NCBI GenBank assembly: GCA_964016885.1
Contig: OZ024740.1
Span: forward strand, 63,984,001 to 64,048,000
DNA length: 64,000 nt
Direction of reading: 5' to 3'
From: Eledone cirrhosa
Lineage: Eukaryota
In this document: one piece after another, positions 1-64,000 of the stretch
Position numbering within the stretch: the stretch's first letter is position 1
How the letters are laid out: each line of letters opens with the position of its first letter
The notes under the pieces: model-generated
Told to the model about the DNA's origin: nothing
The model's database searches: none
Seen by the model: only the letters and a program-made list of their open reading frames with translations
Program-made: the position numbers and the translations under genes

Positions 1-3000
1 TCCTAATGGACTCTATTCTAATCGCTCTTTTCAGAGCAAACCACCACTTGTTGTTGACGATGGCCCCCGTCAACGCTCGCTTAACTAGTTCGCTAATCCG
101 GTTTCTGTAGGCCTTGCGCGCTGGTAAGGACGCGTTTAACTTCCAGTAGCCCGGTCTTCGTCTATGAAGCCTATTTAAGTCAATCACACAGATCACGAAT
201 TTGTGGACCGTGTAGCTGACTATCTTGAATTGTGGACAGCCTATGCTAGACCTATCTATTTGCCTACAAAATACTCTATCTAGATATGATCTGGATGACC
301 CGATGCTGTTTGTCCAAGTCCACACTGGTACATTCGGGAAATCCACCTGTCAGACAGTTCAAAACGCCTGAGCAGGTTGGTGAGGCTCTTACACCCTCCT
401 CCCCTATCCGCTAATCCCACACAGTCCCAGCGTGCATCTAAGATCCCGTTCCAGTCGCCCACTAACACTAAAGAGCGGGACGTTCCAAGAAAGGTCTCCA
501 GAAGCCGGAAGAAATCAGGCCGCCCTGTTCCTGTCGGGGCATAGACGGCCACTAGCCCGAAAGCTTGCCCGTCTCCGCTGCTCACGTCCAGCACCACCAA
601 CTTAGCTTCTGGGTCCAGGAAGATGGCCCGTATGGCGAGATCCAAACCTCTCAGAAAAAGCACAGCGACTCCTCCCTCCGATCCAGGACGGCTGGGAGAT
701 GCGTACACATCGTAGCCGCCGAAGATCGGTGCGAAGGCCCGTGCTTCGGAGATTCTGGTCTCGCTGATGATCACTACTTCTATGTTTCGTGACCTGAGGT
801 CGTTGAGAAGGTGGCCCTGCTTCCATGACGACCCCAAGCCACGCGCATTTATGCTGCCTATTCTGAGTGAGGTCGTGTTGAAATGGAGTGGAAAAGATGG
901 GAAAGACCACTTACCGTACTTCTCGTAGAGGAAGGATGGGTTCTCCATCCCTTTCCACTTGATCGTCTGGTGAAGGGACCGTTGAATCGGCCCTTCGGCT
1001 GGTCGTCGGCTCTTCTGTGAGTATATCCGAATATACTCTCCGGTTGAGTGTCCCTCCTAGGTCTCTGAAATCACCAACTGCGTTGGTGAATTTCGTTTTA
1101 ATGTTTGTGTATTGTTTCTGTGCTATTCTTACCAGTCTTATGTTCGTTGGTGTTTTTATTGGTGCTGGTATTATGTAGTGGTGCTGTGAAATGTCTGTGT
1201 GTTCAATTATGTAAGTCATTAGTTTCTTGTTGTGTGTATTTATTGCCGTGCATTTCTTTTTCTGGGGGTGGGGTGGGGTTCTGCTATTTTTTTGTCGTTG
1301 TTGCTGGGTGTGTCTGTTTTGTTGTTGTGTTTGCGATGTTGGTGCTTGTGGTGGTGGTGTTGAAGGTGTTGTTGTTGGCGGTGGGGTTGCCGCCGGTGGT
1401 GATGGTGGTGCTAGTGTGGGTGGTGATGGTGTTGGTGGTGTTGCTGCTGTAAGTCTCTTTGCAGTAGCCTTTACCCTTTTTTTCATTTCTTCCCTCCATT
1501 TTCGAAGGCGACGATGCGCTGCTTCTGCGTTTGTGCCTTCTTGCGACCTTTTGCCATCCATCTCCCACCTCACACTCCATGTCCGATTCTGTGAGGTCGG
1601 AGAGGGGTACCAGCTCCACTCTTTCACTTGTCCTTGTTGGTGATGGTTGCAGTGGAGTCTCTGTTGCAGCTGCAGTTGGTATTACTGTTGTTGTTGTTAA
1701 TACTTCCACTGCTGCTGCTGTTCTTGATTTCCGTGGCGTGGGTATGGGTGCCACGGACCTATACTTCCTGCTTGCCGCCTGTCCTGTTGCTGGTAGCAGT
1801 GGAGCCGGTATCGGAAGGAGGGGGGTTTTCTCCTTTCTCAAGTTCTTCTCATTGCAGAAGGCACTGAGGTGAGTCTTCGATCCACAGCGAGAGCATTTCG
1901 GGCGTTTGCCCTCAACACTTATGGGCAGTTGAGTGCCGTTATCGAAGTCTATTACATCCGGTTGGTTTGAATTAACATCTCAATGGAGGTGCCTACCCAA
2001 TCTTCTCGTACTTTTTTCTGTACTTGCAGTACAGTTGTTTTGTCCTCGATTCCGACAAGGACAAACGTGGCCAGCCAAGAAGGGGCCATCGGGGGGGGGG
2101 GGACGGACGGACGGACGGACGGACGGACGGACGGACGGACGGACGGACGGACGGGGGGACGTGGGTCAGTTTGACCCTCACAATTTTTTGCCGGCAGTAG
2201 GAGGGCACCAACACCATTTCCTCGCTCCTTAGAGTCACTAAGGATTGAGTCTTTGCCTCCTGGGGTGTGGAAAGCATGTCCACGGTGGCACATATTTCTT
2301 GCCTCGGGTGATATGCGTTTTCCGCTGCCACACAGACCCTAAGGCTTTTTGTATTTGAGCCTCTGTGGCTCTTTCAACCCTACGTGATTTTGTGCTTAGT
2401 GTACGGTTCGTAACAGTACAGTGCTGTTGGGTTTCGAAAAATTTTTCGGCTGCCTTGCAGATTGCTCGGTGTCCGGTTTTTGTCACTATCATCTTTGCTT
2501 CCTGTAATTCCTCAATTGTTATAAGGATGGTTTCCAGGTTCTTTGCGATACCTGTAAACGAGATTGGTTTTTCTTTCTTGTTGTTGTTGTTGTTGTCGTC
2601 AGAGCTGCTGTTACTTTTGTTGTTGCTGCTGGAACTACGACCGCTGCCGCCGCTTTTGCTGTGGTTGTTGTTGTTGTTGCTGCTGCTGCTGTTGTTGCTG
2701 TTGCTGCTGCTGTTGTTGTTTATGCTGCTGCTGATGTTGTTGCGGCTGCTACTAGTGTTTTCCTTGTCACTGTCGCTGCTGCTGCTGTTATTACGGCTGC
2801 TGCTGCTATTCTTCATGACGTCAGACGAATGAAATGGCTTTCCGTATTTACCGCACACATTTTTCGTCGTTGTCGTCGTCGTGGGGAAATGTTCCACGGA
2901 ATGCACGTTCTCTTGGTGAAATCTACCAGAAACTATATTTTCTTTTTCTTTACTGGCGTCGCTTGCGAAAGAGGCGACACCACATTTAGAGAAGGGAGGG

Positions 3001-3305
3001 AGAGAGACAATCTTCTCTCTGATGTAGTGACGATTGAGGAAGAAGACGGAATGAGTGGGAGTGACTTGTGAAAATTCTTTTTGTAGCCATGTTTTTTTTG
3101 GGTTTAAAATGAATATTGGGCACAAAACCCCAATAAGCGGTTATTTAACCCTGAAGGGCCAAATAACGGACAGAAAAACCCCTCTCACGAAGAGGAGGGT
3201 GTTTTTATGTACAATTTGATTAAAGTTTTAAACAATTTACAATTGTTATAGCGGTTAAAAATGACTATAACTTACAGAACCGAGCCTCCGTCAACCATGG
3301 CATTC
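1..3305 (-). mobile_element. Tx1/L1-clade non-LTR retrotransposon, copy A (5' half; runs off window start)
   Basis: Colinear with copy B at about 6.12 kb period. Broken ORF1 with CCHC knuckle (CSRCGSKTHLSAFC). APE endonuclease motifs (SINARGL, ISETR, AVYAP, VGDWN). A 7-nt deletion near 345 relative to copy B frameshifts ORF2. Confidence 0.92.
280..875 (-). pseudogene. APE endonuclease domain of Tx1 ORF2 (copy A), frameshifted, start codon ACG instead of ATG
   Basis: Translation LRIGSINARGL...ISETR...VAVYAP...LVGDWN; compared directly with copy B 6447-7016. Confidence 0.88.

Positions 3306-3347
<42 letters not shown>
3306..3347. repeat. (AAT)n microsatellite separating Tx1 copies A and B
   Basis: Perfect AAT run between the 5' end of A and the 3' end of B. 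Confidence 0.97.
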
Positions 3348-3349
<2 letters not shown>

Positions 3350-3597
3350 TTTCTTTATTAACCACAAGGGTTTACATAAAGTAGACATTAAGGACAGTGC
3401 AGGACAATGCAGGACGGTACAAATGGGCATTTCTGCATGTAAAAAACAAAAACAGAGGATGTAACAAAAAATAACAATGAAAAATTCCCCAATAGGGGGC
3501 AGACTTCGGAGGGACATTTGTGGAGAAAGCCCAGTAAAAAGCCACAATGACCCTGACCACCAAGGCAAGTGCCCTCTCCCAGTTTTCCACCTTTAAT

Positions 3598-5772
3598 TTA
3601 CAGATATATACTCAGAGTAGGCCCATTCACTCGGGCCATTCTTGCTTCTCTCACCCATCTTTCAACAAAATGCTGGGAAGAGAGCACTTCCCTCTCTACT
3701 CTGATTTTCCTTTTCAAATGAAATTTGAAAAAGTCAATCAGAGCATCACCGAAGAGGTAAGTGCTCGTCTTCAGCCCTTTCAAACGTGTCCACCATACTA
3801 TCTCTTTCACCATGGCCACCAGGCAGATAAAAACTGCCTGCCCTTCCCGGCTAAAGGAGGAGGGCGGGGCAATCCTCACGATGGACTCAGATGATAGCCG
3901 GATCCGTCCTAAACGCGACAGCAGGTGTTCGACATAAACCCACAAGTCAGCAATTTTGGGACACTGGACGAGTGCGTGCATGACGGTTTCGTCGCCCTGC
4001 GCGCATCTCGGACATGCCCGGCTGACGGCACCTCCATGCCTGTAGAGTTTATCCCGAACTGGCAAGGCTCCTCGGTAGCACTGCCAGGCCAGAGATTTCT
4101 GGAAGTTGTCCATAGGCCCTGGCCCGAAACTGCTTCCGAAGAGATTGGCTAGTTGATTTTCGTCGACGCCTAGAGTTTCCCAAAGTACGTCGTCGCTCTT
4201 CCCCTCCACAAATCCTCTATAGAACGCCGAGGTGGAGTTTCCACCGATCACATTGCCCGATTGGTCGAGGGCTGTGAGCGCCTGAAGACATTCCAGTCTC
4301 CAGGCGCTCCCTCTCGGTCTTCGCTTGATCCAGGACTGCAGCTCCGTCAAGGAAACGAGCTGGGGAAAAACGCGTCTAGCAAACGGCGACCACACCTGAT
4401 CACCGTCGAGGAAGAGGTGGAGATGTTGTAGCCTGAGCGCGTGCCTGCGCATCATCAGCCATGGCATGCCCAGCCCTCCACGTAGCGGGTGTTGACAACA
4501 GATGGACCGCCTGACCATCGGAGCACGTCCCTTCCACAAAAAGCGAAAGAGCAAACGCTCCAGCGCAGTCAGGCTAGGCTTAGGACAAGGTACGACGGTT
4601 AGGCGGTAGCAGATGACAGACGCGATGTACGCGTTAGCCACCTCCGCTCGACCTTTCAGGGATAGCTTCCTCTCCGCCCATTTCTGGGTGAGAGAAGCCA
4701 CCCTGCTCGTCACCTCGTCCCAGTTTTTGTCCGTCTGGAGGTCCGGACCGAACCAGACCCCTAGCAATTTAACCGGTCCGTCCGTCCAGCGCCCGACGAC
4801 GCTGTTGGACGGCATGGACCTGCCTATCCAGGTGCCGAGCTGCAGGCCCACTGGCTTTTCCTGGTTGATCATTGCTCCTGTCACCGCTTCGTATTCTCTT
4901 AGTGTAGTGCCGATCGCCTCGATGTGTTTGGCGTTCGACACCACTACGGTGACATCGTCCGCATATGCTGACACGGATCTTCCGCATCCTAGTTCGTGCG
5001 GGACTCCCCTCAACGTCTCCAGTTTGTGCAGTAATGGCTCGAGAGTCAATACGTACAAGAGGGACGAGAGGGGACATCCTTGGCGGACCGAGCGCATGAT
5101 GTTGAACGGTTCCGACAGGTGACCGTTCACTCTCACCACAGAGCAGATGTCGCTGTGCATGACAGCGATCCAGCCTCTGAAGACGGGCCCATAGCCAGCC
5201 GCCCTCAGGACTGCCGCTAGGTAATGATGGTCGACCCTATCGAAAGCTTTCGACTGATCTAAATTGATCAAGGACCCACCCGTGCCAGGTTCCTTAGCTA
5301 CCCTCTCTATGATGTATCGCATGAGGTGGAGGTTGTCGTGGATGGATCTGTCGGGAATGGCGCATGTCTGCGCCTCTCCAACCAGACCACCAACGACAAG
5401 CGCCAACCTCTTTGCTAGCACCTTGGCCAAAATCTTGAACTCTGTGTTTAGCAGAGTTATGGGCCGGAAATTGTCTATGTTATCCCCCTTGTTCGGATCC
5501 TTTCTCAGCAGTGCCACCGCTCTTCGGCTCACAGAACTGGGAATTCTCCCGTTCTGTTGCCAGTTGCAGTAGACGTCCACCAAGAGGCCTCCGAACAAGT
5601 CTGGCATCTGTACGTAAAGTTCATAGGGCAGACCATCCAAACCAGGCGATTTACCCCTTGTGCAGCCAGTCATTGCCTCCCTTACTTCAGCGGCTGTTAT
5701 CGGCTTTTCGCAACACTTCGCCTCAGTGGCCGAGAGCCGCGGCAGTCCGTCGAGGTAGACACTAAAATCCAT
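3598..5772 (-). CDS. Tx1 ORF2 reverse transcriptase + zf-RVT portion (cut off from APE by a stop and a frameshift)
   Basis: KSPGLDG, FRPITLLN, LDQSKAFDRV, VRQGCPLS, YADD, and CPRC..ETVMHALVQC. Confidence 0.93.
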   Translation of the reverse strand: MDFSVYLDGLPRLSATEAKCCEKPITAAEVREAMTGCTRGKSPGLDGLPYELYVQMPDLFGGLLVDVYCNWQQNGRIPSSVSRRAVALLRKDPNKGDNIDNFRPITLLNTEFKILAKVLAKRLALVVGGLVGEAQTCAIPDRSIHDNLHLMRYIIERVAKEPGTGGSLINLDQSKAFDRVDHHYLAAVLRAAGYGPVFRGWIAVMHSDICSVVRVNGHLSEPFNIMRSVRQGCPLSSLLYVLTLEPLLHKLETLRGVPHELGCGRSVSAYADDVTVVVSNAKHIEAIGTTLREYEAVTGAMINQEKPVGLQLGTWIGRSMPSNSVVGRWTDGPVKLLGVWFGPDLQTDKNWDEVTSRVASLTQKWAERKLSLKGRAEVANAYIASVICYRLTVVPCPKPSLTALERLLFRFLWKGRAPMVRRSICCQHPLRGGLGMPWLMMRRHALRLQHLHLFLDGDQVWSPFARRVFPQLVSLTELQSWIKRRPRGSAWRLECLQALTALDQSGNVIGGNSTSAFYRGFVEGKSDDVLWETLGVDENQLANLFGSSFGPGPMDNFQKSLAWQCYRGALPVRDKLYRHGGAVSRACPRCAQGDETVMHALVQCPKIADLWVYVEHLLSRLGRIRLSSESIVRIAPPSSFSREGQAVFICLVAMVKEIVWWTRLKGLKTSTYLFGDALIDFFKFHLKRKIRVEREVLSSQHFVERWVREARMARVNGPTLSIYL

Positions 5773-7016
5773 CCCTCTACCCGGCCCCCCGCTGCCCCCA
5801 ACAGCTGAGCGAAGTGTCGCTGAAAAGCTTCACACATTTGCCCGGGATCGAGTAGCATGCGCCCGTCGTGGTCCACCAAAGACCGGATCGTGGCTTTGAT
5901 GCCACGACGCGCCTCCGCCACTCGGGCCCATTGAACGGCTTTCGTCCCCTCGTGTCTGAGAGCACGCACCCTAGCTCTGACAACGCAGCCTTCGTGCTTT
6001 GCATTGAAGAATTGGTCAAGGGCCAATTTCGCCGCAAGCACGTCGGTCGCAATGCCTTTGCTAAGCACCTCGTCTAATTTTCTAACTAGTTCTCCCTCTG
6101 CTCTATTTTTCTCTATTGCTAAAGCCTTACTAAACCTAATCGATTCTATTCTAATCGCTCTTTTCAGAGCAAACCACCACTTGTTGTTGACGATGGCCCC
6201 CGTCAACGCCCGCTTAACTAGTTCGCTAATCCGGTCTCTGTAGGCCTTGCGCGCTGGTAAGGACGCCGTTAGCTTCCAGTAGCCGGGTCCTCGTCTATGA
6301 AGCCTATCTAAGTCAAGCACACAGGTCACAAATTTGTGGTCCGTGTAGCTGACTATCTTGAATTGTGGACAGCCTATGCTAGACCTATCTATTTCCCTAC
6401 AAAATACTCTATCTAGATATGATCTGGATGACCCTATGCGGTTTGTCTAAGTCCACATTGGCACATTCGGGAAATCCAATCGGTACCTGTCAGACAGTTC
6501 AAAACGCCTGAGCAGGTTGGTGAGGCTCTTGCACCCTCCACCCCTATCTGCTAATCCCACACAGTCCCAGCGTGCATCTAAGATCCCGTTCCAGTCGCCC
6601 ACTAACACTAAAGAGCGGGACGTTCCAAGAAAGGTCTCCAGACGCCGGAAGAAATCAGGCCGCCCTGCTCCTGTCGGGGCATAGACGGCCACTAGCCTGA
6701 AAGCTTGCCCGTCTCCGCTGCTCACGTCCAGCACCACCAGCTTACCCTCTGGGTCCAGGAAGATGGCCCGTATGGCGAGATCCAAACCTCTCAGAAAAAG
6801 CACAGCAACTCCTCCACCCGATCCAGGACGGCTGGGAGATGCGTACACATCGCAGCCGCCGAAGATCGGTGCGAAGGCCCGTGCTTCGGAGATTCTGGTC
6901 TCGCTGATGGCCACTACATCTATGTTTAGTGACCTGAGGTCGTTGAGCAGGTGACCCTGCTTCCATGACGACCCCAAGCCACGCGCATTTATGCTGCCTA
7001 TTCTGAGTGAGGTCAT
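5697..7016 (-). pseudogene. Tx1 ORF2 APE endonuclease and linker (premature TAG at 6447-6449)
   Basis: APE motifs. TGG in copy A is TAG here. GPGYWKL linker motif follows. Confidence 0.9.
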
Positions 7017-7051
7017 GTTTAAAATAGAGTGGAAAAGATGGGAAAGACCAC

Positions 7052-9240
7052 TTACCGTACTTTTGGTAGAGGAGGGATAGTTTTTACATCCCTTTTCACT
7101 TGATAGTCTGGTGAAGGGACCGTTGAATCGTCCCTTCGGCTGGTCGTCGGCTCTTCTAAGAGAATGTCTGAATATACTCTTCGATTGATGGTTCCTCCTA
7201 GGTCCCTGAAATCACCAACTGCGTTGGGGAATTTCGTTTTAATGTTTGTGTATTGTTTCTGTGCTATTTTTAGCAGTCTTTTGTTAGTTGGCGTTTTGAT
7301 TGGTGCTGGTATTATGTAGTCCTGTTGTGAAATGTCTGTGTGTTCAATTATGTAAGTCATTAGTTTCTCGTTGTGTGTGTTTATTGCCGTGCATTTGTTT
7401 TTCTGGGGGTGCGGTGTGGTTCTGCTATTTTCTTGTCGTTGTTGCTGAGTGTGTGTGTTTTGTTGTTGTGTTTGCGATGTTGGTGCTTGTGGTGGTGGTG
7501 TTGAAGGTGTTGTTGGCGGTGGGGTTGTCCCCGGTGGTGATGGTGGTGCTGGTGTGGGTGGTGATGGTGTTGGTGGTGTTGCTGCTGTGGGTCTCTTTGC
7601 AGTAGACTTTACCCTTTTCTCATTTCTTTCCTCCCTTTTCAAAGGCGACGATGCGCTGCTTCTGCGTTTGTGCCTTCTTGCGACCTTTTGCCATCCATCT
7701 CCCACCTCACACTCCATGTCCGATTCTGTGAGGTCGGGGAGGGGTACCAGCTCCACTCTTTCACTTGTCCTTGTTGGTGATGGTGGCAGTGGAGTCTCTG
7801 TTGCAGCTGCAGTTGGTATTACTGTTTTTGTTGTTAATACTTCCACTGCTGCTGCTGTTCTTGATTTCCGTGGCGTGGGTATGGGTGCCACGGACCTATA
7901 CTTCCTGCTTGCCGCCTGTCCTGTTGCTGGTAGCAGTGGAGCCGGTATCGGAAGGAGGGGGGTTTTCTCCTTTCTCAAGTTCTTCTCATTGCAGAAGGCA
8001 CTGAGGTGAGTCTTCGATCCACAGCGAGAGCATTTCGGGCGTTTGCCCTCAACACTTATGGGCAGTTGAGTGCCGTTATCGAAGTCTATCACATCCGGTT
8101 GGTTTGAATTAACATCTCAATGGAGGTGCCTACCCAATCTTCTCGTACTTTTTTCTGTACTTGCAGTACAGTTGTTTTGTCCTCGATTCCGACAAGGACA
8201 AACGTGGCCAGCCAAGAAGGGGCCATCGGGGGGGGGGGGGGGACGGACGGACGGACGGACGGACGGACGGGGGGACGTGGGTCAGTTTGACCCTCACAAT
8301 TTTTTGCCGGCAGTAGGAGGGCACCAACACCATTTCCTCGCTCCTTAGAGTCACTAAGGATTGAGTCTTTGCCTCCTGGGGTGTGGAAAGCATGTCCACG
8401 GTGGCACATATTTCTTGCCTCGGGTGATATGCGTTTTCCGCTGCCACACAGACCCTAAGGCTTTTTGTATTTGAGCCTCTGTGGCTCTTTCAACCCTACG
8501 TGATTTTGTGCTTAGTGTACGGTTCGTAACAGTACAGTGCTGTTGGGTTTCGAAAAATTTTTCGGTTGCCTTGCAGATTGCTCGGTGTCCGGTTTTTGTC
8601 ACTATCATCTTTGCTTCCTGTAATTCCTCAATTGTTATAAGGATGGTTTCCAGGTTCTTTGCGATACCTGTAAACGAGATTGGTTTTTCTTTCTTGTTGT
8701 TGTTGTTGTTGTCGTCAGAGCTGCTGTTACTTTTGTTGTTGCTGCTGGAACTACGACCGCTGCCGCCGCTTTTGCTGTGGTTGTTGTTGTTGTTGCTGCT
8801 GCTGCTGTTGTTGCTGTTGCTGCTGCTGTTGTTGTTTATGCTGCTGCTGATGTTGTTGCGGCTGCTACTAGTGTTTTCCTTGTCACTGTCGCTGCTGCTA
8901 CTGTTATTACGGCTGCTGCTGCTATTCTTCATGACGTCAGACGAATGAAATGGCTTTCCGTATTTACCGCACACATTTTTCGTCGTTGTCGTCGTCGTGG
9001 GGAAATGTTCCACGGAATGCACGTTCTCTTGGTGAAATCTACCAGAAACTATATTTTCTTTTTCTTTACTGGCGTCGCTTGCGAAAGAGGCGACACCACA
9101 TTTAGAGAAGGGAGGGAGAGAGACAATCTTCTCTCTGATGTAGTGACGATTGAGGAAGAAGACGGAATGAGTGGGAGTGACTTGTGAAAATTCTTTTTTG
9201 TAGCCATGTTTTTTTTGGGTTTAAAATGAATATTGGGCAC
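7052..9240 (-). pseudogene. Tx1 ORF1 (gag-like, CCHC knuckle, Asn/Ser- and Pro/Thr-rich tracts), frameshifted
   Basis: ORF pieces 9240-9049, 9022-8354, 8447-8130, 8409-8089 and 8092-7052; CX2CX4HX4C motif. Confidence 0.82.
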
Positions 9241-9422
9241 AAAACCCCAATAAGCGGTTATTTAACCCTGAAGGGCCAAATAACGGACAGAAAAACCCCT
9301 CTCACGAAGAGGAGGGTGTTTTTATGTACAATTTGATTAAAGTTTTAAACAATTTACAATTGTTATAGCGGTTAAAAATGACTATAACTTACAGAACCGA
9401 GCCTCCGTCAACCATGGCATTC

Positions 9423-9465
<43 letters not shown>
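9423..9465. repeat. (AAT)n microsatellite flanking the 5' end of Tx1 copy B
   Basis: Perfect AAT run. Confidence 0.97.
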
Positions 9466-10349
9466 GAAGAAGACGCACGAGGTGACGGAGGTCATGAAAT
9501 CGCTCCCGTAAGTTTTGAATTTTTAACATATTTAAACCATTTGTGAAATAACAACTCTTAGTACAAATGCTACGTAAAGCACCCGGCTTGAGCCCCAAAA
9601 AATTCGGACCCAAAATATATTGTTATAAGGCTCAAATATTCAAATATTCAACTTTGTATTGTACACTGTATATCCCCCCCCCCCAAAAAATGGCTATAAA
9701 TGGAAGAAGAACCCCTCCCCTCCTCTCCTCTGGCTACACTATATAGGACAGCTAAACTCACCAACACCAGAAACTAGATACACCACCCACCCCATCATCT
9801 GTGTACACTAAACACAACAGCCAGATAACGACACATTTTCACCTTCACCGCCACCGCTCACTACGGCCATCATTACCACCATTATCCCATCACCGCCGCC
9901 ACCACCCCTTGACTCCGCTACAGCACCATCACTACAGTAATACGGTCACATCACCGCCACCACTGCCTCGGTATCGACATCACCACCACCACTGTCTCAG
10001 TATCGCTAGTGCCGCCAGTCTCCCACTTCCCTGCTGGCTGCTACTTCCACATTATAGAATTCCTACTACTAACAAAGAGGAAGGCATCAAAATATATAGA
10101 TAGACCCAAAAGAAAAAAGAAAAAACAAACAACAAAACCAAAGCAGCACAGCAACAACAGCAAAAAACGAGAAAAACAAACAGAGAAAAACAAAAACAAA
10201 AAAAAAGAAACCCCAAAAACGTAAAGAAAATAAGAATGAAGAGAGAAGCAGGCGGACGGACAGAGAAGAGGGGGGAAAAAGTAAAACTTAAAAAACTAAA
10301 ACTAAGTCAGACATTCGAACACTACATTACAATGAAACTTATGCTTATT

Positions 10350-13300
10350 CATTTTTGGGGCCCTTTCTGCCTGTGTGTTTGTTTGTTTATGTGTGTTCGT
10401 ATACAGCGTGGTGATAATGCCACACAAGGGCCAAGTGGGATGGCGGATCCACAGATGGCTATGTAAACATACATTCGCCAATCCTCGATAAGAGTGTTTA
10501 AATATCGAACATAAACAGTTCGAATAACGGTGAAATGGAGACTAGAACGTCATGTGACAGACTCTCACCCAACAGGTGCCCCCTGGCTCAGCAGCAGGAA
10601 CCTGACTGTCAACCAAATACTGCTGATGTTGGAGGAAGGAGAAGAAGGAAAGGGGCCAGAACCAACTGGACGAAAGAATTGAATAGAACTGTTATGCAAT
10701 GCTACCTGAAAAGTAACCCCAAAGAGAGGGGCTACAGGAGACGGATGCATAACATCTGGAACGAGATTGGTTTATTTAAATTAGATGAACAAAAATTGGC
10801 CGGGCAGGCTCGGGTAATAAGAACTAATGGGTGGATAAGCGAGCTGGAACTGGAGGAACTGAGCAGAGAGAATGGCTTGGAGATGGCGGGTGTAGTATGC
10901 CAGACAAGCGAGCCGGTGGGAAATGAAGGTGAGGAGGTCCTGAGAACGGAGGAACCACCCGAAGCAGACAATGATCTGAGTACTGAGATAAATAATAGCT
11001 GGAACAGAGATACGGCCACTGAGGAGATGAATGCTGACGGGCTAGGACAAGATTCGGTTGACATCCTAAATTTAGTGGTAGATGAATTGAACAATGATAG
11101 TGGGAGACCTATGAACCTAAGATTTGTAGACAGGAAAAAGTTAAAAGAAACAACAGCTAAGGTAAACAAAGTCATCCCATACCTTGAGGCGAGGAGCCTT
11201 CACCAGTGCAACAATATCCTCAGAGCAACAGCAAATACGGTGAGGAAACTACTTGGTATAAAAGCGAGAGGAAACAACAGACAAGAAAGAGCAGAGCCGT
11301 GGTGGAAGAAGCGACTGAGTGGGCAAATCGGGGAAATGAGAAATGACATAGGAAAGCTTGAGTCACTACTGAATGGGACACTAAAAAACATAGGCACTAA
11401 AAATAGACTGGAAATAAAATACAAAACTAGGAGCAAAAAGCTAAATATTATCATAGAGGAATTGAAGCAACGCATTGTAGCAAAGAGTGCAAAAATCAGG
11501 CGATACGAGAACAGAGTCAGTCAGTATAAACAGAACCGCATGTTCGACAACAACCAGAAATGCTGTTTGGACAGCTTGAGGGCAAAGAAAGAGGCAACGA
11601 CTTGATCCCTGGGGCGGAGCAAACTAAAACATTCTGGAGAGGAATATGGGAGCAGGATGTTAGACACAATGCCCAGGCAGGGTGGATTGAGACAGTACAG
11701 AGGGAGATCGGTGGGCAGGCACAGCAACAGACTGATTTGAGTATCACAGTTGAAACTCTTAAGGGGCAAGCCAAAAAACTAACCAACTGGAAATCACCAG
11801 GCCCAGATGGTGTGCAGGGGTATTGGATTAAACATCTAACATCCCTCCACCCGAAGCTGACGGCCATGTTCAATGACTGCTTGGTGTCGGGTGAGGTGCC
11901 AGAGTGGTTGACAAAAGGTACCACAGTTCTGATAATGAAAGACTGAATCAAGGGTAATGATGCTACCAACTATAGACCTATCACATGTCTGCCCGTAATG
12001 TGGAAACTGTTGACGAGCATTGTGTCTGAGGAAATCTACCATCACCTCCACACAAACAACTTGTTACCGGACGAACAGAAAGGATGCCGAAAGAAGTCAC
12101 GTGGTACAAAGGACCAGTTGCTTATTGATAAGATGGTAATGGGGAATTGCAGGAGGAGACACACTGATCTTGCCATGGGATGGATAGACTACAGAAAGGC
12201 ATTTGACATGGTGCCTCATTCCTGGATCACCAAAAGCCTGGAGATCTTCAGGGTGGCAGATAACATCAGACAGTTGCTAGGCAGGAGTATGGGGTCCTGG
12301 GAGACAGAGTTGACATCAACTGGAGTATCCTTGGGAAGCGTGAAGATCAAGAGAGGTATCTTCCAGGGAGATAGCCTGTCCCCTCTGTTGTTTGTCCTTG
12401 CCCTGATGCCCTTGACCATTATGCTGCGAAAAGTGAGAGCAGGATACAAGTTGGGAAGGGGAGAGCTTACCATCAATCACCTCCTCTTCATGGACGATCT
12501 TAAGCTCTTCGGGAAAAGTGAGAAGGAGTTGGATGTGCTTGTTGACACTGTCCATATTTTCAGCAGTGATATATGTATGCAGTTTGGTATTGGTAAATGT
12601 GGAGTCATTGTGATGAAGAGGGGTAGGTTGAGCAGAAGTAACGGGATCCAGATACCAACAGGTGAGATGATAAAGGAAATTGACTCTGAGGAAGGATACA
12701 AGTATTTGGGCGTTCTGGAGGCTGATGGCATAAAGAACAAAAAAATGAAGGAATTGTTAAGAACTGAATACATTCGGAGAGTAAGGAGCGTATTGAAGTC
12801 ACATCTGAACAGCAGAAATGCCATAAGCGCAGTAAATTCCCGAGCTGTGTCTATTATTAGGTACAGTGCGGGAATTCTGAGATGGAATGTTGCTGAACAG
12901 AAAGAAATGGATAGGAAGACTAGGAAGCTATTGACTATCTACAACATGTTCCACAAGAGGAGTGATGTCGATAGACTCTACCTAAGGAGATCTGAGGGTG
13001 GAAGAGGTCTTATCAGCATAGAGGACTGTGTTCAGATGGAGAAAAACAACCTATACAAATACGTGACCTATAGTAAGGAGCCAATGCTCAGAACTGTACT
13101 GAAGGAGGGGACAGTAGGCCAGGGGATGTCCAGGGAGGAAATAACATCAAGGAGGAAGAGCAGCCTTAAGGGAAAACCCCTTCATAGTACCTTCTTTGAG
13201 AAAACTGAATTTAGAGATCCACAGACATGGAACTGGTTGAGAAGAGGAGACCTCAAAAAGGCTACAGAAGGAATGCTAATGGCTGCGCAGGAGCAGGCCC

Positions 13301-13709
13301 TCAAAACGAAGTGGTTGAAGCACCATATCTACAAGGAGGAGGCTAGCCCACTGTGCAGGATCTGTGGAGAGAGAGAGGAGACTGTGGCTCACATTGTGTC
13401 CGAGTGTAAACACCTAGCCCAGACCCACTATAAGGGCTGGAGACACGATGTGATGGGCAGGGTGATCCACTGGCACCTATGCAAACTGGAACACAATAGA
13501 CCTGACCTGGTGGTTGTGGACAAAGAAAAAAGATCGTGCCTGATTGTGGATGTGGCCTGCCCGTTCGACACGAGAGTGCAAGAGAAGGAGAGGGAGAAAA
13601 TTAACCGATACCAGGACCTAAAGTGGGAGGTGAAAAGGATTTGGAACTGCCATGAAGTCAAAGTGATCCCGATTGTCATAGGCGCACTGGGGACTATCTC
13701 AAAAAGTTT
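10350..13709 (+). mobile_element. R4/Dong-clade non-LTR retrotransposon (single ORF, RT + restriction-like endonuclease), disrupted; 5' boundary approximate
   Basis: N-terminal WTKELN..GYRRRMHNIW. RT motifs [41 protein letters not shown] zinc motif, RHD and RPDL..DV RLE motifs. Frameshift near 11560, in-frame TGA at 11944. Confidence 0.9.
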
Positions 13710-13716
13710 AGCATGA
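11998..13716 (+). CDS. R4/Dong RT and RLE portion (carries a 111-nt in-frame deletion at 13485)
   Basis: 572-aa ORF with RT and RLE motifs; deletion inferred from alignment with 13804-14474. Confidence 0.88.
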
Positions 13717-13803
13717 TTTCAGTGAATGGTATGGGTCACTACATATTTTAAAGGGGGCCCGGAAATTGAGCCTGCAGATTTATAAATTAACACTCCCCTA
13801 CAT

Positions 13804-14552
13804 AAAAAGGCTACAGAAGGAATGCTAATGGCTGCGCAAGAGCAGACCCTCAGAACGAAGTGGCTGAAACACCATATTTACAAGGAGGAGGCTAGCACAC
13901 TGTGTAGGATCTGTGGAGAGAGAGAGGAGACTGTGGCTCACATTGTATCCGAGTGTAAACACCTAGCCCAGACTCACTATAAAGACTGGAGACATGATGT
14001 GATGAGCAGGGTGATCCACTGGCACCTATGCAAAGTAAACAATTTACCACATTCTGAGAAGTGGTATGAGCATAAGCCAGAGTCGGTGATAGAAAACGAT
14101 CAGGTGAAGGTGCTATAGGATTTTAGGATACAGACGGACAAGAAACTGGAACAAAATAGGCCTGACCTGGTGGTTTTGGACAAGGATAAAGATCGTGCCT
14201 GATTATAGATGTAGCCTGCCTATTTGAAACGAGATTGCAAGAAAAGGAGAGGGAGAAAATTAACCGATACCAGCACTTAAAGTGGGAGGTAAAAAGGATT
14301 TGGAACTGCCATGAAGTCAAAGTGATCCCGATTGTCATAGGCGCACTAGGTACTATCTCAAAAAGTTTCCAGGGATGGTTAAAGAAAATTGGCCCCGCCA
14401 CGCTTTTTGGAACGCTTCAAAAGGCATGCTTGCTGGGAACAGCAAGAACCCTCCGATACGTCCTGAATATCTGAGGCTGCAGGTAGTGGCTTGATATTCA
14501 TTTCAACAAACTTTCCAGTTAACTAACATCAATGACTGAGACTCAAAGAACA
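13804..14552 (+). mobile_element. Second, 5'-truncated copy of the same Dong-family 3' end, followed by an (AAT)n tail
   Basis: Repeats 13255-13709 with substitutions, completes the ORF (LQKACLLGTARTLRYVL) and 3' UTR, then (AAT)n. Confidence 0.9.
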
Positions 14553-14554
14553 AC

Positions 14555-14644
<90 letters not shown>
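14555..14644. repeat. (AAT)n microsatellite
   Basis: Perfect run of about 30 units. Confidence 0.97.
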
Positions 14645-14742
14645 TGTTTCTACTTTAGGCACAAGGCCAGCAATTACCCAGTGCATTACTGGTACTTTAT
14701 TTTATCAACCCCGTAAGGATGAAAGGCAAAGTCAACCTCGGC
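14644..14742 (-). mobile_element. 3' part of tRNA-derived SINE family 1 (Octopus-type)
   Basis: Matches the copies at 24588-24697 and 46845-47212. Confidence 0.8.
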
Positions 14743-15143
14743 ATAATAATAATAGACAAGAATGTATCTATAAAAACATTTGAAAAATTGAGCAAGTATA
14801 AGGACCTGGAGATAGAAATTGGAAAAATGTGGAAATTGAGAACTAAAACAATACCAGTGCTTGTAGGCGCTCTAGGAATGATACCTAAGGGGTCTAATGA
14901 TTACTTATCGCAAATCCCAGGAAACCCGCGTATAGGAGAAATACAAAAGATAGTACTAATGGGAACTGTCCATATACTAAGGAAGATTATGTCAATATAA
15001 GTACCTCACAAGTCTAAACACCTAAAGATGCATGTGTGTGTATGTATGTTCTTTCTTGAACATGGCGGACCTTGTTGTTTCTTGAGGTCACTGGTTGTGA
15101 CTTGGTGATAACTCGTATGAACATAAAGCAAGATAAATGCAAC

Positions 15144-15183
<40 letters not shown>
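14743..15183 (+). mobile_element. 3' fragment of a different R4/Dong-family element with (AAT)n tail
   Basis: EKLSKYKDLEIEI..W...TIPVLVGALG..IQKIVLMGTVHILRK is homologous to the RLE C-terminus of the upstream Dong element; ends in (AAT)n. Confidence 0.82.
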
Positions 15184-15184
<1 letters not shown>

Positions 15185-15194
15185 TATATATATA

Positions 15195-16116
15195 TATAGA
15201 AAAGATGAAGTTGGAAATAACACGGGAGATATGTTTAAGGGTCTGTTTTTCTTTCTTGATTCGTCAAAGTGACATCATTGAAAAGATAGTGTTATTAAAA
15301 AGATAGAGGGACAATTCTTTTTTGAAAATCTTTTTATGAAGTATATAAACTGTATGAAAAAATAACCGGTTTCGATGTATTAAAATCCATCTTGTCAAAT
15401 TCAGTGAAAAAAGTTAATTAAAAAGGGAGTAAAAAAAGGGTTTAAACTTAAAATTAAAATCAAAAACGAATGTTTGAGCAAAATTCCTTCCTTCATGCCT
15501 TCTGAAAAGTTGGCATGGAATGAGGCCAAGTTGTTTTGTTTAATCTAGTGGTCAGTAGTTCAAAAGGGGGTAGGGGGTTGTAGGAGCTGACTACTGTTGT
15601 AGGAGCTCACTATTGTGGTAGGTTGGGATGTGTACATACCCCCCACACACAAGTGTACAGACATCTAAGTGTGTGCGTATATGTATGCATAAATATGTGT
15701 GCGTATATATGTGTGGGGTTGTTGTGTGTGTGTGTTTTTACAGTTTGTCTGTTAAAGTTACTTTTGTAAAGGGGAATTAAGAAAAAGTTCTTTTCTCTCC
15801 AAAATTCAGAAAATTGGCAAAAGTTAAGAGCTGAAATCCAAAGGATTCGCAGAATCCAAAAATTAAAAAATTAAAGAAGTTAAGAGAGTTAAAAAAGCTC
15901 TTCCAGAAAACTTCAAAAAATACCTTTCAAAAGGAGCCTTAAAAAAACTCTCTCCAAAAAATCATTCTTAAAGAGAAATTTTTAATAACACTATCTTTTT
16001 AATAATGTCACTATGCCGAATCAAAAAAGAAAAACAGACCCTTAAACATATCTTCCGTGCTATTTCCAACTTCACTTTTCTCTATACCCACTGTTTTGTA
16101 TAGAACCTCACTTCCC

Positions 16117-16125
<9 letters not shown>
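15195..16125. mobile_element. Fold-back element with ~105-bp imperfect inverted arms (15197-15300 / 15978-16085) and one-sided tail; probably Penelope terminal-repeat derived
   Basis: Visible inverted repeat flanked by (TA)n. Degenerate hammerhead-like core on the minus strand near 15365-15400 (TTGACAA GATG..CATC GAAAC). Confidence 0.55.
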
Positions 16126-16189
<64 letters not shown>

Positions 16190-16195
<6 letters not shown>

Positions 16196-16341
16196 TAAAA
16201 TAACAGATTAAAGTTTAAGCAAAGAATCGCTGCTTTCACCCTTAACGGGATCTTCTGAAACAAACAAAGTCAATCTGTAAATGCAGAACTGGATATTTCA
16301 AGCCCTCTTTGGATTTTAGTCTTCAATTTTATTATTATTAT

Positions 16342-16345
<4 letters not shown>
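16190..16345. mobile_element. Short rearranged copy of the 45050-45395 fold-back family, within (TA)n
   Basis: Shares ttaaaataacagattaaagtttaagcaaagaatc and gccctctttggattttagtcttcaa blocks with 45050-45395, in a different relative orientation. Confidence 0.75.
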
Positions 16346-16427
<82 letters not shown>

Positions 16428-17106
16428 CATTGTGTGTATCTATATTTGTGGATGTGTTTGTGTGTAGTGTATATTAAATTATATGCAGTCATTATATACG
16501 TGGATTGGTAAACTTTTCCTCTGGTTAAGACTGATTGGCTTCTTTTCGTAAATCTCAACCTATTTATAAATGTATATGTCTGTGTGTGAAAGCTTTCGTG
16601 TATTTTGCAGGTGTGGATACGTTGTTAAGGTCAGTGTCTGTACCTTTTCCGTCCTGGGAGCTTATAACCACTTCAAATCCCACTGTGATTTTCTAAACAC
16701 GTAATATTTATACGTATATGTATATATGTATGGCGCAAAATCAATTTTTTACATTCACATGACCTCTACCGACCAATCAAAATTGTTTTGACCACAAGAA
16801 TTTTTGCAACACCAAAGTAACGCTGGAGCCACTTTTTTAACATAAAAACAGGTAGAATTCCCAAAACTAATCAGATCAGAGCAAACAACACGGACACTCT
16901 ATCTCAAAATTATTTTTGAAAAGCATTTAGAAATGCGCAACCGGTAAAAACTTAAAAACTTAAAACCACAACTGAATACTAACCCATACAATTACTAATA
17001 CTCTTTTATTCCTAATTAAACAATTTTTCAACTGTGAACAATTTGTCAGCATTTTCTATTCCGTTTACCAATATATAATAACTTGTGTGTTACACCTCTA
17101 TTCTTT

Positions 17107-17200
<94 letters not shown>

Positions 17201-17264
17201 TTTAGCGAGGTTTTTTATATGAAATCGTGTGTCGAAACATACAACACAACAGGAGGAAAATATA

Positions 17265-17310
17265 ACACCACTGACGATGTTGCAGATGTGCAACGAAAGA
17301 TTTATGTAAA
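17265..17310 (+). ncRNA. Hammerhead-like core (weak stem I)
   Basis: CTGACGA-t-GTTGCA-gatg-TGCAAC-GAAA; stem I has only about 2 bp. Confidence 0.4.
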
Positions 17311-17512
17311 TTATGTAAACTATATATATGTGTTTGTGTCTATATTGTATCTGTATTATTTTTGACCGTCGGTCAGTCAATGGCAACATTGAGGACCGAG
17401 TAAGCTAGATTACAGATATAAAAGACAGCGAGAAGCGAAAACCAACCAAACAGTGAGTGTGTTCTGTTATTAATTCTGGCAATATTACACAAATATGACC
17501 CTCCCCAAGTAT

Positions 17513-18541
<1,029 letters not shown>

Positions 18542-18810
18542 GATAGTTAAAAATAACCATTAAATCTCCTTCATATCACACTCAACCTTCTTAAAGACGA
18601 ACCCATTTGATTGCGGGGTCCTCGATTCCTTGAACTCACATCTGCTGTATGCTGGACGACGACTGAGCTACAAATGCTCCAAAGCGAAGAAAAAAAACAA
18701 AAAAACATAATCGCTACTTAAATATATTTGTTAATTTAATAACCTGCTTCGAGGCTATTGTTGACAACGTAAGAAAACAAGGCTTAAGATGTTGTGGTGA
18801 AGTGAGAGAG

Positions 18811-18885
<75 letters not shown>

Positions 18886-19318
18886 AAGGGTCTGTATGAG
18901 ACAGTGGACTACATCTTAACTGCTCGGAAACTCTGTAACTCTCCTCTTTGACTATGGGAGTCGGCTGTTTATCACTAACACTCCCTCTGTCTTCGGAACG
19001 TAAGAACAAGCAGATGGCAGTTTGCTATGTTAAACTATCAGACATATTGACGACAAAAAATAACTGATTCACAATGGAAACTTATTTATGAGGCCACCAA
19101 AGGTCAGCTTTTTGGTGGCTGCTTGATAGTGTGAAAGAAACTCTATTGAGGAAAGTATGAAATTATTGGTATAGATGTGAGTTCGAGTCTCACAGATGAC
19201 GCTGTCGACTTTTTTCCATTTAGAGGCTTTTATGTCTAATTTGTTAGACTATTTTTCATAGTAAAAAAAACAAAACACGTGCGGTGAAGCTTCTAACTCT
19301 AACTTAATTATCAATAAA

Positions 19319-19402
<84 letters not shown>

Positions 19403-20004
19403 AACAATGAGTTAATTTTATAACAGATTTGAAGCACTCTACAATTTTTCTCTGGAGTATTATTAATATTAACAATATTAATAAATGGAAAATATCTTTA
19501 TAATACCATATTTATTGAAATCTAAACTATAATAAAGTAAAGAGTGGGGGACTGCGTACGGTTTATTTCTTTTAAGTAAAATAAGTTGGATTACTTTGAA
19601 TAAATAATGAATGAATATTACATAATTTATGTACTAAATTTCGTAACTGAATTTCGTAAATATAAATAATTTAAAATTGACTTATTTTCAAAGTTTCAAA
19701 TTTCTACACTTCCGGTATATCGTCGCCACCACCACCACCACATCAACTACCATATATATAGAAAGAGAGATGTTATTAGAGAGATAGAGTGATTATGATT
19801 TTCTACACGCTGACGCGTATGATTGTGTACGTACAGACATCTATATGTATGAGTATATAACTATTATGAGTATTTAACTATAATCGCGCAAACACAAACT
19901 TATAAAAATACACGCTCACGGACATACATTCAGATAAATACACATACTTTCACACACATACATTTACACAAACACACATTCACACATATACAAACACACA
20001 CATA

Positions 20005-21150
20005 CAGTCATGATAGCAGCATTCGGTGAATTGGAAATGGGAGTGTAAAACAAGTATAACGTTTTATTTGTTTATTAACAACACAGTTTAACTCTTTTTT
20101 TTAAAAACTCATTTGTATAAAAATTTAATATAATGCTTACAGAACGAAAAAACAAACAAATATAATATATACAAAGGAAAGGGAAACGAAAAAAAGAAAG
20201 AGAAAAAAAAATACACAGGCACGTAATGCACCCATCTAAGACCACATAGGCTGGATAATGTAGTTAGCTAACAGAACACGATAGCAAAAGAGTCACTAAC
20301 TGTGACGTCCCATTCACACAAATACACATACTTTCACACAAACACATACATACATTCACACAAACACACATATACATTTACACAAACGCACACATACAGT
20401 CATACAGTCATGATAGCGTTCGATGAATTGGAAATGGGAGGGTAAAGTACAACTTTTTATTTATTTATTAACAACACAGTTTAACTCTTTTTTTTTTTTA
20501 AAACTCATTTGTATAAAAATTTAATATAATGATTACAGAACAAAAACAATAACAAATATAATATATACAAAGGAAAGGGAAAGGAAAAAAAGAAAGAGAA
20601 AAAATACACAAGCACGTAATACCCACATCTTAGACCACACAGAACAATATGCAGGCGAAAGAGTGGTAAAAAGAGACGCAACCAGAGCAAAAGATAGCAA
20701 TATAACGAGGAGCACTGGGAAACCTCTCTAATAATTTTTGAAGCAAGTCAGCACGCTCGCAGCATTACCTGGGATGATGGTGAGGCTGAGGTGCTGGAAC
20801 AACCAAGTGCCCTCACGAGTATCACCAGTTACCTCTGTTTGTCGAGCTGCCAGTGAAGATAAGAACCTCGCTGTCAGTAGCCCGACTACCCCAAATGTCT
20901 CAAACGCCACAGGCTGGATGATGTAATTAGCTGACAGAACACTGTATTTTAGGATTTTGTTCCGTTCAGCTGCGGATGCTGTAGCTCTCGCCCTTACCGC
21001 TGCATTTAAGATGTGGGAAGAAGCAAAAGAGTAACTAACTTTGACGTGCCTCTTGGCCAGGAGCACAAAGTAAGACCGTCAACAAATTCTGAACAACCCA
21101 GACGGTTCCAAAATTGAGGGATGTTTGTCCGGGCCAAAGCTCTTGAGTGA
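20005..21150 (-). mobile_element. CRE-clade non-LTR 3' remnant (RLE C-terminus + 3' UTR), with an internally deleted tandem duplicate at 20005-20310
   Basis: AAERNKILKY..QPVAFETFG..TGDTREGTWLFQHLSLTI..GNAASVL. 20005-20310 repeats 20406-20640 plus pieces of 20910-21050. Confidence 0.72.
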
Positions 21151-21319
21151 TAATAGGACAGTGTGTATGTGCGCGCGCGAGTTTGTCGGTGTTCTTAAAT
21201 TAGAGACATGTGTGTGTCACGGTTTTTAAGTTAGAGACATATATATGTGTGTCCCTTCCCTTCCTTTTACACACATATACATTCACACAAACACACATAC
21301 ATATTGTGTGATGGATGGG

Positions 21320-22000
21320 TGGACAGAAGTTCCTCAAATTTATATACATGTGAATGGAGTGCTACTGAAGAAGTTAGAGAAGTTCAAGTATCTTGGAGCC
21401 GTGTTCATGAGTGATGGAATGCAGGAGGCTGAATTAAGTGCAAGAATTTCAAAAGCTGATGCAGTAATGCGCCAGCCTCAGCATTCAGCAATCAGAAGAA
21501 GCGGGGTAGGTGTAAAAGCCAAACTCGCTGTCTTCGTGGTATTCCTGCCAACTCTTACCGAGGATCATGAATCTTGAGTAATGACCAAAAGAATACATTT
21601 GCAAATAAATAAAAGTGGCAGTAATGGGATTCCTCCGAAGGGTCTCTGGAGTAACGTTACTCGATAGAGTGCATAGCTCAGAGATCAGAGAGTCACTCCT
21701 GGTAGAGCCGCTACTTCTTCGAATTGAGAGATCACAACTTCGATATTATGAGCATGTGGTTAGAATGTCTCAGTAAAGAATCGTTGGACACATTTTACAG
21801 GCAAAACCAACCGGCAAGAGACCCAGAAGTAGACCCTGAGCAAGATAGTTGGATAACATCCATGAGCTTAGCTGGTCACGCTTTGGGATCCAGCTGGATC
21901 AGTTAGAGATGTTTGCTTCTGACAGACTCGCTTGAAGGAGTGTTTGAGAAGGACTCTGCCCCAATGACCCTCTCAGAAATAAGTGGGTGAAGAAGATGTG
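21320..22000 (+). mobile_element. Decayed RTE-type LINE 3' fragment
   Basis: EKFKYLG..ELSARISKA..LPTLT..ES, then RSQLR..HVVRM and KRPRSRP in shifted frames. Confidence 0.8.
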
Positions 22001-22170
22001 GTCAATTTACTTTTCAATTTACATATATATAATTGCGTTTAATACCAATATGCACACTACATATGCTAGCAGAGCGGTTTTTCTGCTAGTACGTATAATA
22101 AAATAAATATGGTATTATAAAGATATTTTCAATTTATTAATATTATTAATATATATATATATATAAGTAT

Positions 22171-22514
22171 GATATTAACAAATGGAAACTATATTTATAA
22201 AACCATATTTATTTCATTATACATATTTCAAGGACACCAAGTTAAATTATGGTGTGCTTTCATCAGATAAAATATAATATAGAGCAGTTTTATAAATAAA
22301 TATTGACATACCCTTAAAGAATGCAACCATTACTGTTAGAATCTTACAACAGTAATGGTTGCATTCTTTAAGGGTATGTCAATATTTATTTATAAAACTG
22401 CTCTATATTATATTTTATCTGATGAAAGCACACCATAATTTAACTTGGTATCCTTGAAATATGTATAATGAAATAAATATGGTTTTATAAATATAGTTTC
22501 CATTTGTTAATATC
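22171..22514. mobile_element. Near-perfect palindrome (167-bp arms, 10-nt loop) with a hammerhead on each arm
   Basis: 22171-22337 is the reverse complement of 22348-22514, with one mismatch seen. Confidence 0.9.
22403..22482 (+). ncRNA. Type I hammerhead ribozyme (mirror copy on the minus strand at ~22203-22282)
   Basis: Stem I TATTTTAT/ATGAAATA plus CTATATT/AATATGG. CTGATGA at 22419. Stem II AAGCACACCA/TGGTATCCTT. GAAA at 22456. AUA site at 22465-22467. Confidence 0.78.
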
Positions 22515-23499
22515 GTTTTTACTCCAATTATTTGTTGAGTGCTTTATATCAGTTATAAAAATATTTGCTTGTTGTATCCTAACAATTTAAATAGAACTTT
22601 TAGATATATATAAATATGTGTATTTTGTATATCTAATGATATACGGTATGTTTACGAATATATATTTATATATGATCTATTTTTAGAAGCCAATATAGAA
22701 TACTCATTTGGATGGAAGAAATTAAAGATAGCCGGTTCCTACACACCAGGAACAAAAATATAATTTGTTTCGCTGAATGTTTATATATCTTAAAATGAAC
22801 ATTCTCAACAGAAAATCGGAGGTTCTTTCTACCTGCCCACATAAAAGCTCTAAATCTTTCTATTATACTAAATAAAAAAACAAACAAAAACAAAAACAAA
22901 AACAAACTTATCTATCCAAACCTTTACTAGTAAGTAATACATAAGAGAAATACACACTTCTATTGATATTTTAGGTAAACATGAGTGTAGACTTCAGAGT
23001 AAGTGTAGATTTCATGCATGTATGTAAATCTGTGCAGAAGTGTATATTTATGGTTTTTGCACATGTGTGTGTGTGTATGGGTTTAGATGAATTACATTAC
23101 ACTTTACTTATTTATATTTTCATATGTATATCTGTATATATGTATCTATATATGTATGCATATATATTTATATGTATAGATATATATGCACATTTCAATA
23201 ATATATATGTGAAGGTAGGTGTATGAATCAGTTATATGGATATGTTTATATCCTCTTGTATATATATATATATATTTTAAATATATTCTTTCTTTATGTA
23301 TATTATATATATTTATGTGAGGTTTCATATACATATATACTTATAATAGAAAAGTTCCAAATACTTCCACAGATAACGTGAAAACCTAACTCCTAAATGA
23401 TATACTAAGAATCATTATATGTTTGTCTAATGTTTGATGTTCATTCTGATTTCCTCTATAGACGCATTAATATAAATATAAATTTAATTAAATATACAC

Positions 23500-23900
23500 T
23501 AGTCTTTCATAAATATTTCTTAAGTAACAAGTATAAAAGAATATATGGAATTTTCTTAAGATAATCGATACACACAGTAATGATATTTAAATAAGTAACC
23601 GTAAATTAACTGGCACTGGTAAATAACGATATTTTGACACATTAATATTGATTTAACTGAATTATGTACCAAATCATAACAAACCCTTGTTTTTCGTAAA
23701 AGTTTTCTTTAAAAATTATAAATATAAAACAATATATTGATGTGTATAAAAATACTTGATAAACACCGTAAAATATTTAGATAAGTAACCGTAAATAATC
23801 TAACACCGGTAAATAACACTTTTTCGAAATGAATTTCGATAAACATATTTGAAATGAGCCAACTCTATAGAATAAAGTTTTCTTTAGAAACTGATTAGAA
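23500..23900. repeat. Diverged ~190-bp tandem duplication
   Basis: ataagtaaccgtaaat..cac(t/c)ggtaaataac recurs at ~23590 and ~23780. Confidence 0.55.
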
Positions 23901-24587
23901 AAATAATATGTAAATGTTTACATATCCTTTGAAGAATAAATATCTCTGTAAAACAATTTTTGCCGCATTACTTAAACTTATTTCGCATTTACATGAGATC
24001 TTTGACTAACGAAATTCTTCTAAACATTTAAAATCTGTCTATGATAAATAAATAAACGCACTGCCACATTTCCTTAAAAAAACCATTTAACAGATTAAAC
24101 ATATTTTAAATAGCTGGTTGTGTATTTTGAGGGCCAAGGGAGAGCTGGATGCGGTACACAATTGGGTATTTTAATTTAAAGTCACTTTCAATATTTACTC
24201 CCAATCTGTTGCTCAGCTTAACCCCACCACCAGACAATTGGGTGCCTTTAGCAGAGTCCATTTTGTTGTAAGCATTCAGGCGAGGTTTTCCGGTTTAAGG
24301 ATAATTTTCTCGGTGCATTTCAATAATTAAGGTTTTCATGAATATGTGCATGGGCATTGCTTTTCTTTTCCAGAATAAACAATGAAAATGTGTTAAGCAA
24401 TCATTCGACACTTTAAATTGTTTTTGCGATGTCTTTCTTCGATAAAAAGAGATTTTGAAGGTATTCTCTTCAAGAATAAAACTGTTTTATCAAAACTAAA
24501 TATTTTTTTGTCTTCCTTTATATTTTCCACAACACGAGGATACTTTCCTGTTGAATTTTTGTCTGCAATTCAAACATTATTTATTTC

Positions 24588-24697
24588 CCGTCGAGGTTAA
24601 CTTTGCCTTTCATCCTTACGGGGTCGATGAAATAAAGTACCAGTAATGTACTGGTTAATTGCTGGCCTTGTGCCAAAAGTAGAGACAATTATTTATT
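24588..24697 (+). mobile_element. SINE family 1, 3' part
   Basis: gaggttaactttgcctttcatcc..gtaccagtaat..aattgctggccttgtgccaaaagtag; same family as 14644 and 46845. Confidence 0.8.
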
Positions 24698-25789
24698 ATA
24701 CGAATATTATGAATTCCGTTTTGAATCTGTCTCGTGGACTCAGCATGGCTCAATGGTTTTGATGTTCATCTCTCAATCATAAGATCCCAGGTTCACTCTC
24801 ATTGCGTTGCATCTTAGGTCAGTGTCATTTACCAAAGCTTCAGGTCGACCTAAGTCTGGGGATTGAAACTGGGTTGATAGATACTGGAGTATCTATGAAC
24901 CCAGTTAAAATGCCAGTCTTTTTTCACAGTTTGAAAATTAAGTTAATAATACAGGTGTTTGGGAAATGCTCAGCCAACTACACGTTAATTTCATGACTAG
25001 ATTGTTCCCTTGATCATGCAAATAGGGCGCCATTTCACTTAATTCCATTTGAAACTTAATTGCTGAAAAATGCTTCATGTTTTCTTTTTGATAATGATGG
25101 AGCTTCTGGGAAATTTGTTCTTGGTTCAATTTTCTATTTCAATCATGCTACCGTTTATATATTTTGTTGTTTGCATAGACGTTTTTCCTCATAGTGCTCA
25201 ATTATTCTCCTAATTGTTCGCACTATTGTTTCATTCACTCCTATGTCTCACTTAATGTTTGTGTTGTTCTCGCCATTTTCATATCTTTTGATAGCATTCG
25301 ATCCACCATTTTGAATTAATTCTTTCTCGTTTTAGCACTAAAATATTTCTTGTTGCTCTTTCGTGGATTCAGATTTGTCGAAGTTAAACTATTCACAAAA
25401 CATGACGCCACATTCATCAATCATAATAAGACCGTTCGAAAAATCTCCACAAACATTCCTCACAAGAGATTTGAAATTATTTTCGTGCTAATCATGTTTT
25501 CCCAGATTTAGTATTAATTTAGACACTGTTAATTTGAGAAACATGCCATTCAAACCTCTCTTAAACGAGGGTTTGATGCATATACCTATATATGCATATC
25601 CACCTATACGTAGAGACGCTGTGAGATTGTTCATATAATCCATTACCAAAAATCTCAGTGAGTTTTATCACGGTAGCTGGAAAGAGTGTTCTATTATGGC
25701 GCAAAGTGTCAATATACAGTAATTTTAGTCTTTCTTTAAAATGCTTTTCAAATGATTATCTTAAACAGATCAGTGTTAATTGTATAATT

Positions 25790-26580
25790 TTAAAGTGTTG
25801 ATCTTAGTCCTGCCATGAAATTCCTGTACCTGCAGAAGAAAATTCCAAAGGAAAGTCAAGAGTTTATGAGTTTATTGTGCAGACATTGGTTGTCAAATAT
25901 CCATCATCCTGGATGGTGAAGAAGTATTGTGACAACTTTCAGAGTAGAGTATTTGAGATCAAATATGTAGCACATTCTGGAAGGTCATCAATATGTCCAC
26001 TCCTGAAATTGTTGATCAAGTCAATGGCCTAGACAATTGCTGAAATACTTCCGATGTCCAGAAAACGGCTTGGTTCATAATTTACGAGCATTTAAGTATG
26101 TAGAAACTGTCAGTCAAGTGGGTGACAAAATTGTTGAATAATGATCAGAAAGGAAATCAAGTGGACACCTCAATGTAGATTTTACAGCAATTTCGGCGAT
26201 TTTCGAGTTATCTGTTTTGGAGCTACAGGTCACTGTTAATGAAACGCAGTTACACCCCTATGATCCGTAAACGAAACAAAAATCAATGGATCGGCAAAAA
26301 CAAAATAGATATCTGAAAGTTACTGGAAAGTCATGGCCACTGATATTTGGAAGTTAAGGATGATGACTATCGTGAAAAATGTCAAACAATCAACACATAA
26401 TACTACTCTAACATTCTGTGCAGATCTAAAAAAGGCGCTAACGATCAATGTTATGAAGAATTGAGAAGTTTGAGAAGTCATGCGTTGTGTAGAGCTGTGG
26501 AATAACTCGTAAGGTTTTGGGCTCTAGGTTATTCCGTTATTGGTTGAACTGAGAAACTTTCAGCACCCTTTTCGTATATA
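25790..26580 (+). mobile_element. Heavily decayed mariner transposase remnant
   Basis: MKFLYLQKKIPKE. KLSVKWVTKLLNNDQK is WVPxxL-like. VTVNETQLHPYDP*TKQKS is DETW..YDPETK-like. TIR-like aactttcagcacccttttcgta near 26555-26577. Confidence 0.7.
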
Positions 26581-27187
26581 TAAATCTAAATACGCATCTT
26601 GACATAGACGCGTACGTGACGTTCCCACGTATATATATCTACTTTGGTTGTTGGAAGACATATGCTGACAACAGTCATCTATACATAGAATAAAGAGATG
26701 AAATATTTTTTATTATATCAAGAAAAGTAGTTACAAGTTTCACCGACTGGCTGTTAAGTTAAGGCGTAATATACTGAGTGACATGCTGAACATTTTCTCA
26801 ATTAATAGAAATTTCTTTACTAGTTGAAAAAAGGGACGAACCTTGCAGCAACTCTAGCGACTCTTTATGAAAAAGAGACAATCTCAAGAAGCATTTCGTT
26901 CTATCACATAAACTAACAACCTCCATGAACTTGATCTTACCACCTTCAGCAAATTACTCGACAAGTCGATACAATCTAAATAGAAAAAAGCCAACCCTGT
27001 CACATATAACTCTATTAACGATGAAGCTGATTACATCACCACTACCACGAGGATAGAAATTAGATTAAAATGCTTAGTGAAGAGGGAGGCTTCCGACATG
27101 TACTTATAGTAATTGGCCTTAATAATTATATTCAAACTCGCCCTACGGACTGGAGTTGCTCTAGACCTTGGATATCTTTACCTACTA

Positions 27188-27188
<1 letters not shown>

Positions 27189-27258
<70 letters not shown>

Positions 27259-27259
27259 T
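27189..27259. repeat. (TAC)n microsatellite
   Basis: Perfect run. Confidence 0.95.
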
Positions 27260-27844
27260 ATGTATGTATGTACGTATGTTTGTATGTATGTTTGTATGTA
27301 CGTGTGCGTGTGCTTTTATATTTACACTTATTGTTTTTTATGCCCTGTAAATGTACGATTCGACAAATAGAAATCGATAATATATATACGATACTTAAAA
27401 AATAACTACTGAGGTCGACATGAAAAACTAAATCCTTTGAAGATCATGCCACAGCATGCCAGCAGTACAGTCACTGAGAACAGTAAAGAAAAAAATAACA
27501 TCGAAACTATTACCTTATCTGTTTCTTCATTTTATTCTACTTATACCCCAAAATAACACGTATACACGAACACACTCTCAGATATACACTCACACACCCA
27601 CCCACTTGTACACATGCACACACATACACTTATGGTTGCATATCGAATCAGATGATGATCATCTCCTTTATTTGTGGGTCCTTTGATGATTGTCCATCCA
27701 AATGTTTCATATCAAGCTTCAAACGCAGACCTTATATGTAAATGTTTGATTGTAAAACTAGGTGCAAGCATCTCTCTTTTATCGCTTTTATTAGTAATAT
27801 TGAGTGGTATACCTCATATCTTTAATCTCCTCCGAACAGTGAGA

Positions 27845-28070
27845 TTGCTAGACTGGAGAGCACATGACCTGTTGGACTTACGGCCATAATGTCGTGGGTT
27901 CAATTCTTGACCAGTATACCCAGCTGAAAATGAGTACTAGCAATAGCTGGAGATTTAATCCCGCGATGGAGTGGTGTTCTGTCCAGGGAAAGTCTTGTAC
28001 TCCCAGACACTTCACGCCACGGAAACCGAGATATGCACCACTCTGATGTACTTTTGGCCTCGAAACAGAC
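27845..28070 (+). mobile_element. SINE family 2 copy (degraded)
   Basis: B-box-like ggttcaattc and cagctgaaaatgagtac(t/c)agcaatagctgg shared with 57415-57665. Confidence 0.65.
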
Positions 28071-29922
28071 TTTAGACTTTTTAGAGCAGTGAGATCTTCA
28101 ATATATACATACGTATTGACGTTGTTACTATTCAAATTGCTCTTCGTGTGATTTATGGGCCGTTAATTTGGTACTCTAGCCAGGTGTTGACCATAGTATA
28201 GGAAGAAGGACAGGAACCTACGGAGGATATGCGAGTCAGCCATTTTAGTTAATACCTATATATTTAGGATTCAGTGCTGCTCAGTATTTCTGAGAGCGTA
28301 ACGTCCATCTTGTGACTGAAAAGGTCGTCTTCATACATTGGACGTTATAAGGCAGCCAGAGTATTAATGTATTATCTGCATGTTGTTTATACAGAAATGT
28401 AGTCACGGTAGACAAAGACCTTGGTATGGAAGCTGAGTTGGTTATTTAGAAGAACCGTCTTTCTGTGTCTTTCAAACGGTGACGAATTTAGCGAGAGTTG
28501 TACACTGGACATTATAAGCAACTCACAATTAGAAGCAGCGTCTGTGCCCAGAGACAAGACGGATACAAGTGATTTGAGGATGATTCTACCGAAAGGCTGG
28601 TGAGAACTGAGGAAATTGGCCAGGTTATTGTTGGTGTTGTTGCATTTTAAGTCTCTAGTAATGTCTGTTATTTCCAGTTAACTCACCTTTTTGCATGTCT
28701 AGAACTACATTGATCAATTTTTTTTGTGTATAAAATTTAAGGTGTAATGTGAGACAAAATGGCTTATGAAGAAACCAAATATATGTTGGAAGGAAGGTTA
28801 CACACACAAACACACACATATATATAAAATAAGGGAGAGACATATATATTTACTTTATAGCGTTTGTACACAGTACTAACATATTAACAATTACGTTGTG
28901 TAATTTTAGCCATTAAAGAAAACACGTTAACTGTTAAATTCAATTTTCGTATATTTTGAGATATGTCAACATTTTCGTTGCACCTCTATGATTTGGTTAC
29001 TGATATAATTCTATTGCAACTTAGTTATTGTCGAGCTTTTAGAGATCTTAGATTTTTCTTCTTTGTTATGTTTTTTCTTTGTTAACTTACAGATATATGG
29101 GTCTATTCCATAGCTGGCGTTTGATCTATTGACACCAGCTGTCGTTAGTCACTTTTCGACACCATTATTTTATATGTTTACAAACCGGTTTTTATTCTTA
29201 TAACAGTTTCTTAACACGGTCTTCGATCAAATTACTTGCCAAAGAAGTACAATTCCGAAACTAACACATTACAATACACAAAACTATAAATGTCTTGTTA
29301 CACACGAAATATCGTACCATGTAATTATCTGTCTCTGCGAAAAAATACTATTTTGTTATTTGAGTTTTGATTTGTTCGACATTCTACAGATATTATTGGT
29401 CCCAGTTGTTGCCACTGCTATGGCATACGAATGTTATGAACTGTAAGAATTCTGTAACAAGTCGTAAATTAAAATAATGATTTTCCGTTCGTTCTATGTT
29501 GTACACAAAAATAACATGTTGAAAGATGTTTTATAGCAGATATCTTGGGTGTTATAATTTACATAGAATTATGTCTTATTCGATTATTGGTGATGGAAAG
29601 AAAAATGGTCATCGACTTTGGTACGGTGTTAACATATAACTATTTCAGGGCTAGGTTGTTCTTGATGTTTAGCCCAAGGACAGTCTCAACTCAACAAACA
29701 AAAAAGTAAATGTTATCCAGTCAAGATAATTCGGCCTTTTATTCTCGACTACATTACCCAATGCGTGTTTGAGGGACATATATTCTGTCATTACAGTGTG
29801 GATATACAAAGGCACCGCATTGAAGGGAGTCGGGGGAACATATCGATACCTGTAATTATTTTTTAAAGCATGGTACTTATTTCATTCATCTCTTTTTGTT
29901 AAACCACTAGGTTTCGGGATAT

Positions 29923-30018
<96 letters not shown>

Positions 30019-30020
30019 TC

Positions 30021-30759
30021 GATCACAGAGGAAATCAGCCAAGCTCAAGCAGTGCTCACACATGTCGAGGTTGAATCAGGCAAAATGGGACTGCATCTCA
30101 ATGCAAAGAAGACCGAAATCATGCACTACAAACAGGTTGATCCAGCCCCTGTTCTTGCTAAGGACGGTACAACAATCAAAACAGTTGAGAACTTTAAGTA
30201 TCTTGGTGCATGGATGCATAGCTTACGCAAGGACTTTGAAGTTAGAAAAGCACTAGAATGGTCGGCGTGCCACAAGCTACTGAAGGTGTGGAAGTTCGAC
30301 CTAAACCGCAAAATCAAGGAGCACCTCTTCCTAGCAACTGTTGAGGCCGTCCTGCTTTACGGCAGTGAAACGTGGACTATTGACAAAGTGCTATGCAAGA
30401 GACTTGACGGATGTTACACGAGGATGTTGAGAACGGCTCGCAACATTTCTTGGAAACTGAAGCTGACAAATAAGGAACTATTCAGATATATACTCCAGTC
30501 TCAAAAAAGTTGCCTGCCGACGAATAAAACTGGCTGGGCACTGTATCCCTTATTCAGAAGAGATAGCATCACAACTTATGTCTGGAAACCGACGGTCGGA
30601 CGAAGAAGCGTGGGAAAACAGGCCGTCTCATTCGTTGATACCCTGCTGAGAGATGCCAACATTGATAACATCGATGAACTGAGAAATGTCATGCTCGACC
30701 GGGACGATTGGAGAAAGCGCGCTGAATCTTTGCGAGTGTAAACTCGGCCGAAGAAGAAG
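30021..30759 (+). mobile_element. 5'-truncated RTE/RTE-X LINE with (GAA)n tail and 8-bp TSD ATATATTC
   Basis: GLHLNAKKTE, VENFKYLG, LLYGSETW. TSD at 30013-30020 and 30760-30767. Confidence 0.85.
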
Positions 30760-30767
30760 ATATATTC

Positions 30768-30931
30768 AACGGACTTCTGCTCGCTTAAATTTCGTCTACC
30801 AAATTTAACCCACAAGATTTTGCTCAACCCGAGGCTATATTAGGTGCTTGTAAAAAGTGCCACGCAGTGGGAGTAAACCCCAAACCAGGTGTTTACGAAG
30901 CAAACATTTTAACCATACAACCATGCCTGCG
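30768..30931 (-). mobile_element. CORE-like tRNA-derived SINE (family 3)
   Basis: Minus strand begins gcaggcatggttgtatggttaa (A-box-like), then a degenerate B-box and ctgcgtggcac core-like segment. Confidence 0.55.
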
Positions 30932-33049
30932 TCTTTGGTAATTTTTTCTAATAATAATTATTTTCCTGCACTATTATAATATAATCTAGTCGTAATTTGT
31001 ATCCAAATCTAATAAAAACATTTAGAAACAATGATTATTGTCTCTCGCACTGTCTGTACAGACAAAAGCACATACATTAATAAATACGCATAAAGACACA
31101 TACATATACATTAACAAATAAGGACATACACACATAACAGTTACTTTTGAATAGGTATATGGTTTATTTTTTCAAGGACTGAATTGTCATGACCATCTTT
31201 GGTGTTCCAATATTTTCAAAACCACAATTACTTTGTACGTTAGATTTCATCCGAGGTCTACTTTACTTTTCATTTTCCTAGAGCAGAGGAGGTTTATAAA
31301 AATTACCAGGCAAATACTGGGGGTTCTATATAATCGACTGTTCCATCCTTGAAATCACGTGACCTTGTGTCACTGTTCGCAATCAATATTAATGATGGCG
31401 TCAACAGATAATTGAAATGAGGGGAAATATAATAGTTTATTGCATCACACTGTCAATTTACAGACGAATCAAATTTCATATTTCTTTTTATAGTCAGAAA
31501 TAAATGGGCATTGCTCACTACCGATTTTCAGGCTCTCTATAACTGATGGTGGATTATATCCTCAAACCGGAGACCTAGCTCAAATGCTTATGATAGAGTG
31601 TACTCTGCAAAAGCATCCAAGGGCCGGGTGATGGATTAAGTCTATGACCCAATTATACCACATTAGAAATTGAACGAAGAGGGAAACTTTAACCTCCCGA
31701 ACGCGCACTTACATATGTTCCGAAGACACTATAATCAAACCGATAGTTGATCTGTAAATACCCATACAATATTGACTTTTTGAGGAAGGTTAGTATAGTC
31801 GATTACATCAACCTCAGTAATTGATTGGTACTTTATAGTGTCAAAATTTGTAAGCTGCGCATCTGTGAGCGTATAACACACAATTTGCAGCCAGCGTAGA
31901 AACAAAATTTCAGTAAGAACAAGATATTAATATGTGCACACAAAATGTTAGCTGCCTAGAATAATTTAGTAATCAATAATTATACTTATTATAGATTCAG
32001 TGTGCGCACACATTTTTTACAGAAAAAAAAAAAAATGAACTTGCACAACATAAAATTTCTACGTACACTGATTACTAAAAATTGGCGGGTACAAATATCC
32101 TTTATAGCAAGGATGAAAAACCAAATGGGTTCCCGGTGGTATTTGAACTCAGGACATAAAGCATGGTATAAAATCGAATTAATATGATGGATGATTTATT
32201 GCAAACTATTATGTAAAGTAACATGCATTGAGCGCATTAAATCAGCAAAGGAGAGAAAGTAAAGTAGAGCGAATAGTAAAATAAATAAAAGAAACTCAAA
32301 AATAAAAATAAAAGGCGAGTAAAACAATATTTCTAAAAAAAAAGCAATAAAAAAGGCAATGCAACATCGGTAAAAACAATAATAATAACAACCAGAGTAA
32401 AAATAACGGCAAACAGAGTTTACGGACGTTTGAGCATTTAAAACTTCAGTGGTATAAATTTTTATATGTCCGTTTTGAAATATTAATTCTTGTGTAGTGT
32501 ATTGGTCGTAAAATAGTGTATTGGGATCGATGAAGCTTGTCGATTGTGTCAAATAAAATAATATTAAAAACATAAAAAAAAATTAGCAACAACAAAACAA
32601 ATAAAATAAAATACACAAGACAAAAGAAAAACATACAAGACAAGAAAACATAAACAAGAAATAAAATGAATCAAATTTGCTTCCACAGAGATAACATAAT
32701 TATACGGTGGTATTCAATGGCAGAGGAACAACGTGATGTAAGAAGATTCTGGTGTGTATGTGTCTGTGGGTTTGTGTGTGTGAATGTGTGTATTTGTCTA
32801 TTGATCTATTTATGTGTAGTACACAAATCACAGACGCTTACAAACACACACACACACACGCACACATGCCCACGTATACAAACGACCATATATTCATATG
32901 CAGACACACACACATAGGCACACACACACACGCACACACGCACACACACATACACACATATATATGTATACACACACATACATACACACACACATATATA
33001 TATACATACACACACACATATATATATAGATACATATATATATATACAT

Positions 33050-33099
<50 letters not shown>

Positions 33100-33791
33100 A
33101 TACGTATATGTATATACGTATATGTGTCTGTATTTACGAATGATGTGGTATATATATATATAGATGCAAAACACTAGAACACTAAAGGATACAGCTGGGA
33201 TGTGTCAATTAGAAAGAAACGCACACGCACACATTCACCCCCCCCCACACACACATTCACACAAACATTAGAAATTGTCTTCTGGGACAGGAAACAAAGT
33301 AGGTGCAGTCTTGTAGAAGTAATTCTCCAACAAACACGAACGTCATATCTAAAATAATGCGATAAATGTGATAGAAACAGAAACGTATCTATACAGAAAT
33401 AATGAGAAACTTTCTAACTTTACACTCAGGGGGCGGCTACTTTCCATTTGTGAGATCAATCATTGCAGCAGTTGGCTACATGTCAAAATGGCTGAATAAG
33501 GTAGAAATTTCAACATTTGCGAAGGTATTTCCTGAGATCAGTTGAGTACCAAACCCCAGTTGCAGTCTACCTGTCATGGGAACTGTTTAAAATATGTAAA
33601 GTTATACAGACATTCTGCTTCAGATTAATGGTAATTGATGCTTATTCCACCGGAAAGTGCTATCTCACTCAACGGAATACGGTTTATCTTTAAAAAAGTT
33701 ATATATACATAGATACCTACATACGCATACATGTATGTATATATGTATGTACACACTCACATGTATGTATGTATATATGTATGTATGTAAT

Positions 33792-33826
<35 letters not shown>

Positions 33827-34318
33827 TCATTATCACACCCCGAGATTCCTATCGCTTTTTCTTGATCATTAACATCTTCTCTTACAACTAATACAGGTCG
33901 ACTTTATATGCTCACTCCACTTTTCCCTTCACAGCTCTGTATACACACATATACACCCTTATATTAACATACTTTTGCTCATAGCTTCGTACTTACATGC
34001 ACACACACTCTTTTACTCACATATACACACACATTTCTTCTTAGCTTCGTACGGACGTATAATAGCACACACATACACACACACACACACATGCTTGCGC
34101 ACGTGAACAAGTATAGCTCTTTTACAAAACGTTTTTTTTCCATTTCATGTCGACGCACTCCATCATCCACTTTTCTAAAAAATAAATTATACACAAAACG
34201 CCAGCATCAACAGTTTTGCAAGAGATGTCAACATGAATGGACTTGTTATTTTTATTTAAAGACAATTTTTCCAATTCCAGCCCACCCGTCCCCTGAATAT
34301 ATCTAATTTCTCATTCTT

Positions 34319-34354
34319 TCTTCTGATGAAGGACTAGCGTCCGAAACGTTAAGA
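34319..34354 (+). ncRNA. Minimal Penelope-type hammerhead
   Basis: TCTT-CTGATGA-a-GGAC-tagc-GTCC-GAAA-CG-TT-AAGA; the palindromic AACGTT resembles dimer-dependent PLE hammerheads. Confidence 0.7.
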
Positions 34355-34445
34355 CCCTCTTCCTGCAATATCAAGCGTTAACCTAATATATCCCTTTCAT
34401 ATACTGTACCAATTATGTTGTTATTTCTGTTTACCTTTTACACAC

Positions 34446-34572
<127 letters not shown>

Positions 34573-34766
34573 AACACGTACATATATACGTGTATACACA
34601 CACGGTTATATGAATATGTGCAATAATCTATATTTTAGCGTAGGTGTGAGTCTGAGGCAAAGCAGCTGTGACACAGCAACGCGTTTTCGTGTTCGATGTT
34701 ATCGGAGGACACCTTGGACAAGTCTTTCTACGATGACTGAGTGTAGAACATGGAAACTGTTCGACA

Positions 34767-34863
<97 letters not shown>

Positions 34864-34864
34864 C
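34767..34864. repeat. (TATC)n microsatellite at the 5' flank of Tx1 copy C
   Basis: Perfect run. Confidence 0.96.
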
Positions 34865-37800
34865 TCTACCAGACGCGTGTAACTTCGCGGAGAAGTTTCC
34901 GTTAATTTATGTAAGAAAAGAACGTGAGTTTTCAGTTAAATTTTATATTATTGTGTAACTTGACCCCCCGTCTGGACCTTCAGGTGATAGGTCAACTCAT
35001 TTTCGCCCCTACAGGGGCGAAATATTCGTTTGAAAAATTTTTTCTCCATCGAATTTTTGAAAAAATATCGTAAGAAGTTTGACTACGTTATGAACGCTGC
35101 GTTCGACGATAATGGTGGTGGAGAGTCGGTAAGACTAAATAGCTCGCAGTCAACATCGTCTTCTTCCCTTCCTTCTCCATAGATAGTATGGAGATGGAAA
35201 GACAAAATGAAATTGTAAAAACAAATTCATATCCAAACACAAATGACACAAAACAGTACAATGACAACAAGAATAACAACACCAATAATGATGATAAAAA
35301 CAACAATGACACCAACAACAACAAAAAAATAAAGACAACACCAATAATACCAGCATCAAAGACAACAACAACACCAACACCAAGGAAAATATGAACAATA
35401 TCAACATCAGTGACAACATGAATAACAACAACAAGAATAACAATAATGACAACACAACCAACACGGATAATTCCACAAAGAAACCGAAAATCTCCTTTGC
35501 ACAGACAGTTCAGAAAAAGGAGGAACTAACATATCTCGACATAACAAATGCCGAACAACTTTTAAAGGACGCTAGGAGATATGTTACTTTCGAAAAGAAT
35601 GGTGCTTTCAGCATCAATTCTCCGGTAGAAATTCGCAAGGGAACTGCTCTCAAAACGATAGCTTTTAGGACAGTTTCAAATTCTACCCGAAAACCAGTCC
35701 AATTGTCACAGAAAGAAATTGAACTGGTTTTCAAAAATTCAATGAATGATATTTCATTCATTCAAAGAAGCAAACTCTTTGGGAGTATTTCGGTTCTCAT
35801 GAAGGATCAATTGACGGCCCCAAATTACTGTGCCGCCAATTGTATACAACCTGTATACCCTTTTCCCTACATACATGGGAAAAAGGACACAAAAGATTAG
35901 AATCACGAGTGTCACACCAAAGGTAAACATATGGTGAATACTGTGCGGCTTCATCAATTTTGATGAAGACAGAATACTATCGGACAGCGAGACAAAGTTC
36001 TGCGGAAAGCCGATTTCAGCCGCTGAGATAGGGGACGCGCTGAGCCAATGCGCAAACGCAAATCTCCAGGTCTCGACGGTCTACCCTACGAATTTTACGT
36101 AGCAATGCCGGACTTATTCTCCGGTCTCCTGGAAGCGGTCTACTGCAACTGACAACAGAAAGGGAGAATTCCCAGTTCTGTGACCGGGGGCGTAGTCACA
36201 CTAGTCAGGAAGGACGAGAATAAGGGGGATGACATAGGAAACTTCCGGTCCATAACTCTGCTAAACACAGAATTACAGATTTTGGCCAAGGTGTTGGCAA
36301 AGAGGCTGGCGCTTGTCGTCGAGAACCTGGTGGGTGAAGCGCAGACATGCGCAATCCAAACCAGGTCCATACACGACAACCTCCACCTCATGCGATACAT
36401 CACAGAGAGGGTGGGGTGTAAACCCGGCTTCGGTGGGGCCCTGATCAACTTGGATCAGTCTAAGGCTTTCGATAGGGTTGACCATCGTTACCTGGATGCG
36501 GTGCTCGAGGCGGCAGGCTTCGGACCCGTGTTCAGTGGCTGGATTGCTGCAATACACAACAGCAACATCTGCTCAAGGGCCAAGGTGAACGGCTACCTCT
36601 CGGAGCCGTTCCATATCACGCGATCCATTCGACAGGGATGCCCTCTCTCCTCCCTTCTGTACGTACTGACTCTCGAGCCACTACTGCGGAAGTTAGGGCT
36701 ATTGCAGGGCATCCCTCTGTAATCGGGACTGTGGAAAGCGGCGTCGGCCTACGCCGACGACGTGACATTAATGGTCTCGAGCGCCTCGCAAATCGAGGAA
36801 GTCGGCACCTTACTGAAGGAATACGAAAGTTTCACAGGAGCGAAGCTGAACCGGGACAAGTCCATCGGTTTGCAACTCGGATCGTGGAGAGGCAAACCGA
36901 TGCCTTCCGATGGCGTCGTCGGACGCTGGACGGAAGGACCGGTAAAGCTGCTCGGGGTCTGGTTTGGTCCGGACCTCCAGGTGGAGAAGAACTGGAACGA
37001 GGTGACGGCCAAGGTGTTTGCACTCACCCAGAAGTGGGCCGAGTGCAAACTATCCTTGAAAGGTCGAGCGGAGGTGGCGAACACTTTTATAGCATCCGCC
37101 ATCTACTACCGCTTGACAGTCGTGCCTTGTCCAGCCAAAACGCTCACCAAAATGGAGCGCGCGCTCTTCCAATTCTTTTGGAAGAGGCGGGCTCCTTTGG
37201 TGAGAAGATCCATCTGCTGCCAACACCCTTCCAACGGAGGGTTGGGGATGCCGTGGCTGACGATGCGCAAACACGCGCTCAGGCTGCGGTATCGCTACGT
37301 ATTCCTCACCGGACAACCGGTGTGGGCCCCGTTAGTGAGGCGAGCCTTCCCACGACTCGTCTCGCTGACCGAGCTGCAGTCCTGGGTCAAGCAAAGACCT
37401 AGGAAAATGGGCGATTGGCACATCGAATGTGCTCAGGCGCTCACAGCCCTCTGGCAGGCGGACCCGGCGATCAGTGGAGACTCCACTTCGTCATTCTATA
37501 GAGGCAAGTGCGACGACGCGCTCGGTGAAACTCTAGGCGTAGAGGAAGATGAACTGGCCAGTCTCTTCGGTAGGACCTTCCGCCCGGGACCGATGGACAA
37601 CTTCCAAAAGTCCCTGGCCTGGCAGTGCTACTGAGGAGCTCTACCAGTTCGAGACAAGCTCTACAGACATGCAAAAAAGATCTGTCCGAGGTGCGTGCGA
37701 GACGAAGAAACCGTCGTGCACGCATTCATACACTGCCCGGGCGTCACCGACCTGTGGGGCTATGTAGAACGACTGTTGTCGCGGGTGGGACCAATCCGGT

Positions 37801-38326
37801 TGACCACCGAGTCCATTGTCATGATCAAACCGCCACCCTCCTTCAAAAACGAAGGAGAAGCGGTTTTCCTTTGTGTGATAGCTATGGCGAAAGAGGTTGT
37901 ATGGTGGACAAGGTTGAAAGTGCTGAGGTCAGACACCTTTCTCTCCGTCCAACAACTGATTCTTTTTTTCAAATACCACTTTGGAAGAAGAATCAGGATG
38001 GAGAGAGAGGTGCAAGTTTTATGAAAGGTAGGTGAAAGTGGCGAGAATGGCCCGAGTGAATGGACCTTCTCTCTATATCAGCCTGTAGGTTGAGGAAAAG
38101 GAGGAGGAGAGGAAAGGAGTACAAACTCTTCGTACTCCTGGAGATGAGGGTTGCACATTTTTTCGGGGGAATGTGTTACCCATATGAATTGTCTCCCCCT
38201 ATTGGGGAAAATCGACTAATTTTTAAATTGCATTTGTGATAATATTTTACACGTTTTTATTGTATGTAAACTTCCCCCTTTGTATTTGTCCCCTTTTTTT
38301 GTGCCCCTGTGGCTAATAAAGAAACA
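34865..38326 (+). mobile_element. Tx1/L1-clade element, second family (copy C); internally deleted (ORF1 C-terminus and APE missing, junction ~35965), multiple stops
   Basis: Asn-rich ORF1 start at 35188-35940 joined to RT (GKPISAAE, SPGLDG, LDQSKAFDRV, RQGCPLS, YADD) clearly homologous to 3598-5772. Ends gtggctAATAAAGAAA like copy B. Confidence 0.9.
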
Positions 38327-38569
38327 TATGTATCTATCTATCAATTTATCTATCTATTAATTTATCTTCCTTGCTTCCTTCCTTATCTCATCTTATAATT
38401 CTTTCTGTCAGTCTGTCTCACTATCTATCTATTTACCTATCTCTCTCTCTGTACACATATGTACACCCCCCCCACACACACTTATATATATACATATAAT
38501 ATATAAACAATAGCCATTGGGTGAAGGTCAGCTACTCTTGCGCTAAAAATGAGATGAGATATCTCCAGC

Positions 38570-38880
38570 AAGATAACTTAATACAGCGTACGAAGCTCTA
38601 GGTGTAGAAAGCATGAAAACTACCCACTAAATCAAACATACAGCGTCAAGTTCAATACTACTATGCTGCAGCAAATAAGTGAAGAAGAAAGAATTCCATA
38701 GATAAGGCCCAGAGAAAATTCAAGCGAATAATATATGTTTCAACGATGAAAATTCATTCAGAAACCTGGACAAACACAATTTCATGAAACTGGCAAGCCA
38801 TATTTGGAGATTAAAAACAAACACAATTCATCTAATAAGATCAAATGAAAAATCTTAGAATGCTGAAAATCCAATTCCAA
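38570..38880 (+). mobile_element. Decayed Penelope-like (Naiad-type) GIY-YIG remnant
   Basis: RCRKHENYPL and SFRNLDKHNFMKLASHIWRLK resemble the C..CPL and SF..LS.HIW.LK motifs. Confidence 0.45.
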
Positions 38881-38911
38881 TAAATCAAGGAAATATTGTT
38901 AAACTTTAGGT

Positions 38912-39034
<123 letters not shown>

Positions 39035-39511
39035 TATCTATGTCTCTCTCTCTCTCGCTCTATCTATCTATCTATATATGTATAAATAAAGAAACATATA
39101 TATGTATATATATAATATGAGTATAGACTAAAAAAAAAAGAAAACAATTTCAGTCATATTACGCCACAAATAGTTCTATACAATACAGACTAAAACTATA
39201 TTTTCTAGAGCTTCATTTATACAAATTATATTTAGATATAATTATGTACAGTATATAAAAAGTAAGCATTGCAAGCAAAACATACATTTTAAAATAAAAA
39301 TATTATTTTTTTCCTACAAACTCGTGTTCATACTGTGGTTTCGTTTGACAAAGAATAGATTGTAATTGAGATAATTAAATAAATAATTCGTGAATTAAGA
39401 CGTCAAACCCATCAGTAAGCATTGTCTTAAAACATACATTACGGCATCGACAAGAAAATTCAAATGAATTATTTTGTGTTGGTAAACGTCTAGACAGATC
39501 TATTTTAATGC

Positions 39512-39815
39512 TCAGACGTTCTTTGTCATGATGAAAGCTGCTTTTGCATTGCCAATCCTGGCTGTGATGTCTCGGTCGGTTCCCCCACGCCGATTAACCA
39601 GGTAGATAAATGACTCCATCTCTCTGATGGGCTCTCTACCGACTGTGAATAGTGTGTTGTCAGTGGTGTTGATCTTCATCAGCTCGGTATTATTTTTGTT
39701 TATCTTGTGCCGTATCCCGGCTGACATGGTCTCCAAGCGGGAGGTCTTGTCCTGTATCTGGTCGTAACTATGTGACAAGAGTCCCAGGTCATCAGCAAAA
39801 TCGATGTCTTCCGGA
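39512..39815 (-). mobile_element. RTE LINE RT fragment
   Basis: EDIDFADDLGLLSHS..ESFIYL..DITARIGNAKAAF. Confidence 0.82.
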
Positions 39816-40264
39816 TGAGGCACGGTGACAGAAATCACCCCTGACGAACTCAGGTCTTCTCCTCGAGATTCTCTGACAGTTGGCCGGCGTGGGCAATCTT
39901 ACAGCCCATCCCTCTACAAGAGCTGATAGAAGACTTGATATGAGATCATGTGTTGAAAGCGATATTGTTATATTGAGGATGGTCTTGTTGCCAATGTTGC
40001 CAATAGAAAGAAACACACACACCATATAATTTTCACTTTATCTTTATTATTCGTTATTCATAAAAATACACACATTTACCAGCAAAGAATGAAATAAACC
40101 AATGTTTTTTAAATGAATTTTAGCACCGATGTGTAGACGTTCCCGTCTTGTTCTCGCTGTCAGAAATGTAATATAACAGTGATAGGCCATTGGAAACCTA
40201 CAGGCAGCGGCGAAGCCGTTGCCAGGAATTCCCTAAAAATAAATGAATAACTAAAATATATAAT

Positions 40265-40329
<65 letters not shown>

Positions 40330-40465
40330 CATGCATACATGCATGCATTCATACATGCATGCATACATGCTTACATACATGCATACACACATGTATATAT
40401 ACATAAATACATGCATATATACATGCATACATGCTTACATGCATACACACATGTATATATATATA

Positions 40466-40701
40466 TGGTGGCTGCCAACTCGTTTTCGAGTACGACCACT
40501 ACTTTATATCCATGTAGGAGAACCCCTACCGATGCGCTGAACGAGTGTGACTTTTTAGTCCAGCCTGCGACATGAAAACTCTGGTACAAACACTACACTT
40601 GTGACAATTATTGACACATAGTGCTGGGCCCATGGTACCATGTGACGACAAGTGCAGAGAGATCTCCAGATATAAAGCAATGCCTGTGCCGTGAAGCTTT
40701 T
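40466..40701. repeat. Partial second copy of the 46151-46758 interspersed repeat
   Basis: Near-identical to 46151-46388. Confidence 0.88.
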
Positions 40702-40806
40702 ATACATACATGCATGCATATATGCTTACATACATGCATACACACATGTATATATACATACATACATGCATACATATATACATACATGCATATATGCTTA
40801 CATACA

Positions 40807-40862
<56 letters not shown>

Positions 40863-40866
<4 letters not shown>

Positions 40867-41298
40867 CAAAGATTATATGATTCATTGATTACTCAATGAA
40901 TATAGTTTTACAATAGATTAAAAGCACTCTACAAGGAAGTTTTCTGGAGTTAGTAATATTATTCAAAATATTAATAAATGAATACGTTCATATCAAAATA
41001 TATGTTTTATTATATATATTTCAAAGGTACTGTGCTGTTTTTTCAGTACGCCCTCATCAGATAAAATACATAAATTGATGTATGACATACCTCAACTGTC
41101 TTGATGGTTCAATTCCAGTATTGGTAGTCAATACTGGAATTGAACCATCAAGACAGTTGAGGTATGTCATACATCAATTCATATATTTATCTGATGAGGG
41201 CGTACTGAAAAAACAGCACAGTACCTCCGAAATATATATAATAAAACATATATTTTTATTATATGAACGTATTCATTTATTAATATTTTGAATAATAT
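40863..41298. mobile_element. Fold-back element (~168-bp arms 40956-41123 / 41129-41298, 5-nt loop, one-sided tail) with a hammerhead on each arm, within (TA)n
   Basis: Direct reverse-complement match with a few mismatches. The tail resembles 19400-19520. Confidence 0.88.
41181..41253 (+). ncRNA. Type I hammerhead ribozyme (mirror copy on the minus strand at ~41000-41070)
   Basis: TTTAT/ATAAA stem I. CTGATGA at 41191. Stem II GGgcGTACTG/CAGTACctCC. GAAA at 41229. AUA site at 41238-41240. Confidence 0.75.
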
Positions 41299-41660
41299 AT
41301 ATATATATATATACATAAATGTTTGATCTCCGTCGGCTCTGGTGACTGTTATTCCATTTTTTTCAACAAAGTAACAGCCAGCTCACGAAATTAACGTGTA
41401 AATACATGTAACGTAGTTCGCAGGGAGATTGAGCGTGACACATCGCGTGACACTTAAGTTTCCTAGCAAAGTAGACTGGAGCAACGTGAAGCAACATGTC
41501 TTGCTGAAAGACATAAGACGTAACCGGAAATCAATCTCACGATATCAGGCTCATTTGCCGAAATACAAAGCCTCACTTTGTATTCACTGAATACAACACA
41601 CACACACACACACACACATACATACACACACAGATACATACATACACACACAGACACATA

Positions 41661-41723
<63 letters not shown>

Positions 41724-41845
41724 TTATATGCATGCATTTTAATGTATAGGTCTGGCTAATTCTATATATCTGATAACAATTCTTTCTTTATTGTAAAGAT
41801 TAACACAATGAAATTGAAAAGAGCATAAGCATAAAAGGATGTATG

Positions 41846-41881
<36 letters not shown>

Positions 41882-41931
41882 AGTGTGTGTGTGTATAATA
41901 TGATTGAAACAAATTTATTTTGATCTATATT

Positions 41932-42043
<112 letters not shown>

Positions 42044-42139
42044 TGCACACATATATACGTGTATATATATATATATAAATGCATGTATATATATGTGTGT
42101 AACTGTGTACATACACACACATATATATATATACATGTA

Positions 42140-42254
<115 letters not shown>

Positions 42255-42899
42255 CATACATGTATATATGTGTGTGTATACACACGCACGTATAAAGTTA
42301 GACTGAGAAATAAAGAGGAAACCATAGACAATGTAATCATACAAATAACTGTACACAATGTTTTAGAATTTCCCGTCTTAATTTACACTTGTGTGAAGCC
42401 AACTGTGAAGAGCCTCCAAGCTTGGTGCGTGACAACCTTTTACCATGATTTATAAGAAGAGAATGTAAAATAAGTATTGAAAATAATATTAGCATTTGCA
42501 CATTCAAGTACTCACTCACGCTCACCTAGACATATTCTTATACGTAAATCCATAATACTTACATGCATACATACATAAATGCATACATACCCTATGCGGA
42601 AGACTATTATTTAAAGTTAAGATAAATACTATCTGTAACAATAATGTCACAACTACCAAGCCTCGTTAAATAACTGGATATTCTTCTGATCATATTCATT
42701 GAAGACACCTTTTATTCAAGATCGTAGAGAGATCCGCCTAAATACTGACTTCACTTTACAAGGATTTGCTACAAACAACATGGCTGGACACGGCAACTTC
42801 AACATCAAGAACACTAATGAATAATCGAAGAAAAACAACGAGAAAAGTAAGAAGATTATTTTTAGTTATATCATAGTTATAGAAGGAACTGAAACTATG

Positions 42900-44930
<2,031 letters not shown>

Positions 44931-45049
44931 TCTACCTCGAGTTGCGACCGATAGATAGTATTAGCAATTGGAAAGACCAACGGAAACATTGTTCCCTCGG
45001 TCAGATTTGACGAAAGTCGATCGTTCCTTTATTTATATATATATATATA

Positions 45050-45391
45050 TACTTTAATCTGTTATTTTAATAAATATTTGCTCCTCGGTTCTTATATATC
45101 TGATATATATTTATCCTTATCGAGCCCTCTTTGGATTTTAGTCTTCAAATTTATTATTATTACTATATATATATATAGTAATAATAATAAATTTGAAGAC
45201 TAAAATCCAAAGAGGGCTCGATAAGTATAAATATATATCAGATATATAAGAACCGAGGAGCAAATATTTATTAAAATAACAGATTAAAGTTTAAGCAAAG
45301 AATCTCTGCTTTCACCCTTAAGTGTTTTCAGAAGATCCCGTTAAGGGTGAAAGCACCGATTCTTTGCTTAAACTTTAATCTGTTATTTTAA

Positions 45392-45395
<4 letters not shown>
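45050..45395. mobile_element. Double fold-back element (palindrome centred on a short (TA)n at ~45170, second hairpin centred ~45330)
   Basis: 45051-45163 is the reverse complement of 45178-45290. 45270-45321 is the reverse complement of 45341-45392. Confidence 0.85.
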
Positions 45396-45458
<63 letters not shown>

Positions 45459-46150
45459 CTAGATAGATAGCTACGTCTACTGATACAGACATACATACTT
45501 TCATGCGCTTATACCTCCACAAAAACATACATAATAGACGTCAACATACTGTGATAAAATTAAAAGATTAGAGAAAATCACGCATCTATGCTGAGCTAAT
45601 GAGAAACGTGCAGATATTACAGTCAGACTATAACGTTAGATTTATACCTGTAATTATTAGGACATTGGGATATATAATAATAGCCTCAGAACAAATCTCG
45701 AAATGATGAGCTTCACTGCACCAGTTAGGATACGACTAATTAGAACATTGCAATTACAAGCCATTAATGGAACTGTAGAAATACGTAAAACCTTTCAGAT
45801 ATTAGCCTGTAGCACGCACACACACACACATACACACACAAACATACACTCATGCACTCACGCACACACATACACAAACTCGTATGCACACATGTATTTA
45901 CATGGAAGTATGTATATGTGCACATACATAAGTCCTAATATACAGATTCAAATACGTTAAGCCACACAAGTATGCAGGCATACACATACACACGTAAACA
46001 TTTGCATAAATACATATTTACATACAAACATATATACATCATAGCTCTCCAGCATTAATACAAACGAAAGAGTTTTATTTTTGAGATGGAGAAACTCATC
46101 TGTTAGCGAGAGAACCGACAAATAAAGCCAGAAGAACATACATATTTACA

Positions 46151-46758
46151 TGGTGGCTGCCAACTCGTTTTCGAGTACGGCCACTACTTTATATCCATGT
46201 AGGAGAACGCCTACCGATGCGCTGAACGAGTGTGACTTTTTAGTCCAGCCAGCGTATTGAAAACTCTGGTACAAACACTACACTTGTGACAATTATTGAC
46301 ACATAGTGCTGGGCCCATGGTACCATGTGAGGACAAGTGCAGAGAGATCTCCAGATATAAAGCAATGCCTGTGCCGTGAAGCTTTTATAGTGAGCAAAGG
46401 CACTGCACAAAGCCAGTCCCACTCTCTTAACCAAGATGATATTTACCAAAAAGAAGAACAAGTCAACATCATTGGATACCATCAGGGTTGCAGGTGTTAT
46501 ATCAGAGTTTTCCTTCTCCTAGAATTCTGCCTTGACAAAGGCTAAGGGGTCATCTCTCCCGGTGATTTTGGATGGCCATTGACTCTTAAGAGCTCCTTTG
46601 CCCTTTGACAGGTTTTGTTTTTAGTCCTGCAGGATGTCCAAAGTCACCCTCCTCACCAAGAAACCTTGGTGGGGTTGCCAGTTTAGTCGCCAACGTCCCG
46701 ACCATGAGACAGGTTGTATTGGGATACATGTTACTAGTAGCACCAACTGGTGACCATA
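46151..46758 (-). mobile_element. Interspersed repeat, probably a LINE (RTE-like) 5' UTR
   Basis: Duplicated at 40466. GC-richer, self-complementary 5' end and ttgtcaaggcagaattctaggagaaggaaaactctga motif resembling RTE 5' UTRs (inference). Confidence 0.45.
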
Positions 46759-46844
46759 TTTACATACATGCATACATACGGATGAATATATATTCAAAGG
46801 GGCGCCGATATTGTTATGAGGTTAAGAATTTCACTTTGTATAAT

Positions 46845-47212
46845 GTTTGTTTCTACTTTTGGCACAAGGCCAGCAATGACCCAGTGCATTACTGGTACTT
46901 TATTTTATCGACCCCGTAAAGACGAAAGTCAAAGCTAATCTCGGCAGGATTTGAACACAGAAGGCGAAAGGACATAACTGTATACTGCAAAGCATGGTGT
47001 CTGACGTTCTACCGATACTGCCAATAATAATAATTGTTTCTACTTTTGACACCAGGCCAGCAATTATCTCAGTGCATTACTGGTACTTTATTTTATCGAC
47101 ACCGTAAGGATGAAAGGCAAAGTTAACCTCGGCGGGATTTGAACTCAGATCATAAAGGGAGGTAACTCTATGCTTCAAAGCTTGGCGCCCGACCCTCTAC
47201 CGATACTGCCAA
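46845..47212 (-). mobile_element. Two tandem copies of tRNA-derived SINE family 1 (46845-47023, 47033-47210)
   Basis: Head ggcagtatcggtaga, B-box GTTCAAATCC, tail ...agtagaaaca(att)n. Confidence 0.85.
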
Positions 47213-47706
47213 TAATGACGATGGGACAAATGGAAGCGAGGAAGTTTAAAAGTTGTTTTGTTGAAGTGGATAGTTTGTAGGTCTGCATTGTGGAATTACA
47301 AAAGTAAAATGGAGAGCAAATGTCGTGCCTATGCATACATTTACATACTGTCGCATATACATAAACGTACACACAGATGCACATACATTTATATACAAAA
47401 GTATACACATACATACACACACGTGTACTCATACATACACACATACACATCTGAGTTTGTGTGTGTGTGTGGCGGATGTTGTATATATGTGTGTGTTGAT
47501 GTGTTCATGCATGTATGTGTGTGTCTTTAGGGATTTGTTGTAGAAATAAACACGAAACTAAGTTGTAATAGTATAATCGTAGCCCCATAATAAATATATA
47601 CACTCTATTCTGTATTGAGAACATTTCCTTTTATTTGTAAACACTAACATAAACCTCTACGCTGATAGATACACACATACACGCAGATTCACACACATAC
47701 ACGCAG

Positions 47707-47797
<91 letters not shown>

Positions 47798-47820
47798 ATA
47801 GCCGTACATACACACATGCA

Positions 47821-47871
<51 letters not shown>

Positions 47872-47898
47872 GAACATGTGTGTATGCACGCCTCAGTG

Positions 47899-47929
<31 letters not shown>

Positions 47930-48685
47930 GGAGCGTGTGTGTATGTACGCCTCGGTGTATATATATATATATATATAGGCCTCGCTCCATATATATATAT
48001 ATATAGATAGATATGTATGTATATATATATACATATATATATAAACACATACACGACAACAAAATACTGATGTCGTCAACCTGAGTCATCAATTTTTATT
48101 CAAACTAAGCTGTTATTGAAAGCTCCTCTGGTGCATCACCAACATTATTAAGAGAAAGACAAGTAACACATACATACAAAAGAAAAAAATCAAAACAAAA
48201 AATCACAGAACAAAAACGATCAAATAATAAACGTTATTGCATTAGAAAGTATACAATTGTGTACGTTCTCCCTTCTATAATAAAACTAGCTTTAATTTCA
48301 ATTTCCCCTCATTATTTCCGTATGTCGAACATTATGAAAAGCCCAACATACTACTTAATTGAATTGGTTAGTACATCATTTGTTCATTTGTTCATTTTGC
48401 TGGGAATTTAACAATATGTTAAGAAAAGGCATGCTGTACTTTGCAGGGTAATTTGTAATTTGCTATAGTTTCTTTTCTCTAGAGAATGCTCAGTGTGCGT
48501 CTTTTAACGACCATTTCTAGCTTGCATTGACTTAAAGAAAAATAATTTTGTTTCGTTATATTCTTTGCGTGAATAGATAGACGTATACATATATAAATAG
48601 ATGCAGACATATATATTAAATGCACACATACACCTGCATACAGACATACACAAATGTATACGTATAAACTTGTATACATATGTAT

Positions 48686-48765
<80 letters not shown>

Positions 48766-48769
<4 letters not shown>

Positions 48770-49217
48770 ACGTACATACATATATGTATGCAGACGTACA
48801 GTAGTATGTATATACATACATACATGCACACATATATATATGTACGTATGGGATTACCGAACATTTATTATAATGTTCGTTTTTTTGTAAACAAACAGCC
48901 CGAGTTAAGCCGTACAGTGTTCGGCAACCATCATTGCCCTTTTGTTCAACACTGACAAAGGAACGATGAACTAGTTTCTAGCTTCTTAGCTGTTATCAAC
49001 ACCGTATACCTTCCTGTCAATCGATTGAACGTTTGCAAGTATATACTTTCCTTATGCATATGAACGGCTGAGCAGCCTAATTTGCATATCAAGTGAGTTA
49101 GTCGGCCGGGTGTACCGAAAACGATAAAAGGAAAAAATGAAATTTCATTTCTCACTCTTAGTACGGCTGATACTTAAATATAAGTATGTATACGTACATA
49201 CATATATGTATACAGAC

Positions 49218-49220
<3 letters not shown>
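48766..49220 (-). mobile_element. Terminally redundant 422-nt retrozyme-like unit (hammerhead core mutated to TTGATAA)
   Basis: 33-nt direct repeat gtatacgtacatacatatatgtatRcagacgta at 48766 and 49188. Homologous to 18088-18500. Flanked by (TA)n. Confidence 0.82.
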
Positions 49221-49869
<649 letters not shown>

Positions 49870-50404
49870 TAATAAGAGGAATTCCAACTTTGTCTGATTT
49901 ACTCGTTTTATTTACAATCCTTTAAAATATATATACTGGTATTATAATGAAATAGTATGATAGAATATTAAATTCTAAGTGTTAATTGAACAAGTACTTT
50001 CATGCTTTCGCAATCTTCAGGTTCATGATATGTGGTGACAGTCGAGTTTGCAATTTTCAACTGTAATGAGATGGGTAAATTTCCTACCTTTTATACATTT
50101 TATACAGAGAAAAGTGGCTCCAGAATGCAAAGCCCTGTAAACTGTATTTCGACCAATCAGTGTGTAGTTTCACTGAATTACTACAGCTGATTGGTTTAAG
50201 CGTCACGGCTGGTTGAGCATGCTAACGACCAATAGTCATCTCCAACGTATCAATTGTTTTGCTTTTTTTGAAATGATGAAAATAGCATTTTCTATTAATC
50301 ATCACCATCAACATCACTTTTATTATTATTATTATTATTGTTGTTGTTGTTGTTGTTAGTGGTCGTGGTCATAGTGGTAGTAGAAGTAATACCCCTAGGC
50401 GTTA

Positions 50405-52881
50405 TTATTGTTCATTTAGCTTGGGTTTGAATTTATCAATAAAATTCTTTTCTTTGATTTTTCTCTTGATTTCACTTGGGCTGTGTAATTTGTAGAATGG
50501 GAATATTATAAATATTCCCTGACCACATGTTGCCAGGTGGCCGCTTAGGGGTATCTGACGGACATTTGGGTCTCTGATTTGTTGACGGTGTACCCGTGCA
50601 CGTTCCGATAGTGCATTTCCAGTTTGACCGACATATAGTTCTTCACAATTCGGGCATTTAATGCAGTAAATTAGATTTCTGTTTTTGCAGTTCATATTTG
50701 CATTTGGGAATATTTTTCCAGTTTTTGTTTTCATATATTGACCGGCGTGTATGGATTGACATGTGCCGCATCGATTATCATTGCATTTAGATACAGTGAA
50801 TGATTGGTCTTTGTTGTTAAGGTCAAACTTTGCTTTTGTTAGCAATTGCTTCAAATTTTTTGGCTGTCTTTTACTAAGAGTCAAAGATCGATCTGTGATT
50901 AAGCCTTTTAATTCATTACTTTGAGCAATGATCGGTAGGTTTGCTTTGGCAGTGTTGAAGATATTCTGGTGACATGGGTTGTGTGTCATTATAAATGGTA
51001 TGACCAGTTCTTGGTTTCTTCTTCCTTGGGTTGTTCTAAGTTGTTGTATAGGTATTTTTATAGCCCGCTGTATGCCATTTTCTATAAGTAGAGATGGGTA
51101 TTTTTGTTTGAGCAAAAATTCTCTTAGTTCTGTTAGGCGTTTGTACCTGGTATTCGTATCTTCTACAATGGTACAAATTCTTCTGGCTAGGCAGTATGGG
51201 ATGTTGCGTTTTGTATGAGGTGGATGGCACGACTTAAAATTCAGATATTGATGGGTGTCTGTGTGTTTATAATATATATCCGTGGTAATGGTGGTGTCGT
51301 TTTTGATTATCATTATATCTAGGAATGGTAAGTTGGTCCTACTCATCTCTTTTGTGAATTGGAGAGATGGGTGTAGGTTATTCAGGAGGATATTGAACTC
51401 ATCCAGAGTATCTAGAGATTCTGTCCAGATGATGAAACAGTCGTCAAGGTATCTGTCTCTTCCAAGATTTTTCAATGTACTTTCTAAAGTCAGTACTATA
51501 TTTTTCCTCTATTTCTTGGTAGAGTTGTTGTTCTAAGTATCCCATTACAGAGTTCGCGTAAACGGGAGCAAACTTCGTTCCCATCGCTGTACCTCTAATT
51601 TGGATGTAATTCTTTCCATTGAAGAAGAAAGTGTTGTTTTCCAGAATAAGTTTAACTGCGTCTAATATAAATGGCGCTGTGAATCTAATGGGAATCACTT
51701 CTCTATGTTTTTCCATCCAGTATTTAACCGCCTTTATTCCTAAATCATGTGTAATGTTGGTGTAAAGGCTTACCACATCAAAACTGAGTAGAAGTGAATT
51801 CGTTTCCGTGGTTTTGGGAAGATGGGACAGGAAGTCGATATCATCCCAGATGAAACTGGGTATGTGAATACATAGTGGTTTCAAAATAATGTCAACAAAA
51901 TTGCTTAGACGGCGAGTGGGGCATGTTGGACCAGCTATAATAGGTCTAAGTTTTAAGTCTTTAGTGTGTAATAATTTAATGTACTCACTGTTTTGTTCTC
52001 TTACTGCCAGTTGTATTTCTTTTGACTTGTGAACTTTCGGTAGGCCATACAGGTTGCTGGGTTTCGGCTCAAAATTGGTGATGTAGTCTCTTTCCTTATC
52101 AGTAAATGAGTTGTGGTATTTTGAAGCCAGATTGTTGATCTTCTTCATGATGTTGTGGTCTATATTTGACGGTATTTCATGATAGAATGTTGTGTCTTTC
52201 AGTTGTTCCTCAACCAAATCCTTGTAGTATTCAGTATCCATTATAACAACTGCACCCCCTTTATCTGCTTGTTTAATTATTATTGTTTTATCATTTTGTA
52301 TACGTTTAAGTGCAGACATTTCTGATTTGTTAATGTTTCGCCTAACATTAGTAATATGTCTAAGAGGAAATTTAGACAGGATGTCAATGTATTGGTCGAG
52401 ATAGATATTTCTTCCTTTTGGCGGAGTGAAATTTGATTTATTCTTTACTAGTGATTCATCACTCTCATTATTTTTATCAGCGAAGAATTCTACAAGACGT
52501 AATTTTCGACAGAATTCTTGGGTATCCTCCTTCAGTTCTTGGTGGTTGACTGTTGGAGTCGGTGTGAATTTCAGTCCTTTTGACAGAATTTGCATTTCAT
52601 CATTGTCAAGATCTCTTTTAGATAAATTAATTATTTTAGGATCTACGTGTACAGCTGTTTTGGGTATGTTTCCTCCTGGAGTTTTTCTTTTTCCGGTTTT
52701 TGTTGTCCGACGTTAAAAAATGGATTTTTCTCTGTTCAGGATTTATATTTCTGTTGGTGTTCGCTTGATGAACTTTTGGTCGTGATATTATATTTGGTTT
52801 CGTTATGTATTTTGTCCTATTTTTGGTATTCTGTATATTATTTTTCTTCCTGTTAGCATTATTTTTAACAAAAATACCCAT
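50405..52881 (-). pseudogene. Penelope RT + GIY-YIG endonuclease ORF (frameshift ~51460, 5' truncated)
   Basis: ORFs 52595-51444 and 51475-50405 together give the full RT-EN order. Confidence 0.92.
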
Positions 52882-52985
52882 CTCTACTTATAGAAAATGG
52901 CATACAGCGGGCTATAAAAATACCTATACAACAACTTAGAACAACCCAAGGAAGAAGAAACCAAGAACTGGTCATACCATTTATA

Positions 52986-53570
52986 ATGACACACAACCCA
53001 TGTCACCAGAATATCTTCAACACTGCCAAAGCAAACCTACCGATCATTGCTCAAAGTAATGAATTAAAAGGCTTAATCACAGATCGATCTTTGACTCTTA
53101 GTAAAAGACAGCCAAAAAATTTGAAGCAATTGCTAACAAAAGCAAAGTTTGACCTTAACAACAAAGACCAATCATTCACTGTATCTAAATGCAATGATAA
53201 TCGATGCGGCACATGTCAATCCATACACGCCGGTCAATATATGAAAACAAAAACTGGAAAAATATTCCCAAATGCAAATATGAACTGTAAAAGCAGAAAT
53301 CTAATTTACTGCATTAAATGCCCGAATTGTGAAGAACTATATGTCGGTCAAACTGGAAATGCACTATCGGAACGTGCACGGGTACACCGTCAACAAATCA
53401 GAGACCCAAATGTCCGTCAGATACCCCTAAGCGGCCACCTGGCAACATGTGGTCAGGGAATATTTATAATATTCCCATTCTACAAATTACACAGCCCAAG
53501 TGAAATCAAGAGTAAAATCAAAGAAAAGAATTTTATTGATAAATTCAAACCCAAGCTAAATAAACAATAA
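52986..53570 (+). pseudogene. Inverted duplicate of the Neptune linker + GIY-YIG domain
   Basis: 194 aa identical to the C-terminus of 50405-51475 except three residues. Confidence 0.93.
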
Positions 53571-53949
53571 TAACGCCTAGGGGTATTACTTCTACTACCA
53601 CTATGACCACGACCACTAACAACAACAACAACAACAATAATAATAATAATAATAAAAGTGATGTTGATGGTGATGATTAATAGAAAATGCTATTTTCATC
53701 ATTTCAAAAAAAGCAAAACAATTGATACGTTGGATATGGCTATTGGTCGTTAGCATGCTCAACCAGCCGTGACGCTTAAACCAATCAGCTGTAGTAATTC
53801 AGTGAAACTACACACTGATTGGTCGAAATACAGTTTACAGGGCTTTGCATTCTGGAGCCACTTTTCTCTGTATAAAATGTATAAAAGGTAGGAAATTTAC
53901 CCATCTCATTACAGTTGAAAATTGCAAACTCGACTGTCACCACATATCA

Positions 53950-53988
53950 TGAACCTGAAGATTGCGAAAGCATGAAAGTACTTGTTCA
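53950..53988 (+). ncRNA. Type I hammerhead in the Neptune terminal repeat (mirror copy on the minus strand at 49987-50025)
   Basis: TGAAC-CTGAAGA-tTGC-GAAA-GCAt-GAAA-GTAC-TT-GTTCA: GNRA-capped stem II and palindromic helix III loop. Confidence 0.82.
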
Positions 53989-54149
53989 ATTAACACTTAG
54001 AATTTAATATTCTATCATACTATTTCATTATAATACCAGTATATATATTTTAAAGGATTGTAAATAAAACGAGTAAATCAGACAAAGTTGGAATTCCTCT
54101 TATTAATATAATCTTCTATACACAATCATACACACCCGTGTATATTTAC

Positions 54150-54700
<551 letters not shown>

Positions 54701-55421
54701 TATCTATCTCTCTCTATATATATATACGATGAGTTTCTACACAGTTTTGTCTACCAAGTTACATTCACAAACCATTGGTAAAACCGAGGCTATGATTCGA
54801 GACACTTTCCCATTATGAATAAATAGTCAACAATCGGGATGCTGGTATAAACTATACAAATTGAATACACACAAACACACATATCAATGTGTGGAAAGGT
54901 GTGCACTACATACAATTTGAGTCAAATATATGTCTGCCGAGTTATTTTTACTAATGAGGCAAATTGTATGATTGAGTTTAAACTGGTAATAACTAGATGT
55001 GAACTGGTATATAATTTATTGAAAGAAAATTAAGACACTTATCGGAAACATTCAATTAAGAAGCCAAATTCTTCCTTCCTTTATTCAATGGAGACATCTC
55101 CCTCTCTCTTTTCTTATGTCACTCTCTCTTAAGAAATGTCTCATTTTTACTCACTCGCTCTTCATCGTTCTCAAATACACGTACATTCATGTGAAGCGAA
55201 TTAATTCAGCTAGAGCAAATTCTCAATTTAGAACACTTCACTCTTTCCAAAAGTTCCTTTATTTTCTTTTGAAATTCTTTCTCTTTTTCTCATACTGTCC
55301 TTCCCTTTCATCAAAGATATACACTCTTCTGATCTAAGAAGACATGCCTCCGCTAATATTAATATTAATAACCAATTCCTAACCCTAACACCTGACGTTC
55401 TAACGACTCTGTCAATTCGAA

Positions 55422-55555
<134 letters not shown>

Positions 55556-56699
55556 CAATAGGAAGATTTTAATTTCTAAGTTAAAAGTATCAACGTTTTT
55601 TGACTATGAAAAATAATGTAAGTCGGATATATAAACCTTAAAGACGGAAAGAATTCGCACAGCGCCGCTTGTGGGAGACGAGCAATATATCGAGACCTGC
55701 AATATATCGTCTCACCATGCTAACCATTACACAAAAGCACCAGCTGACATATTTTCCGTTATCTTAAGCTTTATCAACCAGACAGTAGATATGTAAACAA
55801 TCTATTTTAGAACCGTTGAGCGATAGGAAGTTTTAAATTTGAACGTCGAAAAACATCAATGTTTTTCGACTAGTCTAATAAGTTGGATATATAAACCCTA
55901 GAGATAGAATAAATTTGTACAGCGCCTTTCCACGGGTGGCGCTGTAGAAATTATGTATATATCTTCGCGATCTTTGATAGCTTCTTTTCTGTTTCTAAGT
56001 CTCTTCCCTACCCTATTCTATAAGGTATTTTGTAGAAACTGACTGTACAGTTATTTTCTGTGCTTGAGCATTCTACATTTTCTATAAACTTTATTTTTTC
56101 AGCGCTTCGAAAGTTCGAGCTTCTCACGCATTATTTGTTTACATTCTCAAAAGTAGATGGGAGTTTGTTACGTGTATCTAGAATGTGAATATTGGGTACG
56201 TTTTGTAATTCTTCTATGGAAGGCCAAGACATTTAGTTGATACCATCGGATCATTATAAAGACAGTAAGTGTTGAAGTAATTAATAGCATCAACAACATA
56301 GAAATTGCATGTGTATAATGAGTGTTTGTATTTACTACTCACTGTTTAAAAGTTAGTCCAGATAACAGAATGGAGAAAACATTGCGCCGGAGTATGGCGC
56401 GGGAGACGCGCCGGAACAACTACTCCAATTCTCAGGGCCTGCAGTTGCGGGTAGTCAACTTAACCCCGATAGCAGCGAGTAAGGATGTGGTTCGTGGGTC
56501 AAGGACGCGGAAGTTTCCCCTGCCACAGACGTGATAACAGACCTGTCAGAGAACGGCCAATACTTTGACAGTTTGTCATTTTTAGCCCGATGAAAAGCGA
56601 AGCCTGGGCTGGTAGCCAAACACACCAGGTTGCCGTTGGAATAGGTGTCGGAACATCTGACCTCCTAGATGAAGGGACTAGCACTATGAAATGGGAAGA

Positions 56700-57370
56700 T
56701 TGGCATACCGTCTGTCCATTTACCGTCCTTTCGCTCCAGCTTCTCTGGCTCGAGCTGGGAAAGGAAGACTGCGGCATCCAGGCCATGCCTTATGATCTCG
56801 TTGAGAGCAGTATGGCGTTGGAGGTGCCCAGCACTATAACGGTATCACAGTGGATGGAGGCCGAAATGATCTACAGTGGATCTGTTGCGACATTTGTGAG
56901 GTTCACAGATTCAGAAGCTGAGACACAGTGAAACGTCAATGGGCAAACAGTCGCTGTCCAGCTGAGTGCCATTTGAGATACTGCGTTTAGCCAGGACCAA
57001 ATGTGAGGTCGGAAATCTGAGCGAAATTGGTCAGACGGTACTGGTCAAGCAGGCGCACCATCCTGTCCGAGGTCATGTTGCATTGGATGGCATCCCATTT
57101 GTGTTTTGGGGACTATACGTCTACAGAGGGGAGAGGGGGATGGTTATCCGCAGGGCGGAGGCGGAGCTGGTTCCGTATTACGTAGGTTACCTCACGTTTG
57201 CCGATTACAGTATGTTTAGTTGCGTTGTGGAGAACTCTGCTGATGAAAATATGGCAAGATGTCACCGACGAAACAAATGCTGGCACCAATTGACCTTTAG
57301 GTGTCTTTAGCGAAATCCGCCCTGTTGTAAACTGGTCTCCAGTTTGAGAACAATTATGAAAAGCATAATG
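56700..57370 (-). mobile_element. Decayed CRE-clade RLE fragment
   Basis: LCEPHKCR, RHTALNEIIRHGL, EPEKLERKDGKWTDG (RH..N..EP..L.R.DGKRPDG-like). Confidence 0.65.
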
Positions 57371-57414
57371 GATGTGGTCTTCTTCTGAATCTAAGTCTAA
57401 AGTCTGTCTTAAGC

Positions 57415-57665
57415 CAGAAGGCTCATTTGGCCGCTGTTTATCCCGGTTTCATGGCGTGTATCGACTGAGAGTACAAGACTTCATTCTGGACAGGTCGCCA
57501 ATTCATCGCAGGATTAAACGCCCAGCTATTGCTGGTACTCATTTTCAGCTGACTATACTGGAGCAACGTGAAATGAAGTGTTTTGCTCAAGAACACAACA
57601 CGCAACCCAGGAATCGAATCCACGACATTATGATCGTAAGTCTATCACCCTAACTCCCTGGCTAC
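57415..57665 (-). mobile_element. SINE family 2, near full length
   Basis: tRNA-like head with GATTCGATTCC, gttcttgagcaaaacactt, and body shared with 27845 and 44829. Confidence 0.75.
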
Positions 57666-60600
57666 GAATAAACCATTGACAAAACACATGTAAATAAACA
57701 ATTCTAGTATTAGCATGAAGCCATACTTTTTGAGGGAATATACACGACTAAAGTTTCCCTTGTATATTACTGGTATTTATATTATGAATACCGGAAGGAT
57801 GAACGGTAAAGTTTACCTCAAATCGACTAAATTTTTCCCTTGTATATTCTTTTCTGAAGAATGAAAGGCAAAGTTTACCAAACTTAGAATTTATATGTAA
57901 ATATCAAAATAGAACTAATTTCTTATTCAATAGTGATTTCTCATTGTGACAGTCTTTTACTGATTGTTCTTCTGTATTTGATTTAAGTTTTCCTAATATG
58001 TAAAGGTTAATAATGTAAGTAAAGTTTTAAAATGTGCAGTCTTTTTAACTTCTTTACTTCTTAAGTTTCTTCCTCAAATTATTAGCTTTTTGTTCCTCAT
58101 TTTATCATTTTTATCAATTTTTTCACATTTTCCTAGGAATATCTTAAAATGTATCTGAAGTGTTTCTATGCCTTCGAAATGAAGTAAGAGTGCGTTGGTG
58201 CCTCATTTGAGTAGGCAATGCAACAGTAGACAATAAACAACACATGAATACTATGCAGAATTCTCTGAAAAATAGATGATTAATGATAGTGGCAATGCAC
58301 ATGCACATCAAACAATACAATGATTAAATTAATGTAAATGTAAATTCTAAAAAATGGTAATATCTAATGATGAATTCGATAATCCGAAATATTATTATTA
58401 CCGGTACATCTATTATTATCGTAAGGTATTTTAAGAAAAGATGAGAGAGAATAGCTCAGTAAAAAATTGGCAACATTCGAAATGAGAATTAAGGTAAAAG
58501 ATGTAGATGTAAAAAGAAAACAACAAACAAAAAAAAAACAGAACAAAACAAAACAAACTACCTATTCTATTATCCTTTTAGTCTGGTTAGTTTCACAGAA
58601 GATGCATGATAAGTAATGCAGAAACGACGTTGTGTGCAGATTACAGACACAGTCTATAAAATGAAGTTGAACCTAGTTTTATAAACAGTTTTGGATTGCT
58701 TTAAAAAAACAACAAAAAAACAAAAATAACAATCAAAATACATTTTGCATCTTTACCTTATTCTGTCCCTTGAAAAGGAAATCAGTGGTTTGCTACTAAT
58801 TTCAAAATAATACCCCCCCCCCCCCCCCCAAAAAAAAAAACAGGAACAGCTATAACAACACAAAGGAAAAGGAATGAGCCGACTGGCGGATCAGGCTGAA
58901 AAAAAACAAAACTGTTTCCTTTGGGATTTCTATTTCTCATAGTATCTGCAGATCGCAAATCCTGGTGGGATTTGAACTCAGAATGCACAACGCCAGAGCA
59001 GGTACCGCAAAGCATCCTGTCCGGTTATAACAATGTCGCCAACCGACAACACTCCTGCGCTGGTACTTTATTTTATCCATGTCAAAAGGATGAGAGATAA
59101 AGTTGACTTCAATGGGGTAGGAACTCTTAACACAGAAAAGTCAGAACTCTAATCCGAGGCCTTTAATCTGATGTTTTAACCAATCTGCCAATTCACAAAT
59201 ACCAATAAGAAAGCAAACAAAGAAATGAAACTAAGTCATATAGAAAATATAAGTATCCATATTATGATTCAATAAAAAACAAACTCATTGAGGCCGGTGG
59301 AGAATAAATAGATTGATATTGGACAGTGTTTACGTTTTGTGACAATGTGTGGCACCAGAAATATCCAAAAATTTGGTTCAGTTACAACATAGTTAATTTT
59401 ATAGCACAACATAACATATGTTTGAACAAGCCAAAAATATAAAAAAATTGCAATAGAAGTAAACAAATATTTAACGAAAATGTTCAAAGATATAACTTGA
59501 TTTCTTTTGTTATTTATTATTGACTTAACCCACATAAGTTATGTTCGGTATCTTCTTTATCTACAACACACTCACACACACACGCACAAATATATATGAT
59601 GTTCCTTACTGACTGATAAGTAAGCCAAATATTTATACAATGTGACCATACCCTCAAACAGATACACATACATACGCACTCAGAAATTAAGATACAGATA
59701 CACATACGCATGCAAATATTCTCTTCGTGTTTATATGCAAAACGTAATATATCAGTTATAGTTTAGGCATCCGTATATCGATTTAGTGCTATACAGATAC
59801 TTGATATATATATTGAATATCCGTAGGATGTGCAAACGAGCATCATTCACATTTCTATATATTCTGGTTGAGTGAGTGTCACTGGTGAAAGATTAACAAA
59901 TCTTGAAACAGCGTTGTCAGGTATTCTCGACAGTACTGACAACTTATATATTCACAGAGCAAAATACAGAAAATATTTTCTTTACTAAAACATATTTTCT
60001 TTTATAGCGAGGCTACCCATATATTTATTGTATAAAAATGCATAGTATGTGTTTAAATATGTTCTCATATTATAATTAAACGACGGTGTCTTAGTGCTGT
60101 TGCCAATTATCTTCTACAGGCAGTTCAGCTTTCAAATCACACAACCGCTTTCTAATCACGTAGTAATGTTTATATATATATATATATATATACATATATA
60201 TCATTCACACACGGTATTGTGTGAATAATATTCTTAAGGTCAACTTTTCCCAACGACAGCCACTTCTAGGACTTGCCACGAATTCAGTTCTCAACCAAAT
60301 TTGATCAGGTTTTTTGCACTAGAATGGACTCATCCCAGGCTACATTTTGGTATAAGGAAATTGAAATTTGGGTCAGTAGAATAAAAAGTTATGCTAAAAT
60401 ATGTGTGGTCAAGTAGTGGGGGATAAGGCCCCTCATTGACTTTGACTCATCATAACTTTTTAAATTTCGAATATAATTTCATGCTACCTCTCTCACTAGA
60501 TACAACTCGATAAGCTGAATCGAAATTTGTCAATATTGAAAAGATTGGTGCCATAGAAATAGAGTTGTGTGACTTTAAGTGACGAAATCAGATGAAGAGT

Positions 60601-60672
60601 AACGCTAAGGGACATAACTCTAGTATAAATCCATCGTAGCTGTACTAAGTAGTTTCCCTTAATTATAGTTAT

Positions 60673-61711
60673 TCACAAAAGGCTTGATGAAATTTTTGGA
60701 GATCCCCCCAAAATGGCATATCCTTTTTGAAAAATGAATCTTCTTTTGTTTGGTGATTTGATGCAATTGCCACCTGTAAACGAAAAACCAGGATTTTCTA
60801 GAATTTCATCATATGATGCCAAAAGAACAGAAATTGGCATTAGTGGGCATTCATTGTGGAAATACTTTAAATATGATGAGCTAACCATTAATGAGACAAA
60901 AAGAAGACAAAGACAACTATGTTGATATTTTGGGAAGAATTAGGATTGGTTCCCCATCAGACTCTGATATTAGCATTCTTCAAAAAAGATGCCTATTTCC
61001 TGATAGAAAAGCATCTGTTGAAGAAATTGCTAAAAAATTGATTGAATTGTATTCTATTCCTGAATTAAAATATTTGTATGCATTTTACCTTTGAATGAAG
61101 TTGTTGATGAGTTGAATAATGAAATGATTAAAAAATGAAACATAAATGCAGTGAAACTTGCTGCAAAAGATTCTGGTATGAGACAAGTAAATGGAAGAAA
61201 AAAGAAAAATGTTGAAAAAGGCAAAAACAAGAAAACTTCTGATACTGCTGGACTAGAAACTTTGCTAAATGTTGGAATTGGAGCAAGAGTAATGTTGTAA
61301 CGAAACATTGATGTAGATCAAGGCTTATGCAATGGTGTTATTGGAACAGTTATTGAATTAATTGGGAATGGAAGCAGTGTTGACAAAATTTTGGTGTCTT
61401 TTGATACCAAAAAGGACAAACCCATTTCCATTGGAAGAGTTCAAGCAGCCTATGAAATTTCTCCTGGTGTTTTTGTCACCCGAACACAATTTCCATTGTC
61501 TCTTGCTTACTCTATAACAATTCACAAATCACAAGGAATTTCTGTGGATAGAATAATTGCTGATTTAGGAAATCAGATATTTTCTGATGGTCAAGCTTAT
61601 GTGGCTCTTTCAAGAGCCAGAAAACATTGCAATGTGTATCTCTGTGACTTTGATCCAAGATCATTGATCATGGTTGACAAATCTGCATGGGAAGAGTACA
61701 ACAAACTATGA
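60673..61711 (+). pseudogene. PIF1-family (SF1B) helicase, motifs III-VI, with stops and frameshifts
   Basis: FGDLMQLPPV, ELTIN.RQ, GARVML*RNIDVDQGLCNG, RTQFPLSLAYSITIHKSQG, GQAYVALSR. Confidence 0.9.
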
Positions 61712-61859
61712 GCTAGTACTGGAAGAGCAGATTTGCCTCCATTGTCACCTTGCAGGAAAAAGCCTCCTTGCATGGCAAATGCTTCTAGCATGCCCAACTT
61801 AAAAGACTTAATTTAGAAGGAAATTCAAACCAACCTGCCAACAAGAAGAAAAGAAATGA

Positions 61860-62791
61860 AAACAGCCAAACTTTAATCCCTAAACATCAATTGATCAACC
61901 AAAGAAATGCTTGTTTTGCAAATTCAGTTGTGCAATCACTGAATCAATTGCCTGAATGTGTAGAGTATTTGGATAATTTTAACAACATGAATGGAGTACA
62001 TCAAGAATTAAGCAATATCATTTTTAATAATCATAATAATGTCCCTAACTTAAGAAGAATAATTGGAGGAAGATTTCATGATGGAAATCAGCAATGTGCT
62101 CATGAATTTTGGAAAGAACTCTCTCTACATTTGGACTTGGTATTTAGAGAAAAACTTCAATTTATTCAAACTGATCATACTAGATGCATCCGATTGCATC
62201 AAACAAATTGCCAAGCTTTAAATAACAACGTTTGCAATTGTAATTCAAGACTTCCATTTCAAATAAAAGAGGATTTGATATTAAATCCTATTAATGGCAC
62301 ACAGCAATTTAAATCTCTACTTTCAACAACAAATACTTTGACTAAATACTGTGATACTTGTTCTGAAAATACTGAGCATCAAATAACTTCAAGAATTGAA
62401 TTTACTAACGATTTCAAATATCTTGTCATATCAATTAGTAGATTTTTGATTAATAATGAAGGAGAACAAAGAATTAATTGTGATATTATGAACTTTAGCT
62501 AAAAGAAGCAGCAAATATATGGCACAAATTTCACATTAACAGCTGCTATTCTTCATGAAGGAGTATTATCTACGGCAGGCCATTATACTTGTCTGGTAAA
62601 AAGTGGTGCTGAAAATTGGGATGAAATTAGTGACAACATTATCAAAAGATGGCACAATAAATGTCCTCCTAAGTTAGCTAATGTCGTTGTATTATTTATG
62701 TTTCCATAAATAATTGTTTCTACTTTAGGCACAAGGGTAATTGCTGGCCTTGTGCCTAAAGTAGAAACAATTATTTATGGAAACAATTTAG
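61860..62791 (+). pseudogene. Ubiquitin-specific protease-like (peptidase C19) domain; one internal stop, hairpin insertion near the end
   Basis: Cys box LINQRNACFANSVVQSL, QQCAHEF, C..C zinc ribbon. After the in-frame TAA at 62500: AILHEG..AGHYTCLVK..W.EISD (His/Asp boxes). Confidence 0.82.
62699..62785. repeat. Perfect 38-bp-arm hairpin made of a SINE family 1 tail plus inverted target DNA
   Basis: 62699-62736 is the reverse complement of 62748-62785; 11-nt loop. Confidence 0.92.
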
Positions 62792-62799
62792 ATTTTTGA

Positions 62800-62970
62800 A
62801 TTTGGACTATTGATCTTGGACTACCAACTTATAATTAAGACTACTGTTAATTCTGGACTACTTCATTTTGTTTTGGACTAGTTGCTGATGATTATTTTTG
62901 ACTAAATGCTGATTCTGGACTACTTAATTTTATTTTTGACTACTTAATTTTATTTATTTTTGACTCAGTT
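62800..62970. repeat. Degenerate ~15-23-bp minisatellite (TGGACTA core)
   Basis: Recurring t(g/t)gacta motif. Confidence 0.7.
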
Positions 62971-64000
62971 ATTTTAATTGCTTGTTTTTCTAGCATCTTT
63001 AATAACTTCACTTGTTAAGTTAAACTCTAAATTGACCATTAGAGTATAGTCAATTATAGCTTTGTCTCTATGGGCACACCTGAAGGCGTGTAGTAAGGGT
63101 GTTCAGAAAAGGCAAATGTCTCTATTGATTATATTCTACAGCATACCTTTTCAATTTTAATATTTTGGATTTTATAGAATAATTGAAATGAAAAATTTAT
63201 TTTTATTGATGAAAAAAGGAGTGTAAATGCCTTAGCAAATGGTCAAGGTCATTTAAATAAAATAATTTCCTGCAATGCCTTAAAAAAAGGGGGACTAGAC
63301 CAAAAAATGCGGGCGCATGTGTATTAATATTCTTAAATAATAATAAACCTGGAAAAGTACAGGACAAGTAGAATTAACTCTTGAAATATTGAAGCTGGAA
63401 TTTGAATTTGATGAATTAAATGTACAATAATAAGCCTATGGCATCACACTTAATCACAAGGAGGTAAAGGTTGTTAAGATGGCATGGAACAGGACATTTC
63501 GGTGCAGGCATTTCTGTGCCAGAGTTTCAGCACTGGCATGTGGAATGGTCATTCCTAGCTCTTTCATGGATAGATTTCGAATAACACAAGAATGACCTAA
63601 AGACAACCAAGATAATTTTTTACTTTAATTATTAATTAAATAATTAGAAACGATCTAGAAATCACCTTTATTCATTAGGAATGGCCTAGTTAATCTGTGG
63701 TGCTAATCTCTAAAAGATAGTCTCTGCTTTCCTCATAAGAAAGGAACAGTAATCCAGATTATCAATCAGAATGATATCGCACTTGATCACTAACTTTTCT
63801 TTTTGAAATACAGTTGACTATCTCTAATTGTCACTCAAAGGAACTGTAAAAATGACTGACAATTAGGGAGAGTCAACTGTAATTCGATCTTGACAAATTT
63901 TGGCTTAATTTTTTAAAAATGAAATTAGATTAATAATTTTAATATGATGACAATTTATGCAAAATTTAGCTCATTACTTTTTACTATTAATTTCAATTAA

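Follow-up and report, generated by a model that had tools for sequence, protein, structure and literature searches.

A hammerhead-bearing non-coding repeat with Penelope-type insertion marks beside a Penelope-like element: a probable non-LTR retrozyme family

Which reverse transcriptase (RT) moves the retrozymes of animals, and is circular RNA their real template? These questions are raised by a 422-nt non-coding repeat, here called the unit, flagged at one place in the window, the whole 64-kb stretch of DNA that was analyzed. Retrozymes as a class, and Penelope-like elements (PLEs) as their candidate helpers, are already published, including a mussel family of 350–390 bp (PMC7229834). According to a 2020 review, retrozyme repeats show no motif that points to a helper (PMC7761336), and a 2026 preprint on Xenopus retrozymes does not settle how such elements move (10.64898/2026.07.22.740005). 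What is new here is a retrozyme-type family that carries Penelope insertion marks and lies beside a PLE. We argue that the unit is probably a non-LTR retrozyme mobilized in trans by a Penelope-like RT/GIY-YIG protein.

The original prediction had described the flagged copy, called T, as a unit that begins and ends with the same 33 nt, encodes no credible protein, and sits in (TA)n, and each part of that description holds (Table 1). Specifically, the ends of T repeat with a period of 422 nt, and the terminal repeat measures 33 nt once the TAT common with the flank is left off, or 36 nt with it. Across the whole 64-kb window, the terminal 36-mer finds 34–36 of 36 matches at five sites, all of this family, and the next best site reaches 29 of 36. 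The GC content of the unit is 36.5%. When the unit is doubled, i.e., read as a circle, its longest ATG-initiated ORF specifies 63 amino acids on the plus strand and 42 on the minus strand. The unit contains no RT or GIY-YIG ORF, and tblastn of the window with five full-length PLE relatives produced matches only at 50408–53567. No tandem array was seen in the window, where T, at 1.08 units, is the largest copy. Any target-site duplication of T is indiscernible within its (TA)n flanks; in metazoan retrozymes such duplications, when present, exceed 4 bp (PMC7229834). RNA folding of the unique part yields z = −3.2 for T and −4.7 for its sister copy D, with 0 of 100 shuffles as low. The antisense strand of the unit has z = −3.9, so its strong self-pairing is not strand-specific. 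Positions 49164 and 48912 may form a compensatory pair in a long-range helix; the pair is unphased and was left out of account.

Table 1. Positions of the unit, its relatives, and neighboring Penelope-like elements in the window
Feature	Position	Strand	Remarks
Copy T, one 422-nt unit plus 33–36 nt overshoot (~1.08 units)	48763..49220	RNA sense minus	
T 5' overshoot, second copy of 3'-terminal 36 nt	49185..49220	-	35/36 match; minimal partial tandem, pseudo-LTR-like
T 3' terminus ("short end"), into (TA)n	48763..48798	-	same end in piece B; D 4–7 nt further
Long alternating purine-pyrimidine hairpin, ends at short 3' end	48766..48849	-	predicted fold; candidate RT start region
Short hairpin, deleted in pieces B and C	48858..48879	-	
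(TA)n target, T left flank	48699..48764		
(TA)n target, T right flank	49219..49272		
Decayed type I hammerhead of T	48953..49019	-	C3U at 48999, G8A at 48994
Octamer ATGCAAAT	49080..49087	-	again at 18169–18176; ~110 nt upstream of cut site
Sister copy D, ~400/422 circle positions	18088..18500	+	short 3' end into (TA)n
Intact type I hammerhead of D	18237..18303	+	CUGAUGA at 18257, GAAA at 18278
Piece C, 5'-inverted partner of D	17867..18087	-	starts 22 nt downstream of cut site, crosses junction
3' extension of C past short end, 62 nt	17867..17928	-	tail-like
Piece A	17607–17687	minus	with B, inverted duplicate of C/D junction
Piece B	17688–17844	plus	with A, inverted duplicate of C/D junction
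P1, PLE: RT, then CX4CxxC linker, GIY-YIG	49866..54150	-	Pfam; frameshift near 51455
P1 inverted 3' copy	52867–54150		99.5% identical over 1244 bp (young)
Tail of P1 inverted copy, 41 nt	54110–54150		
P1 minimal hammerheads	50020; 53955	-; +	
P2, short inverted-plus-sense insertion	54302..54694	-	P1 family, same short end
Tail of P2, 41 nt	54654–54694		

A second locus, 30 kb away, determines how the repeated ends of T are to be read. It had been taken for two pieces and consists of four, A through D. Sister copy D (18088–18496) is identical to T at 380 of 396 aligned bases, with 13 gap columns in addition. Piece C is joined head to head to D at 18087/18088, a joint known from one independent locus. 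As originally proposed, this antisense piece crosses the end-to-start junction, and it does so for 62 nt. The sequence of that extension is the sequence at the 5' end of T, which places the junction in an independent copy. Thus, neither target duplication nor local slippage explains the redundancy of T. Pieces A and B repeat the arrangement: B matches C at 152 of 157 positions, A matches D at 75 of 77, and the A+B joint and a 32-nt deletion are the same as in C/D. Should A+B have arisen by duplication at the DNA level, the independent copies would be T, C, and D alone, derived from two insertion events. On the hammerhead strand, all five 3' ends run into (TA)n, and three of the five (T, B, and D) cluster within ~7 nt; C ends 62 nt and A ~100 nt past the short end. 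Moreover, T reaches 252 nt upstream and 203 nt downstream of its hammerhead cut site, so that at this site its template either had not been cut or had been re-ligated. That template exceeded one unit in length and was either a circle or an uncleaved multimer, two forms that DNA alone cannot tell apart.

The type I hammerhead attributed to the unit is intact in D; in T, it lies on the minus strand and its core is mutated. The T core reads UUGAUAA, and because of these mutations T is expected to be inactive, a dead copy that should not cleave. Both mutated bases are restored in the family, and the equivalent of the cut site in T lies between 48969 and 48968. In D, the cut is predicted after 18287 (GUU). 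Helix I of D comprises 6 bp followed by a 6-nt bulge and distal segments of 3+5 bp, helix II has 4 bp, an AAUA loop, and at its base a C.A mismatch, and helix III has 2 bp inside the palindrome AACUAGUU. This geometry agrees with the canonical metazoan type I description in PMC4209133, unlike the minimal form in the neighboring PLE P1. According to the same source, a weak palindromic helix III implies cleavage as a dimer. The best predicted fold of the monomer hides the core (−17.4 vs −14.9 kcal/mol), and cleavage is probably dimer-dependent; of nine retrozyme dimers tested in the Xenopus preprint, only one cleaved (10.64898/2026.07.22.740005). A G10.1–C11.1 pair is called highly conserved in PMC4209133, and the base of helix II in the listed variants, which is C.A, or U.U if two substitutions are in phase, is not that pair. 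A U.U likewise occupies the helix II base in axolotl HHR_Amex2 (PMC7229834), and also in the P1 hammerhead, as in the GUA subfamily of the unit. Local Rfam searches of the unit returned 0 hammerhead matches up to E = 10. Of 177 Rfam hits for the whole window, the best 150 included no hammerhead; they were weak, among them miRNA-like matches to microsatellites. Pattern scans of metagenome and viral contigs gave 0 matches.

The unit is not confined to these two loci. Of 17 listed public sequencing runs, four (X1, X15, X4, and X5) were compared with T at 85% likeness; ten were left out for a word share below 0.3 or as the same sample, and two further RAD runs were left out too. The read comparison masked 48766–48851 and 49180–49220, hence the junction lies outside it. 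Matches to the unit, which are not copy numbers, comprise 5787 of 16,285,364 contigs in X1 and 54,562 of 12,467,656 reads in X15 (RAD), both from organism A, 3285 of 17,641,350 contigs in X4 (organism B), and 43 of 8,254,286 contigs in X5 (organism C). The family is clearly abundant in organisms A and B. Core base C3 is present in 98.5% of X15 reads (10778/10945) and in 98, 82, and 100% of the contig depth of X1, X4, and X5, respectively; the corresponding values for G8 are 94.1% (10439/11092) and 98, 97, and 100%. Among the best 40 of 80 listed variants, none hit another core position. At the cut site, 92% of X15 reads, 76% of X1 depth, and 98% of X5 depth have the triplet GUA, whereas 99% of X4 depth has GUU. 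The NUH rule permits A or U at hammerhead position 17, and the family has A or U there. The bases at the foot of helix II are C and A in X4 (94% and 99%) and U and U in X15 (93% and 94.5%). Thus, subfamilies differ at positions flanking a conserved core. The proposal of a retrozyme family stands to the extent that the repeat is high-copy and non-coding, that its type I core is conserved, and that its template exceeded one unit. A high-copy family with subfamily variation offers thousands of ends that could be mapped on the 422-nt circle.

Loose ends with high agreement at 48940 and 49010–49025 (X15, X5, and X4) belong to more diverged subfamilies that continue along the unit, and some changes in those subfamilies keep helix pairing (49017 and 49002). 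Another candidate, a dominant 3' terminus at 49139–49141 marked by ~24,000 X15 reads with loose ends, was rejected: an AATT site lies at 49141, other read ends also fall on AATT (49079/49082 and 48905), and agreement among the flanks is only 0.34, as expected of restriction–ligation chimeras. The X15 loose-end reads may fit a start at a CATG site 108 nt away across the junction, in the masked part.

The unit shares many properties with metazoan non-LTR retrozymes as described in PMC7229834. Like them, it is a non-coding repeat within 150–450 bp, with GC below 50%, strongly folded RNA, and a single type I hammerhead whose helix III is short and palindromic, and it coexists with autonomous PLEs. 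Unlike them, in this window it is seen as dispersed copies of ~1 unit, with 5' inversions and in (TA)n, rather than as tandem arrays with target-site duplications. The cephalopod lineage is absent from the main text of that paper; the window is probably octopod, judged indirectly by the closest named relative of a LINE ORF2 that it contains, in Argonauta hians. Our literature search returned no description of a cephalopod retrozyme; the supplements of PMC7229834, PMC4209133, and the Xenopus preprint might list cephalopod motifs. The main text of a 2026 Octopus vulgaris repeat catalogue does not contain the word "ribozyme" (PMC13282606), and the family would add a ribozyme-bearing repeat to cephalopod annotation. 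The Xenopus retrozymes resemble the unit in their proposed PLE dependence and in their dispersed monomers (10.64898/2026.07.22.740005). Their PLE origin is argued from pLTR homology, together with co-occurrence, whereas the evidence for the unit is insertion architecture, with no homology to the neighboring PLE. The Xenopus definition of "active" calls for two full tandem units, and none such was seen in the window.

Concrete evidence for the kind of RT involved comes from the surroundings of T. P1 lies 650 bp from T in the same microsatellite cluster. Over both parts, it is 47–66% identical to full-length relatives, and its CX4CxxC linker points to the Neptune/Nematis type (PMC8557442). In that source, a partial tandem, a 5'-inverted copy, a tail on one end, and a (TA)n bias are the marks of Penelope insertion. 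P1 and P2 each combine a sense copy whose short end lies in (TA)n with an inverted copy whose end is 41 nt longer. The unit carries most of these marks. The pseudo-LTR-like partial tandem is present in T as the 36-nt 5' overshoot, and the inverted 5' partner is present as C joined to D. Where a tail would stand, of 30–40 bp in the literature and 41 nt in P1 and P2, C extends for 62 nt and A (possibly a DNA duplicate) for ~100 nt. The C+D plan is the P1/P2 plan, and the marks of the unit and of the PLE stand side by side. Use of a Penelope-like RT, one element of the original prediction, is probable and now has positive evidence in this insertion architecture. There is no significant similarity between the unit and the 3' region of P1, since shuffled sequences reach its score in 198 of 200 and 81 of 200 cases. 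Given the lack of sequence shared with P1 and an extension beyond the typical tail, P1 shows the type of helper rather than the helper itself.

Known PLEs provide further points of comparison. Like Neptune/Nematis (PMC8557442) and Poseidon PAc (PMC11167929), the unit has a partial tandem, an inverted 5' partner, a tail-like extension on one end, a hammerhead near the 3' end, and a (TA)n or AT-rich target; unlike them, it has no RT/GIY-YIG ORF, its hammerhead is of extended form, and its extension measures 62 rather than 30–41 nt. Non-autonomous PLEs of Chlamys, e.g., MRC1 (PMC8557442), are also non-coding, with pLTRs and head-to-tail insertions. These elements share 3' sequence with autonomous families, whereas the unit has no such match to P1, and canonical hammerheads are described as undetected in most Chlamys elements, whereas the unit possesses one.

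The copies represent an abundant, hammerhead-bearing, non-autonomous retroelement. Judged by its sequence, the unit appears to behave as non-autonomous Penelope elements do, and it agrees with the retrozyme class in each feature for which the outcome was clear. Two internal RT start sites in an AC-rich stem-loop explain the tails of Penelope elements (PMC11167929). The short end of the unit lies at the foot of a long purine–pyrimidine hairpin in the predicted fold, and by analogy to that stem-loop we regard the hairpin as the candidate RT start region. The end repeat is best read as a 5' overshoot past a preferred 3' start and not as a random permutation. Clustered 3' ends are what internal Penelope initiation predicts, and fixed 3' ends, which the original prediction had counted against a circle, would thus not speak against one.

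The notion is that a source locus of more than one unit would be transcribed on the hammerhead strand. Cleavage by the hammerhead would follow GUU or GUA and would probably be slow and proceed mostly in dimers, and the monomers may be closed into circles. An endonuclease would then nick (TA)n, and RT would start inside the RNA. The anatomy of the copies would place the preferred starts downstream of the cut site, at ~200 nt for the short end and ~260 nt for the long end. Copying did pass the hammerhead site, uncut or re-ligated, and T continues 33–36 nt beyond a full period. At one locus, an inverted partner with a longer 3' end is joined head to head. Later, the flagged copy lost its catalytic core. 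Counting against this explanation, besides the lack of a tandem array and of similarity to P1, the missing G10.1–C11.1 pair, the absence of Rfam matches, the buried core of the monomer, and the rarity of cleavage among the Xenopus dimers, are the 62-nt extension of C, seen at one locus, which exceeds the 30–40 bp of the literature and the 41 nt of P1 and P2, and the presence in the window of LINEs capable of 5' inversions.

Within the Penelope explanation, the template may have been a covalently closed 422-nt monomer circle, with RT stalling about one turn after its start, a version that we hold to be somewhat less likely than not. Both long copies are near one period in length (T at 422 plus 33–36 nt, D at ~400 of 422, i.e., within 10% of one turn) and each of them includes the cut site, helix I would keep the two ends of a monomer next to each other, and circles are known for coral, mussel, and axolotl retrozymes (PMC7229834). 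However, only two copies are involved, and T was chosen for its redundancy. Both 5' ends coincide with predicted hairpins, which would also stop RT on a linear multimer, and in PMC11167929 uncleaved RNA is the dominant insertion substrate. The fuller picture, in which the copies are footprints of a Penelope RT that copied a closed 422-nt ribozyme circle from two fixed starts and stalled after about one turn, we consider rather doubtful. If correct, it would account for dispersed one-turn and inverted insertions in place of large arrays, for the absence of sequence common with the helper (recognition being by structure), and for a family that abounds in several genomes, probably those of octopods. 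One system would then unite the circular-RNA and internal-initiation models of Penelope mobility.

Penelope-type marks could also arise if the copies were truncated 3' ends, i.e., solo pseudo-LTRs, of a longer coding Penelope element rather than an independent family. All of the insertion marks are of Penelope type, Xenopus retrozymes resemble pLTRs (10.64898/2026.07.22.740005), and one X4 contig, among the best 24 of 624 loose ends, runs ~930 nt further upstream. Such an origin is nonetheless unlikely: in T, the unit's own 3' end recurs within 252 nt upstream of the hammerhead, and the extension of C repeats the sequence with which T and D begin. A 422-nt period follows, which leaves no space for an ORF. 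The hammerhead of the unit is, moreover, of extended form, unlike that of P1.

LINE ORFs are plentiful in the window, and the priming end of C lies 36 nt inside the 5' end of D, near the geometry of twin priming. The unit might be a hammerhead-bearing SINE-like or satellite sequence moved by a LINE (L1/Tx1, RTE, or R4/Dong-like), with the C/D inversion produced by twin priming on a multimer. We give this possibility little credence, about as little as an origin from solo pseudo-LTRs. The unit has no poly(A) or simple-repeat tail of its own, the window contains 0 tRNA genes, and the sense strand of the unit lacks both an A box and a B box. All ends lie in (TA)n, as do those of P1 and P2, and the same 3' region is found in both arms, as in Penelope inversions. 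Finally, target-site duplication, local DNA slippage in low-complexity sequence, or an assembly artifact is a very improbable source of the redundancy, and for T the junction in C largely refutes it. In favor of such a source, the repeated 36 nt are low in complexity, and A+B, with TA microhomology at both its ends, may be a DNA-level inverted duplication. Against it, the 36-mer also belongs to the element in D, B, and C, which lie 30 kb from T, C crosses the junction independently, and thousands of records in other runs match the unit.

The octamer ATGCAAAT is a weak lead toward an internal promoter (2.35% of 2000 shuffles; 8 octamers in the window; recognized post hoc). For newt satellite 2, use of an snRNA-type promoter is cited in PMC2220036.

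Other elements in the window bear hammerhead-like motifs. A loose hammerhead core pattern has 22 matches there (overlapping, with ~12 starts) vs 6.3 expected. Immediately next to the unit and within its (TA)n cluster, 49274–49770 is a head-to-head inverted pair whose arms carry degenerate hammerhead-like motifs (49413 minus and ~49607 plus) with a long helix I; instead of a MITE, it may represent a second family of non-coding ribozyme elements. Two further head-to-head hammerhead-like pairs, at 22266 (-)/22419 (+) and 41060 (-)/41191 (+), lie in AT-rich palindromic elements and are probably PLE remnants. Single minimal hammerhead-like motifs with a clean helix II occur at 17271 (+) and 34323 (+), the latter with its GUU triplet in a palindrome. 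LINE ORFs and helicase/protease-like fragments occupy 2–9464, 35977–38072, 10502–13716, 29911–30741, and 61301–62502. The helicase/protease-like fragments resemble derivatives of Helitrons. Among these sequences is a 3.3-kb direct repeat (96%) around an L1/Tx1-type element, and the best named match of the L1/Tx1-type ORF2 in the window is to Argonauta hians, at 67%.

What the first reader, a model, noticed from the sequence alone, without database searches (positions are those of the whole stretch)
60673..62791. Helitron-type PIF1 helicase followed by a USP/C19 deubiquitinase-like domain
Seen: after helicase motif VI, a short linker (with stops and one frameshift) leads into an intronless domain with USP Cys box (N..NAC.ANS..Q.L), QQxAHEF, His box (HEG....GHY) and W...SD, so all catalytic residues are recognisable. 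Known: Helentron/Helitron2 proteins are described with OTU proteases and AP endonucleases; I do not recall C19 USP as an established cargo. Inference: a rolling-circle transposon lineage captured a deubiquitinase as a C-terminal fusion, perhaps to stabilise its protein or remove chromatin ubiquitin marks.
Basis: partly seen in the sequence, partly recalled or inferred. Interest (0 to 1): 0.72.

Follow-up and report, generated by a model that had tools for sequence, protein, structure and literature searches.

The report
Broken Helitron transposase ending in deubiquitinase
This is a broken copy of a rolling-circle jumping gene whose intact relatives end their transposase in a ubiquitin-protease (USP) domain, which likely shields the transposase from being tagged and destroyed by the host; the pairing was already listed in a 2024 survey.

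Summary
Observation confirmed. The C-terminal half of a PIF1 helicase (60671-61708) runs into a USP domain (Pfam UCH E 5e-12; USP fold) with Cys, His and Asp present. This copy is dead: three frameshifts, five stops, no Rep, and a later 79-nt repeat insertion that makes the 38-bp hairpin.

The fusion is real. A near-identical sequencing contig bridges helicase and USP in one frame, and intact relatives encode DUF6570-Rep-helicase-USP as one ORF (L003, Dysidea proteins). These are HLE2 (Helentron/Helitron2-type) elements. The USP shows purifying selection, and relatives carry OTU or pseudo-USP+USP/OTU at the same place.

Novelty is limited. HELIANO (PMC11417382, 2024) lists Pfam UCH as stable HLE2 cargo, though as a separate ORF, and this scan already found the fusion in this and other genomes. 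Function is untested. The likely role is removing ubiquitin from the transposase while it is covalently bound to single-stranded DNA.

The parts
60203..60670 (+). Probable left (5') end region of the element, joined straight to mid-helicase. Rep and helicase motifs I-II are missing (internal deletion). A 9-bp-stem hairpin lies at 60203-60226.
   Evidence: Multi-contig cover in X4, X6 and X8 begins in bin 60181-60307 and pieces start at 60209-60246. Hairpin -7.0 kcal/mol. No Rep match in the window by tblastn with Rep-bearing relatives. The exact terminus is inferred.
60671..61708 (+). C-terminal half of a PIF1-family RepHel helicase (end of motif II to motif VI), with frameshifts near 60890 and 61070 and stops at 60728, 61136, 61298
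61709..61884 (+). Basic linker with TGA 61709 and a frameshift near 61796 (7 nt shorter than the X1 contig)
61885..62791 (+). USP (peptidase C19, Pfam UCH) catalytic domain: Asn 61897, Cys 61912, His 62581, Asp 62632; nonsense TAA at 62500; original stop TAG 62789-62791
62691..62779 (.). Later 79-nt insertion with a 10-nt direct repeat (62691-62700 = 62770-62779), made of the end of a very high-copy repeat plus its inverted copy. It produces the perfect 38-bp inverted repeat 62699-62736/62748-62785 and is not a Helitron terminus.
   Evidence: joint 62690->62770 in X1; 62735-62775 matches four other places in the window
62792..63290 (+). 3' non-coding part of the element with short degenerate tandem repeats (62811-62965). 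The right terminus was not located; cover in X4 continues past 63600.

Best explanation
This is a dead, internally deleted copy of an HLE2 rolling-circle transposon whose intact relatives make one RepHel protein ending in a USP domain, which likely works in cis to strip ubiquitin from the transposase. Shown: identity as an HLE2-type RepHel, the single frame, the USP fold and catalytic residues, selection on the USP among copies, and OTU or a second USP at the same position in relatives. From the literature: RepHel is modelled to form a covalent 5'-phosphotyrosine link to single-stranded transposon DNA, and protein adducts on ssDNA are ubiquitylated (RFWD3, TRAIP, RNF4) and degraded by the proteasome or SPRTN. 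Inferred: the tethered USP removes those chains, so the complex survives long enough to unwind, circularise and insert the element. Odds: about 0.93 for identity and fusion, about 0.8 that the ancestral domain was an active deubiquitinase, about 0.5 for self-protection as its main job.
For: Fusion: X1 record 5 (61506-62470) spans motif VI, linker and Cys box with gaps of 7+24 nt that give one frame; the three window stops checked are sense codons there and 0 of 21 codons checked become stops. 12 of 120 listed helicase hits carry UCH/UCH_1, all in the top 40; all 12 scanned have it after the helicase. L003 is one 1841-aa ORF DUF6570-Helitron_like_N-Rep-PIF1-UCH. Dysidea P0170 and P0178 have the same order. 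Octopus bimaculoides XP_052827946.1 has motif VI plus USP in one model. Catalysis: Cys+His+Asp complete in 10 of 18 related domains. Selection: 15 of 22 family-level differences in 62380-62690 are at third positions (p 0.0009), 13 synonymous, none in the His or Asp codon. Exchangeability: C-terminal OTU in 8 of 30 proteins scanned and in L001 and L002. Literature: Helitron VTD domains are active K48/K63 DUBs, and the authors suggest protection from proteasomal degradation (PMC9741609); phosphotyrosine model (PMC4778049); ubiquitylation of adducts on ssDNA (PMC9289515).
Against: No activity or substrate was tested. 16 of the top 50 helicase relatives show no USP, and several of these have no C-terminal DUB at all (P0044, P0050), so it is not essential. 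6 of 18 related domains have Cys->Ser, two of them (P0006, P0009) as the only USP in proteins that lack their N-terminus, which fits a ubiquitin-binding role. HELIANO says UCH lies in a separate ORF. Only 15 of the 17 letter differences in X1 record 5 were listed, so a stop there is not strictly excluded. TAA 62500 is also present in about half the laid depth in X2 and X4, and P0121 ends at the same place. The Rep of this exact family was not seen.
Confidence: 0.55

Rival explanations
1. The fused USP is active but acts in trans on host proteins at the donor or target site (histone H2A/H2B ubiquitin, PCNA, RPA), opening chromatin or steering fill-in synthesis.
For: Same fusion and catalytic evidence. 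Best fold matches include USP12 and USP46, recalled as histone DUBs, but at only 17-20% identity, like all USPs.
Against: Unrelated DUB folds occupy these elements (USP and OTU; VTD, PMC9741609), which fits a generic chain-removing need better than a specific histone substrate. Characterised Helitron VTDs prefer K48/K63 chains.
Confidence: 0.25
2. The domain serves mainly as a ubiquitin-binding module (targeting RepHel to ubiquitylated forks or chromatin) or as a polyprotein-processing protease, rather than as a deubiquitinase.
For: Cys->Ser pseudo-USPs are retained in 6 of 18 domains, in a sponge-type clade upstream of a live USP or OTU.
Against: The window's lineage and 10 of 18 related domains keep the full triad. 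Where a pseudo-USP occurs in full-length proteins, a second DUB domain follows.
Confidence: 0.12
3. Chance juxtaposition: a helicase fragment next to a processed host USP pseudogene, or a one-off gene capture in this copy.
For: In the window the two domains are in different frames.
Against: One frame in X1; fused ORFs in many relatives; element USPs separate from 31 cellular USPs (SH-aLRT 97, quick tree).
Confidence: 0.02
4. An endogenous giant-virus fragment (Nucleocytoviricota encode both PIF1 and short USPs).
For: The nearest ESM Atlas clusters by features are Nucleocytoviricota USPs (0.95); viral USP folds match.
Against: 0 of 80 viral loci match beyond the helicase or hit the USP profile. 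The top helicase hits carry Helitron_like_N and DUF6570. Viral USPs are 9-20% identical, no closer than cellular ones at 13-20%.
Confidence: 0.02

Closest known systems
UCH-bearing HLE2 elements, subgroups c and d (HELIANO, PMC11417382; read: passages, sections 22-23 whole, supplement searched for UCH/PF00443; figures not seen)
   Same: Pfam UCH PF00443 as stable cargo of HLE2 elements; DUF6570 as HLE2 marker, present in the window's intact relatives.
   Different: The paper places UCH among 17 domains 'encoded in different ORFs'. That list also includes EN, which PMC4067079 describes as fused, so the statement is loose. Subgroups c/d come mostly from lungfish and axolotl. Here the USP is in frame at the C-terminus, with named relatives in an octopus and a sponge. 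Whether this family falls in c/d was not tested.
Helentron VTD and OTU deubiquitinases (PMC9741609; passages read)
   Same: Deubiquitinase domains inside Helitron ORFs; VTDs shown active on K48/K63 chains; same protective hypothesis.
   Different: Different protease class (USP). No AP endonuclease follows the helicase here. No USP is mentioned for Helitrons in the passages seen.
Canonical Helentrons (PMC4067079; passages read)
   Same: HLE2-type Rep signature (F/Y-w-R before motif 2) in relatives L003 and P0018.
   Different: USP sits where Helentrons have the AP endonuclease. Motif 2 reads RGAPH or RGLQH rather than RGSPH. No convincing subterminal inverted repeats were found.
Cellular USPs (USP12/46/14/36) and giant-virus USPs
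   Same: Fold and catalytic residues.
   Different: Only 9-20% identity; a minimal domain of about 270-300 aa; no donor subfamily identifiable.

Membership tests
USP / peptidase C19 (Pfam UCH) | Profile match above the curated cut-off | tested here: met
   46.4 bits vs 23.9, E 5e-12
USP / peptidase C19 (Pfam UCH) | Cys box, His box and Asp of the triad | tested here: met
   Asn 61897, Cys 61912, His 62581, Asp 62632
USP / peptidase C19 (Pfam UCH) | USP fold | tested here: met
   pTM 0.83; TMq 0.73-0.79 to USP12/14/46
USP / peptidase C19 (Pfam UCH) | Ubiquitin isopeptidase activity | not testable with these tools
   Needs Ub-PA, Ub-AMC or di-ubiquitin assays
HLE2 (Helentron/Helitron2 group) | PIF1 helicase grouping with RepHel proteins | tested here: met
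   Best hits; the window row lies in the 56-row RepHel group, SH-aLRT 95, quick tree only
HLE2 (Helentron/Helitron2 group) | HUH Rep and DUF6570 upstream in the same ORF | tested here: inconclusive
   Absent from this deleted copy; present in relatives L003, P0170, P0178; Rep without DUF6570 in the truncated P0018
HLE2 (Helentron/Helitron2 group) | Subterminal or asymmetric inverted repeats, end hairpins, TT target | tested here: inconclusive
   Hairpin at 60203-60226; only two weak 11-13-nt inverted pairs; right end not found
HLE2 (Helentron/Helitron2 group) | Interspersed multi-copy family with deletion derivatives | tested here: met
   Many contigs in X4, X6, X8; joints 60502->63234 and 60625->61230
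Canonical Helentron (subgroup b) | AP endonuclease fused after the helicase | tested here: not met
   USP follows directly
HELIANO HLE2 subgroups c/d | Phylogenetic placement with lungfish/axolotl elements | not tested
   Those sequences were not in hand
Endogenous giant virus | Viral relatives with the same gene pair or viral neighbours | tested here: not met
   0 of 80 viral loci with the USP

The most novel reading that the evidence does not exclude
One HLE2 clade has replaced the Helentron endonuclease with an exchangeable C-terminal deubiquitinase cassette (USP, pseudo-USP+USP, pseudo-USP+OTU, OTU; USP also captured separately behind the endonuclease in L036). This would be a built-in counter-defence against host DNA-protein-crosslink repair acting on the covalent RepHel-ssDNA intermediate, making ubiquitin-dependent adduct removal an unrecognised anti-transposon barrier.
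Probability: 0.3. Interest if true: 0.7.

Novelty: new member of a known kind. Interest (0 to 1): 0.3.

Why it matters
The locus itself is a dead repeat. The family corrects one published detail (UCH in a separate ORF): here it is an in-frame tail. Intact natural versions exist (Dysidea proteins of 2548-2795 aa at 94-100% identity; L003), so one can test directly why rolling-circle transposons keep acquiring deubiquitinases. If the enzyme protects the covalent transposase-DNA intermediate, ubiquitin-driven crosslink repair would count as a transposon defence.

Tried and rejected
No whole genome was held, so copies could not be counted directly. A word search with the USP alone for longer proteins found nothing (567 candidates); the helicase query found the fusions. 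The 38-bp hairpin (z -15) was considered as a Helitron terminator and rejected: it is absent in X1, is flanked by a 10-nt direct repeat, and derives from a high-copy repeat. A conserved read-through stop at 62500 was considered because P0121 ends there, and judged unlikely: X8 and X13 mostly read a sense codon and other relatives are open. Giant-virus origin found no support. A scan for viral USP loci with alignment A2 could not run, so the USP tree has no viral rows and origin stays open. The subTIR search gave nothing convincing. No RNA holder listed. The careful helicase tree did not finish; only the quick tree is used. Some of its automatic Cys labels were wrong, so one search was used instead. 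No complex prediction was run.

Full report
Observation. The three-frame translation shows a PIF1 helicase from the end of motif II (60671) to motif VI, broken by frameshifts near 60890 and 61070 and stops at 60728, 61136, 61298 and 61709. A basic linker follows, then in another frame a USP domain with one internal TAA (62500). Pfam gives helicase families on the pieces and UCH at E 5e-12, above its cut-off. Solved-structure sequence hits are USP36, USP15 and USP35, with two lysozyme entries as noise among the 7. The model (pLDDT 84, pTM 0.83) matches USP12/14/46. The catalytic Asn, Cys, His and Asp codons are at 61897, 61912, 62581 and 62632. The rest of the window is repeat-rich, with LINE, Penelope and microsatellite sequence. 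The closest named relative of the USP is an Octopus bimaculoides gene model, so a cephalopod host is likely; this was not established.

Is it one frame? No genome was held, so I laid public contigs on the region. I used 4 of the 20 listed runs in each, six different runs in all. In X1 a near-identical contig (61506-62470, 17 differing letters, gaps of 7 and 24 nt) spans motif VI, the linker and the Cys box. Its neighbour carries indels of 2 nt at both helicase frameshifts. The frame arithmetic puts helicase and USP in one frame. Of 21 codons with listed differences, 3 are stops in the window and none in X1. The table was cut (40 of 723 rows), and 2 of the 17 differences in that contig are unseen. 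X1 and X2 are one sample and may be related to the window's source. TAA 62500 is open in 52 of 119 depth units in X2, 892 of 1651 in X4, and most of X8 and X13.

Intact relatives settle the point independently. Of 1457 helicase hits, 120 were listed; 12 of them carry UCH/UCH_1, all within the top 40. All 12 have it downstream of the helicase (30 proteins chosen by me). With a profile of element USPs, the top 50 split into 19 near-complete USP, 6 partial, 9 ending just after a Cys-box motif and 16 none (11 of the 19 were in the profile). None of hits 51-120 matched. L003 is a 1841-aa ORF DUF6570-Helitron_like_N-Rep-PIF1-UCH. Dysidea-cluster proteins of 2548-2795 aa have the same order with two USP domains and are 94-100% identical to each other; Pfam missed UCH in P0172 but my profile found both domains. 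Of 160 loci fetched, 2 hit the USP profile (L003, L036), and 0 of the 80 viral ones.

What the element is. Relatives carry DUF6570, which HELIANO calls an HLE2 marker, and the F/Y-w-R signature before Rep motif 2 given for Helentrons in PMC4067079. They lack the AP endonuclease. The window row falls in the RepHel group of a quick tree on a long branch. Contig cover in three other organisms starts near 60200 and runs through the USP. Joints 60502->63234 and 60625->61230 show deletion derivatives. This copy lacks Rep, so it is non-autonomous. A 9-bp hairpin lies at the probable left end; the right end and subTIRs were not found. The perfect 38-bp inverted repeat at the USP end is a later 79-nt insertion. 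It is absent in X1, is flanked by a 10-nt direct repeat, and matches four other places in the window. Without it the frame ends at 62791.

Was the USP functional? Cys, His and Asp are complete in 10 of 18 related domains; 6 have Cys->Ser and 2 are truncated or degenerate. Across 62380-62690, 15 of 22 differences typical of X8 fall at third codon positions (one-sided p 0.0009 against 1/3) and 13 are synonymous, while 2 of 6 window-specific ones are. Caveats: 311 nt only, pooled contigs, no correction for transition bias. All 20 element USP rows lie apart from 31 cellular USPs (SH-aLRT 97; 4 of 35 cellular rows were dropped for lack of motifs; long branches; no viral rows). So the capture is old and the donor unknown. 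ESM features point to giant-virus USPs, a lead only.

How it likely works. The Helraiser model has RepHel covalently bound to single-stranded DNA through a 5'-phosphotyrosine while its helicase unwinds the element (PMC4778049, passages). Adducts on ssDNA are ubiquitylated by RFWD3 and others and degraded by the proteasome or SPRTN, and USP7 can counteract this for TOP1 (PMC9289515, passages). I infer that a tethered USP removes such chains from the transposase. Supporting this, different DUB classes fill these elements: C-terminal OTU in 8 of 30 proteins scanned plus L001 and L002, pseudo-USP followed by USP or OTU, and active K48/K63 VTDs (PMC9741609, passages). Against it: many relatives have no C-terminal DUB, pseudo-USPs are kept, and nothing was assayed. 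Action on histones or PCNA (0.25) and ubiquitin binding or self-processing (0.12) remain open.

What is known. HELIANO (PMC11417382; sections 22-23 read whole, other passages, supplement searched; preprint passages) lists UCH/PF00443 among 20 stable extra domains, almost only in HLE2 and enriched in subgroups c and d, and states it is in a different ORF. Figure 7 (position) could not be seen, and the preprint's supplements were not consulted. Six searches showed no paper describing an in-frame RepHel-USP; I read only the papers named here, and the library lacks most subscription journals and Repbase. This scan has noted the same fusion before in this and other genomes; those notes are not independent evidence.

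Verdict. Real, correctly read and mechanistically interesting, but a new member of a catalogued kind. The in-frame position and the exchange of DUB classes are the added details. Interest 0.3.

Noticed in passing
L036:2-1513 and 1294-2382: A helicase-AP endonuclease ORF (Helentron-like) is followed by an overlapping ORF with an intact USP (UCH E 6.6e-38) that groups with cellular USPs rather than with this family: probably a separate capture.
   Followed up: partly
P0021, P0024, P0170, P0172, P0178, P0181; P0032, P0237, P0262: A sponge-type clade keeps a pseudo-USP (Cys->Ser) after the helicase, followed by either a live USP or an OTU.
   Followed up: partly
P0002-P0005, P0010-P0013, P0015: Nine close relatives end shortly after the USP Cys box at a similar position, which may mark an intron in that subclade; 'intronless' may not hold family-wide (inferred).
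   Followed up: no
window 63294-63480: End of a very high-copy repeat with many loose ends at 63294. On the minus strand it reads a short palindrome, then CTAG followed by T, like a canonical HLE1 3' end nested in or beside this element.
   Followed up: partly
window 62691-62779: A 79-nt fold-back insertion of a high-copy repeat end; the inverted arm includes part of the target site, suggesting template switching during insertion.
   Followed up: partly
window 63805-63885: 33-nt inverted repeat, 88% complementary; origin not determined.
   Followed up: no
window 50405-53570: Penelope-like element on the minus strand (RT 51444-52712, continuing 50405-51508 into GIY-YIG) with an inverted second GIY-YIG copy at 52869-53570.
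   Followed up: no
window 280-9220 and 10502-13716: Tandem, partly duplicated LINE copies with endonuclease- and RT-like ORFs, plus another RT-like ORF on the plus strand (read by eye, not scanned).
   Followed up: no
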